From positions 1,000,690 to 1,064,689 of the forward strand of contig OY969472.1 in NCBI GenBank assembly GCA_963700155.1: a stretch of 64,000 nucleotides of DNA, written 5' to 3'. Shown here in pieces: positions 1 through 64,000 of the stretch; positions within the stretch are counted from its first letter, which is position 1; each line of letters opens with the position of its first letter. Origin of the DNA: an uncultured bacterium. Lineage in GTDB: Bacteria > Patescibacteriota > Dojkabacteria > J137. A model generated the notes under the pieces. The model saw only the letters and a list, made by a program, of their open reading frames with translations. It searched no databases and was not told the origin of the DNA. The translations under genes and the position numbers were made by a program.

Positions 1-57
1 AAGAAAACAGAAAAAGAGCTTTTACAGATAAAGGGACTTGGTGATAAAGTATCAAAA

Positions 58-3024
58 ATGAATTATTCAGATATGAAATCCAGAGTTGATGAGATGAGAA
101 AAGAGTTAGAACCCCTTCTAGAAAAAGTTCCCGAAGAATCAAAACTTTCAGTTAGGAAAGTAGATAGATTAAAACCTTTACCAAAATATGAAAGAGATAT
201 TCAGGCTAAATTGATGGAATTTTTACCTGAAATTTATGCTTTTATGAATGAAATATATAAAAGAAAGCTGGGTTTCACTTATCATGATGTACAACTTCAG
301 GCTGGTGTAATATTAGCTCAAGGTCAAAGGTTAGTTGAGTTATATACTGGAGAAGGAAAGACCATGACTTTTCAACTTCCTCTTGCTTTATATGCTTTAA
401 CTGGACGAGGTGCTCATCTTATTACCGTTAATGATTATTTATCAAAGAGAGATGGAGAGTATGCTGGACATATTTTAAGCGAATTAGGAATAAGTGTTGG
501 AGTTGTTGCTTCAAATGGTAATTATAGATTTATTAAAGACGATGAAATTAAGACTTATAAAGGAGATGAAGGGGAATCAGCAAGAAAAGAATTAAAACTT
601 CAGATTAATAATATGGATGGGCTTAATTTGATTGAAGTTGATAAAAAAGAAAGCTACAACTGTGATATTACATATGGAACTAACAATGAATTTGGATTTG
701 ACTATCTTAGAGACAATATGACTTGGGATCTTGAAAGTATGGTTCAAAGAGAACTTTATTTCTGCATTATTGATGAAGCAGATTCAATTTTGATTGATGA
801 AGCAAGGACACCATTAATCATATCAGGAGTACCTAGTGATGCAGATACTAAAAAATATATGGAATTTGCAGCAGGTGTAAAAGATTTAGAAGAAGATAAA
901 GATTATGAAATCGATCATAAAACCAGATCTGTAACTTTAACTGAGGATGGAATTTTTAAAGTTGAGGCAAATTTAGGAATTGATAATTTATGGAAAGACT
1001 ACTCTACTGCATATCATATAGAAAATGCTTTAAAGGCTAAAGCAATGTTTAATCGTGATGAACAATACCTTGTTAAAGGTGGAGAAGTTCTAATAGTAGA
1101 TGAATTTACTGGAAGAGTCTTAAAAGGAAGAAGATATTCAGAAGGATTACACCAAGCTATCGAAGCAAAAGAAGGTGTAGAAATCAAACAAGAAAGTAAA
1201 ACTTTTGCAACAATTACTTTCCAAAACTTTTTTAGAATATATAAAGTGCTTTGCGGAGGTTCAGGAACCATTATTACTGAGGCAGAAGAATTTTACAAAA
1301 TTTATGGACTTGAAAGTGTTGCAGTTCCTACAAATAAACCTGTAATAAGAGAAGACTTTCCAGATCAAATATATAAAAGTCAAATGGGAAAATTTAAAGC
1401 AGTAGTTGAAGAAATTAAAGAAAGACATTCAAAGGGCCAGCCTGTGCTGGTTGGTACTGTTTCTGTTGATAAATCAGAACTTCTTTCAAGACTTTTAGAT
1501 GAAGCTGGAATCAAACATGAAGTTCTGAATGCAAAATATCATGAGCAAGAAGCCAAAATTATTGCACAGGCTGGCCGAAAAGGGGCTGTTACAGTTGCAA
1601 CTAATATGGCAGGAAGAGGAGCTGATATAGTTATCGGAGCAGGAACAAGAGGAGATGACGCATGGAAAGAAATTTCAGATATTGGAGGTCTTCATGTGAT
1701 TGGTACGGAAAGGCATGAAGCAAGAAGAATAGATAATCAACTTAGAGGAAGAACGGGTAGACAGGGAGAACCTGGTTCATCAAGATTTTATGTAGCTCTT
1801 GATGACCAACTTATGAAAGTTCTTGGTGGTGAGATTATGCAACGGTTAATGAATATGGTTGGTCTTGATGAAGATATGCCAATACAGCTTAAAATGATTT
1901 CGAGACAGATTGAAACAGCACAGAAAAGAATTGAAGGTATGAACTTTGATTCAAGAAAAAGAGTTGTTGATTATGATGATGTAATGAATCAACACAGAGA
2001 AATTTTCTATGCCAGAAGAAGAAGCTTATTAAGATTATCTGAAGAAGCTTTGAGAAAGTTTGAAAATCATGGAAGAGTTACAAACTTAACTTTGCCAGAG
2101 AACAAATCAAAATTACCTGAATATAAAGAAAAGATTGATAACAGTCGGGAAAAGTTAAGAAAGCAAGTTGAAGAGATAATAAAGCGAAGAATTGATAGTA
2201 AAATTGGTAATTTTTTTAGCAGATATCAGAAAGTTACAGAGAAAAATGTTGAAGAAATGGGGAAAATTATCGCAGATTATCTTCCAGAAAGATTTGTTGC
2301 GAAAGTTCTAGGTGTAAGGGAAGGTGAAGCAGCAAATAAGTTAAAAGATGAACTGTTAGAAAAGAAAAATTTTGAAAATATTAGCACTTATAGTAGTGAA
2401 ATTTTAGATAAAGTCTTTGAAGAAAAGCTAAAAGAGTATGATGAGGATTTTTATTATCTTTCTAAAGTATTAATTCTTCAAGGAATGGATAATCTTTGGA
2501 TTGATCATCTTGAATTAATGAAAGACATAAGAGAAGGAATTAATTTACAATCATACGCTCAAAAAGATCCATTAGTTGAGTATAAAAATGAAGCATTTGT
2601 TATATTTGATTCATTCATAAGAAAGATAGATGAAGATGTTGCACAAAAGGTTCTAAGATTACAAAAAGTAAGCCAGCAACCTTCTATTCAAGGCACAATT
2701 CAGACTAATCAAGAAGATATTGAAGATATAAATACAGGGACACGAGAGTTTATTGAAAGTAGTGATATTGATGAGAGTTCAAAATCAAATTTGTCTTTGA
2801 AAGTTGCTGATGTTGTTTCTAAAGCTTTAAGAGAAAAAGAGAAAAGACAAACTTCAACAAATACAAATGTAACAAGAGAAACTAATAAAAATATAACTGT
2901 TTTAAAGCAGTATGGTAGAAATGATAAAGTAACTGTTAAGTATGGTGATGGAAAGGTTGTTAAAGAGATCAAATATAAAAAAGTTGAAAATGACCTACTT
3001 GAAGGAAAATGTGTAATTGTTTAA
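58..3024 (+). CDS. secA: Preprotein translocase ATPase SecA
   Basis: The 988-aa product has the SecA N-terminal motor motifs (YTGEGKTMTFQLP, LITVNDYLSKRDGE, ITYGTNNEFGFDYLRDNM) and the helicase motor region (TNMAGRGADIV, ERHEARRIDNQLRGRTGRQGEPGSS). The C-terminus is atypical and lacks the CxCxSGKxYKxCHG zinc finger. Confidence 0.95.
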   Translation: MNYSDMKSRVDEMRKELEPLLEKVPEESKLSVRKVDRLKPLPKYERDIQAKLMEFLPEIYAFMNEIYKRKLGFTYHDVQLQAGVILAQGQRLVELYTGEGKTMTFQLPLALYALTGRGAHLITVNDYLSKRDGEYAGHILSELGISVGVVASNGNYRFIKDDEIKTYKGDEGESARKELKLQINNMDGLNLIEVDKKESYNCDITYGTNNEFGFDYLRDNMTWDLESMVQRELYFCIIDEADSILIDEARTPLIISGVPSDADTKKYMEFAAGVKDLEEDKDYEIDHKTRSVTLTEDGIFKVEANLGIDNLWKDYSTAYHIENALKAKAMFNRDEQYLVKGGEVLIVDEFTGRVLKGRRYSEGLHQAIEAKEGVEIKQESKTFATITFQNFFRIYKVLCGGSGTIITEAEEFYKIYGLESVAVPTNKPVIREDFPDQIYKSQMGKFKAVVEEIKERHSKGQPVLVGTVSVDKSELLSRLLDEAGIKHEVLNAKYHEQEAKIIAQAGRKGAVTVATNMAGRGADIVIGAGTRGDDAWKEISDIGGLHVIGTERHEARRIDNQLRGRTGRQGEPGSSRFYVALDDQLMKVLGGEIMQRLMNMVGLDEDMPIQLKMISRQIETAQKRIEGMNFDSRKRVVDYDDVMNQHREIFYARRRSLLRLSEEALRKFENHGRVTNLTLPENKSKLPEYKEKIDNSREKLRKQVEEIIKRRIDSKIGNFFSRYQKVTEKNVEEMGKIIADYLPERFVAKVLGVREGEAANKLKDELLEKKNFENISTYSSEILDKVFEEKLKEYDEDFYYLSKVLILQGMDNLWIDHLELMKDIREGINLQSYAQKDPLVEYKNEAFVIFDSFIRKIDEDVAQKVLRLQKVSQQPSIQGTIQTNQEDIEDINTGTREFIESSDIDESSKSNLSLKVADVVSKALREKEKRQTSTNTNVTRETNKNITVLKQYGRNDKVTVKYGDGKVVKEIKYKKVENDLLEGKCVIV

Positions 3025-3045
3025 GTTGAGAATTAGGTTTGAGTT

Positions 3046-3777
3046 ATGAATTCAATAAAAAAATTAATTATTGCTTTTATACGGCTTTCTAGGATTAGAA
3101 CAATATTTGAATATTATTGGTGGGTATTAATAGTGTCAATTATTGCTTCAGGATTACATCTAACTTTGATTAATTATGTATTAGCTACACTAATAACTAT
3201 TTCGATTCATGCGTATTCTTTCATTGTCAATGACTGTGAAGATGCAGATGATGATTCAATGGATTCTAAAAAAGCAAAAAGAAATCCTGTTTCATCTGGC
3301 TTTATAACTTATCGACAAGGAATACTAATTTTACAACTCACTTCTTTCCCTGCTTTAATTTTATCGTATGTTATTTCTGGCCCGGTAGGAGTAATAGTTA
3401 TTTTATCAGCGATTTTTGCTGGGCATTTATATTCATGGAAAAGAGTAAGATTAAAAAGTCTTCCTTTTATTGATTTGGTTTCTCATGCTTATGCTTTAGG
3501 TATGTTTCAGGTTTTATATTTTATGATATTACCAGGAGCTGAAATATCCGTGGGGTCATTCTTGATTTTTTATGGAATCGGTTTATTTTCCTCAGGTGGT
3601 GCTTTATATAATCAGTTAAGAGATCACGAAGTAGATCAAAAATCTGGATTGAATAATACTACTAATGTTATTGGATATGATAGAAGTCGACTTCTTGCTA
3701 TGGGGTTATATTCAGTTGGATTGTTATTTATAATTGCTGGAATTGCTGAAAGGATATTTGTTTTTAAAATTTTATAA
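3046..3777 (+). CDS. UbiA-family prenyltransferase (polytopic membrane protein)
   Basis: Multiple TM segments and the Asp-rich motif NDCEDADDD fit an aromatic prenyltransferase. Confidence 0.5.
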   Translation: MNSIKKLIIAFIRLSRIRTIFEYYWWVLIVSIIASGLHLTLINYVLATLITISIHAYSFIVNDCEDADDDSMDSKKAKRNPVSSGFITYRQGILILQLTSFPALILSYVISGPVGVIVILSAIFAGHLYSWKRVRLKSLPFIDLVSHAYALGMFQVLYFMILPGAEISVGSFLIFYGIGLFSSGGALYNQLRDHEVDQKSGLNNTTNVIGYDRSRLLAMGLYSVGLLFIIAGIAERIFVFKIL

Positions 3778-5019
3778 TTTTAGCTCTCCTTCACTACCCA
3801 ACTTCCAGAATGCGACACCTTTAAGGCCATAATCAGCAGCAAGTTGCTTTCTTAATTGAATAGATTCATCAGTAGGAAAAACTACAATCCTTGAGACTCC
3901 ATTGTAATCATACCTCCCGATAGCTTCGCCCCAGATTTCATTGAATGAATAATCTAGATTGTAGTTTTTAATAACCTTCTCTACTCCACTATGATAATAA
4001 GCATCTCCTGGTTCTAAGTTAAAGATGCTTCCCAGACCTGTGTAATCAGTAGAAAGATTAATTGAAGATGCAATTCGGCGGTCGCTCCAATCGTAGGCAT
4101 ATGTTGGAACTCCTAAAACGATTTTTTCGCGAGGAACTCCCGAAAAAATCGCATATTGTATTACTCTTTCGAGCCACTCTAATGGAGCGACCGGCCCAGC
4201 TTCATCTGAATCTCTTCCATAAAAATCATAAGTCATTATCCTGATCTCATCTACAATATCTGAAATTTGTTTATAATCTTGAACTTGCCTTGTTTGTGGA
4301 TGTCCTAAATAGACAACTACATCACTCCACTTTGGAAGTGCGGTAAATACTAAAGATTTATTTTCTGAAGATAATTCTGATTTCAAATCAGTTAAGAGTT
4401 TAATAAAAATTTGTTTGTCTTCCAGTTTTGTATCTTCAAAATCAAGATCAATACCAGCATAATTATTTTTATCTACAATGCTCATCACATCTTTCATAAA
4501 AATTTTATACTTTTCTTTATCCTCGAATATCTTTGAAAATAAATCAGCATCAAATAATGGAATGGTAGGAATAAGATGAATATTGTTGTCTATCGCAAAA
4601 TCTTTTATATCTTGATTAGTGGAGTTCGAAACTTCTTTTATATGACCATCTTCTTGAGGCATCAACCAGAATGGACTTACACTATAAAATTCATTTGAAA
4701 AATTTTTTAAAGTTTCGAAACCAGCTTCTAACCCCCAATCAGGAATCCATCCAGTATTTTTCAAGCTAATAACCGGTTTTGGCTCTTTGGGTATTGATTT
4801 TAAAGCGTTTTCTTCTAAAGCAAATCTTTCACTAAAACTAAGATAACTTACAGGAGTCTCAACAGGATTATTTAATAAATCATCATTAGTTAAACTTTTT
4901 GAATTATTGATGTTATTTAGTAAATCAAAATTTGAAAAATGAAAAAATAATAACCCTACAATTGAGAAGATTACTAAAATAATTATTAATCCGATTGTTC
5001 TTGAACTTCTCAATTGCAT
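3772..5019 (-). CDS. Glycoside hydrolase family 18 domain protein (YaaH-like), membrane anchored
   Basis: It has an N-terminal TM helix and the GH18 catalytic motif GIDLDFED (the DxDxE variant with DFE, as in YaaH-type enzymes). Confidence 0.55.
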   Translation of the reverse strand: MQLRSSRTIGLIIILVIFSIVGLLFFHFSNFDLLNNINNSKSLTNDDLLNNPVETPVSYLSFSERFALEENALKSIPKEPKPVISLKNTGWIPDWGLEAGFETLKNFSNEFYSVSPFWLMPQEDGHIKEVSNSTNQDIKDFAIDNNIHLIPTIPLFDADLFSKIFEDKEKYKIFMKDVMSIVDKNNYAGIDLDFEDTKLEDKQIFIKLLTDLKSELSSENKSLVFTALPKWSDVVVYLGHPQTRQVQDYKQISDIVDEIRIMTYDFYGRDSDEAGPVAPLEWLERVIQYAIFSGVPREKIVLGVPTYAYDWSDRRIASSINLSTDYTGLGSIFNLEPGDAYYHSGVEKVIKNYNLDYSFNEIWGEAIGRYDYNGVSRIVVFPTDESIQLRKQLAADYGLKGVAFWKLGSEGELKL

Positions 5020-5027
5020 TTAATATG

Positions 5028-6179
5028 TTAAAACAAAGTAGTAGTTTCAGATTCTTTTTCTGTAGTAATTTCAAGTGAAGTTTCTGTTTCTGAATCCTCA
5101 AGTTTAATTTTATCTACGGTTTTCATAAGCTGATTAGTTCTTGTTCTGTCAACTAATTCATATTGTTTGCTGAGTGAGCTGATTCTATCACCCATTTTTT
5201 GAAATTCTTCATTATATTTTACCCATTCTTTTTCAAAAGTTTTTATATATGAAATGATTTTTTGGGTATCTTTCTGGTATTTAAAATTATTGTAAGCCTG
5301 ACGGACCATTCTTAAAATTGCAGTAAAACTGAATGGTCCGGCAAATATAACTTTATTTCCCATAGCTTCCATCCAGATATCGTTCATCTTTTCATAAATA
5401 TAAGAAAAAATCATTTCATTAGGAATAAATAAAATTACAAAATCAACGGTATTATCTTCAGGATTAATATAATCTCTCGTAGTAACCTGTTTTATTTTGG
5501 CTTTAACATCTGATTTGAATGCTTGATCATATTTAGTCCTCTGTACTGGATCATCTGTCTCTGACATTTTTTGAAGATTACTGAATGGAAATTTTGAGTC
5601 CACATTTATTCTTGCTCCGTCTGGAAGGAATATACAAAAATCAGGTCTTGTTTCAGAACCTGCCTGTTCTTTATTAAATTCATAATCAGTACCTCTTACA
5701 AATCCTGTCATTTTTAAGAGATCATCAGCGACCTGTTCTCCAAAAGCCCCTCGCATCTGATTGTTTGATAAAACTTTTCTTAAATTTTCTGCAGATACTG
5801 ACAATTGTTCAGTTAATTTCTTTTGACTTTCCATTTCCTGTTTTAAAGCCATAAATGTTCCAACTCTTTCTTTCTCTGCAACTTCAAGTTTATTACTGTT
5901 TTTAGTAAGTTCTTCAAGAACTTGTTTGACCATTTTTTCCATTGCTTCCCTTTTATTAGCTAAGTCACTGGAAATTTCTTTTTTCTCAGCACCTAGTTTT
6001 TCATTTGCTAATAGAACTAATTGTTCGTTAGCATTTTTCATAACTTGAGGAAAAAGTTCATTAAGCTTATTTTCAATATCTTTAGAAACATCAGGCGGTT
6101 GTACTTTACCTTGTCGTGCAATAAGAATCACTACTCCAAAAATTAGGACTATAAGTAGAGCTAAAATTACTATTTCCAT
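5028..6179 (-). CDS. rmuC: DNA recombination protein RmuC
   Basis: It has an N-terminal TM helix, a long coiled-coil, and the C-terminal nuclease-like core RPDFCIFLPDGARINVDSKFPF typical of RmuC. Confidence 0.75.
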   Translation of the reverse strand: MEIVILALLIVLIFGVVILIARQGKVQPPDVSKDIENKLNELFPQVMKNANEQLVLLANEKLGAEKKEISSDLANKREAMEKMVKQVLEELTKNSNKLEVAEKERVGTFMALKQEMESQKKLTEQLSVSAENLRKVLSNNQMRGAFGEQVADDLLKMTGFVRGTDYEFNKEQAGSETRPDFCIFLPDGARINVDSKFPFSNLQKMSETDDPVQRTKYDQAFKSDVKAKIKQVTTRDYINPEDNTVDFVILFIPNEMIFSYIYEKMNDIWMEAMGNKVIFAGPFSFTAILRMVRQAYNNFKYQKDTQKIISYIKTFEKEWVKYNEEFQKMGDRISSLSKQYELVDRTRTNQLMKTVDKIKLEDSETETSLEITTEKESETTTLF

Positions 6180-6333
6180 ATTATAAATTTAAAAACTGGT
6201 TTACTGTTAATTCTATCACAGCAGGAAGAATTACATCTTATGTTTTAGCATAGATATACCATTTACATAATGAATGAGACAAAAAACAACGAAATTTGGT
6301 ATAATTCGCTAATTTAAATATTATATCAAGTAA

Positions 6334-6726
6334 ATGTCAGATGATTTCTTAAAATCTAATGATAATAAACTAGAAATTACAGATAGTAACTTAGAAATAT
6401 GTAAAAAGAAATTTAAGCAGAAGTTTACTCTAGATATTGCACATAAAATTATTGAAATAATAGAGAAAGGTTTAACTGGTCAAGCTATTGCAAAAGCTTT
6501 TTCCGGAATAAATCACCCCTTTTTCAATTCAGGATATGTCAACAGTTGGTTAATGTCTGAATACCGAAATACGTGGCTTACTAGCAGTCATAGAAATTCT
6601 TGGCTAACTCATTCTGGGATGAGTTTAGCGGTTGACCTGTTTATAAAAGAAATGTTTGATAATCTTATAGATGTTGAAATAAAATACCTACAACATAATT
6701 TTAGGACTTCAAGTAGTGAAAGCTAA
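6334..6726 (+). CDS. Hypothetical protein with internal (Y/H)RN(T/S)WLT repeats
   Basis: ORF only. It contains the short repeats SEYRNTWLTSSHRNSWLT. Confidence 0.3.
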   Translation: MSDDFLKSNDNKLEITDSNLEICKKKFKQKFTLDIAHKIIEIIEKGLTGQAIAKAFSGINHPFFNSGYVNSWLMSEYRNTWLTSSHRNSWLTHSGMSLAVDLFIKEMFDNLIDVEIKYLQHNFRTSSSES

Positions 6727-6823
6727 TCCCCTAGGTAACTAATTCAGTTATAATTATCAAGTAATATTTTTTGAATAGATAAAAATCCAAGCTTTTTTTT
6801 AACTAAAATAACTTTTACCCTTC

Positions 6824-7048
6824 CTAGTATTTTTCCTTCTCAATTATTACCCATTTCCGAATAGAACTTGCAGTTCCATAAGCTTTTAATACCCTTTCGC
6901 TTTCTTTTGGTCGAACATACCCCCTTATTCTCCTCATTGAAGTTTCAAAATTTTTAGAAACATTAGATAGCTCAATCTTATTTTGTCTTGTAATAAGTAA
7001 AACCACTCCGAGAATTAATACTATTGAAAGCACAATTATGATTTCCAT
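6824..7048 (-). pseudogene. RmuC N-terminal paralog/fragment (74 aa)
   Basis: The first ~33 residues, MEIIIVLSIVLILGVVLLITRQNK..NVSKN, align with the RmuC N-terminus MEIVILALLIVLIFGVVILIARQGK..DVSKD. After that it diverges and stops. Confidence 0.3.
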
Positions 7049-7099
7049 AAAATATTAATGAAAATTAAGTGTTTATAGCATAGTGTATACTATCTCGCG

Positions 7100-7430
7100 T
7101 CAAATTTCTTTAAGGAATCAGGACCCTGAAAAGGGTCCTGTGTTGTCAAGCATATCTTTGTCGACAGCTGCCTATAAGCAAGCTTTAGTCGATTCCGAAT
7201 ATGCTCCAAGTGAGCTCATGTTCATCTGTGGGGTCCACCTGGAGGTAGAGTGGGATTTGGAAATCCTTTATACAGTCTCACATGAGCTCTCTGAACTCAA
7301 AGCAACTTTTATTTTGAATTCAGAAAACTAAGGTGTCTCAGGAGGCTTCAGAGAAGCCTCCTGATGAGCGGGGAAAGGAATAATGTTTTACAGGGAGCGT
7401 CACACCTTGTAACACAATCCTTTCCCCTCG
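7100..7430. ncRNA. Structured noncoding element of unknown family upstream of lepA
   Basis: The segment is locally GC-enriched relative to its AT-rich flanks. It contains several perfect hairpins: 7119-7140 (8 bp, GAAA-type loop), 7212-7220 paired with 7281-7289 (9 bp, long-range), 7338-7364 (12 bp), and 7370-7379 paired with 7418-7427 (10 bp). I could not match bacterial RNase P P4, tmRNA or SRP consensus. The overlapping 82-aa ORF is probably spurious. Confidence 0.3.
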
Positions 7431-7606
7431 TAGAGTTAAAGACAGTGAAGGATCCTTCCTATCACTTTGCCTTTAGAGCTCTATATTCTTATAACTAAAA
7501 TATTTAATTATGAAAGTACAAAGCTTTAGTTAAATTATATGATAATAGCTAATATCTGTCTATCTGTATTACCTTTCTGTTATAATTACACGTTTAACAA
7601 ATTACT

Positions 7607-9496
7607 ATGAATGATACATCAAAAATCCGAAATTTCTGCATTATTGCTCATATTGATCATGGGAAATCTACTCTAGCTGATAGGCTGATTGAATTTACAG
7701 GAGCAGTATCTCGAAGAGATATGAAAGATAGGATAATGGATACTCTTGAGCTTGAGCAGGAGCGAGGTATTACTATAAAACTACAGACAGCAAGATTGAA
7801 ATATAAAGATTATATTTTGAATTTGATTGATACACCAGGTCATGTCGACTTCAGCTATGAAGTTTCTAGATCTGTTGCAGCTTCTGAAGGAGCATTGCTT
7901 TTAGTTGATGCTACTCAAGGAATTCAAGCTCAAACTCTCACAACAGTTTACAAAGCTATGGAATATGATTTAAAAATCATCCCGGTAATAAATAAAATTG
8001 ACATGGATATAGCTGAAGTCGACAAAACAAAACAAGAGATGATTGATACTTTTGGCTTTACTGAAGAAGAAATTATTTTAGCATCAGGAAAAACAGGTGT
8101 TGGTGTCGAAGAAATTTTAGACGAAATAATTGCTAAAGTTCCACCCCCAAATAAGGAAAATGATGTTCTTTATGATGAAACCAGAGATAAAGATATAGTT
8201 AAAGCTTTAGTTTTCGATGCTTTTTTTCATGAATTTAAAGGAGTAACAGCTTTAATAAAAATAGTTTCTGGTGAGATTAAAAAGGATGAAAAAGTATATT
8301 TTTATAGCACTGAAACTGAAGTTCATCCAGTTGAAATTGGATATTTAACTCCTAAAATGTTACCTTCGGAAGTAATTAAAGAAGGTGAAGTTGGATACAT
8401 TGCAACTGGATTAAAAGATATTCACAAAGTACACTCCGGGGATACTGTTACTCTATTTAAAAGTGATAATTCACATTTAAAAATTTTCCCTCTGAAAGGT
8501 TATCGACAACCAAAACCTATGGTTTATGCTAGTTTGTACCCTGTTGAGGCTGACGATTTTGTTCAATTTAAAGAAGCTCTTGAAAAATTATCTTTAAATG
8601 ATGCAGCTTTAACTTATCAAAAAGAATATTCTCAAGCCTTAGGAACAGGATATGTTTGTGGATTTTTAGGATTACTCCATTTAGAGATTACACAAGATAG
8701 ATTAGAACGTGAATATGGAATAGATTTAGTGAGTACAATGCCTACAGTAGAATTTAGAGTAAAACTTTCTACGAAAGATTATTCAAAAATAGTGAATATT
8801 AAAGCATCAAATATTCAAAAAGATGAAAATATTGCAATTGTTAGAACTGCAGCTGAATTTCCAGAAGGGAGCTTGTTCGAGGAAGTTTTTGAGCCCTGGG
8901 TAAAGCTTCAAGTTATTACACCGGAAGAATATATTGGCCCAATAATGGAGCTCTGTCAAAAAGCTCGAGGAATTTATAAATCAATGAACTTTTTAAGTAA
9001 AAATACTAATGCTGCACAGCATGCAATTATCGAGTACGAAATTCCAACTCTCGAGATAATTGTTAATTTTTTTGATAAATTAAAATCAATCAGTCATGGT
9101 TATGCCTCTATGGATTATGAGTTTTTGGAATATAGAAAGGGAGATATTGTTAAAGTTGCGATCCTTGTTAATAATGAACCGGCTGAATCTTTATCATTTT
9201 TAACTCATAGAGATAATGCGCAAAGAAAAGGTAGAGATATGGTTGCAAAATTAAAGGATTTAATTCCTAAACAGCAGTTTAAAGTTCCAATTCAAGCTGC
9301 AATTGGCTCACAGATTATTGCTAGAGAAACAATTGATGCATATAAAAAAGATGTTTTAGCTCATTTATATGGTGGTGATGTTACCAGAAAACTGAAATTG
9401 TTAGAGAAGCAGAAGAAAGGTAAGAAAAAGATGAAAGCAATTGGAAATGTTGAAATTCCAAAAGAAGCTTTTTTAGCAGCTTTGAAAATAGACTAA
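7607..9496 (+). CDS. lepA: Elongation factor 4 (LepA)
   Basis: The N-terminus NFCIIAHIDHGKSTLADRL, the DTPGHVDFSYEV and NKID GTPase motifs, and the LepA-specific C-terminal domain are present. Confidence 0.95.
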   Translation: MNDTSKIRNFCIIAHIDHGKSTLADRLIEFTGAVSRRDMKDRIMDTLELEQERGITIKLQTARLKYKDYILNLIDTPGHVDFSYEVSRSVAASEGALLLVDATQGIQAQTLTTVYKAMEYDLKIIPVINKIDMDIAEVDKTKQEMIDTFGFTEEEIILASGKTGVGVEEILDEIIAKVPPPNKENDVLYDETRDKDIVKALVFDAFFHEFKGVTALIKIVSGEIKKDEKVYFYSTETEVHPVEIGYLTPKMLPSEVIKEGEVGYIATGLKDIHKVHSGDTVTLFKSDNSHLKIFPLKGYRQPKPMVYASLYPVEADDFVQFKEALEKLSLNDAALTYQKEYSQALGTGYVCGFLGLLHLEITQDRLEREYGIDLVSTMPTVEFRVKLSTKDYSKIVNIKASNIQKDENIAIVRTAAEFPEGSLFEEVFEPWVKLQVITPEEYIGPIMELCQKARGIYKSMNFLSKNTNAAQHAIIEYEIPTLEIIVNFFDKLKSISHGYASMDYEFLEYRKGDIVKVAILVNNEPAESLSFLTHRDNAQRKGRDMVAKLKDLIPKQQFKVPIQAAIGSQIIARETIDAYKKDVLAHLYGGDVTRKLKLLEKQKKGKKKMKAIGNVEIPKEAFLAALKID

Positions 9497-10311
9497 ACTT
9501 CAATAGAACCTGGCAGATGAGGAAACAAGCTATTCATAACTTGATCAAAGATTAATTCGCGAAAAGGACTACCTAGTTCTTCCAACGGGAAAGTAATTCC
9601 AGTAATTGGTGAAGCAGCTTCTATCATAATTTCTGGGTAATCATATTCTTCACTTCCTGGAATATATGATGCTAAATCATGTTTATATTCAAATTTTACA
9701 AAAATTGTTACAGGTATACTTCCAAAAGAGGAATGTCTTGTGTCCTTAGAATATTCACTGAATAGTTCATCTATTCTACTATAAAGATTTTTTATTAGTT
9801 GCTGATTGAAATAATTCAAGTTTCTATTAGTTCCACCTGGTAATACTTCTCCATTGTCGAGTATTCTTATGCTCCAAAGATTACAATCTATATAATTTGA
9901 AATAACATCTTTACGATTTTCAACGACTCCATTTAAAATTGTTTCAATAAAATTTTTAGCTTGTTCTGATGATATGATTTTTGTTGGTTGATGAGCATTA
10001 TTTAACATTAATACTCCATTTTCATCAAAAACATTAGAGAAGTTATTATCAGAAGAAGTTCCTGCTGAACATGTATAAGATTTTTGTTGTTCAGGAACTA
10101 GAAAATTTAAAAATTCTTCATCCGAATGAAAATTATTTAAAAGTATTAATGCTGACTGATCTTTAGTAACTTCTTTTAATTGATCTAATAAAGATTGGTT
10201 ATCGTTTGATGGTCTTTGTATAAATAATGACAAAATTAGTGTAAATAAAATTGGAAGACTCCAAATAGGAACTCTTGTTTTTTGATATTTTTTTTCTAAA
10301 GTATCCTTCAT
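9493..10311 (-). CDS. Hypothetical secreted/membrane-anchored protein
   Basis: ORF with an N-terminal hydrophobic segment. No recognisable motif. Confidence 0.35.
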   Translation of the reverse strand: MKDTLEKKYQKTRVPIWSLPILFTLILSLFIQRPSNDNQSLLDQLKEVTKDQSALILLNNFHSDEEFLNFLVPEQQKSYTCSAGTSSDNNFSNVFDENGVLMLNNAHQPTKIISSEQAKNFIETILNGVVENRKDVISNYIDCNLWSIRILDNGEVLPGGTNRNLNYFNQQLIKNLYSRIDELFSEYSKDTRHSSFGSIPVTIFVKFEYKHDLASYIPGSEEYDYPEIMIEAASPITGITFPLEELGSPFRELIFDQVMNSLFPHLPGSIEV

Positions 10312-10385
10312 TGCGTGAATTATATCACGGGTATTGATTTCTGATGTATAATCATTAGAATAAGATTTAACTAAATTGAACTAAA

Positions 10386-10979
10386 ATGAATGATATTAGA
10401 AGTGAAAGATATTCAGCTAAACATGATCCATACAAAATTTTCTATGATTTAGGCTTAATGTTGAATGGACAATCAGGTACTACTGGTGTATTTTCTGATC
10501 CAGCTAAAAGGATAAATATAGTTGATGCATTGGAGGAAGATGAAATTTTATCTTCAAAAAAGTTAACAGAATTGGTAGCTTATAATTTGTGGTATAGACT
10601 TCAAATCATATTTGCTAATAATCTTGACATAAATTTAGAAGGAACAAGATTGTTGATGGCGCCAAATCCGGATACTAACGGATTTGGCGCCCAGTTAAAT
10701 GATTTTTTAATTGCAGCTAAGGATTTAGTAATTTTTCAAAATTACTATAAACAGATTCTTGATAAACTAGACGAATTGCACAGTGATTATTATCATAGAG
10801 TTGAGAAGTTTTTCACAGTAGAAAGGGTAAGTTTTAATAAAAGAGTTTTACAATTAGTTAAAGAATATCTTGAATATTTAGTTAAGAATAACTTTTATAA
10901 GGTTGAAGAAGTAATTTATAATATTCAAGATGTTATAGAATTAATAGATCAGTATTTTGAAGATAATTCTGAAATTTAA
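10386..10979 (+). CDS. Hypothetical protein
   Basis: ORF only. Confidence 0.35.
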   Translation: MNDIRSERYSAKHDPYKIFYDLGLMLNGQSGTTGVFSDPAKRINIVDALEEDEILSSKKLTELVAYNLWYRLQIIFANNLDINLEGTRLLMAPNPDTNGFGAQLNDFLIAAKDLVIFQNYYKQILDKLDELHSDYYHRVEKFFTVERVSFNKRVLQLVKEYLEYLVKNNFYKVEEVIYNIQDVIELIDQYFEDNSEI

Positions 10980-10982
10980 ATT

Positions 10983-12077
10983 ATGTATGAAGAAATAAAA
11001 AAACTTAAAAAAAGAATAGAATCAATAAGATCTAAAAAAGATCTAACTTTGCTTATATCTGAAAGAGATGAATTGGAAAAAGAATCTATGTCGCCGAGTT
11101 TTTGGCAGGATAACGAAAATGCCCAACTTACTATGCAAAAACTCGGCGACATTAAATCAGAAATTAATAAAGTTGAAGAACTCGAGAGACATATCAAAGA
11201 TCTTGAAGATATGGCTTCTGAGATTTCGCATGAAGAAGATTCAGATGAAGTCGATCAAGAGCTTAATAAGATGGTTAGTGATGATATAAATAAATTAGAA
11301 AAAGAAATTGAAGAAACTGAATTAACAACTTTTCTTTCTGGAAAATTTGATAGAAATAATGTGATTATGAAAGTCATAGCAGGACAAGGAGGTACAGAAG
11401 CTTGTGATTGGGCTTCAATGGTTTTTAGAATGTATTTACGATTCGCAAATTCAAAAGGATGGAAGGTTACGGTTTTAGATCAGGTTGATGGAACTGAAGC
11501 TGGTATTGCTAGTGTTGAATTTGAAATTGATGGTCTTTATGCATATGGATATTTAAAACATGAACATGGTACTCATAGATTAGTTAGGAATTCTCCATTT
11601 AATGCACAAGGATTAAGACAAACTTCATTTGCAGGAGTTGAAGTATTACCGGTTGTTGATGAGGATATAGATATTGACATTCCTGAGAGTGATATTGAAT
11701 TTTCTGCAGTTCGTAGTAGTGGTGCTGGTGGTCAGAATGTTAATAAAGTGGCTTCAAAAGTTAGAATTTTACATAAACCTTCTGGAATAATTATTGAATC
11801 TTCAGTACATAGAAAACAATTCCAGAATCGAGATGCTGCAATGAGGCTTCTTAAAGCAAGACTTTATGAAATAGAAGAATCAAAACATAAAAGTGAACTT
11901 GCAACACAAAAAGGTGAATATAAAGTTGCTGGCTGGGGAAATCAGATAAGAAATTATGTTATGCAACCTTATAAATTAGTTAAAGATGTTAGGACAGGTA
12001 TAGAAACTTCAAATATTGAATCAGTTCTTGACGGCGATTTGCAACAGTTTATTGATGCTGAGGTAAGAAAACTTTAA
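10983..12077 (+). CDS. prfB: Peptide chain release factor 2
   Basis: It has the SPF tripeptide (RLVRNSPFNAQ) and the GGQ motif (SGAGGQNVNKV). It is a single uninterrupted frame with no CUU-UGA shift site. Confidence 0.9.
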   Translation: MYEEIKKLKKRIESIRSKKDLTLLISERDELEKESMSPSFWQDNENAQLTMQKLGDIKSEINKVEELERHIKDLEDMASEISHEEDSDEVDQELNKMVSDDINKLEKEIEETELTTFLSGKFDRNNVIMKVIAGQGGTEACDWASMVFRMYLRFANSKGWKVTVLDQVDGTEAGIASVEFEIDGLYAYGYLKHEHGTHRLVRNSPFNAQGLRQTSFAGVEVLPVVDEDIDIDIPESDIEFSAVRSSGAGGQNVNKVASKVRILHKPSGIIIESSVHRKQFQNRDAAMRLLKARLYEIEESKHKSELATQKGEYKVAGWGNQIRNYVMQPYKLVKDVRTGIETSNIESVLDGDLQQFIDAEVRKL

Positions 12078-12733
12078 GCAGCCTTAGGCATATCTTCTGG
12101 CTTATTCTCTGGTGCGGGTTCTACTGGTGTTGGTGGCACAGGTGCAGCTGGTGGTGGCACAGGAGCAGTAGGTATTGGTGTAACAGGTGGAGTTACAGGC
12201 ATAGGTTGTTCTTGAGTAGGTGGTGTTGGTGGCATTGTCCCTTCTGGTTTCGGAGGTTCAGCTTCGTTTGTACTATTTGAGATTTTCTTTCCATTAAATG
12301 CATCCTCAACCGTTTGAAGTAATTCTTCAGGTTCAGTATCTATTTTCAACTTATAACCAATAGCTCCTAATTTGATTGCTTCTTGTATTGCAATATCACC
12401 ACCAATATTTGTGAGCATTATTACAATAGGATTTCCATACTTAGCAGCATCTCCTTTTATAGTTGCTAGAGTGTCTACACCATCTAGGTTAGGCATTACA
12501 ATATCTAAAAGTATCAAATCAAACTTTAACTTTTCATCCTTCTCTAAGGCCTCATTTCCATCACTTGCAACATCAACTTCGTAGTTTGGATTAGTTTTTA
12601 ATAATTCTGCAAATAATTCACGTGCATCTGGTTCATCATCAACTACAAGAATTTTCTTTTTGATTCCCATTGATGGGTTACTAGAAGGATTTTGTAATTG
12701 TGTTACTTGTGTTGAATTATTGCTATCGTTCAT
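12074..12733 (-). CDS. Single-domain response regulator (REC) with Pro/Thr-rich C-terminal tail
   Basis: The CheY-like receiver has KKILVVDDEPD, the phospho-acceptor context DLILLDIVMPNLDG and a conserved Lys region. The tail is PT-rich, with no DNA-binding output domain and no adjacent kinase. Confidence 0.7.
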   Translation of the reverse strand: MNDSNNSTQVTQLQNPSSNPSMGIKKKILVVDDEPDARELFAELLKTNPNYEVDVASDGNEALEKDEKLKFDLILLDIVMPNLDGVDTLATIKGDAAKYGNPIVIMLTNIGGDIAIQEAIKLGAIGYKLKIDTEPEELLQTVEDAFNGKKISNSTNEAEPPKPEGTMPPTPPTQEQPMPVTPPVTPIPTAPVPPPAAPVPPTPVEPAPENKPEDMPKAA

Positions 12734-12875
12734 AAAATTATTCGAAATTAATTATTACCATTATATTACAAATATCCCTTTTTAAATGCAACTTTTTTCG
12801 CAAATGATATAATATTTAGCTGTTATTTATATAAAATAATATGCTAATCTAATTTATAACTTAAAGATTACTTAG

Positions 12876-14369
12876 ATGTCAGAGGTAAGAACAAGAATTG
12901 CACCAAGTCCAACAGGAGGTCTTCATATCGGTCATATGAGAACAATTCTTTTTGATTATGCTTTAGCAAAAAAAAATAATGGGAAATTTATAATTAGAAT
13001 TGAAGATACAGATCAAAATAGGTATGTAGAAGGAGCTGTAGAAAATTTATTAAATGTAATTGAAGAATATGGTATTAAGTGGGATGAAGGGCCAAGAATT
13101 GGTGGAAAGTTTGCGCCATATGTTCAATCTGAGAGATTAGATTTATATAAAAAATATGCTGAGAAGTTAGTAGAACAAGACGATGCTTACTATTGCTTTT
13201 TAAATGAAGAAGAAACTAAGAGTCTTCAAGAACAATTCAGGATTGATGGTAAAAAGTTTAGATCTCCATACCGCAATACTTCTAAGGAGGAAATTCAAAA
13301 TCTTTTAAATGAAAACAAACCCTATGTAATTAGACTTAAAGTGAAGGAGGGGCAAAACTTAACATTTACAGATGAGATATTGGGGCAAATTTCGTTCAGT
13401 ACAAATGAAGTTGATGATCAAATATTATTAAAAAGTGATGGATATCCAACATATCACTTGGCAGTTGTTATAGATGATCATTTGATGGAAATAACTCATG
13501 TCTTGAGAGGAAATGACTGGCTACCATCAACTCCAAAGCATATTTTGCTTTACAACGCATTTGGATGGGAACTTCCGAAATTTGCCCATTTGCCAAACTT
13601 AAAAGAAAAAGATAGTGGTAAAAAATTATCAAAGAGATTTGGTGCAGTATTTGCAATACAATTTTTAGAATCTGGATATCTTCCAGAGGCTCTTAATAAT
13701 TTCTTAATGCTTTTAGGCTGGTCTTCACCGCTTGAAAGAGTTCATGGTGAAAAGGAAAGAGAGTTATTTACTTTAAATGAATTTGTTGAATTATTTTCTT
13801 TAGATCATGTACAGAAAACAGCATTAGTATCTTTTGATAGAGAAAAGCTGAAATGGTTTAATCAACAGTATTTGAAAAATCTTTCTGATGATGAATTAAA
13901 AACGAGATTTTTCAGTTGGATGAATAAATATATGAAGGATAATTCAAGTTTTCATAATATTAAGAATGATCTTAAAAAAAATATCTTATCTGAGAAATTA
14001 AAATTAGTGAAGGAAAGATCTGTAACATTTTCTGATGTCTTAAACTCTATTGAATTCTTTTACAAAAAACCAAAAGATATTGATTGGAACATAAAACAGA
14101 CTGAGAACTTTCAAGATAAAATTAAAATATTACTTGAAAATATTAAAGATTTATTTGAGAATATGGGAAATGATACGAGTACATGGGATAATGGGAAATG
14201 GGTTGAAGATATGAAGAAGATATCCCAAATTTATAATTTAAAAGGCGGAGATTCATTTATGGCTTTGAGATTAGCGATTATCGGAGGACCATTCTCTCCA
14301 CCATTGTTTGAAGTACTCCAAATACTTGGTAAAGATGAAATTATTACAAGAATAAAAGATTCCATATAA
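12876..14369 (+). CDS. gltX: Glutamyl-tRNA synthetase
   Basis: The class I HIGH motif (GGLHIGHMRT) and KMSKS-like motif (KLSKRFG) are present, with a GluRS catalytic-core and anticodon-binding layout. Confidence 0.9.
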   Translation: MSEVRTRIAPSPTGGLHIGHMRTILFDYALAKKNNGKFIIRIEDTDQNRYVEGAVENLLNVIEEYGIKWDEGPRIGGKFAPYVQSERLDLYKKYAEKLVEQDDAYYCFLNEEETKSLQEQFRIDGKKFRSPYRNTSKEEIQNLLNENKPYVIRLKVKEGQNLTFTDEILGQISFSTNEVDDQILLKSDGYPTYHLAVVIDDHLMEITHVLRGNDWLPSTPKHILLYNAFGWELPKFAHLPNLKEKDSGKKLSKRFGAVFAIQFLESGYLPEALNNFLMLLGWSSPLERVHGEKERELFTLNEFVELFSLDHVQKTALVSFDREKLKWFNQQYLKNLSDDELKTRFFSWMNKYMKDNSSFHNIKNDLKKNILSEKLKLVKERSVTFSDVLNSIEFFYKKPKDIDWNIKQTENFQDKIKILLENIKDLFENMGNDTSTWDNGKWVEDMKKISQIYNLKGGDSFMALRLAIIGGPFSPPLFEVLQILGKDEIITRIKDSI

Positions 14370-14374
14370 CTATC

Positions 14375-15475
14375 ATGACTAAAGATTTTGCATCAAAAAG
14401 ATACAGTACTTTTTCTTCGGCAAAGGAACAGAATGTTAAGAAGAAATTTAAAGTGAAGGATATACTAAGACTTGGTCAATTCCTGAAACAAAAAACTGTC
14501 AGTAGAATGTTTTGGGGAAGAAGTAGTTTTTATAAGAATGTAACACAATTTTTGATGTTAGGAATTACTGTTTTTATAGCTGTTAGCGGATTATCTAATA
14601 GAATTTCTGTATCAGCATCAACTAATTTAGCAGTTGGTAATGAGATTGTTGGATCAAATGATCTTTTACCCCAAGGTGGTTCAATTGATACAGTACTAGT
14701 AAGTTATGCTGGAGGAATTGGGGCAATTGATCATCTTGTTAAATCTGGTGAGACATTAAATGATATAGCTTCTCTATACAAAGTAACTGTTGATACAATC
14801 AGATGGTACAATTCGGATTTAATTAGTCCTTTCAGTAATGATATTCAGGAAGGTTGGGATTTGAAAATTCCTGCATTTGAAGGACAACCTATTAATGGAG
14901 TTTTATATACAGTAAAAGCTGGTCAAACATTAGATGATGTTGTGAATATAACTAGTTCGAATAATAGCGAGTCTAATATTTCAAATATTGTTGAATTTAA
15001 TGATCTTCCAAAACCTTATACATTAAAAGAAGGACAAAAATTATTTATTCCAGACGGGAATTTAATTAATAATAATTTGCAAGTAACGGGGATTCCAAGA
15101 GGCGTGTTTATTAATCCACTATCTAATCCTGAATGTGCAGGTTATAGTTTCTCAAGAGGATTTACTTATTATCATGATGGTGTTGATTTAGCTAGATGGC
15201 CGGGTTGTCCTGTTGAGGCAGTAGCAGCTGGAACTGTTATCTATGCAGGTTGGGAGAATCTTTCAGGATACTGTGTAAAGATTGATCATGGGGGCGGGAT
15301 CCAAACTAATTACTATCATGCTGAGACAGTTTATGTAAGGGTTGGTCAAAGAGTTCAACAAGGTGATATTATTATGAAAATGGGAGATACTGGAAATAGT
15401 ACAGGTACTCATTTACATATGTCTTTGTTTAAAGATCACATTGCAGTGGATCCCGCCCCATATGTTCCTTACTAA
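14375..15475 (+). CDS. M23 family metallopeptidase with LysM domains
   Basis: It has an N-terminal TM helix, two LysM-like segments (GETLNDIASLYKVTVDTIRWYN and GQTLDDVVNI), and the M23 core DHGGGIQTNYYH...GNSTGTHLHMS. Confidence 0.85.
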   Translation: MTKDFASKRYSTFSSAKEQNVKKKFKVKDILRLGQFLKQKTVSRMFWGRSSFYKNVTQFLMLGITVFIAVSGLSNRISVSASTNLAVGNEIVGSNDLLPQGGSIDTVLVSYAGGIGAIDHLVKSGETLNDIASLYKVTVDTIRWYNSDLISPFSNDIQEGWDLKIPAFEGQPINGVLYTVKAGQTLDDVVNITSSNNSESNISNIVEFNDLPKPYTLKEGQKLFIPDGNLINNNLQVTGIPRGVFINPLSNPECAGYSFSRGFTYYHDGVDLARWPGCPVEAVAAGTVIYAGWENLSGYCVKIDHGGGIQTNYYHAETVYVRVGQRVQQGDIIMKMGDTGNSTGTHLHMSLFKDHIAVDPAPYVPY

Positions 15476-15651
15476 TTTCTAAGTTTTTTAGGAACTTCTA
15501 AACCTTCTTCTTTTATTAATTTAATTATATTTGGAGTAAGTTCCCTGCAGCTGCAGTTTTTCGCATGTTCAACATGCCATTTTGCCCTTTGATGTTTTGT
15601 TGGATTTTTAGGCATTTTATTTGAGAGGTGCCACTCTTTATTTATTTTCAT
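15472..15651 (-). CDS. Small conserved hypothetical protein (59 aa) with CxC/His-rich motif
   Basis: It is not in the ORF track because it is under 60 aa. A GGAGGT Shine-Dalgarno sits 5 nt upstream of the ATG. The product MKINKEWHLSNKMPKNPTKHQRAKWHVEHAKNCSCRELTPNIIKLIKEEGLEVPKKLRN has WH...WHxEH...CxC, which looks like a metal-binding mini-protein. Confidence 0.4.
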   Translation of the reverse strand: MKINKEWHLSNKMPKNPTKHQRAKWHVEHAKNCSCRELTPNIIKLIKEEGLEVPKKLRN

Positions 15652-15707
15652 TTAACCTCCAATTAATGAATAAATTTCTAAACAGAGTTAAATCTATTTA
15701 ATTATTT

Positions 15708-15780
15708 TGCCGGTCAGGGATTCGAACCCAGTCCTCTTTCCTGTTAGGAGAGAGGAATTGAGGAGTGAGGTCTAGGCAGA
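15708..15780 (-). other. tRNA-like 3' half (T-arm plus acceptor-like) without a canonical 5' half
   Basis: The minus-strand sequence GGACTGGGTTCGAATCCCTGACCGGCA resembles a T-arm (one T.T mismatch) plus a 3' acceptor strand. The 5' portion is pyrimidine-rich and cannot form D or anticodon arms. It abuts tRNA-Gln. Confidence 0.2.
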
Positions 15781-15781
15781 A

Positions 15782-15852
15782 TTGCGGGACTAGGATTCGA
15801 ACCTAGATAAATGGTTCCAGAAACCATTGTCCTACCATTAGACGATCCCGCA
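15782..15852 (-). tRNA. tRNA-Gln (anticodon CUG)
   Basis: Manual fold: acceptor TGCGGGA/TCCCGCA, D-arm GTCT..GGAC, anticodon arm ATGGT-TTCTGGA-ACCAT, T-arm CTAGG-TTCGAAT-CCTAG. No CCA is encoded. Confidence 0.8.
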
Positions 15853-15907
15853 ATTCTGCCTAAATTAGCTCAAATTTTTAAAAATCATTAGACGAACCGG
15901 CAGTTAG

Positions 15908-16741
15908 TTAGGTAATGCCATAAGTTATTGCAACTACAAGTAAAATAACAACAATATATTCAGTAATTACAGAACCGGATAATGTGTGCATTAACTTGTG
16001 ATGTATTATAGCAGTTGATATATAGAAAAGGAAAATGAGGCTAAGGCTTAGTTGAAGTGGATTAATAATAAATAGTGAGTTAAATGCAATGAAAAAACTA
16101 GCAACTGCTAGTGATGCAATTATAGAATAAAGTAAAGTTAGTTTTCTAAATTTACCTAACCTCCAGATCATTAACATTAAGATTAAGAAAGTAGTTAAGA
16201 ATGATAATGTGCTTAAGAGCAATAAATTGCCTTCAGTACTAAGATAATAGTTATCAAGAGTATTTATTATAAGGAAAAATATTAAGAACTTTATAATGTC
16301 ATAAACATAGTGTGTTCTATGCTCTATTACTTTCAAATCAAGTAGAAAAGCTTTTGTATTTATTAACAATATATAGAAAATTATAAATGTAATGAAGAGT
16401 ATGGCAATCAAATTCTGATTATCATAGTTGTAATATCCAAAAGCTAATAAGGAAAAGTAAAGAAGTATCGGTAAAATAAGTTTGTGAAAAAAATGCGATA
16501 ACTCATTAATTTCGTCTTCAATATCGAAATTAATTTCTACTTTAGAACTTTTACTTTGGTAAGTTGTGAATAGTTCAATACAGTAAATTAGTAATATCGC
16601 AAATGAAAAGACAACAAAATTCGAAATATTGTTATATCTATGAAGTTCTTCGATAGAAATATAAATACCCAGAGTTATTGCCAGAGCATAAAAAAATGAA
16701 CTTAAGTTCCGAACAAATGGAAATTTTGAATTTTTGAACAT
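15908..16741 (-). CDS. Polytopic membrane protein, function unknown
   Basis: About 8 hydrophobic segments. No motif. Confidence 0.45.
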   Translation of the reverse strand: MFKNSKFPFVRNLSSFFYALAITLGIYISIEELHRYNNISNFVVFSFAILLIYCIELFTTYQSKSSKVEINFDIEDEINELSHFFHKLILPILLYFSLLAFGYYNYDNQNLIAILFITFIIFYILLINTKAFLLDLKVIEHRTHYVYDIIKFLIFFLIINTLDNYYLSTEGNLLLLSTLSFLTTFLILMLMIWRLGKFRKLTLLYSIIASLAVASFFIAFNSLFIINPLQLSLSLIFLFYISTAIIHHKLMHTLSGSVITEYIVVILLVVAITYGIT

Positions 16742-16838
16742 ATTGCTCTTTTAATTTACTTCTTTTTCAAATAATATTATTCTATTCGTATATTGAATTA
16801 TAAGTGTATTATATAAAAAATCAATTTAAAATTCCAAA

Positions 16839-17933
16839 ATGATTAACTTCTTTATACCAACTCAAAAAAATGGCTACAAGGCTTATTTAATGAAGACACC
16901 TGTTTTATTATTATTTGTTTTTATTATTGCTTCTTTTAACTTCGTAGTTAAGGTTAATGTTAACGCTCAATCTAATAGTCAGGAAATAAATACTGAAAAT
17001 CTTTTAAATGCTCATAATCGACAAAGAACGAATTTAAGAATTAAAGAATTGACATTAGATGCAAAACTTGAACAATCTGCTCAAAATAAAGCTAATGCAT
17101 TATTGGAGAGTAATTGTTGGTCTCATTACTGTCCAGATGGGAAATCACCATGGGATTTTTTTAAAGATGCAGGATATGACTTTGTAATTGCAGGAGAAAA
17201 TTTAGCTGAAGGCTTTTTTAATATCGATGATGTAATGACTGCTTGGATGAACAGTAAAACACATAGAGATAATATCTTAAATGCTGATTATAAGGATGTC
17301 GGCTTTGGAATTGCAAAAGGAAATTATCAAGGATTACAAAATAATATTATAGTTGTTGCTCATTTTGGTTCAACTTCAGCCGACATCCTGGCAGATCAAA
17401 GTAAACAACTATTAGTAACTTTTCCAAAGGATGATTCAACTTTAAATCAAAATAATACAAATGTAGAAGGTGTTGTTAAGGATTTGAGTGAAGTAAATAT
17501 ATTCTTAAATGGTTTAAATGATGGGAAAGCAAGTATAGATAATGGATTCTTCACATATAATTTGAAAAGTTTAAGAGAAGGCTCTAACTTTATTTATGCA
17601 GAAAGTCCATTAGAATTGGGTTTATCAAAAGATTCTAATGTTGTTAAAGTTACTTATGATCCTACCTTTGTTTCGGATAATATTAATCAATCAATTTCAG
17701 TTGATTTTAATAGTTTAACTTCTACTCCCCAATTAAAAAATTTAATTAATTTAATGTTCATTGTTGGACTTGGATCGCTCTTTCTATTAGACTTTTTAGT
17801 ATTATCTAGAACAAAGATTTTAGGTGAAAAAAGATCATTGACTCACTATCATTTTGGATTATTCATTATTTTAGCTATAATTGTCCTTGCAGGTGGTTTT
17901 GCTGGTACTTTAGGTCAAGCTTTAAGTATTTAA
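16839..17933 (+). CDS. CAP/SCP/PR-1 domain protein, secreted with C-terminal TM anchor
   Basis: It has a signal-like N-terminus, the CAP signature region (HNRQR...CWSHYCPDG...GENLAEG...HRDNILNADYKDVGFG), and a C-terminal hydrophobic anchor. Confidence 0.7.
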   Translation: MINFFIPTQKNGYKAYLMKTPVLLLFVFIIASFNFVVKVNVNAQSNSQEINTENLLNAHNRQRTNLRIKELTLDAKLEQSAQNKANALLESNCWSHYCPDGKSPWDFFKDAGYDFVIAGENLAEGFFNIDDVMTAWMNSKTHRDNILNADYKDVGFGIAKGNYQGLQNNIIVVAHFGSTSADILADQSKQLLVTFPKDDSTLNQNNTNVEGVVKDLSEVNIFLNGLNDGKASIDNGFFTYNLKSLREGSNFIYAESPLELGLSKDSNVVKVTYDPTFVSDNINQSISVDFNSLTSTPQLKNLINLMFIVGLGSLFLLDFLVLSRTKILGEKRSLTHYHFGLFIILAIIVLAGGFAGTLGQALSI

Positions 17934-17946
17934 TCTTTAAAAATTT

Positions 17947-19479
17947 ATGAAAAAATTAAAAATTCTAATTCCAATGCTGAGGAATGAACCTTTTGAATTT
18001 TTTATTTTTGATTTTTCAAGAAAAAATAATACCGCTTCAAACTTACTTTTAAAATATCTCTATTTTTTTGGTTATTCAATTTTTTTCTTAGGGTTATTCC
18101 TGATTTCTTTTTCCGGTGATTTTTATCAAAACATTGATAGTGAAACCTCAATACTGAAATATTTATTAATATTTTTACCTCTAATACTAGGTTTATATTT
18201 ATCTACGGTCGTTTTAAATGGTAAAAGACGAATTGTTGACCCTGAGTTCTTTCTTGCTGTATTACTTTTCGCACTAGGTACTACTTCAGCTGCTGTTCTA
18301 ACTTTAAATCCAAGTCTTAGTAATACTTTCGGATCTACAAGTATTAGAGCATTGAGTGGAATAGCTTTAATTTCTTTTATAATTCTCTTTTATTTAACAA
18401 ATATTTATATTCATAATAGAGTTTTGTTAAGAAGATCTATAAAATTATTACTTGCAGGTTTCATTTTATTCCTAATATTAAGGTTTTTAACACTACAATC
18501 AATTACTGACTCAGTTAATATAAATTTAATGCTGATTACCTTAGCAGGAATAGCTGTCTTAACTAAATCATCTATAAATTTACGCTGGTTTAAGATCTCT
18601 CTTATAATTATTTTATCTGTAATTGGAATATGGTCATATACGCATGATCAACTCGCAACAATAGGTTTAAGTTATGTTCTACTTCCATTATTTTTCGTAT
18701 TGTTAGTAATACTAATAGTTTTTTATTTTGCTAAAAGAAATTTCTTGAAAGTTATATTTAAAGGAAGTATGTCATTCTGGGAAGAAACTATGCATTCAAA
18801 AAAAGTTGATATTTTTAAATTTATAAAATATCTGATAGATTGGTTAATGTTGCTCTCTCCAATAATAGTATTGGTTGTATTTTTCCTAATAAACAGAGAT
18901 CAAAATATTCTTTTATCACTTCAAAGTCAATTTGAACAAAATTTAAAGTCATTTAATGTTATCTCTGATTTTTCAGCTGGTGTTAACTCTCAAACAATAA
19001 ACATCTTTTTATTTGGGAAAGGTTCAATGAGTTTAGTACCTTCAGATTCTTTGATTTCTAATGTGATCATTTCTCAAGGACTTTTAGGTCTAATTTCTTA
19101 CTTAGCAATTTTCCTTTATGCAATTTTAAATGGGATAAAGTGTCTTCTTAAAACTTTTAAGAAGGGAGGAAATTATACACTTCCATTATTTTTAGTATTT
19201 ATATTACTTTTAATCCCACTTGAGTCATTTTATTTTTATCCTGGTATGTTAATGCTTACCTTATGGTGGTTTGCTTTTGCTTTACTTTCAGTAAAATCAA
19301 AAATAAATAATAAAAAAGGATTAGTTAAACTTAATGATGAAGATATTGAAGTAAATGAGTTAAAAATAAAAGAAAGAAAATTGAGAGCCTATGTTAAATA
19401 TTTATTATTAATATTTATTTTTTCAGCTGATGCATACTTAGTTTACAATTTCATCCAGATTTTAACAAAAGCAATTTAA
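17947..19479 (+). CDS. Large polytopic membrane protein (possibly O-antigen ligase/polymerase-like)
   Basis: About 12 TM segments. Similarity to the Wzy_C motif is weak. It is adjacent to ftsW. Confidence 0.4.
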   Translation: MKKLKILIPMLRNEPFEFFIFDFSRKNNTASNLLLKYLYFFGYSIFFLGLFLISFSGDFYQNIDSETSILKYLLIFLPLILGLYLSTVVLNGKRRIVDPEFFLAVLLFALGTTSAAVLTLNPSLSNTFGSTSIRALSGIALISFIILFYLTNIYIHNRVLLRRSIKLLLAGFILFLILRFLTLQSITDSVNINLMLITLAGIAVLTKSSINLRWFKISLIIILSVIGIWSYTHDQLATIGLSYVLLPLFFVLLVILIVFYFAKRNFLKVIFKGSMSFWEETMHSKKVDIFKFIKYLIDWLMLLSPIIVLVVFFLINRDQNILLSLQSQFEQNLKSFNVISDFSAGVNSQTINIFLFGKGSMSLVPSDSLISNVIISQGLLGLISYLAIFLYAILNGIKCLLKTFKKGGNYTLPLFLVFILLLIPLESFYFYPGMLMLTLWWFAFALLSVKSKINNKKGLVKLNDEDIEVNELKIKERKLRAYVKYLLLIFIFSADAYLVYNFIQILTKAI

Positions 19480-20825
19480 TCTAACTCATCATAAGAAGGT
19501 CTTCTTATATAGCTAATTTTACGAGTATCCGATGCAGTCTTTTTTTCTCGACTTATATTTAATAATATTCCTACTGCTATAAGAACTGTAATTGTATTGC
19601 TACCTCCGTAAGTAAAGAATGGTAAAGGCATTCCTCCAAATGGGATTACAGATAGATTTGCAGCTATATTGAGGAATGCCTGAATAGTAATCCATGAAGT
19701 CAAACCTACTGCTAAAAGTGATGAAAACTTAGTTGAAGCACTTTTAGCAATTGCTAATCCTCTTGATGTAAAGTACAGAAAAGATAAAATAACGACTATA
19801 CTTCCCACTAATCCAAACTCTTCTGCTATGACGGCAAAAATTGAATCAGTGTAAGCAGCCTCTTGTAAAAAGAACAATTTTTGCCTTGAATTATTGTATC
19901 CTACACCCATTAATCCACCAGAGCCGATAGCGATTAATCCATTCCAAACCTGGAAACTGTCTCCTCTTTTAGAAATTTCTGAAGGCTCGCCGTTTAATAA
20001 TATCTGTAAATATGCGTTAAAACGGCTCGCTCTGTAACTTTCTGTAAGCATTGCAATTATTCCAACTATAACTGAAACACAAAGGAAAAATATAGCAGTT
20101 AAAGTATGCCGTCTTTGTGTACCCGCAGCAAAATAAATTGCAAAAAAAGTTAAAGCAATTACAACTATAGTATCCAAATCTCTTTCTGCAAGAATTAAAA
20201 CTGCAATAAGTCCAAGAATAATAAAAGGGAAAAATACATAAATTAAATTTGCAATAAAATAAATGATGGTATTATCTTGAAATTTTTTAATATACTTTTC
20301 AATCTTGGATTTAGTTTCTTCTTTTAGAGAAAACCAGCTTGCTGTAAATATTATTAATGCTAATTTAATTAATTCTGCAGGTTGTAGATCAAAGATTCCA
20401 AAAAAATCAATCCATCTTGTTGCCCCATTTCTTGTATTAACCAGCGGTACTTCAATGACTTTATTAATCCCATTACTTGCTAATGGTGAAAGAGCTTCAG
20501 GTAGAAGATAGATCATTAAAATTAAACCGATAATCAAAAAAAGGTTACTATGTTTTTGAAGAGTTGAAATAGGAATCTTATATGCAATAATTCCAAGTAA
20601 TGTACCAATAAATATCCAAACAAGTTGTCTTTTAAAGTAAAAGAAAGTATCGCCATATTGTGTATAAGCTAAAATTGCACTAGCACTAAATATCATTACT
20701 AATCCAAAGCAAAGCATAAAAGCAACAACTAGAAGCAACTTATAGTCAATTTTGCTTTTATTTCTTATTTTAGATCCTCTTATCTGTTCTCTCTTTATTG
20801 TATTTTTTTTTGATCTTCCGAACAT
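19476..20825 (-). CDS. ftsW: SEDS-family peptidoglycan polymerase FtsW/RodA
   Basis: It is polytopic and has the C-terminal SEDS signature PFGGMPLPFFTYGGSNTIT. Confidence 0.85.
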   Translation of the reverse strand: MFGRSKKNTIKREQIRGSKIRNKSKIDYKLLLVVAFMLCFGLVMIFSASAILAYTQYGDTFFYFKRQLVWIFIGTLLGIIAYKIPISTLQKHSNLFLIIGLILMIYLLPEALSPLASNGINKVIEVPLVNTRNGATRWIDFFGIFDLQPAELIKLALIIFTASWFSLKEETKSKIEKYIKKFQDNTIIYFIANLIYVFFPFIILGLIAVLILAERDLDTIVVIALTFFAIYFAAGTQRRHTLTAIFFLCVSVIVGIIAMLTESYRASRFNAYLQILLNGEPSEISKRGDSFQVWNGLIAIGSGGLMGVGYNNSRQKLFFLQEAAYTDSIFAVIAEEFGLVGSIVVILSFLYFTSRGLAIAKSASTKFSSLLAVGLTSWITIQAFLNIAANLSVIPFGGMPLPFFTYGGSNTITVLIAVGILLNISREKKTASDTRKISYIRRPSYDELD

Positions 20826-20977
20826 TAGTTAATTAATTTATAAGCTATTCATTCTAAATTATTTAGTAGTTGAAATACAACAATAATAAGCTTTTTCATT
20901 TAAAAATTCAGCTTAGTCTGGTTTTTTACATTGAATATAAGATATACTAAGTCAGATTAATCTTTATAATATTTTAA

Positions 20978-21262
20978 ATGAAAAAGCTTCTGGTTCTATC
21001 AATTATTTTCTTATTTTCTCTTTTTTTCACAATGAAAATAATTGCAGCGGCAAGTAACAATACTGATAATAACGATGTCGTTTTACCTCAAAATGAATCA
21101 CAGGTGAAAGATAATCCAAGTAATCTTCAACAAATAAGTTCTCCGGAATTTTATTCAGAAGATAACTCACAAAGTTTTATTAAAGGAGTTGCTGTAGGAT
21201 TTATTGTTGGTATTATAATAGGCGGAGTTGTTGTATTCTTTTATAAGAAAAAACTAAGCTAA
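20978..21262 (+). CDS. Small bitopic protein (signal peptide plus C-terminal TM)
   Basis: ORF with hydrophobic ends. Confidence 0.35.
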   Translation: MKKLLVLSIIFLFSLFFTMKIIAAASNNTDNNDVVLPQNESQVKDNPSNLQQISSPEFYSEDNSQSFIKGVAVGFIVGIIIGGVVVFFYKKKLS

Positions 21263-21285
21263 AAATTATTTATTAATTCTCTAAA

Positions 21286-21588
21286 ATGTTTATTGCGATT
21301 TTTTTAAGTATTTTAAAGTCGTATATTATTCCTATAGTAATTTTCTTCCTATTTAAAGATATTTCAATTGCAGGTAATCCTATTGGTGAAAATTATGTGT
21401 TTCTTGGTGTGACAGTTGCACTAACTTTATCTTCAGTGTTCTCTGTTATATTTAAATTAATTAGAGTACTACCAAATGTTCTACTTTTAAGAGGTCGAGA
21501 AACTTTACATTTAATTTTAAGGATTTTTATTGAAGTTTCTAGTATAATTGCCTTCTGGTTATATTATTTAACATATTACGCGAAATGA
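21286..21588 (+). CDS. Small membrane protein
   Basis: ORF with 3 hydrophobic segments. Confidence 0.35.
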   Translation: MFIAIFLSILKSYIIPIVIFFLFKDISIAGNPIGENYVFLGVTVALTLSSVFSVIFKLIRVLPNVLLLRGRETLHLILRIFIEVSSIIAFWLYYLTYYAK

Positions 21589-22625
21589 AAACATTATATA
21601 TAAAAGATTTACAAAAGAACCAAGTTATTTCTAATGAGGTTTTTCTTATTTTTGAATGCACAAAGAGTGAAGATAAGAATGGGAAGCCTTATTGTAGTTT
21701 AATTATTGGTGATAAGACTGGGAAAATACCTGCAAAAATTTGGGGGGATAAATTAGTTTCTATTGACCCAAAACTTCTTAAAGGCGAAATTTTAGTTTCA
21801 ATTTCTGGTAAAGTTGAAGAATTCAAAGGTAATCTTCAAATGAATATTTATGATATGACAGCTGTAGATGAGACTAAATTAGATGATTATTTACAATCAA
21901 GTGAGTTTGACCCAGATGAAATGATGGATAACTTACTTACAACAATAAATGAAATTAAAACTGAGAGTATAAAAGAAATATTAAAGAAGATTATTACTGA
22001 TGAAGAAATAAATAAGAGATTAAAATATTGGCCTGCTGCAGCATCAGTTCATCATGATTTTAGATCAGGGCTACTTCAACATATTTCTGAAATGATAGAA
22101 ATCGCAAAGAGTATGAAGAAATTTTACCCAAGAGTTAATTATGATATTTTAACTGCTGGAATAGTTTTACATGACATTGGAAAACTTTATGAACTTGACG
22201 GGGGTAAAATTTCTGTTACATATAGCAAAGAAGGGATGTTGGTTGGTCATATTGTAAAAGGAGTACTTTTGTTTGAAAGCTTTGGTGGAAAAGAATTACC
22301 TGAAGATATTTATCTTCATATTGTACACTTAATTCTTTCTCATCATGGTACAAGAGAATATGGAAGTCCTGTTGTGCCATCTACTGTCGAAGCAATAATG
22401 TTAACTTATATTGATAATTTATCGGCTAAATCTAGAACTGCTATGAAAGCAAGAGAAAATATTATCGAAGGTGATGATTTTGGAGGTTATAATAATTTTC
22501 TTGAAGGAGCGAAATTATGGAGGGGTGGAGATTTAGTATCTAGTGATGAAGAAGATAGTCAAAAGACTGATGATTCTAATAATCCTGATATTCCTGAAGA
22601 TGATTTAAGTCAATTAACCTTCTAA
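21585..22625 (+). CDS. yhaM: OB-fold plus HD-domain phosphohydrolase (YhaM-like 3'-5' exoribonuclease)
   Basis: It has an N-terminal OB-like region and HD motifs (HHDFRSGLLQH, LHDIGK, LSHHG), matching the YhaM/Cbf1 architecture. Confidence 0.65.
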   Translation: MKTLYIKDLQKNQVISNEVFLIFECTKSEDKNGKPYCSLIIGDKTGKIPAKIWGDKLVSIDPKLLKGEILVSISGKVEEFKGNLQMNIYDMTAVDETKLDDYLQSSEFDPDEMMDNLLTTINEIKTESIKEILKKIITDEEINKRLKYWPAAASVHHDFRSGLLQHISEMIEIAKSMKKFYPRVNYDILTAGIVLHDIGKLYELDGGKISVTYSKEGMLVGHIVKGVLLFESFGGKELPEDIYLHIVHLILSHHGTREYGSPVVPSTVEAIMLTYIDNLSAKSRTAMKARENIIEGDDFGGYNNFLEGAKLWRGGDLVSSDEEDSQKTDDSNNPDIPEDDLSQLTF

Positions 22626-22628
22626 ATT

Positions 22629-23276
22629 ATGCAGAAACGAAGACTTCCTGATGATAGGTTCAAAAAGAAAAGAAGAATGCCAAAGAAAAATACATCTAGA
22701 TTGTTTTTAGGTATATTCCCTCCAGAAGAATATATCTCTTATTTTAGAGATGTTCTAAGAGAGTTAGATAATGTTAAAAGAAATATTAAGACAACTCCTG
22801 TGGATCAATTACATTTGACTGTGAAATTTATTGGATCTGAGGTAAGTTTTGCAAGTAAAGATATCATTGCCGAAGAATTGAGTAAATATTCAGGAAATTT
22901 TATAAAACCAGAAATTAAAATTACTGGAATCCAATTTGGATTTCCTTATCAGCAAGATCCACAACATGTACTAGCAATGATTGAAGAAACTAAAGATTTG
23001 AAAGATTTGTATAACGAGATTCATAATTTAATTAAGAGTTTAGAGCTTGAAGATACAATTAGATGGAAAGGAAAGAATACTGATAACTTTCATATAACTT
23101 TAGCACGTGTGAAGCCAAAAAAGGCAAGAAGTATTGCTAGAGAGATTGGAGAATATGTAAAAAAGGTGAATATTGAACCCCCAGAGCCTTTTTTGGCTGA
23201 ATATCTTGACTTGGTTGAGAGTACAATAACTTCTGATGGTCCTGTTTATAGAAAAGTCGGAAGAATAAAACTTTAA
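22629..23276 (+). CDS. thpR: 2H phosphoesterase / RNA 2',3'-cyclic phosphodiesterase (ThpR/LigT-like)
   Basis: Two H-x-T/S-x motifs are present (LHLTVKFIG and FHITLARV). Confidence 0.65.
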   Translation: MQKRRLPDDRFKKKRRMPKKNTSRLFLGIFPPEEYISYFRDVLRELDNVKRNIKTTPVDQLHLTVKFIGSEVSFASKDIIAEELSKYSGNFIKPEIKITGIQFGFPYQQDPQHVLAMIEETKDLKDLYNEIHNLIKSLELEDTIRWKGKNTDNFHITLARVKPKKARSIAREIGEYVKKVNIEPPEPFLAEYLDLVESTITSDGPVYRKVGRIKL

Positions 23277-23588
23277 CTATTCTTCTTTATTTACAATTTT
23301 AGATGTTTTGATATATCGATTTTTATAGCGTCCTTTTGTAGCATTTAACTCTACTTTCTTAATTGAAAGTGAAGGCATTACTTTGTCTTCTTGAAGTACA
23401 TCACCTTTAAAATCGTCCATATTATGCTCAAATTCAATATCTGAAGTATCGCATTCTTGGATTTGGGAAACATAGTCAAGAATGTTGTTAAATTCGTTTT
23501 CGAATTTAACAACTTCTTCTTCACTTAGTTCAAGTTTAGCTAAGTGAGCAATATGTTTTATTTGTTCTTTAGTGACTTTATTAGCCAT
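23277..23588 (-). CDS. gatC: Glu/Asp-tRNA amidotransferase subunit C
   Basis: Its size of about 100 aa and the GatC-like N-terminus (KEQIKHIAHLAKLELSEEEVVKFENEFNNILDYV) fit GatC. Confidence 0.65.
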   Translation of the reverse strand: MANKVTKEQIKHIAHLAKLELSEEEVVKFENEFNNILDYVSQIQECDTSDIEFEHNMDDFKGDVLQEDKVMPSLSIKKVELNATKGRYKNRYIKTSKIVNKEE

Positions 23589-23609
23589 AATAGATTTTAC
23601 AACAAATTT

Positions 23610-24980
23610 TTAATCTAAAGTTATTTCTTCCTGTAAACTTGGAATGTAACTTTGATTAATATTCATATCTTTCTCAAAATGATTTTTCAGAGCTGTTGAT
23701 CTATCAATCTCAGCATGTACTAAGAAAATTTTCTTTAGTTTTGGATTTAAGAATGATTGAATCCATGCACTATAATCATTGGTATCTCCGTGAGCTGAGA
23801 AACCTTTAAACTGTAAAATTTTTGCTTTTACATTAATAGTAGTTTTTCCAATTGTTACAGTTCTTGTACCTTCTGTAAGTTCTTTACCTAAAGTTCCTTC
23901 TGCTTGGAATCCAACAAAAGTTACAATATTTTTTGGATCTCTCAAACCATGTGCTAAATGATCCTGAATTCTTCCGCCATCAGCCATTCCACTACCTGCA
24001 ATTATTACAGTACTCTTATCTTTTGCTAGATTTCTTGATTGATGATAATTTCTTGTATATCTAAGATTCTCAAAATCAAATAATCCTTGCCTTGTGGTCT
24101 GTAATGATTGTGTATAAATTGTTGTAACTCTTTGTGCTAATGGACTGTCTAACCAAACTGGTACTTGTTTATCGAATTTTCCAGTATCTTTAGCAAATTT
24201 CATATCGTTTAAAATTTCCTGAGTTCTTTGCACAGCAAAACATGGAATAAATACATTTCCACCAGTTCTTGTTGTATCTTGTATAACTTGTATTAAGTCT
24301 CTTGCAGAATCATCTCTGTCTGGATGAATTTCTCCTCCATATAATGATTCCATTACTACGTAATCAGCATCAGCATGATAATTTTTATCAAAAATTGGAA
24401 GAATATGACTTTTTAGTCTTCCGATATCTCCAGAGAAAATCATTTTTTTTGAAGAATCACCATCTTTGATATCGACTTCAATGCTTGCTGAACCTAGAAT
24501 ATGTCCTGCTTCAATAAACTTAACTTTTATTCCAGAAATTGGTTCAAATTCTTCGTTTAAATTTATTGTTTTAAATTTAGCAATTGTTTCTGCGGCATCT
24601 TTAGTGTTGTACACTAAAGCTTTCATATTTGTGTATTTCCCATAAAATTCACCTCTTGCAAATGCATTTTCTTGCAATTTTGCAGAATCAAGCAAAAGCT
24701 CCGTTGAGATTTGAATTGTATGTAGTGTTGAAAATATTGGTCCATTAAAACCTGCTTTGACTAATTTAGGAAGCATTCCTGAGTGGTCAATGTGAGCATG
24801 TGTTAAAAGAACAAACTTAACTTCACTTGCATCATAAGTAAAATCTTCAAGATTAAGATGTTCTACATCCGGTCCTTGAAACATACCGCAGTCGACGACA
24901 AAATTGCCCTGATCTGTTTTTACTAAATAATTTGAGCCTGTAACTGTTTTGGCAGCCCCTCCAAATTTTATTGAAACCAT
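23610..24980 (-). CDS. Beta-CASP family metallo-beta-lactamase fold ribonuclease (RNase J/CPSF-like)
   Basis: The MBL motif LLTHAHIDHSG is present, with downstream D/H motifs and a size consistent with beta-CASP RNases. Confidence 0.7.
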   Translation of the reverse strand: MVSIKFGGAAKTVTGSNYLVKTDQGNFVVDCGMFQGPDVEHLNLEDFTYDASEVKFVLLTHAHIDHSGMLPKLVKAGFNGPIFSTLHTIQISTELLLDSAKLQENAFARGEFYGKYTNMKALVYNTKDAAETIAKFKTINLNEEFEPISGIKVKFIEAGHILGSASIEVDIKDGDSSKKMIFSGDIGRLKSHILPIFDKNYHADADYVVMESLYGGEIHPDRDDSARDLIQVIQDTTRTGGNVFIPCFAVQRTQEILNDMKFAKDTGKFDKQVPVWLDSPLAQRVTTIYTQSLQTTRQGLFDFENLRYTRNYHQSRNLAKDKSTVIIAGSGMADGGRIQDHLAHGLRDPKNIVTFVGFQAEGTLGKELTEGTRTVTIGKTTINVKAKILQFKGFSAHGDTNDYSAWIQSFLNPKLKKIFLVHAEIDRSTALKNHFEKDMNINQSYIPSLQEEITLD

Positions 24981-25153
24981 TTTTCAATAAATAAAAAATA
25001 TAATATGCACCTATAGACTTTAGCTCAAGAACTAAGTCTAGAAACATTAGATTAAATTCAAATAAATTAAATGCAATCTAATGTCTAGTTCTAAGTTCAC
25101 TAAAGTCTTAAAAATAACTAGTAATGATAGCAGAAAATGGCTTATAATTCAGT

Positions 25154-25501
25154 ATGTTGGTAAAAGAGATGAGGTTAGACCCTAAAAAAATACCTTTCAT
25201 TGCAAAAAAAGGAAAGAAAATTGAAAATGATTATTTCATCACAAGAGTGTGGTTTGATGACAGATTGCTTAATCCTTTTTTTGCAATTTCTATCTCAACT
25301 AAAATAGATAAACGTGCTGTACTCCGCAATAGAATAAAGCGAAGGTTTAGAGCAGTTATAAATGAAATAGTTGCAGAAAATGAAGTAATAAAAGCTAATT
25401 TTCTTTTTATTATTAAAAATAAAGAGTTAAAAAATATTGATTTTAATAAATTTAAAGACTTAGTAGCTGAGGTAATAGTAGAAAATAAGACAGAAAATTA
25501 A
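25154..25501 (+). CDS. rnpA: RNase P protein component
   Basis: The size (115 aa), basic character and the RNR motif region VLRNRIKRRFR fit RnpA. Confidence 0.7.
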   Translation: MLVKEMRLDPKKIPFIAKKGKKIENDYFITRVWFDDRLLNPFFAISISTKIDKRAVLRNRIKRRFRAVINEIVAENEVIKANFLFIIKNKELKNIDFNKFKDLVAEVIVENKTEN

Positions 25502-25513
25502 TAGCGTGAATTT

Positions 25514-26458
25514 TTACAAATTGTAAAAATTCACTAAATCTTCTTCTTTAATTTCTCCAAAGTAATGATCATATTTTTTTATATCTTCCAATTTTAGTTT
25601 TCCTATAAAAAGTTTAAGTAAATCTTCTTTATTTAGTTCTCTAATTTTTTGTTCATTATAAAAATACATAGAAGGTTTCATGATATCTCCAGGTGTTGAT
25701 GTGTCAATAAACCCAATCTTATGCCTAACACTTTTTATCCAAGCTGCATCATTTGAATAACCTTTACTTTTAAAAAATTCAAAAAGTTCTCTAAAACTTG
25801 AAGACAAGCTAACTTTTGTTGCTAAATATTCTGCAGCATGTTGATAAAATGCTCCACCTTTGTCATTACTATGAAAATCACCCATGAATGAGGCAAGTCC
25901 TTCTTCAGTGGGTAAAAAATAATTTGATCTTTTAACATTATTATATTTCCAGTTTACTCGTCTAATAATGTGAGTTACTTCGTGTTTAACTGAAGAATCT
26001 AGAGTTTCAAACTGAGGTTTGTAATACTTTGAAATTATTAATTTATTAGTGAAATGATTAGGACGCATACTAAATCCATGTCTGTCTTTAATTTCTGTAA
26101 TATAATTTATGTGTAATTCTTCGAAAGCTTTTTGAAATGCTTTAATAATATCTTCTGAAGTAATATTTTCAGTTTTGATAGGGTTATTTAGAAGGGCTTC
26201 TTTCGCTATATTAACGTTTTCATCAGTGATATCAGTTCGAAAGAAGCCCTTTGCATTTTCTACAATTGCTGCAATGTCTTGATTAATAATAGATTCGACT
26301 AAGCTTTTTTTACTTGGATGTTTTTGGTAATATTCTTTGAAATTAATTTGATCCCACCGATATTTGAAGATTGGATTGTAATTTGATAAAGAAAAGAACT
26401 TTCTTTTTTCTTCAGGGATATTAGTTGGTGTGATAATTAATAATAAACTTGTCTTCAA
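25514..26458 (-). CDS. Putative zinc metallopeptidase, DUF1704/QEGLA-motif-like
   Basis: HEVTH (HExxH) plus a downstream EEGLASFMG motif resembles the QEGLA family. Confidence 0.4.
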   Translation of the reverse strand: MKTSLLLIITPTNIPEEKRKFFSLSNYNPIFKYRWDQINFKEYYQKHPSKKSLVESIINQDIAAIVENAKGFFRTDITDENVNIAKEALLNNPIKTENITSEDIIKAFQKAFEELHINYITEIKDRHGFSMRPNHFTNKLIISKYYKPQFETLDSSVKHEVTHIIRRVNWKYNNVKRSNYFLPTEEGLASFMGDFHSNDKGGAFYQHAAEYLATKVSLSSSFRELFEFFKSKGYSNDAAWIKSVRHKIGFIDTSTPGDIMKPSMYFYNEQKIRELNKEDLLKLFIGKLKLEDIKKYDHYFGEIKEEDLVNFYNL

Positions 26459-26517
26459 ATTTTTATTTTTTATAGTTATAATCCACAGCTTATAATAACA
26501 TTTTTATTTATTCTAAT

Positions 26518-27042
26518 ATGAATGGAAATCTTGATAATCATGATCAATTTGAGAATAGTGCATTTTATTTCAATTATTTTGGAGTGGTAGATGATGTTAA
26601 TTTAAGGAGGTTTCTCAAAGAATTAAGAGATATCCATGATTTGATTGTAAAGCAGTTAGGATATGAAGTTAGAATATTTAATATTGAAGACTTTAAAAGT
26701 GTTGGTTGTGTGAGATTAGATGAAGATTTTGATAAAGATAATTCAAATTATCTATCAAAGAAATTAATTTTTGGAGATAATACAGCTATTATAGTTGGTA
26801 TACCTAGTTATAAAAGTTCTTCACAAATAATTTTCTATTTTGATCCTAATAAGAAAAATTTAGAATCAGTTCAAGAATTTATTTTAGAATTAATTAGAAG
26901 CAAATTGATGAGTTTTTTGAAATACAGTGAACATTTTGACTATTTGTTTTCTCAAAAAGTTTGCGAACTAATAAACGAAATTGAATTAATCGAAAATAGA
27001 AGAATTTTAGGTTTGAATAATACTTTACAATCTCTAAATTAA
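26518..27042 (+). CDS. Hypothetical protein
   Basis: ORF only. Confidence 0.3.
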   Translation: MNGNLDNHDQFENSAFYFNYFGVVDDVNLRRFLKELRDIHDLIVKQLGYEVRIFNIEDFKSVGCVRLDEDFDKDNSNYLSKKLIFGDNTAIIVGIPSYKSSSQIIFYFDPNKKNLESVQEFILELIRSKLMSFLKYSEHFDYLFSQKVCELINEIELIENRRILGLNNTLQSLN

Positions 27043-28067
27043 TTATTTGGCTTATAAGCTAAATTTCCGTCAAGGAGTGTTCTAATATCATTTATATTAT
27101 GTTTTGCCATAGCCCATCTATCTAGTCCAAGTCCAAAAGCATATCCTTGCCATTTCTGTGGATCTAACCCGGCGGCTTTAAATACATTTGGATGTATTAT
27201 TCCAGCTCCTCCCATTTCTATCCAACCTATCCCTTTACAGACTCCACATCTTTCATCATGATAAACACCAGTTCCATGACAGTTAAAGCATTGCATATCA
27301 GGTCCAACTCCTGGTTCAACTTCTGGATAATATTTGTTTCTAAATCTTGTTACAACATCTTCTCCTAAGAATGTTTTGAATAGATAATTAATTGTTGCAA
27401 ATAAATCAGCTAAACTTACTTTTTCTTGAACACATACCAATTGGTATTGATGGAAAGTAAAATGGTTGCTTTTGTTTACTTTTTCATTTCGATAAACTCT
27501 TCCTGGTACTACTATTTTGAAAGGCGGTTTGTATGTTTCAAGAGCTCGTGCTTCAATTGAAGAAGTCTGAGTTCTTAATAATAAATTGGGTTCTTCAATG
27601 TATATGCTGTCTTGTAAGTCTCTGGCGGGATGATCCATTGGAACATTCATTCTTTGGAAGCAATATTCATCTGTTTCGATCTCTGGCCCATCCATTATAC
27701 TGTATCCGATTTTTTTGAAAATTTCATTTAAAGTATTTGTTGTTTCAGTTAGAGGATGCAAATGTCCTACTTTTGCCTTTAAATAATCTAGTTCTGATTG
27801 CTGTGTATCTAAGTATTCTGAGCTTCTGCCTGAGACTAAATTGCTTTTCGCAGAATTAATTATATTATCAACCTCATTTTTTAATTCGTTTAACTTTACT
27901 CCGAAATCTTTTCTTTCTTCAGGTGCAACTTCACCTATCTTTTTGAAAGCTAAAGTTATTTCGCCTTCTCTACCAAGGTATTTCCTCCAGAGGTTAGTAA
28001 GTTCATCTTCTGATGATGCTGATGAGATTTCATTCTCTAAATTTTGTTTAATGCTGTCTAAATCCAT
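27039..28067 (-). CDS. pheS: Phenylalanyl-tRNA synthetase alpha subunit with CxxCxGxG x2 insertion
   Basis: The class II core is present (FQRMNVPMDHPARD, FPF-equivalent, GGAGIIHPNVF, GYAFGLGLDRWAM). A 22-aa insert, CFNCHGTGVYHDERCGVCKGIG, lies before the GxGxxHP motif. Confidence 0.9.
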   Translation of the reverse strand: MDLDSIKQNLENEISSASSEDELTNLWRKYLGREGEITLAFKKIGEVAPEERKDFGVKLNELKNEVDNIINSAKSNLVSGRSSEYLDTQQSELDYLKAKVGHLHPLTETTNTLNEIFKKIGYSIMDGPEIETDEYCFQRMNVPMDHPARDLQDSIYIEEPNLLLRTQTSSIEARALETYKPPFKIVVPGRVYRNEKVNKSNHFTFHQYQLVCVQEKVSLADLFATINYLFKTFLGEDVVTRFRNKYYPEVEPGVGPDMQCFNCHGTGVYHDERCGVCKGIGWIEMGGAGIIHPNVFKAAGLDPQKWQGYAFGLGLDRWAMAKHNINDIRTLLDGNLAYKPNN

Positions 28068-28099
28068 AAATTTAATTTTAACAAAGAATGATTTATTAA

Positions 28100-28648
28100 T
28101 TAAGCTGTAATTTCTTCCACAATTTCTCTGAATACATTTTTTAAAGTATTAAGTTCTTCACCTGAAAATCTACCAAGAACATAATCAGCTCCTGATATAT
28201 TTTTTCTTAATTCAGGGTCTCTATTGTCTACTCCAATTCTTATCCTCCAGAAATCTCCACTACCTAAATATTTCTCAACTGACTCAATACCATTATGTAC
28301 TTTAGGTTTTTTATCAAATTGGATTTTATATTCACCAAGTTTTAAATCTAGATCATCGTGAATAACTAAGATCTCTTCATTATTGAATTTATAAAAATTT
28401 TTTACTAATGAAACTGCTTCACCAGAATCATTCATCATTGTTGTTGGTTTTATTACAATAATTTTATGATCATTAGATGATGTCTCTGACATCAAAGATT
28501 TAACTTTTTTGACATTGATAAATACATTTTGAACAATTGCATCTAAAAACAAAAAGCCTGCATTGTGTCGTGAATATAAATATTCTTCACCTACATTTCC
28601 AAGTCCTACAATAAGTTTTATTTTTGTTATATCAAATTTATTTGTCAT
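28100..28648 (-). CDS. pth: Peptidyl-tRNA hydrolase
   Basis: The N-terminus IKLIVGLGNVGEEYLYSRHNAGF is typical of Pth. Confidence 0.9.
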   Translation of the reverse strand: MTNKFDITKIKLIVGLGNVGEEYLYSRHNAGFLFLDAIVQNVFINVKKVKSLMSETSSNDHKIIVIKPTTMMNDSGEAVSLVKNFYKFNNEEILVIHDDLDLKLGEYKIQFDKKPKVHNGIESVEKYLGSGDFWRIRIGVDNRDPELRKNISGADYVLGRFSGEELNTLKNVFREIVEEITA

Positions 28649-28963
28649 TTAAGGTTCATCTAAATATTGAGATTCCATTTCTTTATCTAATTTATTTTTA
28701 GCACTATATAATACTCCTTTAATGTCTGCTAGATGTAAATTAAATTGATCTTGGATCCAGAATAAATAGGAGATAGCATCCGCTGCTACTTCTTGATTTT
28801 TAAAGCCTTTATATCTGTAAGCAATTAATATCGCATAAGCTAGATTTATACTTTCTTTAACTTCTATTGGCATTTCTGGTGGTAGTTCAATATTATTTTT
28901 TGAAATAATAATTCTATCTTCTTCAGTTATATTTGGAGAAAACACAATATTATCTTTATTCAT
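28649..28963 (-). CDS. Hypothetical small protein
   Basis: ORF only. It is tightly packed between pth and folD. Confidence 0.3.
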   Translation of the reverse strand: MNKDNIVFSPNITEEDRIIISKNNIELPPEMPIEVKESINLAYAILIAYRYKGFKNQEVAADAISYLFWIQDQFNLHLADIKGVLYSAKNKLDKEMESQYLDEP

Positions 28964-28967
28964 TTTT

Positions 28968-29810
28968 TTATTTTAAATTAACTAAATTTCTTAATAAACA
29001 AGCTATTGTTAATGGACCTACTCCGCCTGGAACTGGTGTTAAAAATGCTGCTTTTTCATCAAGTTCAGTAGATCTTACTACATCACCAATAACTTTATCA
29101 TTTACTCTTTTGCTTGTAACATCAATTAAAGTTACTCCTCCTTTTATCATCTTGTGGTCAATTAAGTTAGTTTTTCCTGTTGCAGAGATTATGATATCGG
29201 CGTTTTGCGTTAGGTTGCTTAAATCTTTAGTGAACTCATTTGCGATAGTAACTGTGGCATTAAACTTTTCAAGCAAAACGCCGAGAGGTTTACCTATCAA
29301 ATTAGAATTATTAATTATTAATACATTTTTATCTTGAAGTTCAAATAAATTATTACTCAATGAGAATCTTAAACATTCTAGAATAGCATCCACCGTTGCA
29401 GGTAAAATATCATTATTCTGATATATAAAAATTTTACCAAGAGTAGTTATTGTTAATCCATCTACATCCTTGCTTTGATTTATCGTATTTAATATTAAAT
29501 CTCTATCTTTTTCTAAATGCTGAAATAAAGGTAATTGGACCATAATTCCTGTGAAATTAGTATCTTGATTTAACTCTTTTATTTTTTCAATAATTTGATC
29601 AGCAGAAGAATTTTGCTCAAATTGAATAATCTCAGAAGTAATCCCTAATTCTTCTGCTTTTTTAGTTTTCATATGATCATACATTAAACTAGACTCATCA
29701 TCGGAAGCTAATATGATAGCTAATTTTGGTTTTATAGAGTTTTCAGAAAGCTTCTGAGTAATTTCAGAATAGATATTTTGTGATAGAGTTTTACCGTCAA
29801 TTATTTGCAT
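28968..29810 (-). CDS. folD: Bifunctional methylene-THF dehydrogenase/cyclohydrolase
   Basis: It has the FolD N-terminus (IIDGK...LAIILASDDESSLMY), the NAD(P)-binding G-x-G region LIGKPLGVLL, and PGGVGPLT. Confidence 0.9.
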   Translation of the reverse strand: MQIIDGKTLSQNIYSEITQKLSENSIKPKLAIILASDDESSLMYDHMKTKKAEELGITSEIIQFEQNSSADQIIEKIKELNQDTNFTGIMVQLPLFQHLEKDRDLILNTINQSKDVDGLTITTLGKIFIYQNNDILPATVDAILECLRFSLSNNLFELQDKNVLIINNSNLIGKPLGVLLEKFNATVTIANEFTKDLSNLTQNADIIISATGKTNLIDHKMIKGGVTLIDVTSKRVNDKVIGDVVRSTELDEKAAFLTPVPGGVGPLTIACLLRNLVNLK

Positions 29811-29882
29811 GCTTAGATTATAGCAGTGTAATCTATAAGAATCGATATTTTGAATTAAGAAATAAATGATAAAATCAATTTA

Positions 29883-30617
29883 ATGAATAAGGTCAGAATA
29901 AATAAAGTTAATATTGAATATCAAGTGTTTGGAGAAGGTATTCCTTTAGTATATCTTCATGGTGGAGGAACCGATTTTCATTATTACATGCCATTTTTAA
30001 AAAAGTTGTCCGAGAAATATAAAATATATACATTTTCATACCCAGGTTTTGGATATTCTGGGAATTGGAGTAGGTATACAATTAATAAGTTTATTAAATT
30101 AATAAATGAATTTGTTAGAGCAATGGGTTTAGAAAAATTTATTATAATGGGTCATTCACTGGGTGGAGGACTTGCTCTTGTATATACAGCATTGCATCAG
30201 GAGAATGTATATTATTCTGTAGTTTTGTCCCCTCAAGTATATAGAAATAGGAAGACAATAAAGGAACTTTTGAAAAGTTTTAAAAATGAAAATCATAGTT
30301 ATATTCCTGGTAATGCGAATGGTATTAAGTATTTGACTCTTTTAAGTAAGATAAGATTTCAGTTGAATTTATATAGACTCTATCGATTTATTTCTCATAA
30401 TGATTTATCGAAGTATTTAGATAAGTTAAATATTAAAGTTTTATTATTAATTGATACAAAAGATTTGGTAGTAAATGTAGATGATCAGCAAAAGGTTGAA
30501 AAACTTTTAAAGAATAAGGTTGTTATTAAAAGCAACGAGTATGGTCATAATGCTTTTTTCGCTCTGGAAGATGCTATTCGTGAACAAATGAATATTCTTG
30601 ATAATAAGTTAATATAG
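29883..30617 (+). CDS. Alpha/beta-fold hydrolase
   Basis: HGGG and the nucleophile elbow GHSLGG are present. Confidence 0.7.
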   Translation: MNKVRINKVNIEYQVFGEGIPLVYLHGGGTDFHYYMPFLKKLSEKYKIYTFSYPGFGYSGNWSRYTINKFIKLINEFVRAMGLEKFIIMGHSLGGGLALVYTALHQENVYYSVVLSPQVYRNRKTIKELLKSFKNENHSYIPGNANGIKYLTLLSKIRFQLNLYRLYRFISHNDLSKYLDKLNIKVLLLIDTKDLVVNVDDQQKVEKLLKNKVVIKSNEYGHNAFFALEDAIREQMNILDNKLI

Positions 30618-30675
30618 GAAGGGGTTTTCAAAGAAAACCCCTTCCAAATATTTATTTCTTAATATCTACTTTAAT

Positions 30676-31887
30676 TTAATTGCTCGAAGTTTGGGCTTGA
30701 TCCAAGGTAACATCGACATTCACATCTTTTCCTGCTCTTAATAATTTCAAAGTGACTTTATCTCCAATCTTAAACTGCTGAATTTGTGTAGATAAAGTAT
30801 TATCCGATGTTACTTTGGTCCCATTGATTTCAAGAATAATATCATTCTCTTTTAATCCTGCTTTATCAGCTGGACTTCCAGGCAAAACTGCAACTTGTGA
30901 TGATGAACTGCCTCTGCTAACTAATGCTCCGTAATCTACACTAAGATTATTTTGTTTTTGTACTGTTGAATCAATTTGAATGTATCTAACACCTAACATT
31001 GGTCTTTGGATATTACCTTCAGTGTTTAATCTATTTAGCAAGTCTTTAACAACATCAATAGGAATGGCAAATCCAATATTCTGAGCATCTGAAGCCACAG
31101 CTACGTTAACTCCAATGACATTCCCATTTATATCCAATAAAGGTCCACCGGAATTTCCTAAATTAATACTTGCATCAGTTTGTATAACGTTACTCAACTG
31201 TTCTGTACTTCCACCAGCAGCATCACCTGCAGTTATATTTCTTTTTAATCCTGAAATGATTCCTGAGCTTACTGTATTGCTGAATTGTCCAAGTGCATTA
31301 CCAATAGCAACAACAGTCTGCCCTACTTTCAAACTACTTGAACTTCCTAAATCTAGAGGTGTTAGACTAGATGCATCTATTTTTATGAATGCAATATCCA
31401 ATAGCGTATCTCTTGCTAATACTTTTGCCGTATATTTATCACCACTATTCAAAATTACAGTATAGGAAGCGGTAGTGCTTTCGACAACATGTCTGTTAGT
31501 AATAATTAATCCATCTTTTGAGACTATGAAACCGCTTCCTTCCCCAACTTCCTGTTGTTGTGTACCGGTTGGATTTTGTTGCTGTTGTTGAAAGAAATTG
31601 AAAGGATCGTTTTGATATGGGTTAAAGTTATAGTTTTCATATGTTGGTACATCTTCAGTAATTACAATACTTACAACAGAATCGCTTGCTTTTGCAGCGA
31701 CATCGGTTATTGCTGATTCTTCATTTGTTACTTTAACATCCTGTGTAACTTGATTTATGCTGTTTGAAAGACTTTGCTGTTCCAACTTAGTTCCAACAAA
31801 ACCACCAAATAAACCAGCAATACAAGAGAATAAGATTGTTAAAACTCCTAAAAATGCAAACAGTGCTCTCTTTCTCATAGTTCTCAA
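30676..31887 (-). CDS. htrA: Trypsin-like serine protease HtrA/DegP with PDZ domain
   Basis: It has an N-terminal TM helix, the catalytic motifs TNRHVV, D, GNSGGPL, and a C-terminal PDZ. Confidence 0.9.
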   Translation of the reverse strand: MRTMRKRALFAFLGVLTILFSCIAGLFGGFVGTKLEQQSLSNSINQVTQDVKVTNEESAITDVAAKASDSVVSIVITEDVPTYENYNFNPYQNDPFNFFQQQQQNPTGTQQQEVGEGSGFIVSKDGLIITNRHVVESTTASYTVILNSGDKYTAKVLARDTLLDIAFIKIDASSLTPLDLGSSSSLKVGQTVVAIGNALGQFSNTVSSGIISGLKRNITAGDAAGGSTEQLSNVIQTDASINLGNSGGPLLDINGNVIGVNVAVASDAQNIGFAIPIDVVKDLLNRLNTEGNIQRPMLGVRYIQIDSTVQKQNNLSVDYGALVSRGSSSSQVAVLPGSPADKAGLKENDIILEINGTKVTSDNTLSTQIQQFKIGDKVTLKLLRAGKDVNVDVTLDQAQTSSN

Positions 31888-32075
31888 TATCTAATAAATA
31901 TTATGAATAATTGTAAAATCGTTTTTTGAATTTGGTATGAACTAATAAAGAATTATTATAAAAGTTATTTAAATTAATTATAATATTTCAATGTCTAAAT
32001 GTTAAATCCGAGTTTTGAATTTGATATGAATAACTTATGTTATCATTAAAATAATTTATTATTATCTTTAATGAT

Positions 32076-32585
32076 ATGGATCTAAATGACACATTTGGAA
32101 TTAATAATTTCAGTTATGTAACTTCCCATTTTATAAATGCCGCAGATACTTTAGTAGGTTATTTTGAGCAGATGCAATCTCTACGTGATGAAATAGATTT
32201 TAGTCAAGTACAAGATAGGATAACTTCAAATTATCAGATACTATCAAAAGATACAAATCATGCGATAGAAGATGGAATAGATTTATATTTAAGTAATAAA
32301 TTGGATAGTCATTTGAATTCGGAAAATGGAGGTGCTTGGATCAGGTGTTTTACTGAAACATATTCTAATATGAAAAAAGGGAAGTTTTCTCAAATGTTAG
32401 AAGCAATAATTGAAGATCAATTTGGAGATGCTCCTTTTTATGAAGAAGAAGCAGATATCGCAATTATCAATTTAATTAGAAGTATTGATTCTCAGTTTGA
32501 TTTTTCTGGATTAGGACTAAATATTCTTTTCGATGAAGAAGGAAATGCAATTAAAGTTGAGAAGATAACCTTAGAAGAAAGTTAA
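32076..32585 (+). CDS. Hypothetical protein, paralog 1 of tandem triplet
   Basis: It shares the C-terminal block IINLIRSIDSQFDFSGLGLNILFDEEGNAIKV with the next two ORFs. Confidence 0.4.
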   Translation: MDLNDTFGINNFSYVTSHFINAADTLVGYFEQMQSLRDEIDFSQVQDRITSNYQILSKDTNHAIEDGIDLYLSNKLDSHLNSENGGAWIRCFTETYSNMKKGKFSQMLEAIIEDQFGDAPFYEEEADIAIINLIRSIDSQFDFSGLGLNILFDEEGNAIKVEKITLEES

Positions 32586-32616
32586 GATACTTTAATTTAT
32601 ATTTTAATTTCTAAAT

Positions 32617-33174
32617 ATGGATATTCATACCAATGTATCAGATAGTGTAGATCTAGAAACATTAAACGAATCACTTGAAGATGAAAGATATAAGGACCTG
32701 TCGATTAATCAAGGAATAACCTTAGCTGAGGATGCTTTAGTTGGTTTTATAAAATTTTATCAGAGATACGATCTAAAATTACTAGATCTTTTAGAGAATA
32801 AAATTAGAGATTTAATTTGTCACTACTATGCAAAAGCAAGAAAATTTAATACTTTATCGCCAAGTAAAATTCTCTTGCTTAGATATTTTAATATTCTTTT
32901 TGTAAAATCTATTTATGGATTGAATAGAGATATGAATATTGAATCACTTATAAACATACAACGCGAATTTGCTTCTGGAAATGAGTCTGCTTTACTTAAT
33001 TGGTGTGCAAGTAATGTACTAATGCATATTGATAAGGAATATCAGCTACCATTTATTAATCTAATTAGAACTATAGATAGTAATTTTGATTTTACAAGAT
33101 TTGGTTTAGAAATAAATTTCGATGAAGAAAGAAATGCAATCGATGTAAGGATTAATCAAATAAAAGAATCTTAA
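32617..33174 (+). CDS. Hypothetical protein, paralog 2 of tandem triplet
   Basis: C-terminal block FINLIRTIDSNFDFTRFGLEINFDEERNAIDV. The N-terminal AEDALVGF matches AADTLVGY of paralog 1. Confidence 0.4.
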   Translation: MDIHTNVSDSVDLETLNESLEDERYKDLSINQGITLAEDALVGFIKFYQRYDLKLLDLLENKIRDLICHYYAKARKFNTLSPSKILLLRYFNILFVKSIYGLNRDMNIESLINIQREFASGNESALLNWCASNVLMHIDKEYQLPFINLIRTIDSNFDFTRFGLEINFDEERNAIDVRINQIKES

Positions 33175-33197
33175 TTTTTATTTCTTAAAGTTTAAAT

Positions 33198-33683
33198 ATG
33201 TCATTAAATTTCTCCCAAGAAAACACTGAGGATATTGATAGTTTAAGTATCCAGGCAGCTTATAATTTTGTACAATATTCAAGATTAATGAAAAGTTTGG
33301 GAAACCTAGATTTTGAGCATTATGATATAGATTTATACAATAGAATAAGAGAAAAATATAAAACATGTAAATACTCTGTTGCTGAAGTTTTAATAGATAT
33401 GATGGCATGTTTAGTAAATGAAATATTAAATGGAATAAGAGATAGTTATATTGAGGAAAATCAATTGGAAAAATTATTTGAAGTTTTTACTGAAGCTCAA
33501 AATGGCAATATTGATAAACTTCTAGCAATTATGGCAGAAGGTGCAAAAGAAAATTATGACGATGATGGAATTCAATTAATAAATATGATTTTGGCAGTGA
33601 AGCCTGATTTTGATTTCAGTTTATATGGCTTCAAGGTTATAACAGATGAAAATAACGATGCAGTTAATTTTGAATTAATTTAG
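33198..33683 (+). CDS. Hypothetical protein, paralog 3 of tandem triplet
   Basis: C-terminal block LINMILAVKPDFDFSLYGFKVITDENNDAVNF. Confidence 0.4.
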   Translation: MSLNFSQENTEDIDSLSIQAAYNFVQYSRLMKSLGNLDFEHYDIDLYNRIREKYKTCKYSVAEVLIDMMACLVNEILNGIRDSYIEENQLEKLFEVFTEAQNGNIDKLLAIMAEGAKENYDDDGIQLINMILAVKPDFDFSLYGFKVITDENNDAVNFELI

Positions 33684-33699
33684 TTATAGCAATTAACTC

Positions 33700-34797
33700 T
33701 TAATCATCCTTAAGGGGGTGAAAATCTCTATGAGCTTTCTCGGCAAACTTATCAGAAGCATGGACATATCTTGATGTAGTTTGAAGTGACGAATGACCTA
33801 AAAGCTTTTGAATTGCGGCAGGGTTTGCGCCATCTTCTGCTAAATATGTTGCAAACCCGTGCCGCAAACTGTGTGCACTTGTTGGTACAATAATCCCAAG
33901 CTTTTTTCTATATTCTGCTATTTTCATTTGAATGTAATTTTGGGAAAGTCTTACAATATAAGGATTTTCTGTAGCTTTTCTTGTACCCCTTGTTGGAATA
34001 AACATAGCTGGATAATCGTCAACTCTTAATTCTAGATATTCCTGTAAATGATGAATCGCTCTATCTGTCAAATATACAAATCTTTGTTTCTTACCTTTTC
34101 CTAAAATATAAATTCTATTGTCATCAATTTGATTACCATTCATTTTAATTTGTTCTCTGTTTAAATTAACAACTTCTGAAATTCTCATTCCAGTTGAAAA
34201 TATTAACTCTAGAATTGCCCTATTTCTTATTTTTACGATGTTATCTTCTTCAAATTCTACAGGAGATTCAATTAAATGAATCAATTCATCTAGTTCAGCA
34301 ACCTGCTTTTCTTTTTTCTCAGCTTTTATCATTTTTATAGCTGATGGAGAGATTGGTACTTCTTCATCGATATCAACTAAAAATACTAAATACGATCTTA
34401 TTGATGAAAGCATTCTATTAACAGATGCATCTGCAAGTTGACCTTTATACATAGCTCTTTTTAATTCAGAAACATTACTTTGTGATTTCTCTATATCCTC
34501 CTGAGTTATTTCTTCTTCATCATCAAGTTGAAATTTTTCATATTTGTGTAAGATCGGAATGTAGTTCTGCTCTCTTAAGAAACCTTTATATTCAGAAATT
34601 GTTATTTTATTAATATCTTCAAACTTTGTATCGATATAAAAAAGATATGCTTCAAATATCTCTAAATCTCTTCCATAATTATCCAATGTTTCTTTAGAAT
34701 AATTATTATTCTTTAAATTTGCCATATACTCTGCTTTTCTTGGCAAAGAGAAAGGATTAAGTTTTTTCTGTGGTTTTTGTGAGATTTCTTCATCCAT
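33700..34797 (-). CDS. Tyrosine site-specific recombinase (XerC/XerD family)
   Basis: It has a core-binding N-domain (ETLDNYGRDLEIFEAYL) and the catalytic R..HSLRHGFAT..LLGHSSLQTTSRYVH ending in the tyrosine. Confidence 0.85.
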   Translation of the reverse strand: MDEEISQKPQKKLNPFSLPRKAEYMANLKNNNYSKETLDNYGRDLEIFEAYLFYIDTKFEDINKITISEYKGFLREQNYIPILHKYEKFQLDDEEEITQEDIEKSQSNVSELKRAMYKGQLADASVNRMLSSIRSYLVFLVDIDEEVPISPSAIKMIKAEKKEKQVAELDELIHLIESPVEFEEDNIVKIRNRAILELIFSTGMRISEVVNLNREQIKMNGNQIDDNRIYILGKGKKQRFVYLTDRAIHHLQEYLELRVDDYPAMFIPTRGTRKATENPYIVRLSQNYIQMKIAEYRKKLGIIVPTSAHSLRHGFATYLAEDGANPAAIQKLLGHSSLQTTSRYVHASDKFAEKAHRDFHPLKDD

Positions 34798-34957
34798 AAA
34801 TACAATATACTATAGAGGAAGTATTCTATCAAAGTATTGAAACTCAAGTTTATATTTCTATAATTATTCCCAAATTGTTCCATTCCACCTACTCATTTAC
34901 ATAATGGGTATATAACTGGTATAATTATATAATCATTCTATATCATAAAACGATAAA

Positions 34958-35986
34958 TTGAAGAAAAGAAAAACTATTACAATACTGGTGCCTTGTTATA
35001 ACGAGGTAAAAACTATAGAAGTTTGTCTATTATCTTGGATTAATCAAACACGCCCAGCAGATCAAATTGTTGTCGTTAATGATTGTAGTACTGATGGTTC
35101 AAGAAAAATATTAGAAAAATACAAAGATAAAATTAAACTTATTAATTTAAGAAAAAAAGCTGGAAATAAAAGCTTTGTCCAGCAAAGAGGTTTAAAGTTT
35201 ATAGATACAGACATTTTTATTGCAACTGATGCAGATACATTAATGGATAAATATTTTGTAGAAAGAATTGAAAATGATTTTAAAAATGAAAAAATTGATG
35301 TGGTTTCAGGATATGTTAAAAGTTTAAAATTCAATTGGCTTACAGCTTGTAGGGAAATTGATTATATTCTAGGACAAGATCTTCATAAATCTGCACAAAA
35401 TTATATAAAATTTTTACTTGTAGTTCCTGGATGTGCTGGTGCATTTAAAACTTCCACTTTTAAGAAACTAATTAAGTTTGATCATGATACTTTAACTGAG
35501 GATTTAGACTTCACATATAAATATAATGAAAATAATTTCAATTTGATGTATGACCAAGAGGCAATTGTTTATACACAGGATCCAAATACATTAAAAGTAT
35601 ATATTAATCAAATGAGAAGATGGTATGGAGGCGGCTGGCAGAACCTTATGAAACATTTAAAAATTGTTAGAAAACCAGCCGCCGCTTTAGAACTTTCTAT
35701 GGTCTATTTTGAAGGCTTACTTTTTTATCCTTTACTTTTTATAGTCCCACTTATTAGTTTTACTGCATTTATTCATATGGTGGTTTTCAGTCTTTTGACT
35801 TGGGTAGGACTTGGCATTTATTCCGCAATTAATAGGAAAAGAATTGATTTATTAATATATTCACCATTGTATCTTCTTTTATCTTATATAAATGCATACA
35901 TATTTTTGGAACAATTTGTTAAAGAAGTAATTTTAAAAAAGAAAAATTTAGTTTGGTACCATCCAGAAAGGAGAGCAATAACATGA
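34958..35986 (+). CDS. Processive family-2 glycosyltransferase (PgaC/cellulose-synthase-like), membrane embedded
   Basis: It has a TTG start, the GT2 DxD (DADTLMD), the QxxRW motif (QMRRWYGGGWQ) and C-terminal TM helices. Confidence 0.8.
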   Translation: MKKRKTITILVPCYNEVKTIEVCLLSWINQTRPADQIVVVNDCSTDGSRKILEKYKDKIKLINLRKKAGNKSFVQQRGLKFIDTDIFIATDADTLMDKYFVERIENDFKNEKIDVVSGYVKSLKFNWLTACREIDYILGQDLHKSAQNYIKFLLVVPGCAGAFKTSTFKKLIKFDHDTLTEDLDFTYKYNENNFNLMYDQEAIVYTQDPNTLKVYINQMRRWYGGGWQNLMKHLKIVRKPAAALELSMVYFEGLLFYPLLFIVPLISFTAFIHMVVFSLLTWVGLGIYSAINRKRIDLLIYSPLYLLLSYINAYIFLEQFVKEVILKKKNLVWYHPERRAIT

Positions 35987-36129
35987 TAAATACAGGAGGA
36001 ATAGTATTAATAACACATATTTTAATACTAATTTATTACAAATTTATTAAACGAAGATGGATACCAGTTTTATCTGTTTTAACAAGTGTAGCTGTATTTT
36101 TTACTTTGCTATATATAAGAATAGGATAA
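35983..36129 (+). CDS. 48-aa hydrophobic mini-protein translationally coupled to the GT2
   Basis: An ATGA start/stop overlap with the GT2. The product MINTGGIVLITHILILIYYKFIKRRWIPVLSVLTSVAVFFTLLYIRIG has two TM-like segments. It is not in the ORF track. Confidence 0.35.
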   Translation: MINTGGIVLITHILILIYYKFIKRRWIPVLSVLTSVAVFFTLLYIRIG

Positions 36130-36130
36130 T

Positions 36131-36985
36131 ATGAATAAAATATTTAATAAAAATATAAAAAATAAAGTTTTATCATCAACAATTATACTAATAGTTTTAT
36201 TATTTCTGTTCATTAATGCCGGAACTGCTTTGAGTAATAGTTTCAATATGGATAATAATATAGGTATTGTTGAAGAAGCTTTACACAAATGTGAACCAGT
36301 AGCTCAGAATTATTCAGATAAAAAAGTTATATTAAGACTTGATGATATTCAAGCAAGTGCATATACAAGAATTTCACAAATAATGATTGAAGATGCGGCA
36401 AAAATAAATATGAAATTAGTATTAGGTGTAATTCCTAATAAAATTTTAACTGACGGAGTTATTGATAGAACCATAAAAGATAACTTATGTAATATTGAAG
36501 TTGCAATGCATGGATATACTCATGTAATGCAAGGAAATTATTATGAATTCGAAGATGTTCAACCTAAAGATTATGCAGAAATAAATTATAAGCTCGAAAA
36601 TGGGAAAAGTATGCTTGAACAATTGACAGGTAGCTCAATAGTCACTTTTATCCCACCAGGAAATAAACTTTCAGAGTATGTAAAAAATATCATTTTGGAT
36701 AAAGGAATAAAATATATATCTTCAGATAATGAACAAACTCAATTTGATATGACTATATCTACTTTTGAGTTTGATGTTAATAAATTAACAAGTGTTTCAG
36801 ATATCATTAAAACTTGCAATGAAAAATTTAGTGAAAAATCAGTTTGTGTTATTGTACTTCATCCTCAGGATTATCTTACAAATGATGTAATTGATTCTGA
36901 TAAATATTCAAAATATTGGGAATTATTATCAAAGCTTCGAGAAGATGGTGTTTATTCAACTACATTTAGTGAAATTCAAAATTAA
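36131..36985 (+). CDS. Putative polysaccharide deacetylase-like protein (NodB/DUF2334-like)
   Basis: It has an N-terminal TM helix and a VILRLDDI...MHGYTHV pattern (Asp plus His-x-x-x-His-like). It lies immediately downstream of the GT2. Confidence 0.4.
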   Translation: MNKIFNKNIKNKVLSSTIILIVLLFLFINAGTALSNSFNMDNNIGIVEEALHKCEPVAQNYSDKKVILRLDDIQASAYTRISQIMIEDAAKINMKLVLGVIPNKILTDGVIDRTIKDNLCNIEVAMHGYTHVMQGNYYEFEDVQPKDYAEINYKLENGKSMLEQLTGSSIVTFIPPGNKLSEYVKNIILDKGIKYISSDNEQTQFDMTISTFEFDVNKLTSVSDIIKTCNEKFSEKSVCVIVLHPQDYLTNDVIDSDKYSKYWELLSKLREDGVYSTTFSEIQN

Positions 36986-37368
36986 ACTTTAAATCGATTG
37001 ATTTTTAGAAATTGTGTGTTAAATTCTATATGTAATAAATATTAACTTTAGTATATATTAATACACCTTCTGAAAATAAAAATAATACTAAGCTTATTAT
37101 AGGAGCGGAGTTTGATGCACAAAGTTGGAATTCTTCTACTGAAGATGTAAAAAGGAAATGTGCCTTAAATAATTTAAAGTTGATTGTTGAAAATCTAAAT
37201 AAAGAAATAGAGTTTATGGGTAGTGCTACTACTTCAATTCAAGATCGTATTCATGAACTATCACTTGCATTTGGAAGTGCAGCTGAGGAAGTTGAAAGAT
37301 ATATACTTGAAGAATATAAAGAGTTTATTAAAATTTCAGAATCTTAAATTATTTATTAAAAGGTAAAA

Positions 37369-37677
37369 ATGATTGGAAATAAGACACTTTTAAAAGCTGA
37401 AAACTCATCAGAGATTAATAAAAGTTTTAATGATAAGATTAGAGTTGAACCTTCGATAGTTGATATATGGAATACATATGATGAATTAGAGAAAAGAAAA
37501 GTAGCTATTGAATTATTAAGAAAATTTAAAGATGAATATGAAGGAGCTGCTGAATTTAACCCAAGATTTGCTGAAGAAGGTTTTTGTGTTTGGCTTAACA
37601 AACTTCCAGGAGTCGATGTTGAAGCTTATAAAGAAATAAGAGAATATATTATAGATGCTTATAATCAAGAAAACTAA
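37369..37677 (+). CDS. Hypothetical protein
   Basis: ORF only. Confidence 0.3.
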   Translation: MIGNKTLLKAENSSEINKSFNDKIRVEPSIVDIWNTYDELEKRKVAIELLRKFKDEYEGAAEFNPRFAEEGFCVWLNKLPGVDVEAYKEIREYIIDAYNQEN

Positions 37678-37720
37678 ACTTGCAAGACAAACCTGTTATT
37701 GTCTGTAGTATAATTCTTCT

Positions 37721-39076
37721 ATGTTAAATCCAGAATTACAAAAAATTTTAGATGCTGAAACAAAACGCCAACAAGAAACTATAGATTTAATTCCTTCAGA
37801 GAATTTTTCTTCAAAAGCAGTAAGAGAAGCAGTTGGCTCTGTTTTTATGCATAAATATTCAGAAGGTTATCCGGGAGCAAGATATTATGAAGGGAATGAA
37901 AATATAGATGAACTTGAAAATTTAGCTAATGTTATGATTCGAAAAGTATTTAAGCTCCCAGAGGATTGGAGTTCTAATGTTCAACCTTTAGCTGGTTCTA
38001 ATGCGAATTTAGCTGTTTATAATGCTCTTCTTAATATTGGAGATACAATAATGAGTATGTATCTTCCTGATGGAGGTCATCTCTCTCATGGATGGAGTTA
38101 TACTTCAACAAAAGAAAGGAATGATGAAGAAAAATCAGCAATGGAAAATGATTCTGCTTATTATGGAGGAAAAACTAAAATCAGCATTGTTTCTAAATTA
38201 TTCAATATAGTTCAATATAAAGTTAATAAAGATTCACAAGTTTTTGATTATGATGAAATTGAAAAATTATCCTTGGAAGTTAAACCAAAATTAATAATTA
38301 CGGGTGGAACTGCATATCCAAGAAATATTGATTATAAAAGAATGAAGGCGATTGCAGAGAAAGTTGGAGCTTATTATATGGCTGACGTTGCACATGAGGC
38401 AGGATTAATTGCAGCTGGAGTTCTGCAATCGCCTGTTGGTATTGTTGATGTTATAACATTTACTACTCATAAAACTTTAAGAGGACCTAAAGGGGCTGTA
38501 ATTTTAATGAAGAATGAGTTAGCTCAAAAAATAAATAAATCTGTTATGCCGGGACTGCAAGGCGGGCCGCATAATGGTACTATAGCAGGAATTACTCAGG
38601 CTTTATTTGAAGCTGACACTCAAGAATTCAGAAATTATACGGCCCGCATATTGAGTAATGCTCAAATATTAGCAAAAGAACTTCAAAATTTTGGATTTAA
38701 CCTTGTTTCAGGAGGTACAGATAAACACTTAGTACTTATTGATCTTAGGAATAAAAATATCTCTGGAAAATATCTTTCTAAAGCTTTAGCATTAGTAAAT
38801 ATTGTAAGTAATATGAATACCGTACCATTTGAAACAGGCTCTCCATTAAATCCTTCTGGAATAAGACTTGGTACTCCTACAGTTACAACAAGAGGAATGG
38901 GAGAAGAAGAAATGAAAGAAATTGCATCAATAATTAATCAGGTTGTAGAAATTGCAGTATCTTATAAGAACAATGATTTAAACGAGTTTTTGAACCAATT
39001 ATCAAATAATTCAAAAATTGTTTCGTTAAAAAACAAAGTTTTAGCCTTATGCATTAAATTTCCCTTGAATATATAA
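37721..39076 (+). CDS. glyA: Serine hydroxymethyltransferase
   Basis: It has the SHMT N-terminus (LIPSENFSSKAVREAVGSVFMHKYSEGYPGARYY) and the PLP-lysine region TFTTHKTLRGPKG. A ~28-aa insertion follows HG. Confidence 0.92.
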   Translation: MLNPELQKILDAETKRQQETIDLIPSENFSSKAVREAVGSVFMHKYSEGYPGARYYEGNENIDELENLANVMIRKVFKLPEDWSSNVQPLAGSNANLAVYNALLNIGDTIMSMYLPDGGHLSHGWSYTSTKERNDEEKSAMENDSAYYGGKTKISIVSKLFNIVQYKVNKDSQVFDYDEIEKLSLEVKPKLIITGGTAYPRNIDYKRMKAIAEKVGAYYMADVAHEAGLIAAGVLQSPVGIVDVITFTTHKTLRGPKGAVILMKNELAQKINKSVMPGLQGGPHNGTIAGITQALFEADTQEFRNYTARILSNAQILAKELQNFGFNLVSGGTDKHLVLIDLRNKNISGKYLSKALALVNIVSNMNTVPFETGSPLNPSGIRLGTPTVTTRGMGEEEMKEIASIINQVVEIAVSYKNNDLNEFLNQLSNNSKIVSLKNKVLALCIKFPLNI

Positions 39077-39116
39077 TCAGTTTTGATATATTCTTAGAGT
39101 AAGTTTTTACTAAATT

Positions 39117-40262
39117 TTGGTGAAGAATATAAATTACAGTGTGATTACAAATGTTTTAAAAATTGTAATTTTACTTCTAGGACTATCATTTATTGTTTCG
39201 ATACTTTTTGTTAATTATCTTCCACTAGATCCTTTAATCAATTTATTTAATAATGATTCCATTACTTATATTTTGAAGGCTTTTGAAGCTACAGAAAAGA
39301 ACGGTTTGTTTTTTTATGCACAAATCGAATTTTCTATATTATATTTATGCTGTTTAATTGTGTGCATTATTTTTCTTCCAGGTAGAAAATTCGTTGAAAT
39401 TTTAATACTCTTCTTTGGCTTCTTTATTCCGAATCATAGAAAATATTGGGGGACAATAATTAATGAGAATAATGATAAACCAATCCCTTTTGCAACAATT
39501 TATTTGAAAGATAAATCTGCAGATGGAACAGTAAAAATATTAAAACAAGCGATTGCTGATTTAGATGGTAGATATAGAATTGATATTGATAAAGCTGATT
39601 ATTCTAATTTGATGCTTGAGGTTAAAGCTACTGGCTTTGACGATTTTGAAAAAAATATAAGATTAAATACCCTATTTAAAACTAATTATTTAACCATTGC
39701 GGATACTATCCCAATGGTCGAAGTTACTAAAAAAGAGAGTAAGATTAGTGATTTTTTGTTTAATATTGATTCTAATGATTATTTGATTTATTTCATTTAT
39801 ATTCTCTCTGTTGCTGCACTGGTTTCAAGTATTTTATTGATTGGGACTGTTCCTAAATTTCTAAGTGCATTTCAGCTAATATTTTATGGTACTTCGGTTG
39901 TCTGGAACACATATATTTTAATTTCTAGATCAAGGACAATTGTTGGAAGAGTTATTAATATTGAAGACAAGCAGCCAATCCAAGATGCACTTGTTAATGT
40001 TTATGACTTAGATGGGAAAGAATTGGGTTCTTTTGTAACTGATAATGAAGGATTAATTGAATCAAGTTTAGGTGAGGGAAACTATGAAGTTACTGTTAGT
40101 AAGCCAGGTTATACGATTTATGGTGCTTCTAATGATCCTGCCTTAAGAAAAAGAGTTCATATTGATTCGAGGGGTTATTTTTCTAGTAATATTTTACTAT
40201 ATAAACTGGATCCAAATGCAGTGAATTCAAGGGCTACAGACTTGCCGAATCCATTCGTTTGA
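39117..40262 (+). CDS. Membrane protein with two carboxypeptidase-regulatory-like (CarbopepD_reg) beta-sandwich domains
   Basis: It has a GTG start and TM segments. Two repeats of the ...G.V....D..P...A.V.......G........DG.Y... pattern are present (GTIINENNDKPIPFATIYL and GRVINIEDKQPIQDALVNVYD). Confidence 0.45.
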   Translation: MVKNINYSVITNVLKIVILLLGLSFIVSILFVNYLPLDPLINLFNNDSITYILKAFEATEKNGLFFYAQIEFSILYLCCLIVCIIFLPGRKFVEILILFFGFFIPNHRKYWGTIINENNDKPIPFATIYLKDKSADGTVKILKQAIADLDGRYRIDIDKADYSNLMLEVKATGFDDFEKNIRLNTLFKTNYLTIADTIPMVEVTKKESKISDFLFNIDSNDYLIYFIYILSVAALVSSILLIGTVPKFLSAFQLIFYGTSVVWNTYILISRSRTIVGRVINIEDKQPIQDALVNVYDLDGKELGSFVTDNEGLIESSLGEGNYEVTVSKPGYTIYGASNDPALRKRVHIDSRGYFSSNILLYKLDPNAVNSRATDLPNPFV

Positions 40263-40448
40263 GTATGGTTTACTATTGAGCTATTTAAAGAAAAAAAGTA
40301 TAATTCTTCGCTACATTAAATGGCCCTATCGTCCTCAAGAGATTCTTAGAGAGGCGAATAGAATGAGCCGAACTAAAGAAGATCTTAGTCCCGATGAAAT
40401 CGGGATAACGGTTTGAGGTTTAAAATGATAAAATTGTTGTTGTATAGT

Positions 40449-40520
40449 GGCCCTATCGTCTAACGGTTAGGACAGCAGGTTTTCATCCTGCAAATTCGGG
40501 TTCGATTCCCGGTAGGGTCA
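40449..40520 (+). tRNA. tRNA-Glu (anticodon UUC)
   Basis: Manual fold: GGCCCTA acceptor, D-arm GTCT/GGAC, anticodon arm GCAGG-TTTTCAT-CCTGC, T-arm TTCGATT. It is similar to canonical tRNA-Glu. Confidence 0.85.
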
Positions 40521-40591
40521 TGAGTCCTCCTTTGAGACAGAATTCAGATATATTCATGCTATAATAATATATAAATTATTATTACTCTAAT

Positions 40592-41134
40592 GTGATATCA
40601 CAATTAGAAGCGTGGGGCGGCCCAGAATATGTACCGCCAACTCTTAAAGAATTACTCGAAATGGATGAAGATATATTCAAGCAAGTTCTGACAGATGTTG
40701 AAAGACTCCAGTATTATTACGATAGCAAACCATATAAGTATTTAGGTATTTTGCCTTGGCTAAGAGATACACAATCTCCTGAAACAGTTGAAGAGTATAA
40801 AAGCTTAATTGATAGAAGGAAATGGTTTACACCAAGACCATCGCTTAGATCACTTATTTCTAGTTCATTAATGATCTCTACACTTAGTGCAATAGATAAA
40901 TTATTATCAGTTGGTGATTCACCAGAACTTGAAACAGTTGTATCACTATGTCAATCAGGAAGCCCAGAAAATAAAAAAATGATACTGGAGACAATAAGAA
41001 AAACTATGAGTTATCCTGATATTACTCCAGATCAATATGATGCTTTATATTCTGCCTATAAGTATTTAGAAAAAACATACCCAATAGATACTGTTAGACT
41101 AGCAGCAAGAGAGCGTGGACTATATATGGATTAA
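40592..41134 (+). CDS. Hypothetical protein
   Basis: ORF only. Confidence 0.3.
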   Translation: MISQLEAWGGPEYVPPTLKELLEMDEDIFKQVLTDVERLQYYYDSKPYKYLGILPWLRDTQSPETVEEYKSLIDRRKWFTPRPSLRSLISSSLMISTLSAIDKLLSVGDSPELETVVSLCQSGSPENKKMILETIRKTMSYPDITPDQYDALYSAYKYLEKTYPIDTVRLAARERGLYMD

Positions 41135-41256
41135 TTGCAACCTAAGTAAGAAATAACATTTTAGATTTATTAATCAAAAGATTTAAGTTCGACATCTTAC
41201 CCTTTAGGGTCAAGAATTAATAAAACAAGTTTACTTGTAGAACTATCGATATTAAC

Positions 41257-41847
41257 TCAAGAATTTAAAACATCTTTAGTGATATGTTTCCAAGAATCTT
41301 TTCTAAATATTTTATTTTCCACTTCAAAATTTCTATTCCAGGGTTTTTCTAACAGAAAAACATTTATACCTTTTGCAGCTATATCTTTTGCGTGATGGGG
41401 AGCATCTTCAATAAATAAATCTACTCCAAGGTTTTGACAGACTTCTGATTTCGGAATCATTTTTTGGTTGGGATCTTTTGTAAAGAAATTGGTAAAAACT
41501 ATTTCTTTTATATTTGGAAAATATTTATCTATCCAGTTTTCGGTTATTTGTTGAAGATGCTCCGGTCTAGCAGTAACAGCATATAATTTATGTTTTTTGG
41601 CAAGTCTTTTTATAGATTCTTCAGAATATTCTACTCTGTCGAGGTCAATGAACTCAGGTCTACCATAGAACTCAAAGCAAAGATTAAAAAAATCTATTCT
41701 TTCAATAAACTCAGGAAAACATTGCCTATAATCATATTCAGTAATTTGATCAAATTTAAAGTTTGTTCCAAATTTATTATTGATGTATTTAAGATATGAT
41801 ATATTCCATTGAGCAAGAACATCATCAATATCAACACCTATTGTCAT
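41257..41847 (-). CDS. HAD-superfamily 5'(3')-deoxyribonucleotidase-like
   Basis: The N-terminal MTIGVDIDDVL (DxDxV) HAD motif I is present, with a size near 190 aa. Confidence 0.55.
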   Translation of the reverse strand: MTIGVDIDDVLAQWNISYLKYINNKFGTNFKFDQITEYDYRQCFPEFIERIDFFNLCFEFYGRPEFIDLDRVEYSEESIKRLAKKHKLYAVTARPEHLQQITENWIDKYFPNIKEIVFTNFFTKDPNQKMIPKSEVCQNLGVDLFIEDAPHHAKDIAAKGINVFLLEKPWNRNFEVENKIFRKDSWKHITKDVLNS

Positions 41848-41852
41848 TATTA

Positions 41853-43562
41853 CTAACTTCCAAAAGTAAATGTATTAAGTTTAACACCTTTGTTAAATGT
41901 TAAGTTTAAAACAACATCTCTTTTAAATTCTGGAAGATTTACTAATGTATATAATCTCTCATTTGAGACTGTAACATATCCGTCTGAATCAACATCTGAT
42001 CCTTTATTTGAATTATCGGAAATCTTATTATTTATTTTTACTAAAACTTTTGTAGTAGAATCTGATCCCATAACAAGATAAACATTTTTTGCAGAGAATT
42101 TATAACTTAATTCTGCACCATTTTCTTCAGATTCAGTATTTTCTGATGTTATTTTCCATTTACCACCAAGGCTCCATTGATCAGAATTTAAACTTGTATT
42201 TAATGTATAAGTTGCAGTTTTATTTGGCATAAATTCTCCAAGCATATTTCCAAAGTTAGAACCTTTTTCATAACCTAGATAGGTCTCAGGACTTTGACCT
42301 GAGGAAATTGGAACTTTTATATTTCCTAAATCTGAACCTACATTCAAACCTAATAGATATTGAATTGCTTCTTCAGTTTCATCATAGTTACCTTCACCGA
42401 AGTGTGTATTTCTTACCTTCCCGTTTTTATCTATAAGATATTCTGCTGGCCAGTACTGATTATTAAAAGCCTGCCAAGTTCCATAATTATTATCTTGGGC
42501 TATTGGATATGTAATTCCATTGTCTTTTGCGAATTTTGTTACATTATCAGTTAGTTTTTCAAAAGAAAATTCTGGAGTGTGTACTCCAATTACAATAAAA
42601 CCATCATTCTTGTATTTGTTGTACCAGTCTTTTACATAAGGTAAAGTTCTTATGCAATTAATACAAGTATATGTCCAAAAATCAACTAAAACTACTTTCC
42701 CTTTTAAATCAGAAATTTTTAATGGCTGAGAATTTATCCAGTTATCTATTCCTTTAAATTCAGGTGCATTATATGGCTGTTCAACATTTAATTTTGTTGA
42801 ATTAGTAGAATCAGTACTGGTCTGCTGATCCTGGCTTGGTTGTTGAGTATTTAATAAATTTTGTTCTATCTTAGTTTCATCTAAAAAGCCTTGATCTAAA
42901 AGGTAAGTTTGGATCTGTTTATCTATCCCAGTTATTATTAATATTCCAATTATAATGAATACAATACCTAAAATTTTCTTAAACTTCCCATTCGGATTAA
43001 CTGCCCATCCAAGTTTTTGGATAATCTTTTGTCCAAATATTGTTACCAGCAATAAAGTTGCTGCCATTCCTAAAACGTAAATTAATAAGTTGGCTACACC
43101 TGAAGTGAAGTTTAATGGAAGAATCGTAGCTACTATTATTGCATATGTTGGGCTGCAGCTCGAAAAGACCGGCCCCAGAGCTGCTCCAATCAAAATATTA
43201 CCTGCCATGCCTTTTCGAGCTGCAGCGTCATTCAATACGTCATCACTTCTATTTTGTAGTTTTAATTGAATTGATATTTTTGTCCATAATTCAGGAAAAA
43301 GTGTAAAAATACCAAAAAGTAAAATTATTCCTCCTGAAAGTATATTCCAGAATTCCTGAGGAACTTGGATTAACAATGTTGATGCTTTTAATATCAAGGT
43401 AAATATAAATACAGAAACTGATAGTGATCCTATAATAATTAACGAACGTTTAAATTTAGAATTTTGTAAAGTACCTGCAAGTATTACAGGAAGTAATGTA
43501 AAAACGCATGGAGCGAATACAGTTAAAACTCCCGCAATAAATGATAATAAAAAATACTCCAT
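41853..43562 (-). CDS. CcdA/DsbD-type membrane thiol-disulfide transporter fused to TlpA/ResA-like thioredoxin domain and C-terminal beta-rich domain
   Basis: The N-terminal CcdA signature is FAPCVFTLLPV. After the TM block there is a thioredoxin fold with the CxxC VLVDFWTYTCINCIRTLP. Confidence 0.75.
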   Translation of the reverse strand: MEYFLLSFIAGVLTVFAPCVFTLLPVILAGTLQNSKFKRSLIIIGSLSVSVFIFTLILKASTLLIQVPQEFWNILSGGIILLFGIFTLFPELWTKISIQLKLQNRSDDVLNDAAARKGMAGNILIGAALGPVFSSCSPTYAIIVATILPLNFTSGVANLLIYVLGMAATLLLVTIFGQKIIQKLGWAVNPNGKFKKILGIVFIIIGILIITGIDKQIQTYLLDQGFLDETKIEQNLLNTQQPSQDQQTSTDSTNSTKLNVEQPYNAPEFKGIDNWINSQPLKISDLKGKVVLVDFWTYTCINCIRTLPYVKDWYNKYKNDGFIVIGVHTPEFSFEKLTDNVTKFAKDNGITYPIAQDNNYGTWQAFNNQYWPAEYLIDKNGKVRNTHFGEGNYDETEEAIQYLLGLNVGSDLGNIKVPISSGQSPETYLGYEKGSNFGNMLGEFMPNKTATYTLNTSLNSDQWSLGGKWKITSENTESEENGAELSYKFSAKNVYLVMGSDSTTKVLVKINNKISDNSNKGSDVDSDGYVTVSNERLYTLVNLPEFKRDVVLNLTFNKGVKLNTFTFGS

Positions 43563-43674
43563 GATTAATATTTTTATTTATTATCTTTTTAGTTTAAAGG
43601 TCATTTATTAAAACTGTCAATTTAAATCTTTTTGGTAAAACAGTAGTTCGTGTATAATAAATTATATTTTTTAT

Positions 43675-44259
43675 TTGCACTTTATGTTTAATAAGAAATT
43701 TCTTGTAAAAGTCTTTTTTACATGGTTACCTTTTGCGGTTATGTTGACTCTTGTCTCAGGACTGATTTATCTTGCAGTTCAACAATCATTAAGAAGTTCT
43801 GCAGTAAATCCACAAATGCAAATTGCTGAAGATGAAGCGAATAAACTTGCTGAAAGTAGTTCCAGTACAGGTTATGTTACAACTTTAGATACTATTGATA
43901 TTTCGAAAAGTTTATCACCATATGTAATAGTTTTTGATGATAATTATAATGTTAACTTTTCAACAGCATTATTAAATAATAATACTCCAATACCTCCTGA
44001 TGGTGTTTTTGAGTACACTAAAGCAAATGGTTTGGACACGATAACTTGGGAACCTCAAAAAGGAGTTAGAAGTGTTATAGTTGTTCAGCATTTTGAGGGT
44101 AAGAATTCAGGATATGTATTGGTAGGAAGATCTTTGAGGCAAATAGAACTTACAGAAGATCATATAATGATATTAATTTTTGTTGGGTGGTTGGCATCGC
44201 TTTTTTGCATGCTTGTTGCAATAGTGTTTATAAAGTTTTTAGAGCCTAAAGAGAAATAA
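43675..44259 (+). CDS. Hypothetical bitopic membrane protein
   Basis: It has N- and C-terminal hydrophobic segments. Confidence 0.35.
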   Translation: MHFMFNKKFLVKVFFTWLPFAVMLTLVSGLIYLAVQQSLRSSAVNPQMQIAEDEANKLAESSSSTGYVTTLDTIDISKSLSPYVIVFDDNYNVNFSTALLNNNTPIPPDGVFEYTKANGLDTITWEPQKGVRSVIVVQHFEGKNSGYVLVGRSLRQIELTEDHIMILIFVGWLASLFCMLVAIVFIKFLEPKEK

Positions 44260-44319
44260 TTTTACAATATAATATTTTCAGTACTATAATTCATAAAATT
44301 ATTTTATTAAAAAACTTTT

Positions 44320-44574
44320 ATGGAAAATACTGAACATGAAATAGAACAAGATTATAATATTGTGACAGCAGATGATCTTATTAATTTTATAATTACTAAC
44401 TGCGGTGTCGAACTAACTATAGATGAGTTAAAAGAGAGGCTTGCCTCTAATAACTTACCTCTCTTCAATTGTATACAAAGTTCAAGAAAAAACATTTATT
44501 TACTTGTTAAAGATGCTCCATCGTGGGGAGTTCTTAACAGCGAAGAATGGGGCTGGGTGAAGCTCGATGATTAA
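44320..44574 (+). CDS. Hypothetical small protein
   Basis: ORF only. Confidence 0.3.
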   Translation: MENTEHEIEQDYNIVTADDLINFIITNCGVELTIDELKERLASNNLPLFNCIQSSRKNIYLLVKDAPSWGVLNSEEWGWVKLDD

Positions 44575-44642
44575 TTGAACAAATGTTGCTTAGCATATTC
44601 TATTTATGGTAAAGTAATTTACTATTTGTTATATAAATTAGT

Positions 44643-45104
44643 ATGGCAGTAGTAGAAAGAGATGAGTGGAATAAACTTCAAGTTATTAAGTTAGATGGCT
44701 GGACTATTTCTGTTTCAGGTTCCCAACATGTTTTAGGATGGCTTATACTTCAACCTCCGAAAAAAGTTGAAGGTTCAATTGTTAATTTACCTGATGAAGA
44801 GCTGCTTAATTTTAAAAAAATAGGTTTATTAAGTGAGGAAGTTCTAAACGAGTTATTCAATCCAGATTTATTTAATTACTCTGTCACTGGTAACGTAATT
44901 AAAGATTTACACATTCATTTGCAACCAAGATATTCTTCTCCAAGAGAATTTTCAGGGTATAGATTTGTTGATGAAAACTGGGGTCGTGCAGTAAGATTCT
45001 TACCTTATGAACGACTACCACAAAAAGAAGTGGTGTTTGATTTGGTTGATACCTTAAAACAATCTTTTAATAAAAAAGATCTTAGTGAATTCAAAGTAAA
45101 ATAA
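44643..45104 (+). CDS. HIT-family-like hydrolase
   Basis: A histidine-triad-like motif, DLHIHLQPR, is near the C-terminal third. Confidence 0.45.
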   Translation: MAVVERDEWNKLQVIKLDGWTISVSGSQHVLGWLILQPPKKVEGSIVNLPDEELLNFKKIGLLSEEVLNELFNPDLFNYSVTGNVIKDLHIHLQPRYSSPREFSGYRFVDENWGRAVRFLPYERLPQKEVVFDLVDTLKQSFNKKDLSEFKVK

Positions 45105-45192
45105 ATATTTCGATAATCTTTCAAAATTAATTCACTTTATATTCATAAAATTACTATATAAATATATCTAGCTAATTTGTGAATTTTATAAT

Positions 45193-45699
45193 ATGAATTC
45201 AGAAGAAAAAAATACACTTCCTGTTGTAATCGCAGGTGTGATATTAATAGTTGTAATCTCTATAGGTATTTTATTATTCCTTAATAATAGAAATACAACA
45301 ACTAACAATACATTATCTGCTAATACATATACTTCAACAGGATCATCTCAAGTCTATTCTAGGGGAAATGGAATGATGGGAGGTAATTCAATAATGAATT
45401 TTAAAGATGGGTCGTATAATGCTTCAGGAAGTTATTTTGCACCATCAGGATATGAAACTATTGGTGTTCAAATTGGTGTTTCCAAAGGTATTATTAGTTC
45501 AGTTTCTATAACTCCAGATAGTAATGATTTCCAATCATTAAGATATCAACAGAGATTTATGGATGGATTGAACTCTTTAGTAGTTGGGAAATCTCTTGAT
45601 CAAGCATATATTTATGGAAGAGTGAATGGAGCTTCTTTAACACCATTAGGTTTTAATAATGCATTAGATCAGATTATTCAACAGTCAAAGATAAATTGA
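45193..45699 (+). CDS. Hypothetical secreted/anchored protein
   Basis: It has an N-terminal TM or signal peptide. Confidence 0.35.
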   Translation: MNSEEKNTLPVVIAGVILIVVISIGILLFLNNRNTTTNNTLSANTYTSTGSSQVYSRGNGMMGGNSIMNFKDGSYNASGSYFAPSGYETIGVQIGVSKGIISSVSITPDSNDFQSLRYQQRFMDGLNSLVVGKSLDQAYIYGRVNGASLTPLGFNNALDQIIQQSKIN

Positions 45700-45743
45700 T
45701 AATATAGAGCAAGGTTTAGAAATAATTTAAAAAGAAAAATCAA

Positions 45744-47075
45744 ATGAAAAATAGAAAAAAGCTGCTTTACTCTATAATTATTATTTCATTTATTCCAATA
45801 GGAATCCTTCCTTTTTTTATTTTACCCAATAGTATCTATATATTGCCTGAAGATTTAGTTGTTGTAGTTGGTTCATGGTTAGGTCTTTTCGCATATATGT
45901 TAATTTTCTGGCAATACGTTCTTGGAGTAAAAGCAATTACAATAAGATTTACCAGTGACATTATTACAGTCAATAAATTGCATCAAACACTTGGGATTTA
46001 CGGGTTTTTTCTAATAATCACTCATCCAGTTTTGATCTTTCTAGGATATTTCTTTGAGTTAGGTCAGAATGTTATTAATCTTAACTTTGATACTACTTTA
46101 AATATTGCAGTTAAATTTGGGGAACTTGCAGTAACAATGATCATAATTAACTGGCTTTTAAGTTATTATTTTAGATCTAAAATATCGTTCAGATGGTGGA
46201 AGAGAATACATTTATTCAATTATATTATCCTTGTATTTGTAGCACTTCATGCTCGTGAAATTGGTACTTTTTTGCAGGACCCTACTCTAGCGCTTTATTT
46301 TAAATTCATATTCTTTTTATTTGTACTTATTTTTATATACAGGTTAGGAAAACAATTTGGAATTTTTAAATATAAATATAAAGTTACAAACGTTCAGCAG
46401 ATTACTCATGATGTAGTTCAATTGAGTTTCGCCCCTACTAACAGTAGGAATTTTATTGATCCTTTACCAGGACAGTTTATTGAGATACAAATTAATAAAT
46501 GGGGTGAAACTCATCCATTCACTGTTTCTGAGTATGACAATAGTAGTAAGATATTATCTATTTCACCTAAAGATTCTGGTAAATTCAGTCACTTGGTACA
46601 AAATGTTAAATTAGGTCAGGAAGTATATTTAGATGGTCCTTATGGTGTTTTTACTAAAGAATTATATAAAAAGAATATCAAAAATGTAGTTTTAATCGCT
46701 GGAGGAATTGGTATAACACCTTTCTTAAGATTATTAGATTATTTTGAATTGAATCCTAATATTTTTGATAAATTATATTTATTTTATGGTAATAAAACTG
46801 TAAATGACATTGCATACAATAATAAAATTAAATATTTAAAGAATTTTAAAAATTTTAGAATAATTAATGTACTAAGTAATGATGAAGATGAAAGTTCTTT
46901 ATTTGAGCATGGTTATATTACAACAGAACTTATTAAAACATATTTAAGTAGTGATTTGAATAATTTTAAGTTTTTTGTATGTGGACCACCGGTAATGATG
47001 TCAATAATAAACAAAGATTTAATATCCAATGGAATTCATAAGGAAAATATATTCTTCGAAAAATTTAGCTGGTAA
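45744..47075 (+). CDS. Ferric-reductase-like transmembrane domain fused to FAD/NAD(P)-binding FNR-like module
   Basis: It has 6 TM helices with His residues, then QFIEIQIN...HPFTV (FAD-binding RxYS-like) and GGIGITPF (NAD-binding). Confidence 0.7.
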   Translation: MKNRKKLLYSIIIISFIPIGILPFFILPNSIYILPEDLVVVVGSWLGLFAYMLIFWQYVLGVKAITIRFTSDIITVNKLHQTLGIYGFFLIITHPVLIFLGYFFELGQNVINLNFDTTLNIAVKFGELAVTMIIINWLLSYYFRSKISFRWWKRIHLFNYIILVFVALHAREIGTFLQDPTLALYFKFIFFLFVLIFIYRLGKQFGIFKYKYKVTNVQQITHDVVQLSFAPTNSRNFIDPLPGQFIEIQINKWGETHPFTVSEYDNSSKILSISPKDSGKFSHLVQNVKLGQEVYLDGPYGVFTKELYKKNIKNVVLIAGGIGITPFLRLLDYFELNPNIFDKLYLFYGNKTVNDIAYNNKIKYLKNFKNFRIINVLSNDEDESSLFEHGYITTELIKTYLSSDLNNFKFFVCGPPVMMSIINKDLISNGIHKENIFFEKFSW

Positions 47076-47297
47076 TTGTTAGACTTTCCGGAATAAAATA
47101 ACATGTCTATACATGATATAGTTCTAAGCTATTTAGAATATAGTTGCAATACTGTTAAAAGTAATATATGCTTCAAGTAGTATTGATTTATAGAGCTCTC
47201 TAAATTAGTAACTGATAATATATAATAATTATTTATTGTCAGAAAATATTGGTTTTAGAGTGGCTATAAAGATTATTTTATTTATTATTTTATATTT

Positions 47298-47555
47298 ATG
47301 GACTTCCCAAAAATGCATTTAAGCCCATTGGACTGGTTGATGTTAGTATTGCTTGTAATCGGAGGCTTAAATTGGGGTCTAGTTGGTTTATTTCAGTATG
47401 ATTTAGTTGCTACAATTTTTGGTACTGGAACAACTGTAGCTAATATTGTTTATGTAGTTGTTGGTGTCTCTGCATTATATTTTGTTGTAAGAGCAGTCAT
47501 GGAGATGGGTATGGGATCATCCTCATCAATGCCAATGGACAATAAACCTATGTAA
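47298..47555 (+). CDS. DUF378-family small membrane protein
   Basis: GGLNWGLVGLFQYDLVATIFG is the characteristic DUF378 core. Confidence 0.55.
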   Translation: MDFPKMHLSPLDWLMLVLLVIGGLNWGLVGLFQYDLVATIFGTGTTVANIVYVVVGVSALYFVVRAVMEMGMGSSSSMPMDNKPM

Positions 47556-47575
47556 GTTAAATTTAACATTTGATA

Positions 47576-47602
47576 AGCGCCCTTCCAGGGCGCTTTCTTT
47601 TG
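47576..47602 (+). terminator. Rho-independent terminator
   Basis: AGCGCCC-ttcca-GGGCGCT forms a 7-bp GC stem followed by TTTCTTTT. Confidence 0.6.
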
Positions 47603-47632
47603 GATTTTAATTTAGTAGTGTTAGAATTTATT

Positions 47633-48187
47633 ATGGATACAAAAATTTTGGATTCAACTTCAGATTATCTAACAAGATTTCCTAAAGGGTATAACGATTA
47701 TGGTATGGAACAAGTGGGCTTGAACCAATGGGGAATTGAACTTGATAAAAGATATAAATTACTTCTAGATGTTGCTATATATAATTTTGATGAGCTTACA
47801 TTTGATATTGCGAAAAATCTTTTTCATAGTTACTTATTAGCTAGATTATATTGCTCTAGAACTTATATGTGTGAAGATGGAGTTTTTACAGATTTTAATT
47901 TAGATAGTTTTGATGTTCTTGTAAAACCTATGATTGATTCACTTAATAAGTTAGAAAAGGGTAAACCTGAAACATACGATGAATTTGAAAAATTTTTGAC
48001 AGAAATAATTAAAAATAATTATTCTAGAGCTGAAAAGTATATAAAAAACAAAAGAATTAAGGCTAAAAAATTTGGTTATCGATTAGATGAATATTTGGAT
48101 ATTATTAGTAAAATTCGAAGAGAAGCAGATGCTTATAAAATATATTACAAAATACTTTTTGGTAAAGAATTTTACCTTGAAAGTTAA
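47633..48187 (+). CDS. Hypothetical protein (start moved to internal ATG of track ORF 47570..48187)
   Basis: The track ORF begins inside the terminator hairpin. An in-frame ATG at 47633 is the more plausible start. Confidence 0.35.
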   Translation: MDTKILDSTSDYLTRFPKGYNDYGMEQVGLNQWGIELDKRYKLLLDVAIYNFDELTFDIAKNLFHSYLLARLYCSRTYMCEDGVFTDFNLDSFDVLVKPMIDSLNKLEKGKPETYDEFEKFLTEIIKNNYSRAEKYIKNKRIKAKKFGYRLDEYLDIISKIRREADAYKIYYKILFGKEFYLES

Positions 48188-48193
48188 TAAATG

Positions 48194-48202
48194 TGGTATA
48201 AT
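48194..48202 (+). promoter_or_regulatory. Extended -10 promoter element (TGgTATAAT)
   Basis: TGGTATAAT lies ~105 nt upstream of the helicase ORF. AT-rich background makes this weak evidence. Confidence 0.3.
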
Positions 48203-48306
48203 ATGAGGTTCGTTCAAAGTAGATTTCGAGTTGAAGATAGGTTTAAGGCTACGTGTTCAAGCTTTCAAAAATAATTTAATTCTCGGTCATCTATTTTGTA
48301 CCACCG

Positions 48307-49590
48307 GTGATTCCGGAATTAAATTATTATTATAATCATATGTACAAAACAAGTACGTTTTCTAGATCTTATGGATCTAGTTCATATAAGTCTGGCTATA
48401 AAAGCTCAGGCAATTTCAGTAGGTCTAGAAACTTTGGCAATAGAGGAAGTTTTTCAAGAGGCAGAAGTAATTATGGAAGAAAAACTGCAAAAATCTCTCC
48501 AGAAAAATATATTTTTAAAGCACCAGAAGTTGTTGAATCAGCTAGTTATGAGGCTAAATATAAATTTTCAGATTTTGATATTATTGAAGGTTTAAAAAAG
48601 AATATTGAAAAAAAAGGATATGAATATCCTACAAAAATTCAAGATGAAACTATTCCTTTAATACTTGAAGGAAAAGATTTAATCGGTTTAGCAAGTACTG
48701 GCTCAGGCAAAACAGCTGCTTTCTTAATTCCAATGATTAACAAAGTATATAAAATACATGGACAGCAAGTTTTAATAATCACTCCTACCAGAGAGTTAGC
48801 TATGCAAATAGATGATGAATTTAAGAGCTTTGCTGCTGGATCTGGAATAAGATCCGTTGTAGTTATAGGAGGAGCAAGCATGACAAGGCAGATGTATGAA
48901 TTGAAAAGAAACCCTCAATTTGTTATTGGAACCCCAGGAAGATTAAAAGATCTTTTTGAAAGAGATGCTTTAAAACTTGAAATGTTTAATAACATTATTC
49001 TTGATGAAGTAGATAGAATGTTGGATATGGGATTTGTAGATGAGATAAAATATTTAATCTCTAAACTTCAAAGATATAAGCAATCATTATTCTTTTCTGC
49101 AACAATGTCAAAAGATGTAGAAAGTGTTGCTTCTAAATTATTGATTTCTCCAATTACAATAAAAGCAGAAATCCAATCTTCATCAAAAAATGTTGATCAA
49201 GATATTGTAAGATTAAAACCTCATGATGATAAAGTTGAAGTTTTACATGATATTTTAATAAAAGAAGAAGTTAGTAAGGTATTAATTTTCTCAAAAACTA
49301 AAAGAGGTGTAGACAAACTTACAGATAAACTTTTAGAAAGAGGATTTAAAGTTGATTCAATTCATGGTGATAAGCCACAAAATAAAAGAGATAGAGTTAT
49401 ATCAAAATTTAAGCAAAATAATATTAATATTTTAGTAGCAACTGACGTTGCTGCAAGAGGTATTGATATTCCAGACATCTCTCATGTAATAAATTTTGAT
49501 GAACCTGCAACTTTTGAGGATTACATTCACAGAATTGGTAGAACTGGAAGATATAATAAAAAAGGTAAAGCTTTAACTTTTATTGGCTAA
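48307..49590 (+). CDS. DEAD-box ATP-dependent RNA helicase
   Basis: It has the Q motif (TKIQDETIP) and motifs I ASTGSGKT, II DEVDRM, III SAT and VI HRIGRTGR. There is an N-terminal RG/SY-rich low-complexity extension, and the start could be a downstream Met. Confidence 0.9.
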   Translation: MIPELNYYYNHMYKTSTFSRSYGSSSYKSGYKSSGNFSRSRNFGNRGSFSRGRSNYGRKTAKISPEKYIFKAPEVVESASYEAKYKFSDFDIIEGLKKNIEKKGYEYPTKIQDETIPLILEGKDLIGLASTGSGKTAAFLIPMINKVYKIHGQQVLIITPTRELAMQIDDEFKSFAAGSGIRSVVVIGGASMTRQMYELKRNPQFVIGTPGRLKDLFERDALKLEMFNNIILDEVDRMLDMGFVDEIKYLISKLQRYKQSLFFSATMSKDVESVASKLLISPITIKAEIQSSSKNVDQDIVRLKPHDDKVEVLHDILIKEEVSKVLIFSKTKRGVDKLTDKLLERGFKVDSIHGDKPQNKRDRVISKFKQNNINILVATDVAARGIDIPDISHVINFDEPATFEDYIHRIGRTGRYNKKGKALTFIG

Positions 49591-49934
49591 TTTTCAGCGA
49601 TAACTATTCCATTAATATCACAATAAGTTAATGGAATGCTTTGAATTGTTAATTCTTTAACTATTAATTTTTGTATCTCATATCCATAAAGGATATCTTT
49701 TTTTAACATTGAATCAAGAATTTCAATTACTTTACTCAAATATTCTTTTGGAAAATCTATTTCTCCAACACCAAACATAAGCAATTCTTCAATTTCACTA
49801 GTATCGTTATTAAAAAAAACACTATATTTATCGGGATCATCATTATTTGCCGATTCTGAAATAATAACATCGCCCCACAAAGTGTGATAAGTAACTGGAA
49901 GGGAATTTATTTTATCCTCAAGTGTTTTATCCAT
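49587..49934 (-). CDS. Hypothetical protein
   Basis: ORF only. Confidence 0.3.
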   Translation of the reverse strand: MDKTLEDKINSLPVTYHTLWGDVIISESANNDDPDKYSVFFNNDTSEIEELLMFGVGEIDFPKEYLSKVIEILDSMLKKDILYGYEIQKLIVKELTIQSIPLTYCDINGIVIAEN

Positions 49935-50096
49935 AAATCAAAAATAACAGATAATATAATTTATATATAATTACTAACTTTTTGTAAAGGATAAAATTTT
50001 TATCTTGTGAATTTTAGATGAATATTCTTTTGTTTTCTTGACAGAAGGAATTTGTGCCGATAGAATTAGAAAAATTTAGTTATTAATTTCTTTAAT

Positions 50097-50954
50097 TTGG
50101 CTACATCAAAATCATTAACAAAGGAAGAAGTGGTTACTATAAATTTAAAACCATTCTTAGTACCTGCTTCAATTGTACTTTCAAGTATTATAATAGGTCT
50201 TAGCTTAATTATAGGTTTAGGTAATTTAGGATTAAATTTAAAAGGAAGTGTTACTACCTCTAATACAACTGCTGACTCAACGACTGATACTTCAGGAAAT
50301 GTTGCTGGAACAAGTGCTTCAGTAACTCAAGATCAAATAAAAAGCTTATTTAGTAATCCAGCTGCTATAACATTCGGTGATCCAAATAGTAAATTATTAT
50401 TAGTAGAATTCTCAGATACTAGTTGCCCTTATTGTCATGTAGCTGGAGGTGTTGATGGTGCTTTAAATACACAAATAGGTTCTCAATTTACAATGGTTGC
50501 AGATGGAGGAAGTTATGTTGCACCTGTTCCTGAATTCAAAAAGTTAGTTGATCAAGGTAAAGCTGCTTTTGCTTATGTTTATACTACTGGACATGGAAAT
50601 GGGAAACTTGGAAATCAAGCCCTGTTTTGTGCAAATGAAAAAGGAAAATTCTGGGATGCTCATGATTTATTGATGAATAATGATGGTTATAATCTTTTAA
50701 ACGATACAGTTCAAAATGACGTAAATAAAGCAAGTACCCTTGCTGACTTTTTATCTAGTGCTGTTGATAAATCTTTTATGACAGATTGCTTAAAGAGTGG
50801 TAAATATTCTGATCAAATAGCTGCTGGTGATCAATTAGCATCTACATTTGGAGTTAGTGGTACTCCAGGTTTCTTTGTTAACACAACTGAGTTTGCTGGA
50901 GCATATAGTTTTACAGATATGCAGTCTGCTGTTAATTCAGCTTTGGGTTCATAA
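50097..50954 (+). CDS. Secreted DsbA-like thiol:disulfide oxidoreductase
   Basis: It has an N-terminal TM or signal peptide and the thioredoxin CPYC active site (VEFSDTSCPYCHV). Confidence 0.7.
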   Translation: MATSKSLTKEEVVTINLKPFLVPASIVLSSIIIGLSLIIGLGNLGLNLKGSVTTSNTTADSTTDTSGNVAGTSASVTQDQIKSLFSNPAAITFGDPNSKLLLVEFSDTSCPYCHVAGGVDGALNTQIGSQFTMVADGGSYVAPVPEFKKLVDQGKAAFAYVYTTGHGNGKLGNQALFCANEKGKFWDAHDLLMNNDGYNLLNDTVQNDVNKASTLADFLSSAVDKSFMTDCLKSGKYSDQIAAGDQLASTFGVSGTPGFFVNTTEFAGAYSFTDMQSAVNSALGS

Positions 50955-50976
50955 AATTATTGAAATAAAAGTAATA

Positions 50977-51005
50977 AAAGGGGCTTTCTTCGAAAGCCCC
51001 TTTTA
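50977..51005. terminator. Bidirectional rho-independent terminator between convergent genes
   Basis: AAAAGGGGCTTTC-ttcg-GAAAGCCCCTTTT is a GC stem flanked by an A-run and a T-run. Confidence 0.65.
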
Positions 51006-51021
51006 TTTAACTCTTTGTTAA

Positions 51022-51684
51022 TTAGTTTTTTACTTCTACACCTCCAAGTACAGAACTACCTTTAATAGTTAGCAATGGTTTAGTTGTGTCTTGTGAACTT
51101 TTGAAATTATTCTCCCACGCTCCTAAAGCCCCTTCACTCTTCACTTCAATTCTCATACTTTCAGGAACATATATTTCACCTCCTCCAAGTACTGAACCTA
51201 TAACTAAAACTGCTCCTCCTGATGCAATTTCTGCATCTCTTAAATCTAATTTGAAACCACCAAGAAAAGCATCAATTTTACCACCTCTGAAATTTTTTGA
51301 AGTAATATTCCAATCTGCTCCCCAAAGTGTAACACTTTCATTGATTGTATCTGATGAAACAGTAGAACCTTTCATCCAATGTTTTTCTGTCGGTTTAAAT
51401 AAAATTGAAAGACCTATAAAAATAATTATCAAAGGCCAACAAACTGCAAAAATATTTACACCTGTAAACTCACTTATAAAAAAAGTAACTCCTATTCCTG
51501 TCAATAGCAATCCTGCAAAAATATTACTTCTTAGAAGTAAATATATGCCTATTAATATAAGTATAAAAGGCCAAAAACTAAGAATGCTGAACCCCAAATT
51601 TATACCTAACTGGTCAACAAAAAAACCAACCCCGAGGGCCACGAAGATAAGGCCAATAATTATCGAGGAACTGCGGTTTCTCAT
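51022..51684 (-). CDS. Membrane protein with LiaF-like/toast-rack C-terminal domain
   Basis: It has N-terminal TM helices and a C-terminal G-rich beta domain (GGGEIYVPE...LGGVEVKN). Confidence 0.4.
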   Translation of the reverse strand: MRNRSSSIIIGLIFVALGVGFFVDQLGINLGFSILSFWPFILILIGIYLLLRSNIFAGLLLTGIGVTFFISEFTGVNIFAVCWPLIIIFIGLSILFKPTEKHWMKGSTVSSDTINESVTLWGADWNITSKNFRGGKIDAFLGGFKLDLRDAEIASGGAVLVIGSVLGGGEIYVPESMRIEVKSEGALGAWENNFKSSQDTTKPLLTIKGSSVLGGVEVKN

Positions 51685-51813
51685 AAGATAAAAAGTTAAT
51701 AATTAAGATATATCAATACATTGAGTATATTCTATCAAAAAATAGATGTAAATATAGTGATTGATTTTGTTTATAGATATCATTAAACTGGATTAGTTAA
51801 GAATTAGATAAAT

Positions 51814-53889
51814 ATGAAACCCTTAAGGATTACAATCCTTTTTATTATTATACTTTCATTAAGTATATTTCTTGCAGCTCCATTTTTTAGAATCTCGGCA
51901 AATGTAGTATCTGGTAAATATCTAATTAAAGTTGACAATAATTTTGATTTAAATAGCATCCAATATAATGAAATTAATAACCCAAAAAATTCAAATGGTA
52001 AATGGCTTGAACTTAATATAAAAAATGGAGCTGATTTGGAAGCTTTAAGAAATAATTCACATGTTCTTAATATTCAAAAAGAGGTTAAATATCAGACTAC
52101 CGATAATCCTGACGATCCTTATTATAATGAATTTGGTGGTGTACCTCCATTTACTGATAAATATGATCAGTGGAACTTAAGAGTAATAGGTCTTAATCCT
52201 ACTTCAGGAACATCAGGCTGGAATAATTCAACAGGAGATAATGGGACAATAGTTGCAGTAATAGATACTGGAATCGACCTTGGGAATGAAGATCTTCAGA
52301 ATAATTTATGGACTAACCTTGGTGAAACTCCTGGGAATAGTATTGATGATGATGGAAATGGTTATGTTGATGATGTTAATGGTTGGAATTTTGTTTCAAA
52401 TAGTAATGATATTCAGGATGTAGTAGTTTCTGGGAATGGTAAAGGACATGGAAGTCATGTTTCAGGAATTATTGCTGCTGATAGTAATAATTTAAAAGGT
52501 GTAGCAGGTGTTTGCTGGAATTGTAAATTAATGATATTAAATGTTTTTGATACGAATTCAACAACAAATGATGCAATAGTCTATAACGCTATCATTTATG
52601 CTGTAGACAATGGAGCAAAAGTTATTAATATGAGTATTGAAGGAGGTGGGTATTCCCAAAACATGCAAGATGCTGTTGATTATGCGTGGAGTCATGGAGT
52701 ACTTGTAGTAGTTGCTGCTGGTAATGATGGAGATGATGCATCGTATTATTCGCCTGCAGGTTTGAGTCATGTTATAACCGTCGGGGCTTCAGATCAGAAT
52801 GATACTTCAATTGCTTATGATCCAATCACATGCAATTCTCTAGTTTGTTTTTCAAATTATGGTCAAAAGTTAGATTTGATTGCTCCAGGATATAATATTT
52901 TATCTACGTGGCTTCATACTTTACCAAATACAAGTTGTGTTGGTGATACTAATTATTTTTGTTTAAGTGGAACTTCTATGTCAACACCACATGTAGCTGG
53001 GGTTGCAGCATTAATTTACGATCTACATCCGGGTTGGGATAATCTTGATGTAAGAAATGCATTGTTAAAAGAAGCTGATGATAAAGGTGCAGCTGGTTTC
53101 GATTCATTAGATGGTTTTGGAAGAGTTAATGCATATAATTCTTTAGAAAATGGTACTTCTGTATCAGGAATTACTTCCCCAACAGTTACATTAAATACTC
53201 CTGCAAATTTATATTTTAGTGATAATATAACACTCAATGGCACGGTAAATGCTGATGATTTATATATTTATAATTTGAAGTTTGAAAATTCAGGAAATAC
53301 TGTTTATCTCTATAGTGGACGAGGAAGTACAGACAATTCGGAATTAATAAATCAAGATGTGGGATTATCAGAAGGTGACTATGATGTAACTTTGTCTGCA
53401 GAAGATTTTAATGGAGCTGTAAGTTCGACTACTCCACTTACTATTCATGTTGATTTGACCCCTCCATCAAGTTTTACTATAGGAGCTCAAACAAGTAATA
53501 CATCTGTAACCTTAACTTTTTCGACAACAGATTCTTTGTCAGGAATATCTCATTATGAAGTATCTATGGATAGTGGTACATATCATACAAAGACGTCACC
53601 GTATATTGTTACAAACCTAAGTGATGGTTCTCACACAGCACATGTTAAAGCGTACGATAATGCAGGTAATGTTAAACAGGTAGATAAAACATTTACAATA
53701 ACATCAGAAAATTATATTTTAGAATCGAGCGGAGATTTTAATCATGATGACGATGTAGATTTGTCCGACTTAAGTATACTTGCCTCAAATTGGAACAAAA
53801 ACAGTAATAATGGAGATGCTAACCATGATGGTATTGTTGACTTATCTGATTTGAGTATTTTAGCTTTAAATTGGAATAAAACATTATAG
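51814..53889 (+). CDS. Subtilisin-like serine protease (S8) with Ig-like modules and two C-terminal dockerin-like repeats
   Basis: It has a signal peptide and the catalytic triad contexts VAVIDTGID, HGSHVSGIIA and GTSMSTPHVAG. The C-terminal repeats are DFNHDDDVDLSDLSILASNWN and DANHDGIVDLSDLSILALNWN. Confidence 0.85.
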   Translation: MKPLRITILFIIILSLSIFLAAPFFRISANVVSGKYLIKVDNNFDLNSIQYNEINNPKNSNGKWLELNIKNGADLEALRNNSHVLNIQKEVKYQTTDNPDDPYYNEFGGVPPFTDKYDQWNLRVIGLNPTSGTSGWNNSTGDNGTIVAVIDTGIDLGNEDLQNNLWTNLGETPGNSIDDDGNGYVDDVNGWNFVSNSNDIQDVVVSGNGKGHGSHVSGIIAADSNNLKGVAGVCWNCKLMILNVFDTNSTTNDAIVYNAIIYAVDNGAKVINMSIEGGGYSQNMQDAVDYAWSHGVLVVVAAGNDGDDASYYSPAGLSHVITVGASDQNDTSIAYDPITCNSLVCFSNYGQKLDLIAPGYNILSTWLHTLPNTSCVGDTNYFCLSGTSMSTPHVAGVAALIYDLHPGWDNLDVRNALLKEADDKGAAGFDSLDGFGRVNAYNSLENGTSVSGITSPTVTLNTPANLYFSDNITLNGTVNADDLYIYNLKFENSGNTVYLYSGRGSTDNSELINQDVGLSEGDYDVTLSAEDFNGAVSSTTPLTIHVDLTPPSSFTIGAQTSNTSVTLTFSTTDSLSGISHYEVSMDSGTYHTKTSPYIVTNLSDGSHTAHVKAYDNAGNVKQVDKTFTITSENYILESSGDFNHDDDVDLSDLSILASNWNKNSNNGDANHDGIVDLSDLSILALNWNKTL

Positions 53890-53929
53890 AAAAAGTTTCC
53901 TGTTTTAATTTAATTTTAAATACTATAAA

Positions 53930-55129
53930 ATGGGATTTATGAAGAAAAAAATATTAATCGTTTTTGTCGTAATTTTAAGTATATTTTTAACATTTCCAAA
54001 GGTTGACGCAGCATCAGTTAGTTTTTATACAACTGGAGGTGGAACTGTATATTACGGAAGTCAATTTAATATAAGTGTTTATGCAAACAGTTCAGATTCA
54101 TATAATGGATTTGAAATAAATGTAGATTACACAAACCTTACTTTTGTTGGAGTTTCTGCAGCATCTGGGTGGACTTGTATTGGTGGACCTTCTAATTCTG
54201 GTAATTCTGTTTATTCCGGAGGTTGTGCATTACTTGGAGGAAGTACAACTGGAAGTAAAAATATTCTTAATTTAACTTTTAGAGCTGTTAGCTATGCAGC
54301 AACAGCAACAATTAATAGCTCAGGTAAAATTACACTAGCTAATGGAAGTGGAACCAAAGTAAGTGGAGGCGGCAATACAGTTACTTATTATATAACTGAA
54401 GCACCGCCGCCTCCACCATCGGTACCAAGTGCAGTTAAAATTACTTCAAAAACTCATCCTTCTCAAAAAGATTGGTATAACAAAAATACAATAGAGTTTT
54501 CATGGAATAAAGAAGATGGTGTTGATGCTTTTAGTTATAGACTAGATCAAAAACCTGGTTTTACACCTGATACAAAAAGTGAAGGAGCTGCTACTACATA
54601 TACAACTGAAAATGTTCAGGATGGTATTAATTATTTTCATGTTAGAGCACATAATGATGTGGGGTGGGGGCCAGCGGTTGATTATACTGTGAAAATTGAT
54701 ATGACTGCTCCTGATCCTTTTGCTATTGCAAAGCTTGATAATGAAAGTGGTGATAAATATGTAATTTATTTTGCAACTAATGACAGCAGCTCTGGTATCG
54801 ATCATTATAACGTTGCGGTTGATGGTGTTGATATGGGGAAACAAGCTAGTGGTTATGAAGTTGATAAGTCTGTAGGTACAGTACAAGTTACGGCTTTTGA
54901 TAAAGCTGGTAATAGTATAAGTGAAAGTTTAGAAATTAATAATATTCCAGTAATAGTTACTAACGCACAAGGTGAAGTTCAAGGGTTTGTTTTTGATTTA
55001 AAATCAGCTTTAATTACTGTTGGAATTTTATTCATTCTTTTAATAATTGGTACTGCTCTTTTTATTTATATAAAGTATAGGAAGAAAAAAAACAATAGAA
55101 AAGCTGAGCAGGCACAAGCTCCTACATAA
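53930..55129 (+). CDS. Membrane-anchored surface protein with N-terminal cohesin-like domain, Pro linker and Ig-like modules
   Basis: It has a signal peptide. GSQFNISVYANSSDSYNGFEINVDYTNLTFVGVS resembles the cohesin core strands. A PPPPPSVPS linker follows, then modules homologous to the C-terminal modules of the S8 protease (T(A/P)PDPF...DS.SGI.HY.V..D). A C-terminal TM helix and a basic tail complete it. Confidence 0.45.
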   Translation: MGFMKKKILIVFVVILSIFLTFPKVDAASVSFYTTGGGTVYYGSQFNISVYANSSDSYNGFEINVDYTNLTFVGVSAASGWTCIGGPSNSGNSVYSGGCALLGGSTTGSKNILNLTFRAVSYAATATINSSGKITLANGSGTKVSGGGNTVTYYITEAPPPPPSVPSAVKITSKTHPSQKDWYNKNTIEFSWNKEDGVDAFSYRLDQKPGFTPDTKSEGAATTYTTENVQDGINYFHVRAHNDVGWGPAVDYTVKIDMTAPDPFAIAKLDNESGDKYVIYFATNDSSSGIDHYNVAVDGVDMGKQASGYEVDKSVGTVQVTAFDKAGNSISESLEINNIPVIVTNAQGEVQGFVFDLKSALITVGILFILLIIGTALFIYIKYRKKKNNRKAEQAQAPT

Positions 55130-55820
55130 TTATCTTATTGAGTTCATTTAGATTTAAAATCTTTAATCGACCATATCTTGTTTGAATTAAACCTTTAGAT
55201 TTTAACTCTCCTAATTTTCTAGTAGCAGTTTCTCTTGTAGTTCCGGCAAATGATGCAATTAATTCATGTGATATATTTAAATTGAAATCAATAGTATTTT
55301 CCCTCTTATCTCCTAAATTTTCTGCAAGACTTACTAATGTAGATATAATACGGTATGAACAATCGTGATAGATTAATTGTTTTGCTTTATTAATAACTCT
55401 ATTTACATTTTGGATATAAAGACTTGAGGCGTTACTTCTGGCATCTGGGTTTAATCTTAAAAAATCACCCATTACCCCTTTAGGTATTATCCTAAGTTCA
55501 GATTCTGTTAAAGTTTCATAAAAACATAGTGCAGTCTCATCTCCCTCAAAGTATGGATTTAATGGTAATAAAGAATTATTTTTAAATATACTAATACTTA
55601 ATTCATTTCCATCAACTGATGTAACAAAACTTCTGATAAATCCTCTCTCTAGAAAGTAAAAATTTTCAGATGTGGAATTGGGAGTTAGTATTATTCTCCG
55701 TGGTGGTAAAACATGGATAGAATGTAAAAGGCAGAAGTTCTTGATTTTTTCAGATGTCTTCACCATTAATATAGTACTAAAAATCTTAGTAATATACTCT
55801 CTTATTGACTGAGTATACAA
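55122..55820 (-). CDS. Crp/Fnr-family transcriptional regulator
   Basis: It has a cNMP-binding beta-barrel and a C-terminal HTH (SHELIASFAGTTRETATRKLGELKSKGLI). Confidence 0.8.
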   Translation of the reverse strand: MYTQSIREYITKIFSTILMVKTSEKIKNFCLLHSIHVLPPRRIILTPNSTSENFYFLERGFIRSFVTSVDGNELSISIFKNNSLLPLNPYFEGDETALCFYETLTESELRIIPKGVMGDFLRLNPDARSNASSLYIQNVNRVINKAKQLIYHDCSYRIISTLVSLAENLGDKRENTIDFNLNISHELIASFAGTTRETATRKLGELKSKGLIQTRYGRLKILNLNELNKIIM

Positions 55821-55865
55821 TATATATATTATTCGTCAAGACTGAACAATGCTATCAGCTATAAG

Positions 55866-55881
55866 TGTGATTATTATCACT
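55866..55881. promoter_or_regulatory. CRP-like palindrome TGTGA-ttatta-TCACT
   Basis: It lies in the divergent intergenic region between the Crp/Fnr gene and the first TasA-like gene, 68 nt upstream of the 55949 start. Confidence 0.45.
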
Positions 55882-55948
55882 GTGTTTAATTTAATATTAT
55901 TCTAAATTTCATCTAAAGTCCAAATATTTTATTTTTTATTTTTTATTT

Positions 55949-56590
55949 ATGACCAGAATACTTTCTGGATTACTATTAGTTACTATGCTAGTAGTTTCAG
56001 TGGGAGGCGCAACTTTAGCACTTTTTAGTGACCAGTCAGATATAAAAGGCTTAACTGTAAGCGCAGGTAATGCAAATATCCAATTGGGTTACACTAATGC
56101 TCCTAATAGTCATGTGTTTTTACCAGGCGATTTAGATTTTGGCGGGTCACCTTTTGAAGGCCCCTTATATCCTGGATATCATGCAGGGGTAGTAACTAAT
56201 TTAGATGCTAAAGATTTGTGGGTTGCAAATGTAAGTGCTGCACCTGTTGCTCTTAATTTATCAATGAAATTGACTACATTACCAACAAATTGGGGTAACC
56301 AATTATCATATGCTATAGAAGTTTTAGTAAAAGATGAAAATAGTGGTTTAAACACTGGCTGGATCACTATGACAAGATGGGATGATGCTTATGTTGATTT
56401 ACCTGGTGGATCACTTGCATCAGGTACTTCTAGAAGGTTCTTTATATTTACTAGAGTTCCATTTCATTATGGAGATAATGATTCTTCCTATGCTGGTGGA
56501 CCTACTTTAGGTTCAGATATAGGAAATGAGATTGCAAATCAGACATTATCTGGTGGAGCATTCACAGTATTAGGTGAACAAGTTCCTTAA
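55949..56590 (+). CDS. TasA/camelysin-like protein with SipW-cognate signal peptide (paralog 1)
   Basis: The N-terminus is ...VGGATLALFSDQSDIKGLTVSAGNANIQL (the GGTxAxFSD..NT..AG motif). The shared C-terminal strand is GNEIANQTLSGGAFTVLG. Confidence 0.65.
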   Translation: MTRILSGLLLVTMLVVSVGGATLALFSDQSDIKGLTVSAGNANIQLGYTNAPNSHVFLPGDLDFGGSPFEGPLYPGYHAGVVTNLDAKDLWVANVSAAPVALNLSMKLTTLPTNWGNQLSYAIEVLVKDENSGLNTGWITMTRWDDAYVDLPGGSLASGTSRRFFIFTRVPFHYGDNDSSYAGGPTLGSDIGNEIANQTLSGGAFTVLGEQVP

Positions 56591-56607
56591 TTCTAAAAAT
56601 AGGTTAA

Positions 56608-56634
56608 AAGGGCTCAAATGGAATTTGAGCCCTT
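56608..56634 (+). terminator. Hairpin terminator (12-bp stem, 3-nt loop)
   Basis: AAGGGCTCAAAT-gga-ATTTGAGCCCTT. Confidence 0.55.
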
Positions 56635-56688
56635 CCTATTTATCTTCGTAAAATTATTCCTTTGCTATATACGTTTATAGAATATAAT

Positions 56689-56704
56689 TGTGATATTTAT
56701 CACA
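56689..56704. promoter_or_regulatory. CRP-like palindrome TGTGA-tattta-TCACA
   Basis: It has perfect half-sites and lies 63 nt upstream of the 56767 start. Confidence 0.5.
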
Positions 56705-56766
56705 TTTAATTATTTCTATATTTTCTAAAATTTAAATATCTCTTTTTTATTTTTTAATTTAATTTT

Positions 56767-57300
56767 ATGAAACGGATTTATGCTGCGTTTATAGTGATTA
56801 TTCTGCTTGCAGTTGGAGTAGGAGCAGCAACTTATGCTCTACTATCTGATACTGCAAAAGTAGATGGTATAACACTTGCTACAGGTAATGCAGATATTCA
56901 AATATCAGATGATAGTTTAAACTTCGTTGAAGATTATCCTGTCTCAGATAGTATAACTGGTTTGGTACCAGGTTATCAAAGTCCTACAATAAATTTCCAT
57001 TTAAAAAATAATGGTACAGTAGACCTTCATGTCACTGTAAGGCTTACTCATGCAGATGATGATTGGGCAGCTTTGAAAGATAATGTATATATTCATGTAA
57101 TATCAGCAGATACTGGTATTGATCATGATTTTACACTAGCACAATGGAATTCAACTGACAGGGATCTTGGTAATTTAAGCGTTGGAAGTACTGCAGAATA
57201 TTCTGTTGATGTTCATGTTCCTTCATCAGTTGGAAATGAGATTGCAAATAAACAAATTAATAATGTTACTTTTATTGTAACTGGAACGCAGATTCTTTAA
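56767..57300 (+). CDS. TasA/camelysin-like protein with SipW-cognate signal peptide (paralog 2)
   Basis: N-terminus VGAATYALLSDTAKVDGITLATGNADIQI. C-terminus VGNEIANKQINNVTFIVTGTQ. Confidence 0.65.
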   Translation: MKRIYAAFIVIILLAVGVGAATYALLSDTAKVDGITLATGNADIQISDDSLNFVEDYPVSDSITGLVPGYQSPTINFHLKNNGTVDLHVTVRLTHADDDWAALKDNVYIHVISADTGIDHDFTLAQWNSTDRDLGNLSVGSTAEYSVDVHVPSSVGNEIANKQINNVTFIVTGTQIL

Positions 57301-57356
57301 GAATTAAGTAGTAAGTAATTTTAATATTTAACTCTTTTATATATTAGTTTAACTTT

Positions 57357-57893
57357 ATGAAGCGAATATATGCTGGTTTTATGATAGTGATTCTGCTTGC
57401 AGCGGGTGTTGGAGCAGCAACTTATGCTTTTTTATTTGATAACGCAACAGTAGAAGGAATTTCTATCTCAACAGGAAATGCTGATATTCAAATATGGGAT
57501 GGTTCTGAATATAAAGACTACTGGTTTGTTGGAGCAGCTTTAAATGGATTGTATCCAGGTGCTAGTGAGATTGTTGATGCTAAATTAAAAAATGCAAGTA
57601 CTTCTGATATACCACTTAAAGTTTCATTACAATTAACAAGTGCTGGTGGTGATTGGGGGGCACTTAAAGATGCAATTAAAATTAAAGTTGCAGACAATAC
57701 TAATACAACAGTATATCTTAACAAGACATTATCTGAACTTAATTCTCAAGCTTGGGACTTTGGTCCTGATATCCCTTTTGGTGGTGATCAAGAATATAAA
57801 ATAACAGTGTATATTCCTGATTCATTTGGAAATGAAATTAAGAATAAGACCATTAATCCTGTTCAATTTGTAATAACAGGTACACAGGATTAA
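57357..57893 (+). CDS. TasA/camelysin-like protein with SipW-cognate signal peptide (paralog 3)
   Basis: N-terminus VGAATYAFLFDNATVEGISISTGNADIQI. C-terminus FGNEIKNKTINPVQFVITGTQ. There is no terminator between paralogs 2 and 3. Confidence 0.6.
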   Translation: MKRIYAGFMIVILLAAGVGAATYAFLFDNATVEGISISTGNADIQIWDGSEYKDYWFVGAALNGLYPGASEIVDAKLKNASTSDIPLKVSLQLTSAGGDWGALKDAIKIKVADNTNTTVYLNKTLSELNSQAWDFGPDIPFGGDQEYKITVYIPDSFGNEIKNKTINPVQFVITGTQD

Positions 57894-57905
57894 TTTTGGT
57901 TATTG

Positions 57906-57934
57906 AAGTGATTGTTTAGGCGCTTAAATTGAAA
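57906..57934 (+). terminator. Hairpin terminator (13-bp stem)
   Basis: AGGCGCTTAAATT-gaa-AATTTAAGCGCCT followed by a T/A-rich run. Confidence 0.55.
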
Positions 57935-58070
57935 ATTTAAGCGCCTTTAATATATTTATATAATTAACATCAATATAAATTTAACAATTTTAGTAATATA
58001 TTCAAATATACATTATATATACAGTAAAAATTAAATTAATATAAAGTAGTTATAAATAAATAGAATTAAT

Positions 58071-58086
58071 TGTGATTTATATCACT
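58071..58086. promoter_or_regulatory. CRP-like palindrome TGTGA-tttata-TCACT
   Basis: It lies 62 nt upstream of the 58148 start, the same spacing as the other sites. Confidence 0.45.
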
Positions 58087-58147
58087 GTTATAATTTCATT
58101 TATGTTTTAAATTAATCGTAAATATTTTATTTCTTATATATTATTTT

Positions 58148-58726
58148 ATGGTAAGAATACTAGCGGGATTTCTCGTAATAGTTTCTTTATTAACAGCTGT
58201 AGGAGGAGCAACATTAGCTGTTTTTAGTGACACAAGCGAAATATTAGGTAATACAATTTCAACAGCACAGGTAGATATTGATGCACACGGTGAGTCAAAT
58301 AATACCACAGCACCAAAACCAATTGATGAAAGTGGCTTGGTTCCAGGTGAATGGACAGATTGGTTTAGAGGTATAGTTTATAATAAAGCAGATAGTACAA
58401 ATGTAAGAGTTTATATGTATTTAAGTAATGTTACAGGAGCTGCATGTAGTAAAACTAATTTAACTGTTAGAACAGGTTTTGCTGGAAGTGATGCAGGAGA
58501 AAGAGCAAACTCAATGTATGATGGTTCAGTCGCAGGTTTGACAGGACCAGGTAATAGAATAGAACTTACAGGTCCAGTATTTCATGCACCTGACTGGCTA
58601 CCATATAATACATCATTAGTAGTACAACAGGCTGCACAATTAGACCCTTCAGCTGGTAACACATACACAAATAAATCTTGTGATTGGTCAGAAGTATTTG
58701 TAGCTGAGACACCTACCTTACCTTAA
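58148..58726 (+). CDS. TasA/camelysin-like protein with SipW-cognate signal peptide (paralog 4, divergent C-terminus)
   Basis: N-terminus VGGATLAVFSDTSEILGNTISTAQVDIDA. The body is divergent. Confidence 0.6.
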   Translation: MVRILAGFLVIVSLLTAVGGATLAVFSDTSEILGNTISTAQVDIDAHGESNNTTAPKPIDESGLVPGEWTDWFRGIVYNKADSTNVRVYMYLSNVTGAACSKTNLTVRTGFAGSDAGERANSMYDGSVAGLTGPGNRIELTGPVFHAPDWLPYNTSLVVQQAAQLDPSAGNTYTNKSCDWSEVFVAETPTLP

Positions 58727-58749
58727 GTTAGGACTTTTTTAGCTTTTAA

Positions 58750-58776
58750 AGTCCCGGCAATTTCATTGCCGGGACT
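58750..58776 (+). terminator. Hairpin (12-bp stem), weak T-tract
   Basis: AGTCCCGGCAAT-ttc-ATTGCCGGGACT. Confidence 0.45.
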
Positions 58777-58818
58777 GTTGGTATTTAATATATCTGTATA
58801 GAATGTTAATATTAGTCA

Positions 58819-59385
58819 ATGAAAAATTCATCACCTTTGAAAGTTGTTTATAAAGTTATTGTTACAATAGTATTAATTCTTTTTGTTGCTTTAGCAACTT
58901 TAACAATACTCTCTTTATTAGAATTTCCAAGACAATTTAGAATCTTTGTTGTCGAAACAGGATCAATGTCTCCAACAATTCCTGCCGGGAGTTTGATTAT
59001 TGATTCTAGTGAGAATACATATAAAGTTGGGGATATTATTACTTTTAATGCTCTTGCCGATTCTGAATCTACAAAAGTTACACCGATAACTCATAGACTT
59101 ACCCAGATTATTCAACAAAATGGTGTTACAGTATATGAAACAAAGGGAGATGCAAACAATGCTCCTGACGGGGAATATCGAGATCCAAATAATGTAATAG
59201 GTAAAGTACAATTTTATTTACCTTATGTTGGAACACTAGTTGGTTTTGCAAAAACACAACTTGGATTCGTTATAGTAATACTGATTCCAACAATATTAAT
59301 TATTTTGAGCGAACTTAATAACATTAAAAAAGAATTTATAAAACTAAAGGAAAAGAAAAGTGAGAAGTTAAATATTAATACGTAA
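58819..59385 (+). CDS. sipW: Signal peptidase I, SipW (archaeal/ER) type
   Basis: It has an N-terminal TM helix, the catalytic Ser context VETGSMSPTIPAGSLII, and a C-terminal TM helix. Its size of about 190 aa is SipW-like. Confidence 0.8.
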   Translation: MKNSSPLKVVYKVIVTIVLILFVALATLTILSLLEFPRQFRIFVVETGSMSPTIPAGSLIIDSSENTYKVGDIITFNALADSESTKVTPITHRLTQIIQQNGVTVYETKGDANNAPDGEYRDPNNVIGKVQFYLPYVGTLVGFAKTQLGFVIVILIPTILIILSELNNIKKEFIKLKEKKSEKLNINT

Positions 59386-59389
59386 CCTT

Positions 59390-59626
59390 ATGTTAAAAAA
59401 ATTTTTAGTAGTAGTAATTATTATAACTAGCTTTTTGATCATGGCTCAAGGAACAAAAGCATTATTCTCCGATGTGGAGCATATTCCTAATAATACTATC
59501 AGTACTGCAGATTCGTTTTCAATTGAACACGATGAGAATCAAGTCACTAATCCTAAAGTTCCAGATGACACTGAAAATGAGCAGCAAACTACTGAACCTC
59601 CAATAAGCTACTCATTAGACCATTAG
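59390..59626 (+). CDS. Short TasA-like protein (signal peptide plus ALFSD..NTISTA motif, 78 aa)
   Basis: It starts 4 nt after the sipW stop (operonic). Sequence MLKKFLVVVIIITSFLIMAQGTKALFSDVEHIPNNTISTADSFSIE followed by an acidic/Pro tail. Confidence 0.45.
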   Translation: MLKKFLVVVIIITSFLIMAQGTKALFSDVEHIPNNTISTADSFSIEHDENQVTNPKVPDDTENEQQTTEPPISYSLDH

Positions 59627-59674
59627 ACAATCCCAAGTGTGTAAAGTGGAGCGAAATGAGGTATAATAACCTTC

Positions 59675-60901
59675 ATGGAATTAATTTATCTGCTTCATTT
59701 TTATCAACCTGACTTTCAGTTCAGAGAAATCTTAGAAGAAGTTTACAATAAATCATATAAAAAAGTTTTTAAGATAATTAAGGATTCTCCAAATGCAAAA
59801 ATAGCAATTAATATTACTGCCTCGACAATTGAGAAAATTAATAACTATAATGCAGGAGACATCATTAGAGATCTAAAAAGTCTATATAAAACCGGAAGAG
59901 TAGAATTTACTGCTACTAGTCTGGCACATGTACTTCTTTCTGAAGCAACTTATGAGCAAGCTTTAAGACAAATTAAACTAGATATAGAGAAAAAATCTTA
60001 CTTTTTGGATATACCAGAAAAAGAATTTAAAGTTTTGTTTCCACCCGAACTAAGTATAAATCCCCAAGTCTTAAAGCTTGCGAAAAATTTAGGAATTGAA
60101 GGATTAATCGTTTCTCATAATTCAATTGAAAATTTTAAAGAAGGTGATACTACTTTATTAAACTCTAATCAGAAAATATTTGTAAGATCTCTGAAGGTAA
60201 GTCGAATGTTAGAATCTGAGAATACAATGACTTCTGAAGAATTTTTAAATATTTTTCAAGAACAAGGATTAGAAACTAATGGATTATATTTAGCTGCTCA
60301 TGACGTAGAAATTATTGGTTTTCGATTTGAAAAGAAACTTAAACTTTTTAAAGAGATTTTAAATAATCCTAAAATTAAATTAGTTTCTTTTGATCAAATA
60401 CTAAAAATGAATAAATTTAAGAGTTATAATGGTAAGTTGCTTCAAGGAACTTGGGAGAAAATTTTGATTAATGATGAACTAAGTGATGTACATTGGAATA
60501 ATCCTGAAAATAAGATTCATAAATATCAATGGAAGCTTTCAAATTTAATAATTAATCAGATCGAGAAGTTTCCTGAAATTAATACTAAATCAGAACTTCA
60601 AATTCATTTAGATTATATACAGTATAGTTGTCAATATTGGTGGGCAAGTTCATATCCGTATTGGAGTGCTGGGATAATTTCAAATGCTGCTTGGTCATGG
60701 TTATATCTAGCATATAAAGTCTATTATGCTTTAAAAATGATTGATAAAGAAAAAGCTGAAAGGTTTATTAACCAAGCAAAACAAAATTATATGCGTTTAA
60801 TTGAGACATTAACTGAATATGATATTACAAAATGGCATGAAAAAAATATTCATTATTATGATCAAAATATACATTCTCTAAAATTATCTTATAAATTATG
60901 A
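59675..60901 (+). CDS. Glycoside hydrolase family 57-like protein
   Basis: The N-terminal pattern LLHFYQP...EEVYNKSYKKVFKIIKDSPNAKIAINITASTIEKI parallels the GH57 H-x-H-Q-P...EEAYNRSY...P..K....FSG.LLE.I region. The HxH motif is degenerate. It overlaps the glgA start. Confidence 0.45.
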   Translation: MELIYLLHFYQPDFQFREILEEVYNKSYKKVFKIIKDSPNAKIAINITASTIEKINNYNAGDIIRDLKSLYKTGRVEFTATSLAHVLLSEATYEQALRQIKLDIEKKSYFLDIPEKEFKVLFPPELSINPQVLKLAKNLGIEGLIVSHNSIENFKEGDTTLLNSNQKIFVRSLKVSRMLESENTMTSEEFLNIFQEQGLETNGLYLAAHDVEIIGFRFEKKLKLFKEILNNPKIKLVSFDQILKMNKFKSYNGKLLQGTWEKILINDELSDVHWNNPENKIHKYQWKLSNLIINQIEKFPEINTKSELQIHLDYIQYSCQYWWASSYPYWSAGIISNAAWSWLYLAYKVYYALKMIDKEKAERFINQAKQNYMRLIETLTEYDITKWHEKNIHYYDQNIHSLKLSYKL

Positions 60902-62400
60902 AGAAACAAAATAAAACAAAACTGAAAGTTCTATTAATTGCTGCTGAAATGTGGCCTTATGCAAGTGTTGGTGGATTAAGTAGGTTTACATATAATTTAC
61001 CGAAATCGTTAAAAAAACAAAATATTGATGTAAGAGTATTTATGCCTAAATATGGAAAGATCGATACTAAAGAGTTCCCAATGGAATCAGAAGTATTAGG
61101 TATAGAAATGCCTTTTAAAGATTTTGATAAAAAAGTAACTTGCAATGTTCTTTCAAATGAATATGCAGGTGTAAAGACATATTTCCTTGAGAATCAGGAA
61201 TATTATGAACTACGTGCTAACGAATATGGATATATTGACGATCATATTAGGTGGGGACTTCTTCAAAGAGGAATGTGGGAGTTTTTAAAAACTAGTGATT
61301 GGATACCGGATATCATTCATTGTAATGATTGGCAAACTGGACTTGTAGCAAATTACTATATTCAAGAATATAGTAAAATTAAAAAGTTATCTAAAATTAA
61401 GACTATACTTACATTGCATAATTTACGATTTCAAGCTCCATATGATCACATGTTTGTTACTGAAGTTGATTTTGATGCAGGGAAAAGTCAGATACCACCA
61501 ATAACATCTCATTCATTTGAAAGATTAAATAGCATAAGAAGAGGAATTATTTATTCTACTGCACTTACAACTGTTTCCCCAACATATTCTCAAGAAATTT
61601 TAACACCTGAATTTGGTGAGGGTTTAGAGAGATTGTTAAATGAACTTAGATTTAAACTAAGAGGAATATTAAATGGAATCGATTATGATGATTTTGACCC
61701 AGAGACAGATCAAAATATTTCGCAAAGTTTTAAAATCGGAGAATGGGATAAACGTGAGAAAAATAAAGAAGCTTTGCAAGAAAAATTTCTTTTTGATGTG
61801 GATCCTGAAGCACCACTTTTTGTAATTTCATACAGATTAACAGATCAAAAAGGTTTAAGTTTAGTAACTTCCGTTATTGAAACAATATTAAACGAGTATG
61901 GAGCACAGTTGATTGTAAACGGTGATGGAGATACTGCTTTTAAAAGCTTTTTTAGATATTTATCTGAGAAACATCCTAAACAAGTTGGAGTTAATTTAGT
62001 TTATGATGATAAATTGCCTAGACAGCTGTTTGCTGGTGGTGATTTTGTACTTCATCCTTCAAAATTTGAACCTTGTGGAATTGTTCAAATTGAAGCCATG
62101 AGATATGGATGTATTCCAATTATTCGTGAGGTTGGAGGATTAGCAGATACTGTTTTCGAAGGTAAAAATGGATTTACATTTAAAAAGTTCACAGATCAAT
62201 CTTTATTAATGACTATCTCGCGAGCTATCGAAGTGTTTAAATATAAAAATTTGATTAATTCATTTAGAAAATCTTGTATGGAACAAGACTTTTCTTGGGA
62301 TAACTCTGCTAAAGAATATATAAAACTCTATAAGGATATTCGAAAAAACACTAAAAATTCTGAATATTTCTCTCAAAGACCCAGTCAGATATTTACTTAA
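60898..62400 (+). CDS. glgA: Glycogen/starch synthase (GT5)
   Basis: The N-terminus is KVLLIAAEMWPYASVGGLSRFTYNLPKSLKKQNIDVRVFMPKYG (the K-x-G-G-L motif). The C-terminal GT-B fold has E..G...I.REVGGL. Confidence 0.9.
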   Translation: MKKQNKTKLKVLLIAAEMWPYASVGGLSRFTYNLPKSLKKQNIDVRVFMPKYGKIDTKEFPMESEVLGIEMPFKDFDKKVTCNVLSNEYAGVKTYFLENQEYYELRANEYGYIDDHIRWGLLQRGMWEFLKTSDWIPDIIHCNDWQTGLVANYYIQEYSKIKKLSKIKTILTLHNLRFQAPYDHMFVTEVDFDAGKSQIPPITSHSFERLNSIRRGIIYSTALTTVSPTYSQEILTPEFGEGLERLLNELRFKLRGILNGIDYDDFDPETDQNISQSFKIGEWDKREKNKEALQEKFLFDVDPEAPLFVISYRLTDQKGLSLVTSVIETILNEYGAQLIVNGDGDTAFKSFFRYLSEKHPKQVGVNLVYDDKLPRQLFAGGDFVLHPSKFEPCGIVQIEAMRYGCIPIIREVGGLADTVFEGKNGFTFKKFTDQSLLMTISRAIEVFKYKNLINSFRKSCMEQDFSWDNSAKEYIKLYKDIRKNTKNSEYFSQRPSQIFT

Positions 62401-63056
62401 GCAGTACCTTGTTTTACTGGGGACATCATGTAACCTGGAACAACTTCTTCCGAGAATTCTTCATCACTATGACGTTCAATAATTTTGAAGTAATGATTAC
62501 TCATAGGACATACTAATTTTCCTCCATTTTGATTAAGTTGTAATTTTAAGTTTTCTGGAACTTCTTCCAACCCAAAAGCTATATGAATGCCATCGAATGG
62601 AGCTTTCGAAGAAAGCCCCTCAATACCATCTCTATATAAAAGTTCTAAATTTCTTAATTGAGGATATTTTTTTATGTTCTCTCTTGCCATTTCCCAAATC
62701 CACTGAACTCTTTCAATGGAGTATACTTTTCCACTATCTCCTGCAACAAAAGCCATTATGGCAGCTGAATAACCTGTACCAGTTCCAATATCTAAATATT
62801 TACCACCTAGTCTTGGTTTTAAATAAGCCAACATCTCAGCTACAATGGTTGGTTTACTTAAAGTTTCACTATAACCTATTGGGATTTCAAGATCATCATA
62901 AGCTTTGTTTTCGTAATCTTTGGGAACAAAATTTTTTCTGTCTATTTGTTTCATTGCATTAATCAAAATTGGATCTATAAGTATAGGATTAGGTCCACTT
63001 GATAGAAGTTGAATTAAATATTCTTTTGACCATTTGAAAACAGACCCTGAACTCAT
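62397..63056 (-). CDS. pcm: Protein-L-isoaspartate O-methyltransferase
   Basis: The SAM-binding motif LDIGTGTGYSAA is present, with overall PIMT layout. Confidence 0.85.
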   Translation of the reverse strand: MSSGSVFKWSKEYLIQLLSSGPNPILIDPILINAMKQIDRKNFVPKDYENKAYDDLEIPIGYSETLSKPTIVAEMLAYLKPRLGGKYLDIGTGTGYSAAIMAFVAGDSGKVYSIERVQWIWEMARENIKKYPQLRNLELLYRDGIEGLSSKAPFDGIHIAFGLEEVPENLKLQLNQNGGKLVCPMSNHYFKIIERHSDEEFSEEVVPGYMMSPVKQGTA

Positions 63057-63125
63057 ATATTTTTAATTATATATATTTTTATACAGTATACTCATCACTT
63101 TGATGTGTTGCAATTAGTCTTTATA

Positions 63126-63845
63126 TTATTTAAACGTTAAAATTTCATTTCTTGCATTCATTTCCTGTTCAAGTGTAATTTTATTATTCTTATTCATTAG
63201 ATCTAAAACTACTTTTTGCCTTTCAAGTCCAGCAGATAAGTCCGAATAAGGATTGTAGACTTCAGGTAACTGTGGTAATCCAGCAAGAAATGCACATTCA
63301 GCTAAATCTAAATCATTAACCTTTTTATTAAAAAAGTTTTCTGAGGCGGCTTCAATTCCATAATTGAAGCCGCCAAAATAAGCATTATTTAGATAAGTTT
63401 CTAAAATTTTATTTTTACTCCAAACTTGGTTTAACTTTATTGAATAAATTATTTCAGATATTTTATCTTCACTATCTCTATTAAAAAAATCTTTTTCACC
63501 AAGTTTTATTACTTGCTGGGAAATTGTACTTCCTCCTCCAAAATCTTTATTCGTTAGTACACTTAGTGTTAATCTAATAGTCCCGTTAAAATCAACACCG
63601 ATATTTTTATAGAATGTCTTATCTTCTGTTGATATTACTGCATTTATACAATTTAAAGGGATTTCATTTAAGCTTATTTTTTTAAATTTAACTTCATCAG
63701 TATTAATTTCGGCATTAGAATCTAGAAAAGAAAGTGATGTTGGAGAAAATTGTATATATCTTGTAATTACTACTAACAAACTAGCAACTAAAAAAGTTAG
63801 CAATAAAGCTATTAGTAAACTAAAATATTTATTCTTCTTAGTCAT
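63126..63845 (-). CDS. mtgA: Monofunctional peptidoglycan glycosyltransferase (GT51)
   Basis: It has an N-terminal TM helix and GT51 motifs (ISTEDKTFYKNIGVD, GGSTISQQVIK, KILETYLNNAYFG). Confidence 0.8.
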   Translation of the reverse strand: MTKKNKYFSLLIALLLTFLVASLLVVITRYIQFSPTSLSFLDSNAEINTDEVKFKKISLNEIPLNCINAVISTEDKTFYKNIGVDFNGTIRLTLSVLTNKDFGGGSTISQQVIKLGEKDFFNRDSEDKISEIIYSIKLNQVWSKNKILETYLNNAYFGGFNYGIEAASENFFNKKVNDLDLAECAFLAGLPQLPEVYNPYSDLSAGLERQKVVLDLMNKNNKITLEQEMNARNEILTFK

Positions 63846-64000
63846 AATTGTATTAACTGTTTAAAATTGATATAGGTCAGTGTTATAATAGTTTATATGA
63901 TTTTCATATTATTCTTCAATAGTAATTTTTACCAATAGTTTTCATTTTAGATTAATTTTATGACTGGAAAGAGACTTAAGTATGAAAGATATTTTTTGCC

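What the first reader, a model, noticed from the sequence alone, without database searches (positions are those of the whole stretch)
51814..55129. Cohesin-dockerin-like pairing between a surface anchor and a subtilisin protease
The S8 protease ends in two dockerin-like calcium-binding repeats (D.NHD..VDLSDLSIL..NWN). The next gene encodes a signal-peptide protein with a cohesin-like beta-sandwich at its N-terminus and a C-terminal TM anchor. The two proteins also share two internal Ig/Fn3-like modules. This layout fits a mini cellulosome-style tethering of a protease to the cell surface.
Basis: partly seen in the sequence, partly recalled or inferred. Interest (0 to 1): 0.6.

Follow-up and report, generated by a model that had tools for sequence, protein, structure and literature searches.

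The report
Membrane cohesin tethers a dockerin-tagged protease
Two neighbouring genes in a small-genome Patescibacteria (probably Dojkabacteria) bacterium encode a secreted subtilisin-type protease ending in a dockerin tag and a membrane-anchored protein tipped with the matching cohesin socket, a cellulosome-style "plug and socket" apparently reused to hold a protease on the cell surface.

Summary

- **Gene A (51814-53889):** an S8 protease with catalytic residues D151/H212/S388. Its last 56 residues are a true, divergent type-I-like dockerin with two 12-residue calcium loops, each followed by a helix.
- **Gene B (53930-55129):** signal peptide, cohesin domain, Pro-rich linker, two Ig-like modules, one transmembrane helix and a basic tail.
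- **Pfam:** it misses the cohesin and scores the dockerin below threshold. Relatives pass both thresholds.
- **Profiles and models:** family profiles hit solved dockerins (E 1e-10) and, as best matches, cohesins (E about 1e-3). AlphaFold models (pLDDT 95 and 90) match solved cohesins and dockerins best.
- **Synteny (strongest evidence):** in 21 of 21 related loci from Dojkabacteria, Berkelbacteria and Saccharibacteria-labelled genomes, the gene directly upstream of the B homolog ends in this dockerin. Its "head" varies: S8 protease, NHL propeller or unknown domains.
- **Correction:** only one Ig module is significantly shared between A and B, not two.
- **Not shown:** physical binding.

This is a non-cellulosomal, membrane-anchored, one-cohesin/one-cargo variant of a known system. 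It is moderately interesting and not categorically new.

The parts
51814..53889 (+). Gene A: secreted S8 (subtilisin-family) protease with two Ig-like modules and a C-terminal dockerin (691 aa)
   Evidence: ORF. Pfam S8, Big_13 and sub-threshold Dockerin_1. An identical protein is in public data on a 1.14-Mb contig, unnamed and with no dockerin annotated.
51814..51900 (+). Signal peptide of A (about aa 1-29, MKPLRITILFIIILSLSIFLAAPFFRISA)
   Evidence: The only hydrophobic 19-residue windows in A lie at residues 1-29. The cleavage site is inferred.
52240..53121 (+). S8 catalytic domain (aa 143-436), triad D151/H212/S388
   Evidence: Pfam PF00082, E 3.1e-56. Motifs DTG, HGSH and GTSM located.
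53146..53703 (+). Two Ig-like modules of A (about aa 445-545 and 546-630). The second, Big_13/OmpL47-type, is the one shared with gene B.
   Evidence: Pfam Big_13 at 554-629 (31 bits) and Big_3_3/PKD at 516-565. NCBIfam OmpL47-type barrel, E 4e-10, 39.9 bits, just under the 40-bit cutoff. BLASTP A 543-619 against B 253-328, E 8e-8.
53719..53886 (+). Dockerin module (aa 636-691). Calcium loop 1 is aa 641-652 (nt 53734-53769) and loop 2 is aa 668-679 (nt 53815-53850). Each loop is followed by a helix (LSILASNW / LSILALNW).
53890..53929 (+). 40-nt intergenic spacer between A and B with no terminator-like site. Co-transcription is inferred.
   Evidence: Gaps of -13 to 533 nt (mostly under 90) occur in the 21 related loci.
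53930..55129 (+). Gene B: type I membrane protein with a distal cohesin (399 aa). The true start is probably the ATG at 53939.
   Evidence: ORF. Homologs start MKK, and M4 and K6 are invariant.
53930..54010 (+). Signal peptide of B (aa 1-27, ...FPKVDA|A)
   Evidence: Sequence and hydropathy. A27 is invariant in homologs.
54011..54409 (+). Cohesin domain (aa 28-160)
   Evidence: Relatives pass the Pfam Cohesin threshold at the aligned position. Family profile against PDB gives cohesins as the best matches, with two designed Ig proteins among the top ten. The profile hits a protein with nine Pfam cohesins at E 1e-52. AF2 pLDDT 95.2. Foldseek top hits are cohesins.
54410..54439 (+). Pro-rich linker (EAPPPPPSVP, aa 161-170)
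   Evidence: Sequence. Conserved as a PPPPP-type stretch in homologs.
54440..54934 (+). Stalk: Fn3-like module (about aa 171-256) and Big_13/OmpL47-like Ig module (about aa 257-335)
   Evidence: Weak fn3 and OmpL47 hits. fn3 is above threshold in homolog P0005. Similarity to the Big_13 module of A.
55007..55126 (+). Transmembrane helix (aa 360-381) and basic cytoplasmic tail (aa 382-399). No LPXTG motif and no SLH domain.
   Evidence: Hydropathy and sequence. Distant homologs carry tails of about 100 aa after the helix, so this is a true membrane span and not a cleaved sorting signal.

Best explanation
Genes A and B form a two-gene surface-display cassette.

Both products are exported through Sec. 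B stays in the cytoplasmic membrane through its single C-terminal helix, with the basic tail inside the cell. A stalk made of two Ig-like modules and a Pro-rich linker projects one cohesin domain outward. The S8 protease A carries a C-terminal dockerin whose two calcium-loaded loop-helix segments plug into that cohesin. This holds one protease molecule non-covalently on each anchor at the cell surface.

The two dockerin segments are almost identical, so either could make the main contact (a dual binding mode). That point is inferred.

For a Patescibacteria cell with a small genome, a tethered protease would release peptides next to its own transporters, or act on a host cell it touches. That is speculation.

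Shown here:
- domain identities and folds;
- an intact catalytic triad;
- export and anchor signals;
- conserved gene pairing with variable cargo.

Inferred: cohesin-dockerin binding, calcium dependence, co-transcription, 1:1 stoichiometry and the biological role.
For: - Dockerin. The calcium-loop spacing is intact in both repeats. A profile of orthologous tails hits solved dockerins (E 1.1e-10, full length). Orthologous tails pass the Pfam Dockerin_1 threshold, for example 34.6, 36.1 and 35.4 bits. The AF2 model has pLDDT 89.6, and 24 of 25 Foldseek hits are dockerins, the best at TM 0.79 and rmsd 1.1 A.
- Cohesin. Distant homologs P0016, P0017, P0018 and P0020 pass the Pfam Cohesin threshold at the aligned N-domain. 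The family profile's best PDB matches are cohesins, at modest E-values of about 1e-3. The same profile scores 1.2e-52 on P0142, which holds nine Pfam cohesins and a dockerin. The AF2 model has pLDDT 95.2, and its top PDB matches are cohesins with TM 0.7-0.79.
- Pairing. In 21 of 21 loci with upstream DNA, a dockerin-ending ORF lies directly upstream on the same strand. Among these 21 loci and the window no other dockerin hit occurs; the only further hits, among 1,711 ORF segments scanned over 432 kb, lie in the multi-cohesin clusters of L008-L010.
- Cargo. It differs between loci: S8 protease, NHL propeller, or unknown heads of 320-440 aa and 1105 aa. Only the dockerin is constant.
- Expression and topology. 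There is no terminator in the 40-nt spacer. The signal peptides, transmembrane helix and basic tail are present.
Against:
- The window's own domains fail Pfam thresholds: no cohesin hit, and dockerin at 16.1 bits against 22.9.
- Foldseek also lists generic beta-sandwiches below the cohesins, such as the CLIPPER adhesin domain and integrin domains.
- The 21 loci include some close relatives (for example L003/L011 and L006/L012), so there are fewer independent observations than 21.
- Dockerin-like modules without known cohesin partners are common. An essential dockerin-domain envelope protein in a cultivated Saccharibacterium has no adjacent cohesin gene.
Confidence: 0.75

Rival explanations
1. 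The modules are real, but the neighbours are not each other's partners. The dockerin-like tail would bind something else, such as a cell-wall or host glycan, an S-layer, or a cohesin encoded elsewhere. B would be an independent adhesin or an anchor for other proteins.
For: Dockerin-like modules often occur without an identified cohesin partner. Wang et al. 2023 proposed glycan targeting for an essential dockerin-domain protein of a Saccharibacterium (PMC10633639), and that gene has no cohesin neighbour. Binding was not tested here.
Against: Adjacency holds in 21 of 21 loci on the same strand, mostly with gaps under 90 nt. The dockerin is the only part of the upstream protein that is conserved. 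Apart from the multi-cohesin clusters of L008-L010, no stray dockerin appears in the 432 kb of sequence scanned (window plus fetched loci). Cohesins are known only as dockerin receptors (established knowledge of the family).
Confidence: 0.12
2. B is a substrate, folding helper or latency factor for protease A, that is, an operon of an enzyme and its accessory protein. The cohesin and dockerin resemblances would then be incidental beta-sandwich and EF-hand-like folds.
For: The genes are adjacent and probably co-transcribed. The two proteins share one Ig-like module. The window's own domains fall below Pfam thresholds.
Against: The same B-type gene follows NHL-propeller and unknown-head proteins that have no protease domain. 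A protease-specific role therefore cannot explain the conservation. Family-level sequence evidence and structure evidence places both modules in the cohesin and dockerin families.
Confidence: 0.05
3. The pairing acts between cells and not in cis. B's cohesin on one cell would capture dockerin-bearing proteins from another cell or from a host, serving adhesion and not enzyme display.
For: Cultivated Patescibacteria are epibionts and depend on envelope proteins for host contact (PMC10633639). NHL propellers and unknown heads look more like binding modules than enzymes.
Against: Both genes sit in one operon-like pair in the same genome. The cargo has its own signal peptide and no anchor. The simplest reading is capture in cis after secretion. 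No host-encoded dockerins were examined.
Confidence: 0.08

Closest known systems
Cellulosomal anchoring proteins with a single cohesin, such as Clostridium thermocellum OlpA/OlpC (SLH-anchored, type I cohesin) and Ruminococcus flavefaciens ScaE (sortase-anchored)
   Same: A cell-bound protein presents a cohesin that captures a dockerin-tagged secreted protein. The dockerin has two calcium loop-helix segments at the C-terminus of the cargo. Stalk or linker modules sit between the cohesin and the anchor. (OlpA/OlpC are from my own knowledge; ScaE and the SLH/sortase anchoring modes are from PMC12484212.)
   Different: The anchor here is a C-terminal transmembrane helix with a cytoplasmic tail, not SLH or LPXTG. 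There is no CBM, no multi-cohesin scaffoldin and no CAZyme cargo in the window. Cohesin and cargo are encoded as a fixed gene pair. The host is a Patescibacteria lineage, not a cellulolytic Firmicute.
Non-cellulosomal cohesin-dockerin pairs: Archaeoglobus fulgidus cohesin (PDB 2xdh) and Clostridium perfringens NagH/NagJ toxin complexes (PDB 2ozn, 2vo8, 2jh2)
   Same: Cohesin and dockerin modules are used outside plant cell-wall degradation. These are the best structural matches to the window's cohesin model: 2xdh at E 6.5e-7, and 2vo8 at TM 0.77/0.79. 2ozn_B is among the best dockerin matches.
   Different: Sequence identity is only 8-17%. Those systems link soluble enzymes or multi-module proteins to each other and do not use a membrane-anchored monovalent receptor with a neighbouring cargo gene (my own knowledge of those systems; not tested here).
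Dockerin-bearing peptidases of cellulosome producers: R. flavefaciens FD-1 peptidases, and C. thermocellum Clo1313_0689 serine protease with a double dockerin (PDB 8x39)
   Same: These are proteases tagged with dockerins for incorporation through cohesins (PMC2930009). 8x39 appears among the hits of the tail profile and of the dockerin model.
   Different: Those proteases join large multi-enzyme cellulosomes through scaffoldins. Here the protease appears to be the sole cargo of a dedicated membrane anchor.

Membership tests
Dockerin type I (Pfam PF00404) | Tandem duplication of a segment of about 22 residues, each a 12-residue EF-hand-like calcium loop (D1, N/D3, D/N5, D/N9, D12) followed by an alpha-helix | tested here: met
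   Loops at 641-652 (DFNHDDDVDLSD) and 668-679 (DANHDGIVDLSD), each followed by LSILA-NW. Model helices at tail residues 20-28 and 47-55. The loops align column for column with the 2y3n_B and 4fl4_A dockerins.
Dockerin type I (Pfam PF00404) | Sequence-family membership (score above the curated Pfam threshold, or significant profile match to known members) | tested here: met
   The window's tail alone is below threshold (16.1 bits against 22.9). Orthologous tails pass at 27-36 bits. The tail profile hits solved dockerins at E 1.1e-10 to 1e-3, ahead of any EF-hand protein. Nearly all database hits of the profile carry PF00404.
Dockerin type I (Pfam PF00404) | Dockerin fold | tested here: met
   AF2 pLDDT 89.6. 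Foldseek: 24 of 25 hits are dockerins, the best being 2y3n_B at TM 0.79/0.80 and rmsd 1.1 A.
Dockerin type I (Pfam PF00404) | Calcium-dependent binding to a cohesin | not testable with these tools
   Needs biochemistry or a complex prediction.
Cohesin (Pfam PF00963) | Flattened beta-sandwich (jelly-roll) of about 140 residues, matching solved cohesins better than other folds | tested here: met
   AF2 pLDDT 95.2, all-beta. Of the top 12 Foldseek PDB matches, 11 are cohesins; rank 4 is a CLIPPER adhesin domain. Examples are 2xdh (E 6.5e-7), 6kgf, 5n5p, 2jh2 and 2vo8 (TM 0.77/0.79). Generic beta-sandwiches rank lower.
Cohesin (Pfam PF00963) | Sequence-family membership | tested here: met
   There is no direct Pfam hit for the window protein. 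Homologs aligned over the same domain pass the threshold (25.7-38.3 bits against 24.1). The family profile's best PDB matches are cohesins (E about 1e-3). It scores 1.2e-52 on P0142, which has nine Pfam cohesins.
Cohesin (Pfam PF00963) | Binds a dockerin | not testable with these tools
   Supported only indirectly, by the 21 of 21 conserved adjacency to a dockerin-ending gene.
Cellulosome (multi-enzyme polysaccharide-degrading complex) | Scaffoldin with several cohesins, usually a CBM, and dockerin-bearing carbohydrate-active enzymes | tested here: not met
   There is one cohesin and one dockerin in the 64-kb window and no CBM. The cargo is a protease. The rest of the genome was not available.
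Cellulosome anchoring scaffoldins | Attachment to the wall by SLH modules or a sortase LPXTG signal | tested here: not met
   No SLH hit and no LPXTG before the hydrophobic helix. Distant homologs have long cytoplasmic tails after the helix. The anchoring modes are as reviewed in PMC12484212.
Peptidase S8 (subtilases) | Catalytic domain with the Asp-His-Ser triad in that order | tested here: met
   PF00082, E 3.1e-56 over the full profile 2-288. D151 (DTG), H212 (HGSH) and S388 (GTSMS) are present.

The most novel reading that the evidence does not exclude
Several Patescibacteria lineages (Dojkabacteria, Berkelbacteria, Saccharibacteria-labelled MAGs) may share a "plug-and-play" surface-display cassette that no paper found here describes. 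It would consist of a membrane-anchored monovalent cohesin, always co-encoded with exactly one dockerin-tagged cargo. Evolution would swap the cargo head (S8 protease, NHL propeller, unknown domains) while keeping the plug and socket. Such cassettes could be a main way for these wall-poor, host-dependent cells to arm their surface for feeding on or attaching to hosts.
Probability: 0.45. Interest if true: 0.55.

Novelty: new variant of a known kind. Interest (0 to 1): 0.45.

Why it matters
Cohesin-dockerin pairs are among the strongest known protein-protein connectors, and they are studied almost entirely in cellulose-degrading Firmicutes.

This locus, together with its 21 of 21 syntenic relatives, suggests that ultra-small Patescibacteria use the same connector in minimal form: one membrane-anchored socket and one cargo. 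The cargo is a protease or a binding propeller, not a carbohydrate-active enzyme.

If binding is confirmed, three things follow:
- It gives a concrete, testable handle on how these largely uncultivated, host-dependent bacteria equip their surface.
- It shows that standard Pfam annotation misses both modules in this lineage. The public copies of both proteins carry no such annotation.
- It adds a divergent cohesin-dockerin specificity group, with a natural transmembrane anchor, to the toolbox for surface-display engineering.

The mechanism itself would not be new.

Tried and rejected
- **Direct Pfam and NCBIfam scan of gene B for Cohesin.** No hit. This was resolved through homologs and profiles.
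- **Co-fold of cohesin and dockerin as one fused chain.** I built a paired alignment of 13 loci.
- **Genome scan with the full 21-sequence alignment.** It failed for lack of a conserved stretch. The scan was repeated with the 15 close homologs.
- **Census of cargo types using the dockerin-tail profile against the 5.8-billion-protein set.** Only short fragments of 112 aa or less came back. They confirm family membership but say nothing about cargo.
A 445-549 against B 164-257 gives no alignment. Rejected.
- **Link to the essential dockerin-domain protein SEML1_0315 of Southlakia epibionticum.** Its neighbours are an alpha/beta hydrolase and a tRNA, not a cohesin. It is therefore not the same cassette.
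- **Peer et al. 2009 (non-cellulosomal cohesins and dockerins).** The paper is not held in the library, so its content is cited only from memory and through PMC2930009.
- **Actinobacterial hits of the genome scan (L025, L028, L030).** They match only the Fn3/Ig region and were excluded as non-homologous in architecture.
- **Sortase-type sorting signal for B.** Rejected. There is no LPXTG, and distant homologs have long cytoplasmic tails.
Full report
**1. What is there**

The finding's coordinates match two adjacent + strand ORFs, 51814-53889 (A, 691 aa) and 53930-55129 (B, 399 aa). They lie in a window of about 30% G+C.

Gene A:
- It is a subtilase. Pfam Peptidase_S8 covers residues 143-436 at E 3.1e-56.
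- The catalytic residues D151, H212 and S388 are intact.
- It has an N-terminal signal peptide and two Ig-like modules. The second is Big_13/OmpL47-type, residues 554-629.
- It ends in a 56-residue tail.

Gene B:
- It has a signal peptide (aa 1-27, VDA|A), an N-domain of about 135 aa and a Pro-rich linker.
- Two Ig/Fn3-like modules follow.
- It has a single hydrophobic helix (aa 360-381) and a basic tail.

The 40-nt spacer between A and B holds no terminator-like site. Homologs of B begin MKK, so the real start is probably the ATG at 53939.

**2. The dockerin**

The tail of A contains two nearly identical segments, DFNHDDDVDLSD-LSILASNWNK and DANHDGIVDLSD-LSILALNWNK. Asp/Asn residues sit at loop positions 1, 3, 5, 9 and 12, as in dockerin calcium loops.

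- Alone, the tail is sub-threshold for Pfam Dockerin_1 (16.1 bits against 22.9, E 0.013).
- Tails of orthologous proteins from related loci pass the threshold at 27-36 bits.
- A profile of 13 such tails (A5) matches solved dockerins over its full length. The best is 2y3n_B at E 1.1e-10, and about 30 dockerins rank before any EF-hand protein.
- Against the 5.8-billion-protein set, almost every hit of this profile already carries PF00404.
- An AlphaFold model of the window's tail has pLDDT 89.6 and two helices, each preceded by a loop.
- Of its 25 Foldseek PDB matches, 24 are dockerins. The best is 2y3n_B at TM 0.79/0.80, rmsd 1.1 A and 36% identity.

**3. The cohesin**

B has no Pfam hit of its own. 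A database search found 15 close homologs (41-53% identity, same architecture) and six distant ones. Four of the distant ones (P0016, P0017, P0018, P0020) pass the Pfam Cohesin threshold exactly where they align with B's N-domain.

- A profile of the N-domain (A2) finds cohesins as its best matches among solved structures, at modest E-values of about 1e-3; two designed Ig proteins also appear in the top ten.
- Against 1.84 billion representative proteins, the profile finds 7,613 relatives at E ≤ 1e-3 and 3,407 at E ≤ 1e-10.
- The best of these, P0142 (E 1.2e-52), is a 2,276-aa protein with nine Pfam cohesins and a dockerin.
- The AlphaFold model of residues 27-164 is confident (pLDDT 95.2, all-beta).
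- Its best PDB matches are cohesins: the non-cellulosomal A. fulgidus cohesin 2xdh (E 6.5e-7, TM 0.72), C. acetobutylicum CohA2, an R. flavefaciens type III cohesin, and C. perfringens cohesins up to TM 0.77/0.79.
- Generic beta-sandwiches such as integrin domains, YcnI and pilins mostly rank lower; one CLIPPER adhesin domain sits at rank 4.

**4. Comparative evidence for pairing**

I fetched the neighbourhoods of B homologs from metagenome assemblies and from GTDB species representatives. The named genomes are Candidatus Dojkabacteria, Berkelbacteria and Saccharibacteria-labelled MAGs. I then scanned every ORF in these loci with HMMs of the tail and of the N-domain.

- In 21 of 21 loci with upstream DNA, the ORF directly upstream on the same strand ends in this dockerin, within 0-5 residues of its stop codon.
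- The gaps to the B start range from -13 to 533 nt, and most are under 90 nt.
- Those 21 loci hold no other dockerin hit. Across all 1,711 ORF segments (432 kb) scanned, the only further hits lie in the multi-cohesin clusters L008-L010.

The upstream protein's "head" is not conserved:
- S8 protease in the window, L001, L005, L013, L015, L016 and L017;
- NHL beta-propeller in L003/L004, L006/L007 and L011;
- unknown heads of 320-440 aa in L018, L020-L024, L026, L027 and L029;
- an 1105-aa protein in L019.

Close B homologs at about 50% identity follow either S8 or NHL cargo, so cargo has been exchanged within the cassette.

Some loci are close relatives, so there are fewer independent events than 21. 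Even so, the pattern is what a functional plug-and-socket pair predicts. It is not what a protease-specific accessory gene predicts.

**5. Mechanism proposed**

Both proteins are secreted. B is retained in the membrane by its C-terminal helix. Distant homologs have cytoplasmic tails of about 100 aa after that helix, so it is a true span and not a cleaved sorting signal. B presents its cohesin on a stalk made of the linker and two Ig modules.

The dockerin of A binds the cohesin in a calcium-dependent way, displaying one protease per anchor. Because the two dockerin halves are nearly identical, a dual binding mode is plausible.

Binding, calcium dependence, co-transcription and the physiological role (local peptide release or action on a host surface) are all inferences. 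I estimate 0.75 that the two modules are partners.

**6. Correction to the observation**

Only one Ig-like module is demonstrably shared: A 543-619 against B 253-328, 34% identity, E 8e-8. The other pair shows no similarity.

**7. Comparison with what is known**

Functionally this works like a cellulosomal anchoring cohesin, such as the single-cohesin anchors OlpA/OlpC or ScaE. Structurally it is closest to non-cellulosomal cohesins.

Dockerin-tagged peptidases are known in R. flavefaciens (PMC2930009). A C. thermocellum serine protease with a double dockerin has a solved structure, 8x39.

It is not a cellulosome:
- there is one cohesin, no CBM and no CAZyme cargo;
- the anchor is neither SLH nor sortase, the two standard modes (PMC12484212).

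Literature searches combining dockerin and cohesin with CPR, Patescibacteria, Dojkabacteria or Saccharibacteria found no description of this cassette. A biogas MAG survey only counts cohesin and dockerin genes and, separately, predicts some Dojkabacteria to be associated with carbohydrate degradation (PMC7038595). Wang et al. 2023 report an essential dockerin-domain envelope protein in a Saccharibacterium (PMC10633639), but it has no cohesin neighbour.

NCBI already names some relatives [quoted passage not shown]. The presence of these modules in the group is therefore known at the annotation level. The window's own two proteins are in public data, on a 1.14-Mb contig, without names or these domain calls.

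**8. Verdict**

This is a new variant of a known kind: a membrane-anchored, monovalent, operon-encoded cohesin-dockerin display pair with swappable non-CAZyme cargo in Patescibacteria.

Interest is moderate (0.45). The mechanism is familiar. The conserved cassette in host-dependent, ultra-small bacteria is a useful and testable lead.

Noticed in passing
window 55949-59385 (+): Four paralogous small secreted proteins (213, 177, 178 and 192 aa) have similar N-terminal signal sequences. The first passes the NCBIfam model for SipW-dependent signal peptides (TIGR04088, 21.1 bits against a cutoff of 19). The second has a weak camelysin/Peptidase_M73 hit. They are followed by an archaeal/SipW-type signal peptidase I (TIGR02228, E 8e-31). 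This looks like a TasA/camelysin-like fibre cluster. It lies just downstream of the cohesin gene, separated by a divergent Crp/Fnr regulator (55122-55820, minus strand). Locus L005 has a similar layout.
   Followed up: partly
window 53930-53941: The annotated ATG at 53930 gives MGFMKKK. All close homologs start MKK, and M4 and K6 are invariant in the alignment. The true start of gene B is therefore probably the ATG at 53939.
   Followed up: partly
L009 6208-6972 and L010 8441-9205; L008 4616-9251: Other Patescibacteria loci hold more complex sets. One is a 255-aa ORF segment (called gene 247 aa) carrying both a cohesin (aa 57-177) and a dockerin (aa 202-252), like an adaptor scaffoldin. Another is a run of three consecutive cohesin genes next to a small Big_6/Big_13 + dockerin gene.
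   Followed up: no
protein P0142 (2,276 aa, from the representative library): The best match of the window's cohesin profile is a protein with nine Pfam cohesins, Big_7 and fn3 modules and a C-terminal dockerin. This is a true multi-cohesin scaffoldin related to this cohesin subfamily. Its source organism is unknown.
   Followed up: partly
window 55001-55009 (B aa 353-359) and the aligned positions in homologs: A short juxtamembrane motif, F-[DN]-x-[KR]-[ST], is fairly conserved just before the transmembrane helix in close B homologs (FDLKS, FDVRT, FDIRT, FDWKT, FNWIS). It could simply be a membrane-boundary feature or an unrecognised sorting signal.
   Followed up: no
window 50097-50954 (+) and 51022-51684 (-): A membrane-tethered DsbA/thioredoxin-like protein and a LiaF-like envelope-stress protein lie just upstream. 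The DsbA-like gene and a DEAD-box helicase keep the same positions in L005 and L032. Protease A has six cysteines and B's cohesin has two, so a link to disulfide formation is possible but untested. The + strand ORF 51086-51691 is an antisense shadow of the LiaF-like gene.
   Followed up: no
L018-L029 (Berkelbacteria and Saccharibacteria-labelled subgroup): In this subgroup the N-domain of the B homolog is shorter (about 115 aa). Pfam does not detect it as a cohesin, and my cohesin HMM detects it only weakly or not at all. Yet the dockerin-ending gene upstream, the Fn3 stalk and the overall layout are all kept. This may be a further-diverged cohesin class.
   Followed up: partly

Follow-up and report, generated by a model that had tools for sequence, protein, structure and literature searches.

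The 64-kb window analysed here, a single stretch of 64,000 nucleotides, contains what we read as a fibre locus of the TasA superfamily, from a small-genome, low-GC host that resembles CPR/Patescibacteria. Taken whole, with the mechanism of regulation and assembly proposed below, we give this reading a probability of about 0.72. The locus is a variant of a known TasA-type system, not a new kind. Seven open reading frames (ORFs), encoding a Crp/Fnr-family regulator, four paralogs, a signal peptidase and a mini-paralog, are present where the original prediction had placed them (Table 1). Five of these ORFs (within 55949–59626) have a common SipW-type signal peptide and N-terminal strand, an ER/archaeal-type signal peptidase adjoins them and the Crp/Fnr-family gene is divergent from the fibre genes, all as predicted. 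The mechanical ORF of the regulator (55122–55820, minus strand) reaches a TTG at 55820; the start is more likely the ATG at 55766, which is also the call in public assemblies.

Table 1. Features of the fibre locus, in window coordinates
Feature	Position	Strand	Remarks
Crp/Fnr-family transcription factor gene	55122..55766	-	214 aa from ATG 55766
CRP-type box 1 (TGTGATTATTATCACT)	55866..55881	+	shared divergent intergenic region, upstream of paralog 1
Predicted -10 hexamer TAAATT, promoter P1	55903..55908	+	21 nt after box 1
Paralog 1, putative fibre subunit type A	55949..56590	+	213 aa; TIGR04088 above cut-off; GNEIANQ...FTVLGEQ C-terminus
Stem-loop after paralog 1, terminator-like	56608..56634	+	dG -19.3 kcal/mol, z -4.6
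CRP-type box 2 (perfect palindrome TGTGATATTTATCACA)	56689..56704	+	upstream of paralog 2
Paralog 2, putative fibre subunit type A	56767..57300	+	177 aa
Paralog 3, putative fibre subunit type A	57357..57893	+	178 aa; tandem duplicate of paralog 2
Stem-loop after paralog 3, terminator-like	57918..57946	+	dG -17.4 kcal/mol, z -4.9
CRP-type box 3 (TGTGATTTATATCACT)	58071..58086	+	upstream of paralog 4
Paralog 4, putative fibre subunit type B	58148..58726	+	192 aa; conserved core subfamily
GC-rich stem-loop, paralog 4–peptidase gap, candidate attenuator	58750..58776	+	dG -22.4 kcal/mol, z -5.7
ER/archaeal-type (SipW-type) signal peptidase I gene	58819..59385	+	188 aa; hydrophobic segments N- and C-terminal
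Mini-paralog	59390..59626	+	78 aa; signal peptide, donor-strand region (LFSDVEHIPNNTISTADSFSI) and tail

Secreted proteins of the TasA superfamily

Alignments reveal an N-terminal signature common to the five ORFs, T-x-A | x-F/L-S/F-D ... T-I/V/L-S/A-T/A. An N-terminal hidden Markov model (HMM), whose training alignment included the four full-length paralogs but not the mini-paralog, was searched against every ORF of 40 aa or more in the window and matched just these five: the four paralogs of its own training alignment at E ~1e-23 and the held-out mini-paralog at E 9e-8, with the next-best ORF at E 0.34. Because the model separates the five from all other ORFs of the window, the signature is not due to chance. 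The FSD motif lies, as predicted, at the position of a cleavage site, directly after T-x-A, and lines up with the mature N-termini that experiments established for TasA (AFNDI) and TapA (AFHDI) (PMC10151520). With the SipW-cognate signal model TIGR04088 (cut-off 19 bits), paralog 1 scores above the cut-off (21.1 bits), the mini-paralog narrowly under it (18.3), and paralogs 4 (14.9) and 2 (14.3) lower still, with no match to paralog 3.

The TasA/camelysin relationship itself stands. A 119-sequence family profile (A6) matches TasA and AbpX (8aur_A, E 1.4e-4; 5of1_A, 8.9e-4; AbpX 9sj2, 1.2e-3) with N- and C-terminal motifs aligned, the C-terminal N.Y.GNSI.LQFSFEATQ falling on GNEIA..S....F.FTGTQ in the TasA/AbpX profile comparison. 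PF12389 (Peptidase_M73 / TasA-camelysin, which takes in AbpA, AbpX and CanA) is matched by 47 of the 119 relatives at E<0.01, the best at 4.4e-9. No window protein reaches its gathering score of 22.5 bits; paralog 2 comes closest, with 17.2 bits over its N-terminal part only, and the other paralogs have no match. The wider family numbers 10,949 representatives at E<=1e-3. The predicted fold is a jelly-roll/beta-sandwich closest to solved fibre subunits of the TasA superfamily.

Two subfamilies are present. Paralogs 1–3 (type A) carry the predicted C-terminal GNEI.N...F.V.G.Q motif in the alignments; paralog 1 was included in family alignments A3 and A4, and paralog 3 is 49% identical to paralog 2, the two forming a 590-nt direct repeat (D1). 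Paralog 4, previously taken for a diverged copy, is instead a member of a distinct conserved core subfamily, type B, in which two Cys are invariant and the C-terminus carries an SC.W.EVFVAE motif. A type-B gene followed by a peptidase gene recurs across CPR phyla, on Moran-, Berkel-, Parcu- and Saccharibacteria-labelled contigs. In profile–profile comparison, types A and B are linked over the N-terminal 65 columns only. No cell-wall anchor was identified.

A SipW-type signal peptidase

The peptidase proved to be of the SipW/ER type rather than LepB-like, as the original prediction had it. It scores 107 bits with TIGR02228 (cut-off 51.85) and 24.7 bits with the bacterial model TIGR02227, below the cut-off of 47, and it is a Ser–His rather than a Ser–Lys enzyme, with His standing where LepB-type enzymes have Lys. 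Its closest solved relatives are human SEC11A/C (E 1e-7), with GSMSP, THR and D117 aligned, and no LepB-type chain matched among its PDB relatives. S49 (GSMSP), H92 (ITHRL) and D117 align with SEC11A counterparts that we take to be catalytic. With the Bacillus SipW equivalog NF046067 it scores 99.5 bits, below the cut-off of 190. Judged by these scores, the enzyme is of the same type as Bacillus SipW and not its orthologue by NCBI's criterion.

A Crp-family regulator and conserved boxes

The regulator matches PF13545 (HTH_Crp_2; 62 bits, cut-off 27), PF00027 (cNMP_binding; 30.7, cut-off 27.5) and PF00325 (29.3, cut-off 21), and pairs a cNMP-binding-like beta-barrel domain with a C-terminal Crp-type HTH, as is typical of the Crp/Fnr family; its closest solved relatives are NtcA and CRP. 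Aligned to 4bh9_A, its recognition helix TRETATR corresponds to R180/E181/R185 of E. coli CRP, an R-E-x3-R helix that, going by structural knowledge of CRP, presumably reads TGTGA. The same alignment places L/T/A at the cAMP-contact positions E72/R82/S83. Because these contact residues are not conserved, the effector is probably not cAMP, and the earlier description of the regulator as cNMP-linked is unsupported. The protein also falls outside CRP sensu stricto, scoring 45.5 bits with the CRP equivalog NF008732, whose cut-off is 266. Homologues with 50–56% identity occupy the equivalent place in the syntenic loci L034–L037.

Matches to TGTGA-N6-TCAC occur at four distinct sites in the 64 kb (five strand matches, against 0.27 matches expected), and three of the four sit upstream of fibre genes (paralogs 1, 2 and 4). 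These conserved boxes before the fibre units back the claim that the regulator is dedicated to them. Boxes 1, 2 and 3 start 83, 78 and 77 nt from the respective ATG, and boxes 2 and 3 are followed by predicted -10 hexamers TAAAAT (56726–56731) and TAAATT (58108–58113). The distance from box to TAnAnT hexamer is exactly 21 nt in eight of eight promoters from four syntenic genomes, so that the boxes are predicted, by way of -10 hexamers called in AT-rich DNA, to be centred at about -41.5, the class II activation geometry of CRP. In none of the eight promoters is there a -35 element separate from the box.

Among syntenic loci, L034 and L036 have perfect boxes upstream of every complete fibre gene, and L035 has one upstream of its paralog-1-like gene and another near the contig end. 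A Crp neighbour is missing from most type-B loci, and Crp control is therefore clade-specific. Three distant type-B loci do have one: exact boxes are found in two of them, L002, where the box separates crp from the type-B gene, and L014, where a 1224-aa gene is the only one with a box upstream; L032 has no exact box. The Crp-less type-B loci have no intergenic box; their sole box, in L030, is intragenic.

Could the boxes repress, or be read by another, global Crp-family protein, with the neighbouring regulator a bystander? Such an arrangement would fit the lack of a Crp neighbour at most CPR type-B loci and the presence of box 1 in the regulator's own upstream region as well, and the transcription starts on which activation depends are predicted. 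Against it, the window, L034, L035 and L036 each have both the gene and the boxes, the Crp-less loci have no intergenic box, and of the distant loci with a Crp neighbour L002 has its box between the regulator and the type-B gene, although L014 has one only before the 1224-aa gene and L032 has none. The invariant class II spacing, the missing -35 elements and the retained CRP-like helix likewise argue for local activation, and we consider a bystander or repressor unlikely.

Three stem-loops punctuate the locus. The one that separates paralog 4 from the peptidase gene has a tail that is not U-rich. Hairpins after type-A and type-B genes, differing in sequence, are also present in both relatives examined, L034 and L036, including at the position equivalent to the paralog-1 stem-loop. 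Paralogs 2 and 3 are probably co-transcribed, because only 56 nt separate them and paralog 3 has no box of its own.

A probable strand-only partner and the proposed fibre assembly

Beyond its signal peptide and strand, the mini-paralog consists of an acidic, Pro/Gln/Thr-rich tail of ~30 residues. Its scores with TIGR04088 and with the TapA model TIGR04087 (17.6 bits) are both below cut-off (19 and 80 bits), and the TapA match is confined to the signal and strand region. We rejected its identification as TapA proper on that score and on length, since 78 aa leave no room for the Ig-like central domain. Of the full-length paralogs, paralog 4 has the most similar strand (10 of 22 positions, versus 5–7 for type A). 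A search of 5.8 billion proteins gave no detectable sequence homologue. Directly after sipW stand equivalents of 89 aa in the syntenic L036 (E 4e-7) and 97 aa in L014, making three mini forms in all, which have in common a short C-terminal [ILA]-S-Y-[PS] motif. Identity to the L036 form is ~32%, compared with 50–60% for the flanking proteins there. The slot is that of the X proteins, donor-strand-bearing partners that elsewhere adjoin or are fused to sipW.

TapA is thought to give the first donor strand in B. subtilis, and cells secreting only TapA residues 44–57 still form a proper biofilm (PMC10151520; PMC9674648). The mini-paralog has the look of a minimal donor-strand protein of the TapA type, which casts doubt on the assertion that the locus lacks a TapA-like gene; by analogy with TapA we infer that the mini-paralog is a candidate minimal TapA-like initiator. 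Other roles are less probable: it may block the acceptor groove as a cap or terminator, tether something to the surface through its tail, or be what is left of a larger partner in decay. The C-terminal motif might be such a tether, the positional equivalents elsewhere are far larger (158–713 aa) or fused to the peptidase, so that the 78-aa form could be a truncation, and the sequence search returned no close homologue. Decay is hard to square with the retention of a mini form in place in both the syntenic L036 and the unrelated L014, and a strand-only protein, having no groove of its own, could sit nowhere but at the acceptor end, where TapA has been proposed to sit. An initiator and a cap are both compatible with the data on the mini-paralog.

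The conserved mature N-terminus corresponds to the TasA donor strand (residues 28–38; PMC9674648) and is consistent with donor-strand complementation, by which the subunits would polymerise. We judge it quite improbable that the paralogs are non-polymerising jelly-roll proteins, such as adhesins or camelysin-like proteins of the surface or matrix, that have only the SipW-dependent export route in common with fibre subunits. Under the polymerisation reading, the Crp-family regulator, whose DNA-reading helix is CRP-like and whose effector is probably not cAMP, would bind the three TGTGA-N6-TCAC boxes and, from about -41.5, activate three units: paralog 1; paralogs 2–3; and paralog 4, hairpin, peptidase and mini-paralog. 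The pre-proteins would be exported and then cut after T-x-A by the dedicated ER/SipW-type peptidase. Cleavage would free an N-terminal x-F-S-D... strand to insert, on the model of TasA and archaeal bundling pili, into the jelly-roll of the next subunit by donor-strand complementation, giving extracellular fibres. The mini-protein, a strand with a disordered tail, would most likely give the type-B subunit its first donor strand as a natural 'minimal TapA', and the hairpin after the type-B gene may keep peptidase and initiator scarce relative to the subunit.

Only tentatively do we extend this to a small-genome, CPR-like clade in which a non-cAMP Crp-family sensor drives class II promoters of a two-subfamily, TasA-type donor-strand fibre primed by a strand-only 'mini-TapA', with primer–peptidase fusion in relatives and a possible attachment or matrix organelle as the outcome. 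If so, the fused peptidase in relatives would release its own substrate, and episymbiotic bacteria might have in this fibre a regulated organelle for attachment or matrix formation, separate from their type IV pili.

Comparison with known systems

Like tapA-sipW-tasA of B. subtilis, the locus encodes secreted jelly-roll subunits whose signal peptide is of the SipW type and whose mature N-terminus reads x-F-x-D, an ER-type signal peptidase of its own within the operon, and a partner, presumably of low abundance here too, bearing the same N-terminal strand; the PG, N.S and N.(Y/I)..(N/K).(I/L)...F.F..TQ motifs are those of TasA. It differs in having four subunit genes of two subfamilies rather than one gene, mature subunits of ~150 aa (234 in TasA) without TasA's insertions, the order subunit–peptidase–partner, and predicted Crp-family control in place of SinR (PMC9674648). 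Its proteins also stay below the cut-offs of PF12389, the TapA model and, for the peptidase, the Bacillus SipW equivalog. The partner, at 78 aa in total, has no TapA Ig domain, its similarity to TapA ending with the signal and strand. It more closely resembles the engineered tapA1-57 of B. subtilis, in which a signal peptide and ~14 mature N-terminal residues suffice for biofilm (PMC10151520): as far as its sequence tells, the mini-protein is a natural equivalent in which a signal peptide and a donor-strand region stand without a folded domain; unlike the engineered form, it keeps the ~30-residue tail and short conserved C-terminal motif.

The small TasA-superfamily jelly-roll subunits of archaeal bundling pili, AbpA/AbpB of Pyrobaculum calidifontis (PDB 7UEG) and AbpX of Pyrodictium abyssi (PDB 9SJ2), are a second parallel. 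These archaeal subunits polymerise by donor-strand complementation, AbpB and other tip or minor proteins have been proposed to start the archaeal filament, and the AbpX gene is likewise followed by a TIGR02228 peptidase. That peptidase reportedly has ten TM helices, whereas the window enzyme has two hydrophobic segments, and AbpA has no dedicated peptidase. No strand-only partner is described for these pili, and no Crp regulator is reported at the AbpA, AbpB and AbpX loci, which instead have histidine kinases, c-di-GMP enzymes and Spo0A-like regulators nearby.

The predicted promoters resemble E. coli class II CRP/CAP promoters (site at -41.5) in the 16-bp TGTGA-N6-TCACA palindrome, its predicted -41.5 centre, the lack of a separate -35 element and the R-E-x3-R recognition helix of the regulator. 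They differ in that the regulator does not conserve the cAMP-contact residues of E. coli CRP, and in that its predicted regulon is local, comprising three promoters at one locus, whereas that of E. coli CRP is global.

Gene set and TasA-superfamily membership

All the open reading frames named in the original prediction are found in the window, which has a GC content of ~30%: a Crp/Fnr-family regulator gene, four TasA-like fibre subunit genes (paralogs 1-4), a signal peptidase gene (sipW) and a short fifth secreted reading frame, the mini-paralog. A tandem duplication, with a period of 590 nt, accounts for paralogs 2 and 3. In all five secreted proteins a hydrophobic leader closes with T-x-A; next come x-(F/L)-(S/F)-D and a T-(I/V/L)-(S/A)-(T/A) strand. 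An N-terminal HMM made from the first 52 alignment columns, with the mini-paralog held out and the four full-length paralogs in the training alignment, picked exactly these five out of all window ORFs (E about 1e-23 for the training paralogs and 9e-8 for the held-out mini-paralog; next ORF, E 0.34).

Features of the window and of related loci on other contigs
Feature	Locus	Position	Strand	Details
Crp/Fnr-family gene	window	55122-55820	minus	start more likely ATG 55766, as in public assemblies
Paralog 1	window	55949-56590	plus	213 aa
Paralog 2	window	56767-57300	plus	177 aa
Paralog 3	window	57357-57893	plus	178 aa
Paralog 4	window	58148-58726	plus	192 aa
Peptidase	window	58819-59385	plus	188 aa
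Mini-paralog	window	59390-59626	plus	78 aa
Predicted box 1	window	55866		TGTGATTATTATCACT; upstream of paralog 1
Predicted box 2	window	56689		TGTGATATTTATCACA; upstream of paralog 2
Predicted box 3	window	58071		TGTGATTTATATCACT; upstream of paralog 4
Mini C-terminal motif	window	59600-59626		PPISYSLDH
Mini C-terminal motif	L036	3585-3620		EQLSYPVGR
Mini C-terminal motif	L014	7440-7487		EIASYPVVMVVE
In-frame peptidase C-terminal extension	L006	8659-9633		
In-frame peptidase C-terminal extension	L009	160-1290		
In-frame peptidase C-terminal extension	L012	5901-7775		
In-frame peptidase C-terminal extension	L017	3515-4423		
In-frame peptidase C-terminal extension	L032	1959-2753		

Curated models gave a mixed picture. 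The SipW-cognate signal peptide proposed for all five proteins held for paralog 1, which exceeds the TIGR04088 cut-off; the mini-paralog falls just below it, paralogs 2 and 4 score lower and paralog 3 has no match. PF12389 (TasA/camelysin) matches only paralog 2, below threshold, and a four-sequence profile searched against the PDB returned only AbpX, at a non-significant E of 0.95. A profile built from the paralogs plus their first matches reached 10,949 cluster representatives at E<=1e-3, and 47 of the 119 top relatives match PF12389 (best 4e-9). Searched against solved structures, the 119-sequence profile matches the TasA fibre chain 8AUR (1.4e-4), monomeric TasA 5OF1 (9e-4) and AbpX (1.2e-3), and its alignment to TasA covers both the N-terminal strand/PG/N.S region and the originally noted C-terminal motif, where GNEIA..S....F.FTGTQ aligns with TasA QNKYQGNSIKLQFSFEATQ. 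These matches to TasA and AbpX bear out the proposed TasA/camelysin kinship. By fold and profile, the system belongs to the TasA superfamily; because the curated thresholds for PF12389, TapA and Bacillus SipW were failed, it is a divergent clade rather than a set of orthologues. Reading the alternative family name, Peptidase_M73, as a protease is ruled out, as there is no metal-binding motif. No cell-envelope anchor was identified.

Experiments have fixed the mature N-termini as AFNDI for TasA and AFHDI for TapA, and the T-x-A / x-F-S-D junction of the window proteins, the predicted cleavage site, lies in the same register, as the original interpretation requires. The donor strand of TasA is formed by residues 28-38, the very first mature residues; we infer that the window subunits polymerise. 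The neighbouring peptidase matches the archaeal/ER-type model TIGR02228 with 107 bits (cut-off 51.85), fails the bacterial LepB-type model and scores below the cut-off of the Bacillus SipW equivalog. Its only solved relatives are human SEC11A/C, with which the GSMSP serine, the THR histidine and one aspartate align. The peptidase is thus of the SipW/ER type and not of the LepB type, as predicted.

Two subunit subfamilies

Homologues of the subunits form two groups. Type A, comprising paralogs 1-3, ends in GNEIA...F.V.GTQ and has no cysteine; type B, comprising paralog 4, ends in SC.W.EVFVAE and has two invariant cysteines (Cys100 and Cys178 of paralog 4, in GxAC.KTN and SC.W.EVFVAE), conserved in 7/7 aligned type-B proteins. 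Their invariance suggests a disulfide. Paralog 4, previously described as a diverged copy, is therefore a member of a subfamily of its own. Only the N-terminal 65 columns of types A and B aligned in hhalign, so homology of the C-terminal domains rests on fold and the MAFFT alignment. Within type A, paralog 1 has an insertion of ~17 residues, HYGDNDSSYAGGPTLGSDI (56455-56520, residues about 170-190), ahead of the GNEIA motif; this is also present in P0006 and partly in P0009, and marks a subgroup.

Genome and metagenome contigs scanned with the type-B alignment yielded 27 loci, 18 of them on metagenome contigs that carry no organism label. Eight of the nine organism-labelled genome contigs bear CPR/Patescibacteria labels (Moran-, Berkel-, Parcu- and Saccharibacteria). 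The ninth, L008 (CAYMZX010000002.1), is 5 kb long and carries a type-B gene, sipW and an X gene (encoding a product beside sipW); it is labelled 'uncultured Gammaproteobacteria bacterium' and is probably mis-binned, because all other labelled loci are CPR. The labels of homologous contigs, the 1.14-Mb size of the window's own contig and its low GC are the grounds for calling the source bacterium CPR-like. In every locus that has downstream sequence, a SipW-type peptidase gene comes after the type-B gene, sometimes with a type-A gene between them. In the metagenome locus L011 (2516-5813), two SipW-type peptidase genes alternate with fibre genes, in the order A, sipW, B-like, sipW and Big_7 protein, an arrangement that suggests duplication of the whole module.

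Predicted CRP-type promoters and transcription units

A family of 47-nt direct repeats led to three CRP-type palindromes, or boxes, in the window. The consensus TGTGA-N6-TCAC has five strand matches in the 64 kb, at four distinct sites, versus 0.27 matches expected. The fourth site (TGTGAGAACCATCAC, 53621-53635, minus strand) lies in the 3' part of an S8 subtilase gene, 309 nt upstream of the ORF for a 399-aa protein; we rejected it as an operator because it is inside the S8 gene and not conserved in relatives, and it is probably a chance match. At two loci syntenic with the window, L034 and L036, a perfect TGTGAT-N4-ATCACA box precedes every complete fibre gene; a third, L035, has two boxes, one ahead of the paralog-1-like gene and the other close to the end of the contig.

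When the eight promoters from these three loci and the window are aligned on the box, a TAnAnT hexamer follows it after exactly 21 nt in 8/8, and 70-84 nt separate the start of the box from the ATG. A generic promoter scan performed no better than shuffles (32 found versus 31 expected), so the -10 assignment, and with it the predicted transcription starts (near 55915, 56738 and 58120), is taken from this cross-genome spacing. With this hexamer as the -10 element, the box would be centred at -41.5. In E. coli, this is the geometry of class II CRP activation. Boxes also occur at distant type-B loci with a Crp neighbour: L002 carries a perfect one between crp and the type-B gene, and L014 has a perfect one (1169-1184) upstream of the 1224-aa gene that heads its cluster; L032, with a Crp neighbour, has none, and the Crp-less type-B loci have no intergenic box. 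The gene for this 1224-aa protein (1322-4996), which has faint Peptidase_M26_N and Glug matches, is followed in L014 by crp, the type-B gene, sipW and a mini gene, and the regulon there may include a large surface protein.

The regulator itself retains the CRP recognition residues (TRETATR, corresponding to R180/E181/R185), which together with the boxes supports the view of a dedicated Crp/Fnr regulator. The suggested link to cyclic nucleotides is not supported, since the cAMP contacts E72/R82/S83 are replaced by L/T/A; the effector is probably something other than cAMP. FNR-type sensing is ruled out, as the sequence has no N-terminal Cys cluster. The best solved relatives are NtcA proteins, and the closest homologues (50-56% identity) are on contigs syntenic with the window.

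Paralogs 1, 3 and 4 are each followed by a strong stem-loop (dG -17 to -22 kcal/mol, z -4.6 to -5.7); the mini gene is not. L034 and L036 have hairpins of different sequence at the same positions. Between the type-B and peptidase genes, the hairpin has no U-rich tail, and may attenuate transcription rather than stop it. By analogy with TasA and TapA, for which a ratio of about 100:1 has been reported, attenuation would fit a high ratio of subunit to initiator. An Rfam scan of 54500-60500 returned nothing at E<=0.1, leaving the long AT-rich spacer between paralogs 3 and 4 without a known RNA.

A strand-only partner protein encoded after the peptidase

In related loci, the product of the gene directly 3' of the peptidase gene has the signal and strand of the window proteins; its strand ends in G-x-W and leads into a Pro-rich linker and a variable C-terminal part. 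These products range from 54-97 aa up to 158-713 aa, and in L006, L009, L012, L017 and L032 they are fused in frame to the peptidase C-terminus. The extensions consist of a basic stretch, a new hydrophobic segment, a SipW-cognate motif, such as TNAYFSSQATISGNTFSAGIW, and a domain that varies between loci (LTD in L012). The fused peptidase appears to carry its own substrate, which it might release by self-cleavage.

The mini-paralog starts 4 nt past the peptidase stop, in exactly this slot. Its strand, in which F replaces W, is most like that of paralog 4 (10/22 positions) and precedes an acidic Pro/Gln/Thr-rich tail. Sequence searches with the mini-paralog found only itself, and its relatives were recovered by position: equivalents of 89 aa in L036 (E 4e-7) and 97 aa in L014 both overlap the peptidase stop. 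Retention in the slot in these loci indicates that the mini-paralog is maintained and not decaying.

TapA of B. subtilis is believed to provide TasA with its first strand, and cells secreting TapA residues 44-57 alone still make a proper biofilm (PMC10151520; PMC9674648). On the strength of this analogy, we read the mini-paralog as a natural minimal TapA-like initiator; it may instead be a cap or a tether. The statement that the locus has no TapA-like gene stands for homology, as the mini-paralog scores 17.6 bits against TIGR04087 (cut-off 80), and is probably wrong for function. The three mini tails are of low complexity and otherwise unalignable, and share a C-terminal [I/L/A]-S-Y-[P/S] motif that might be a tether or recognition tag.

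Relation to known systems and neighbouring genes

TasA-type fibres are known from Bacillus and archaea, and the locus is not a new kind of machine; its working is likened here to that of tapA-sipW-tasA and the archaeal bundling pili. New here are the array of two subfamilies, the strand-only partner with its peptidase fusions in relatives, and the Crp-box promoters. Published accounts of AbpX-like loci name histidine kinases, c-di-GMP enzymes and Spo0A-like proteins as nearby regulators, not Crp. A literature text search for TasA in Patescibacteria returned only one sentence on PF12389 distribution and no study of such loci. The system is compact and fully specified for an uncultivated lineage (subunits, peptidase, candidate initiator, regulator, operators and putative attenuators) and could be rebuilt in a heterologous host. 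It lets one ask whether the smallest natural fibre initiator is a strand-only peptide, how a single assembly route serves two subunit subfamilies, and what signal a CRP-like, non-cAMP regulator senses in cell-contact-dependent organisms.

The stretch directly downstream (59675-62400) carries a gene of the GH57 family and another resembling GT5 glycogen synthase, the stop codon of one overlapping the start codon of the other. The 48-nt gap between the mini gene and GH57 contains no hairpin, and read-through from the fibre operon into these carbohydrate genes is possible. Upstream, 51814-55129 encodes the S8 subtilase, with Ig-like and dockerin-like modules, and then the secreted 399-aa protein, with a PPPPP linker, OmpL47/fn3-like domains and a C-terminal membrane anchor. 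We left both out of the system because GH57, GT5 and PCMT genes are equally syntenic in L036 and because both are absent from the distant type-B loci. In the window, as in L034-L037, the two adjoin the regulator gene; they have a common domain with 30-36% identity between them.

Follow-up and report, generated by a model that had tools for sequence, protein, structure and literature searches.

Putative CRP-type operators before TasA-like genes point to a probable local class II activation circuit in a small AT-rich genome

Crp/Fnr-family proteins are no strangers to the control of surface appendages, since SYCRP1 of Synechocystis and Vfr of Pseudomonas recognize TGTGA-type sites and control pilus or fibre genes, but both are cAMP-dependent, global regulators and control type IV or chaperone-usher-like pili, not fibres of the TasA type. 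The family is also versatile: NtcA, the cyanobacterial nitrogen regulator, is a Crp/Fnr class II activator with GTA-N8-TAC sites, class I activators are positioned at -61.5 and -71.5, and some members repress. The tapA-sipW-tasA operon of Bacillus, by contrast, is under the control of SinR, AbrB and RemA, not of a Crp-family protein. In Bacillus subtilis the three genes that give this operon its name make up a single operon (PMC9245690). For CRP it has been described that an arginine, a glutamate and a second arginine of the recognition helix contact TGTGA, that the cAMP signature residues are E72, R82, S83, T127 and S128, that -41.5 is the standard activating position in the Crp/Fnr family, and that a distance of 22 bp from the site to position 2 of the -10 element is exclusive to class II promoters, for which Thermus thermophilus TAP/TTHB099 provides the structural model of activation (PMC10187061). 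Ligand dependence is not universal either, and the CRP of Gardnerella vaginalis is reportedly not ligand-regulated (PMC11445507).

Here I describe a locus in a 64-kb window (the whole stretch of DNA that was analysed) in which a divergently transcribed Crp/Fnr-family gene lies beside four TasA-like genes, and in which three palindromes, whose reading as CRP-type operators is well supported in silico, precede three transcription units (Table 1). I consider it likely that a dimer of the adjacent regulator binds these three sites and activates the three TasA-type units in class II fashion; that the adjacent regulator is the protein that binds, that it activates rather than represses, and where transcription starts is what I infer from the features set out below. 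Seen as a whole, and again with good support in silico, the locus would be a gene switch of conventional type with unusual targets, in a small AT-rich genome that probably belongs to a Patescibacterium.

Table 1. Features of the locus, with positions in the window; promoter elements, start positions, folding energies and terminator roles are predicted.
Feature	Position	Strand	Description
Crp/Fnr-family regulator gene	55122-55766	-	214 aa; ATG at 55766
Regulator promoter, TTGACG-16 nt-TATACT	55812-55839	-	Consensus scan 10/12; TG two bases 5' of the -10
CRP-type palindrome 1	55866-55881	+	TGTGATTATTATCACT; divergent region between regulator gene and paralog 1; counterparts in L002, L003 and L005
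-10-like hexamer 1, TAAATT	55903-55908	+	21 nt after site 1; start at about 55915
TasA-like paralog 1	55949-56590	+	213 aa; SipW-dependent-type signal peptide, TIGR04088 21.1 bits (cutoff 19)
Hairpin 1	56608-56634	+	12-bp perfect stem, GGA loop, weak T-tail, -19.3 kcal/mol; probable terminator of paralog 1
CRP-type palindrome 2	56689-56704	+	TGTGATATTTATCACA; perfect
-10-like hexamer 2, TAAAAT	56726-56731	+	21 nt after site 2; start at about 56738
TasA-like paralog 2	56767-57300	+	177 aa; weak Peptidase_M73 match, 17.2 bits, below the 22.5 cutoff
TasA-like paralog 3	57357-57893	+	178 aa; 49% identical to paralog 2
Hairpin 2	57918-57946	+	13-bp perfect stem, GAA loop, weak T-tail, -17.4 kcal/mol; probable terminator of the paralog 2-3 unit
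CRP-type palindrome 3	58071-58086	+	TGTGATTTATATCACT
-10-like hexamer 3, TAAATT	58108-58113	+	21 nt after site 3; start at about 58120
TasA-like paralog 4	58148-58726	+	192 aa; most widely conserved subfamily
Hairpin 3	58750-58776	+	12-bp perfect stem, TTC loop, -22.1 kcal/mol; probable terminator of paralog 4
SipW-type (archaeal-type) signal peptidase I	58819-59385	+	TIGR02228 107 bits (cutoff 51.85); SipW model NF046067 99.5
78-aa protein	59390-59626	+	SipW-type signal peptide; only a short strand-like segment

All three palindromes noticed by the first-pass annotation were recovered when the operator pattern TGTGANNNNNNTCACW was scanned over both strands of the window, and they are the only intergenic matches to TGTGA-N6-TCAC(A/T) in the 64 kb, where 0.26 would be expected; the strand-matches number 5 against the same expectation, a count reached in 0 of 100 shuffles. 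With the longer palindrome TGTGAT-N4-ATCACA the three sites show 0-1 mismatch and the rest of the window 2, and with a PWM built from 10 sites, a scan that is partly circular as the matrix includes the window's own three, they score 20.8-24.9 bits against 14.9 bits for the next best match and a shuffle maximum of 13.5. Beyond coding sequence, neither the mismatch scan nor the PWM scan gave a further match in the window above shuffle level. Several candidates were judged to be chance matches, namely the fourth pattern match at 53620-53635 (within the coding region of an S8 peptidase, without the T and A at positions 6 and 11, and absent from L002 and L005), the 14.9-bit match at 10779 (within a coding region), L107:1134 (within a SipW transmembrane segment) and L113:3986 (overlapping a Shine-Dalgarno-like AAGGA).

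The same arrangement is found in related loci. In L002, L003 and L005, whose regulators are 50-56% identical to that of the window, TTGTGAT-N4-ATCACA is retained in front of every TasA-like gene amid diverged intergenic DNA; where spacers have diverged between loci, the conserved bases are exactly the half-site Gs and Cs, and the L005 site is the exact E. coli CRP consensus TGTGA-N6-TCACA, TGTGATCTAGATCACA. The regulator of L086 is only 31% identical (helix SRENTTR), and the divergent gap of this locus holds a perfect TGTGATGTAAATCACA with TAATAT at +22; in L109 a divergent regulator with the helix SRETTTK is found with the symmetric variant palindrome TGTAATTAAAATTACA, a pairing that hints at co-evolution, the operator having moved from TGTGA to TGTAA and the helix from RE...R to RE...K. 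Three lineages carry site and regulator together, and both are lacking from about 16 related TasA-like loci for which adequate flanking sequence was available. A GTDB genome scan with the single regulator sequence gave no match, and one with the regulator alignment returned only distant Crp/Fnr paralogs of at most 31% identity, which are useless for footprinting. Rarity, regulator family, a CRP-type helix and this co-occurrence across lineages together bear out the earlier suggestion that the palindromes belong to the CRP/FNR class of operators.

The divergent gene, whose start codon was picked through alignment with four orthologues, is a Crp/Fnr-family member, as had been proposed: the protein has a C-terminal Crp-type helix-turn-helix (HTH_Crp_2 PF13545, 62.2 bits, cutoff 27; Crp PF00325, 29.5, cutoff 21) and an N-terminal cNMP-binding-like beta-roll domain (cNMP_binding PF00027, 30.9 bits, cutoff 27.5), and its residues 15-206 can be aligned with the structures of CRP and NtcA. 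The R-E-x-x-x-R of CRP is present in the recognition helix, TTRETATRKL, and GTTRETxTRKL is invariant across five orthologues, including R178, E179 and R183. The description of the protein as a cNMP-type regulator, however, finds no support, for the five cAMP signature residues of CRP align to L69, A79, L80, V124 and I125, so that 0 of 5 are kept, and the alignment of the five orthologues has no R-S or R-T pair in the cAMP-contact segment; judged from this alignment, the sensor domain is not a cAMP pocket. TAP/TTHB099 and the G. vaginalis protein are Crp-family members that act without cyclic nucleotide, although the sensor domain of TAP has 82 aa and that of the regulator described here is full-length. 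Overall identity to E. coli CRP is 22%, and the score against the CRP equivalog NF008732 is 45 bits, short of its cutoff of 266. The Fnr model gives 21.3 bits against a cutoff of 228, and the protein has only one semi-conserved Cys (near residue 81) and a helix with a leading Arg, where FNR has an N-terminal Cys cluster for an Fe-S centre and an E--SR helix lacking that Arg. Among PDB sequences NtcA and CRP match best, and NtcA is the best NCBIfam match as well, yet the regulator cannot be called an NtcA because it scores 57.7 bits against a cutoff of 245; the NtcA helix, moreover, reads R-V-T-V-T-R where this one reads R-E-T-A-T-R. Unlike the global E. coli CRP, the protein appears to behave as a local, dedicated regulator within the 64-kb window, and beyond it the regulon may include a larger set of targets.

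What, then, is constant about the placement of the sites? The first-pass annotation had given distances of 68, 63 and 62 nt to the start codons of paralogs 1, 2 and 4, and measurement from the end of the site to the first base of the ATG agrees with all three, but the idea of a fixed distance to the start codon does not hold, as the constant spacing runs instead to a -10-like hexamer. Inside the window the site-to-ATG distance varies by as much as 6 bp, and across relatives it ranges from 49 to 123 nt (a 74-nt spread), whereas in 10 of the 11 sites of the window and related contigs TAnnnT follows the 16-bp site at offset +22 (at +23 in the eleventh), against a background of 0.088 per position in the offset control, a comparison in which spacing is measured to a predicted -10 and orthologous promoters among the 11 sites are not independent observations. 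Hexamers of this kind are easily found in DNA of 10-25% G+C, and the offset control speaks against chance. TATAAT boxes precede many genes of the window, and because they are so common the organism is taken to use a sigma-70-type -10. Relative to the predicted starts the site centre lies at -41.5, the geometry of a class II activator, with the second base of the predicted -10 at 22 bp from the site, and by eye no -35 hexamer (TTGACA-like and correctly spaced) is recognisable at the three site promoters; RETxxR helix contacts, the 22-bp spacing and the apparent lack of a -35 are all shared with the class II promoters of E. coli CRP. In some T-rich leaders there are, in addition, weak -10-like hexamers lying 5-6 nt 5' of the ATG, which, if they were real promoters, would give leaderless transcripts and sites centred near -70 to -75, but such leaderless promoters with class I-like sites were rejected since site-to-ATG distance varies and site-to-TAnnnT distance is exact. 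Positions 55700-59700 gave no Rfam match with an E value up to 1, so this segment contains no known riboswitch and no known leader RNA. The whole window contains only two tRNAs.

Activation by the adjacent regulator would then proceed as follows. A dimer would bind the three palindromes, reading TGTGA via its CRP-like R-E-x-x-x-R helix, and each site would overlap and substitute for the -35 element of a sigma-70-type promoter, with its centre at -41.5, such that the active regulator could recruit RNA polymerase to paralog 1, to paralogs 2 and 3 and to paralog 4, and the three separately terminated units would lead to secreted, SipW-processed subunits of a TasA-type fibre. The same protein and sites might instead work in the opposite sense, as repressor operators that occlude the -35 region and keep the fibre genes off until a signal arrives; the site spans -49 to -34 and is able to block RNA polymerase, the AT-rich DNA upstream (8.9% G+C in the 124-nt spacer directly 5' of palindrome 3) could be an UP element conferring activator-free promoter activity, and repression does occur among Crp/Fnr members. 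I nevertheless regard repression as unlikely, as there is no -35 hexamer for a repressor to occlude, -41.5 is where activators of this family normally sit, and a spacing to the -10 that is exactly 22 bp in lineages that have diverged fits contact between activator and polymerase, where occlusion would tolerate variation.

It is also conceivable, if decidedly improbable, that the sites are read by another, global CRP-like protein encoded elsewhere, with the adjacent regulator serving other targets, given that the site scan covered 64 kb of a contig of at least 1.14 Mb, that another Crp/Fnr paralog may exist elsewhere and that the site is the universal CRP consensus, to which any protein with an RE...R helix could bind. 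The adjacent regulator itself has the right helix, however, it accompanies the site in three lineages and is missing together with it from the roughly 16 loci mentioned above, and no second Crp/Fnr gene adjoins the cluster in related loci. Almost no credence is due to the view that the palindromes are accidents of AT-rich DNA or functionless leftovers of cassette duplication: the intergenic DNA is indeed very rich in A+T and duplication did give rise to the paralogs, but the rarity against expectation and shuffles, the conservation of half-site G and C bases while spacers diverged, and the fixed TAnnnT spacing effectively refute it, and paralogs that are 26-31% identical (bar the 2/3 pair) imply that neutral promoter sequence would have decayed.

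As an addition to class II activation by the adjacent regulator, and not a replacement for it, site 1 could be bifunctional and also control the divergent regulator gene, which I regard as possible but doubtful. Autoregulation through this site had been suggested by its location within the shared 182-bp divergent region, and, as read from the sequences, a TATAAT or TATACT box does lie at a distance of 48-50 nt from it both in the window and in L002, L003 and L005, a roughly conserved spacing. This spacing, however, sets the centre at -67.5 to -69.5 (near -68.5 at site 1), about 3 bp off the class I phase of -61.5 and -71.5, the predicted promoter of the regulator gene includes a -35, or else an extended -10, and appears self-sufficient and activator-independent, and the L086 site, only 40 nt from the regulator GTG, has another geometry, all of which leaves the proposal without positive support.

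In small AT-rich genomes of uncultivated organisms, transcription factors with an assigned operator, promoter class and target set are few, and the locus offers a complete wiring scheme that can be tested directly, with one regulator, three promoters of identical geometry and four TasA-type genes, followed by the SipW peptidase gene, before which neither the pattern scan nor the PWM scan detected a CRP-type site. TasA-type matrix or fibre genes would here be under predicted Crp-family control, unlike the SinR/AbrB/RemA circuit of Bacillus. The sites match the E. coli CRP consensus and E. coli CRP should therefore bind them, which is a caveat for heterologous expression and at the same time an experimental handle in a crp-deletion host. 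A far more tentative proposal, which I would not expect to hold in full, is that in ultra-small bacteria, which probably depend on a host, a Crp/Fnr activator with a remodelled cyclic-nucleotide pocket is the dedicated master switch for donor-strand fibres of the TasA type, coupling fibre production, and perhaps attachment, to a signal other than a cyclic nucleotide, and that the regulator, its operator and the fibre genes form a single module that moves and evolves as a unit across lineages.

With regard to the targets, the TasA-like label is upheld by the SipW-type peptidase (TIGR02228) and by the AlphaFold model of paralog 4 (pLDDT 88.6), whose best Foldseek match in the PDB is the TasA fibre 8aur_A (E 4.4e-6, probability 1.0, TM 0.58), followed by CS20 pili, AbpA and CanA; on this model paralog 4 has the TasA-type jelly-roll fold of donor-strand fibre subunits. 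It has 44 homologues, one of them from a Candidatus Moranbacteria MAG; this member and the general style of the genome are the basis for the probable placement in the Patescibacteria. A profile of the paralogs matches AbpX (E 0.013) and their alignment has a common A-x-F-S-D motif, and the threshold of Pfam PF12389 (TasA/camelysin) is not reached by any of them (17.2 vs 22.5 bits for paralog 2, no match for paralogs 1, 3 and 4). Like the tapA-sipW-tasA operon of B. subtilis, the locus combines a TasA fold, SipW-type signal peptides, a dedicated SipW-type peptidase and a small protein that may be an accessory, the last being the 78-aa product, possibly TapA-like, with 18.3 bits to TIGR04088 (cutoff 19) and an E of 0.0023 to the TapA model TIGR04087, both below cutoff; an 89-aa gene takes its position in L005. 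The differences are that B. subtilis has one operon where three separately promoted and terminated units are predicted here, and that the PF12389 match here is below cutoff.

The modular organisation proposed in the first-pass annotation, with its own promoter and hairpin for each transcription unit, agrees with these predictions, and so does the singular status of paralog 3, whose 56-nt upstream gap was scanned and contains neither a site nor a hairpin; paralog 3 is probably co-transcribed with paralog 2. That the cassettes arose by duplication stands in so far as the paralogs did, but any cassette duplication would be ancient, the proteins being 26-49% identical (26-31% apart from the 2/3 pair, and 27% over full length between 1 and 2), and because identity is so low the shared promoter elements have been kept by selection. 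Each unit does end in a perfect stem of 12-13 bp with a 3-nt loop, but the hairpins are not near-identical as had been stated, since, compared by eye, hairpins 1 and 2 agree in about 80% of their arm sequence, with a single indel, and hairpin 3 is unrelated in sequence: what the three have in common is design, not sequence. The T-tails are weak, and a terminator consensus scan picked up two of the three hairpins (1 and 3), hairpin 2 being missed because of its weak T-tail. Further hairpins built in this way lie at 25506, 30617 and 50973 of the window.

Three palindromes of the form TGTGA-N6-TCAC(A/T) lie before the first, second and fourth of four TasA-like fibre genes (paralogs 1-4), and the pattern search recovered them just as a first-pass annotation had reported, with the same distances of 68, 63 and 62 nt to the ATG. 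The one remaining match in the 64-kb window, at 53620, falls within an S8-peptidase coding region and is without the extended T/A positions. Five strand-matches were observed against a mean of 0.26 in shuffles (0/100 shuffled windows had as many), and when the palindrome is lengthened to TGTGAT-N4-ATCACA, mismatches number 0-1 in the three sites and 2 in all other window hits. A 22-bp PWM gave the three sites 20.8-24.9 bits, compared with a shuffle maximum of 13.5 and a runner-up of 14.9 bits in coding sequence, a test that is partly circular because the PWM was derived from 10 sites including the window's own. As also described earlier, the 56 nt ahead of paralog 3 hold no site and no hairpin.

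Features of the fibre-gene cluster, its regulator and the related locus L109 (positions in the window unless marked L109)
Feature	Position	Strand	Evidence or detail
Crp/Fnr-family regulator, 214 aa	55122-55766	-	HTH_Crp_2 62.2 bits, cNMP_binding 30.9 bits
CRP-type site 1, TGTGA-N6-TCAC(A/T)	55866-55881		pattern search of window
CRP-type site 2, TGTGA-N6-TCAC(A/T)	56689-56704		pattern search of window
CRP-type site 3, TGTGA-N6-TCAC(A/T)	58071-58086		pattern search of window
U-rich run (ATATTTTATTTTTTATTT...) in predicted 5' UTRs	55924-55948, 56736-56766, 58121-58147		
78-aa protein with SipW-type signal peptide, after the fibre-gene cluster	59390-59626		signal-peptide model, score below cutoff
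TATAAT/leader examples	upstream of starts 10311, 25154, 29810, 37721, 59675	-, +, -, +, +	
L109 regulator	L109 594-1220	-	helix SRETTTK
L109 variant symmetric palindrome TGTAATTAAAATTACA in divergent gap	L109 1267-1282		TACAAT at +23

When the 3 window sites were aligned on the palindrome with 8 from related contigs (n=11, the orthologous ones not being independent of one another), a TAnnnT hexamer (TAAATT, TAAAAT, TAGATT, TAATAT and similar) began 22 nt past the 16-bp core at 10 sites and 23 nt past it at the remaining one, whereas no other offset from 1 to 55 had more than four matches, against a background of 0.088 per position. The distance from site to ATG is 49-69 nt in the close clade and 121-123 nt in L086 and L109, two loci with paralog-4 relatives, and since this distance varies while that to the hexamer is fixed, the constrained distance is to the promoter and not to the start codon; the earlier idea of a fixed distance from start codons is to be corrected accordingly. 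Many window genes have TATAAT boxes, hence the organism uses a sigma-70-type -10, and relative to the predicted -10 the site centre lies at -41.5, with 22 bp from the site to the second -10 base, a spacing exclusive to class II promoters according to a review of CRP proteins (PMC10187061). No -35 hexamer was seen by eye at these promoters, where the site covers -49 to -34.

The regulator is encoded divergently beside the cluster, its start at the ATG at 55766 is backed by alignment with four orthologues, and it reaches no curated NCBIfam equivalog, the top being NtcA with 57.7 bits where 245 are required. Across the five orthologues the recognition helix, GTTRETxTRKL, does not vary, and it holds the R, E and R found in RETVGR of CRP, whereas NtcA, the closest overall by sequence, has R-V-T-V-T-R; the interconversion experiments of Spiro and Guest are said to show that the leading arginine separates CRP from FNR specificity. 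In CRP these three residues touch G bases of TGTGA (PMC10187061). The cAMP signature residues of CRP (E72, R82, S83, T127 and S128; PMC10187061) align to L69, A79, L80, V124 and I125, in an alignment of 22% identity whose register may shift by a residue or two, and no R-S or R-T pair occurs in the sensor-domain segment of any of the five aligned orthologues. Judged by this alignment, and even allowing for such a slip, the motif is simply absent, and with none of the five residues kept the earlier label of a "cNMP-type" regulator is not supported; the protein may be ligand-independent, as some family members are reported to be (PMC11445507, PMC10187061).

The contigs of the four orthologous regulators (50-56% identical) were compared, one of which, L004, reaches no further than the regulator gene and is uninformative. 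The other three (L002, L003 and L005) are syntenic with the window and carry TTGTGAT-N4-ATCACA before every TasA-like gene, the palindrome being kept although spacers and flanks have diverged, and L005 has the exact E. coli consensus TGTGATCTAGATCACA. In L086 and L087 (GCA_036746275.1) a regulator 31% identical, with helix SRENTTR, stands divergent from a paralog-4-type gene, and the gap holds a perfect TGTGATGTAAATCACA with TAATAT at +22. Paralog-4 relatives were further surveyed in 22 metagenome loci and four loci from long contigs, a neighbouring regulator being sought with the regulator HMM in L086-L110 and in Pfam tables for L111-L113; among these only L109 has one, and the others have no upstream site, so that site and neighbouring regulator, present or missing jointly, co-occur. 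L109 pairs a change of R to K in the helix with G to A in both half-sites, and since R185 touches base four of TGTGA (PMC10187061) this hints at co-variation of operator and helix, a suggestive but single, post hoc and anecdotal case. A second copy of TTACAATTA..AAATATCCC directly follows the L109 palindrome. In L002, a CRP-like 16-mer (AGTGATTCTCATCACA) inside the regulator's coding sequence (2100-2115), absent from the window and L005, is probably a chance occurrence.

For the window sites, in contrast, chance is excluded, being contradicted by both counts and conservation. I consider it probable, given the spacing and the helix, that the adjacent regulator would bind as a dimer at -41.5 and switch on three class II promoters, with predicted transcription starts near 55915, 56738 and 58120 and U-rich leaders of 28-34 nt. 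Repression via the same sites is improbable, as the promoters have no -35 that could be occluded and activation is what demands exact spacing, and it is unlikely, as far as 64 kb can tell, that another CRP-like protein encoded elsewhere in the genome reads them, for the co-occurrence pattern speaks against it. Autoregulation of the regulator gene through site 1, as proposed earlier, is doubtful and finds no support: measured against the regulator's -10, the site centre in the window and in L002, L003 and L005 falls between -67.5 and -69.5, off the class I phase, and in L086 the geometry differs, the site being just 40 nt from the regulator's GTG, which leaves no consistent geometry on that side. 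The regulator's own predicted promoter (TTGACG, 16 nt, TATACT) looks complete.

Operator, helix and promoter class are textbook; new are the TasA-type fibre genes as target set, a cAMP pocket predicted to be lost, a regulator that within the window appears local in scope, and the setting, a genome of ~30% G+C nearly without Shine-Dalgarno sequences. Bacillus TasA-type fibre genes are under SinR/AbrB/RemA control, whereas here, from sequence alone, they have CRP-type sites beside a Crp/Fnr-family gene. The main value lies in a fully specified, readily testable model of regulation for a group that is poorly understood.

Promoter, gene and hairpin form modular units, in keeping with the earlier proposal of cassette duplication, but their coding regions are strongly diverged, so any such copying was not recent and the common site, spacing, -10 and leader were therefore kept by selection. 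The paralogs are mutually alignable, and only 2 and 3 (49% identical; remaining pairs 26-31%) look like a more recent tandem duplication, which left the promoter uncopied. Hairpins 1-3, which follow paralogs 1, 3 and 4, have perfect stems of 12, 13 and 12 bp, loops of 3 nt, predicted energies of -17 to -22 kcal/mol and weak T-tails; arms of the first two are ~80% alike by eye and the third is unrelated in sequence, so the terminators once called near-identical are alike in design, not sequence. Others of like design lie at 25506, 30617 and 50973, which suggests that such hairpins are the usual terminators of this genome and cluster at the fibre genes owing to the separate termination of each unit; L002 and L005 have hairpins of unrelated sequence at orthologous positions.

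All four paralogs have an N-terminal signal peptide with a common A-x-F-S-D end, and paralog 1 scores above the cutoff of the SipW-dependent signal-peptide model. A structure model of paralog 4 (43-sequence alignment, pLDDT 88.6) has the TasA fibre 8aur_A as its best PDB match (E 4.4e-6, probability 1.0, TM 0.58), followed by the donor-strand fibres CS20, AbpA and CanA; the paralog profile matches AbpX weakly (E 0.013), and against Pfam PF12389 the paralogs score under threshold. The label "TasA-like" is thus right for fold and SipW-type secretion route, but not for Pfam membership. A SipW-type peptidase gene (TIGR02228, 107 bits) lies 3' of the cluster. TasA homologues were already recorded in Patescibacteria in a survey (PMC9245690), and one paralog 4 homologue comes from a Candidatus Moranbacteria MAG. 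The 78-aa protein, which past its signal peptide consists of little besides a single strand-like segment (NNTISTADSFSIE) and a tail rich in acidic residues, matches the TapA N-terminus weakly, under cutoff, and may donate a strand to the fibre as its initiator or cap; L005 has an 89-aa gene at the equivalent position. Beside the regulator, 51814-55129 encodes a membrane-anchored protein of 399 aa without a Pfam hit and an S8 subtilase bearing Ig-like repeats, neither with a CRP-type site upstream; in L002, L003 and L005 both are found at this same place, and the subtilase there additionally shows dockerin-like hits.

Only 4 of 54 long ORFs in the window have a Shine-Dalgarno-like motif upstream; TATAAT ends 5-7 nt before the ATG in several genes, which suggests leaderless transcripts for these, and other genes have short AU-rich leaders. 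The U-rich run is conserved in the orthologues of L002, L003 and L005, beginning ~7 nt past the -10 in these; it matches no Rfam family and may be a Shine-Dalgarno-independent translation leader; similar runs lie near 24989(-) and 26461(+). Elsewhere, a G+C-rich hairpin with a perfect 12-bp stem (7338-7364) lies in 880 nt (6727-7606) that contain no ORF of at least 100 aa and match no Rfam family at gathering threshold. Hairpin 2 and site 3 are separated by 124 nt (57947-58070) of 8.9% G+C, which may serve as an UP element or as curved DNA.
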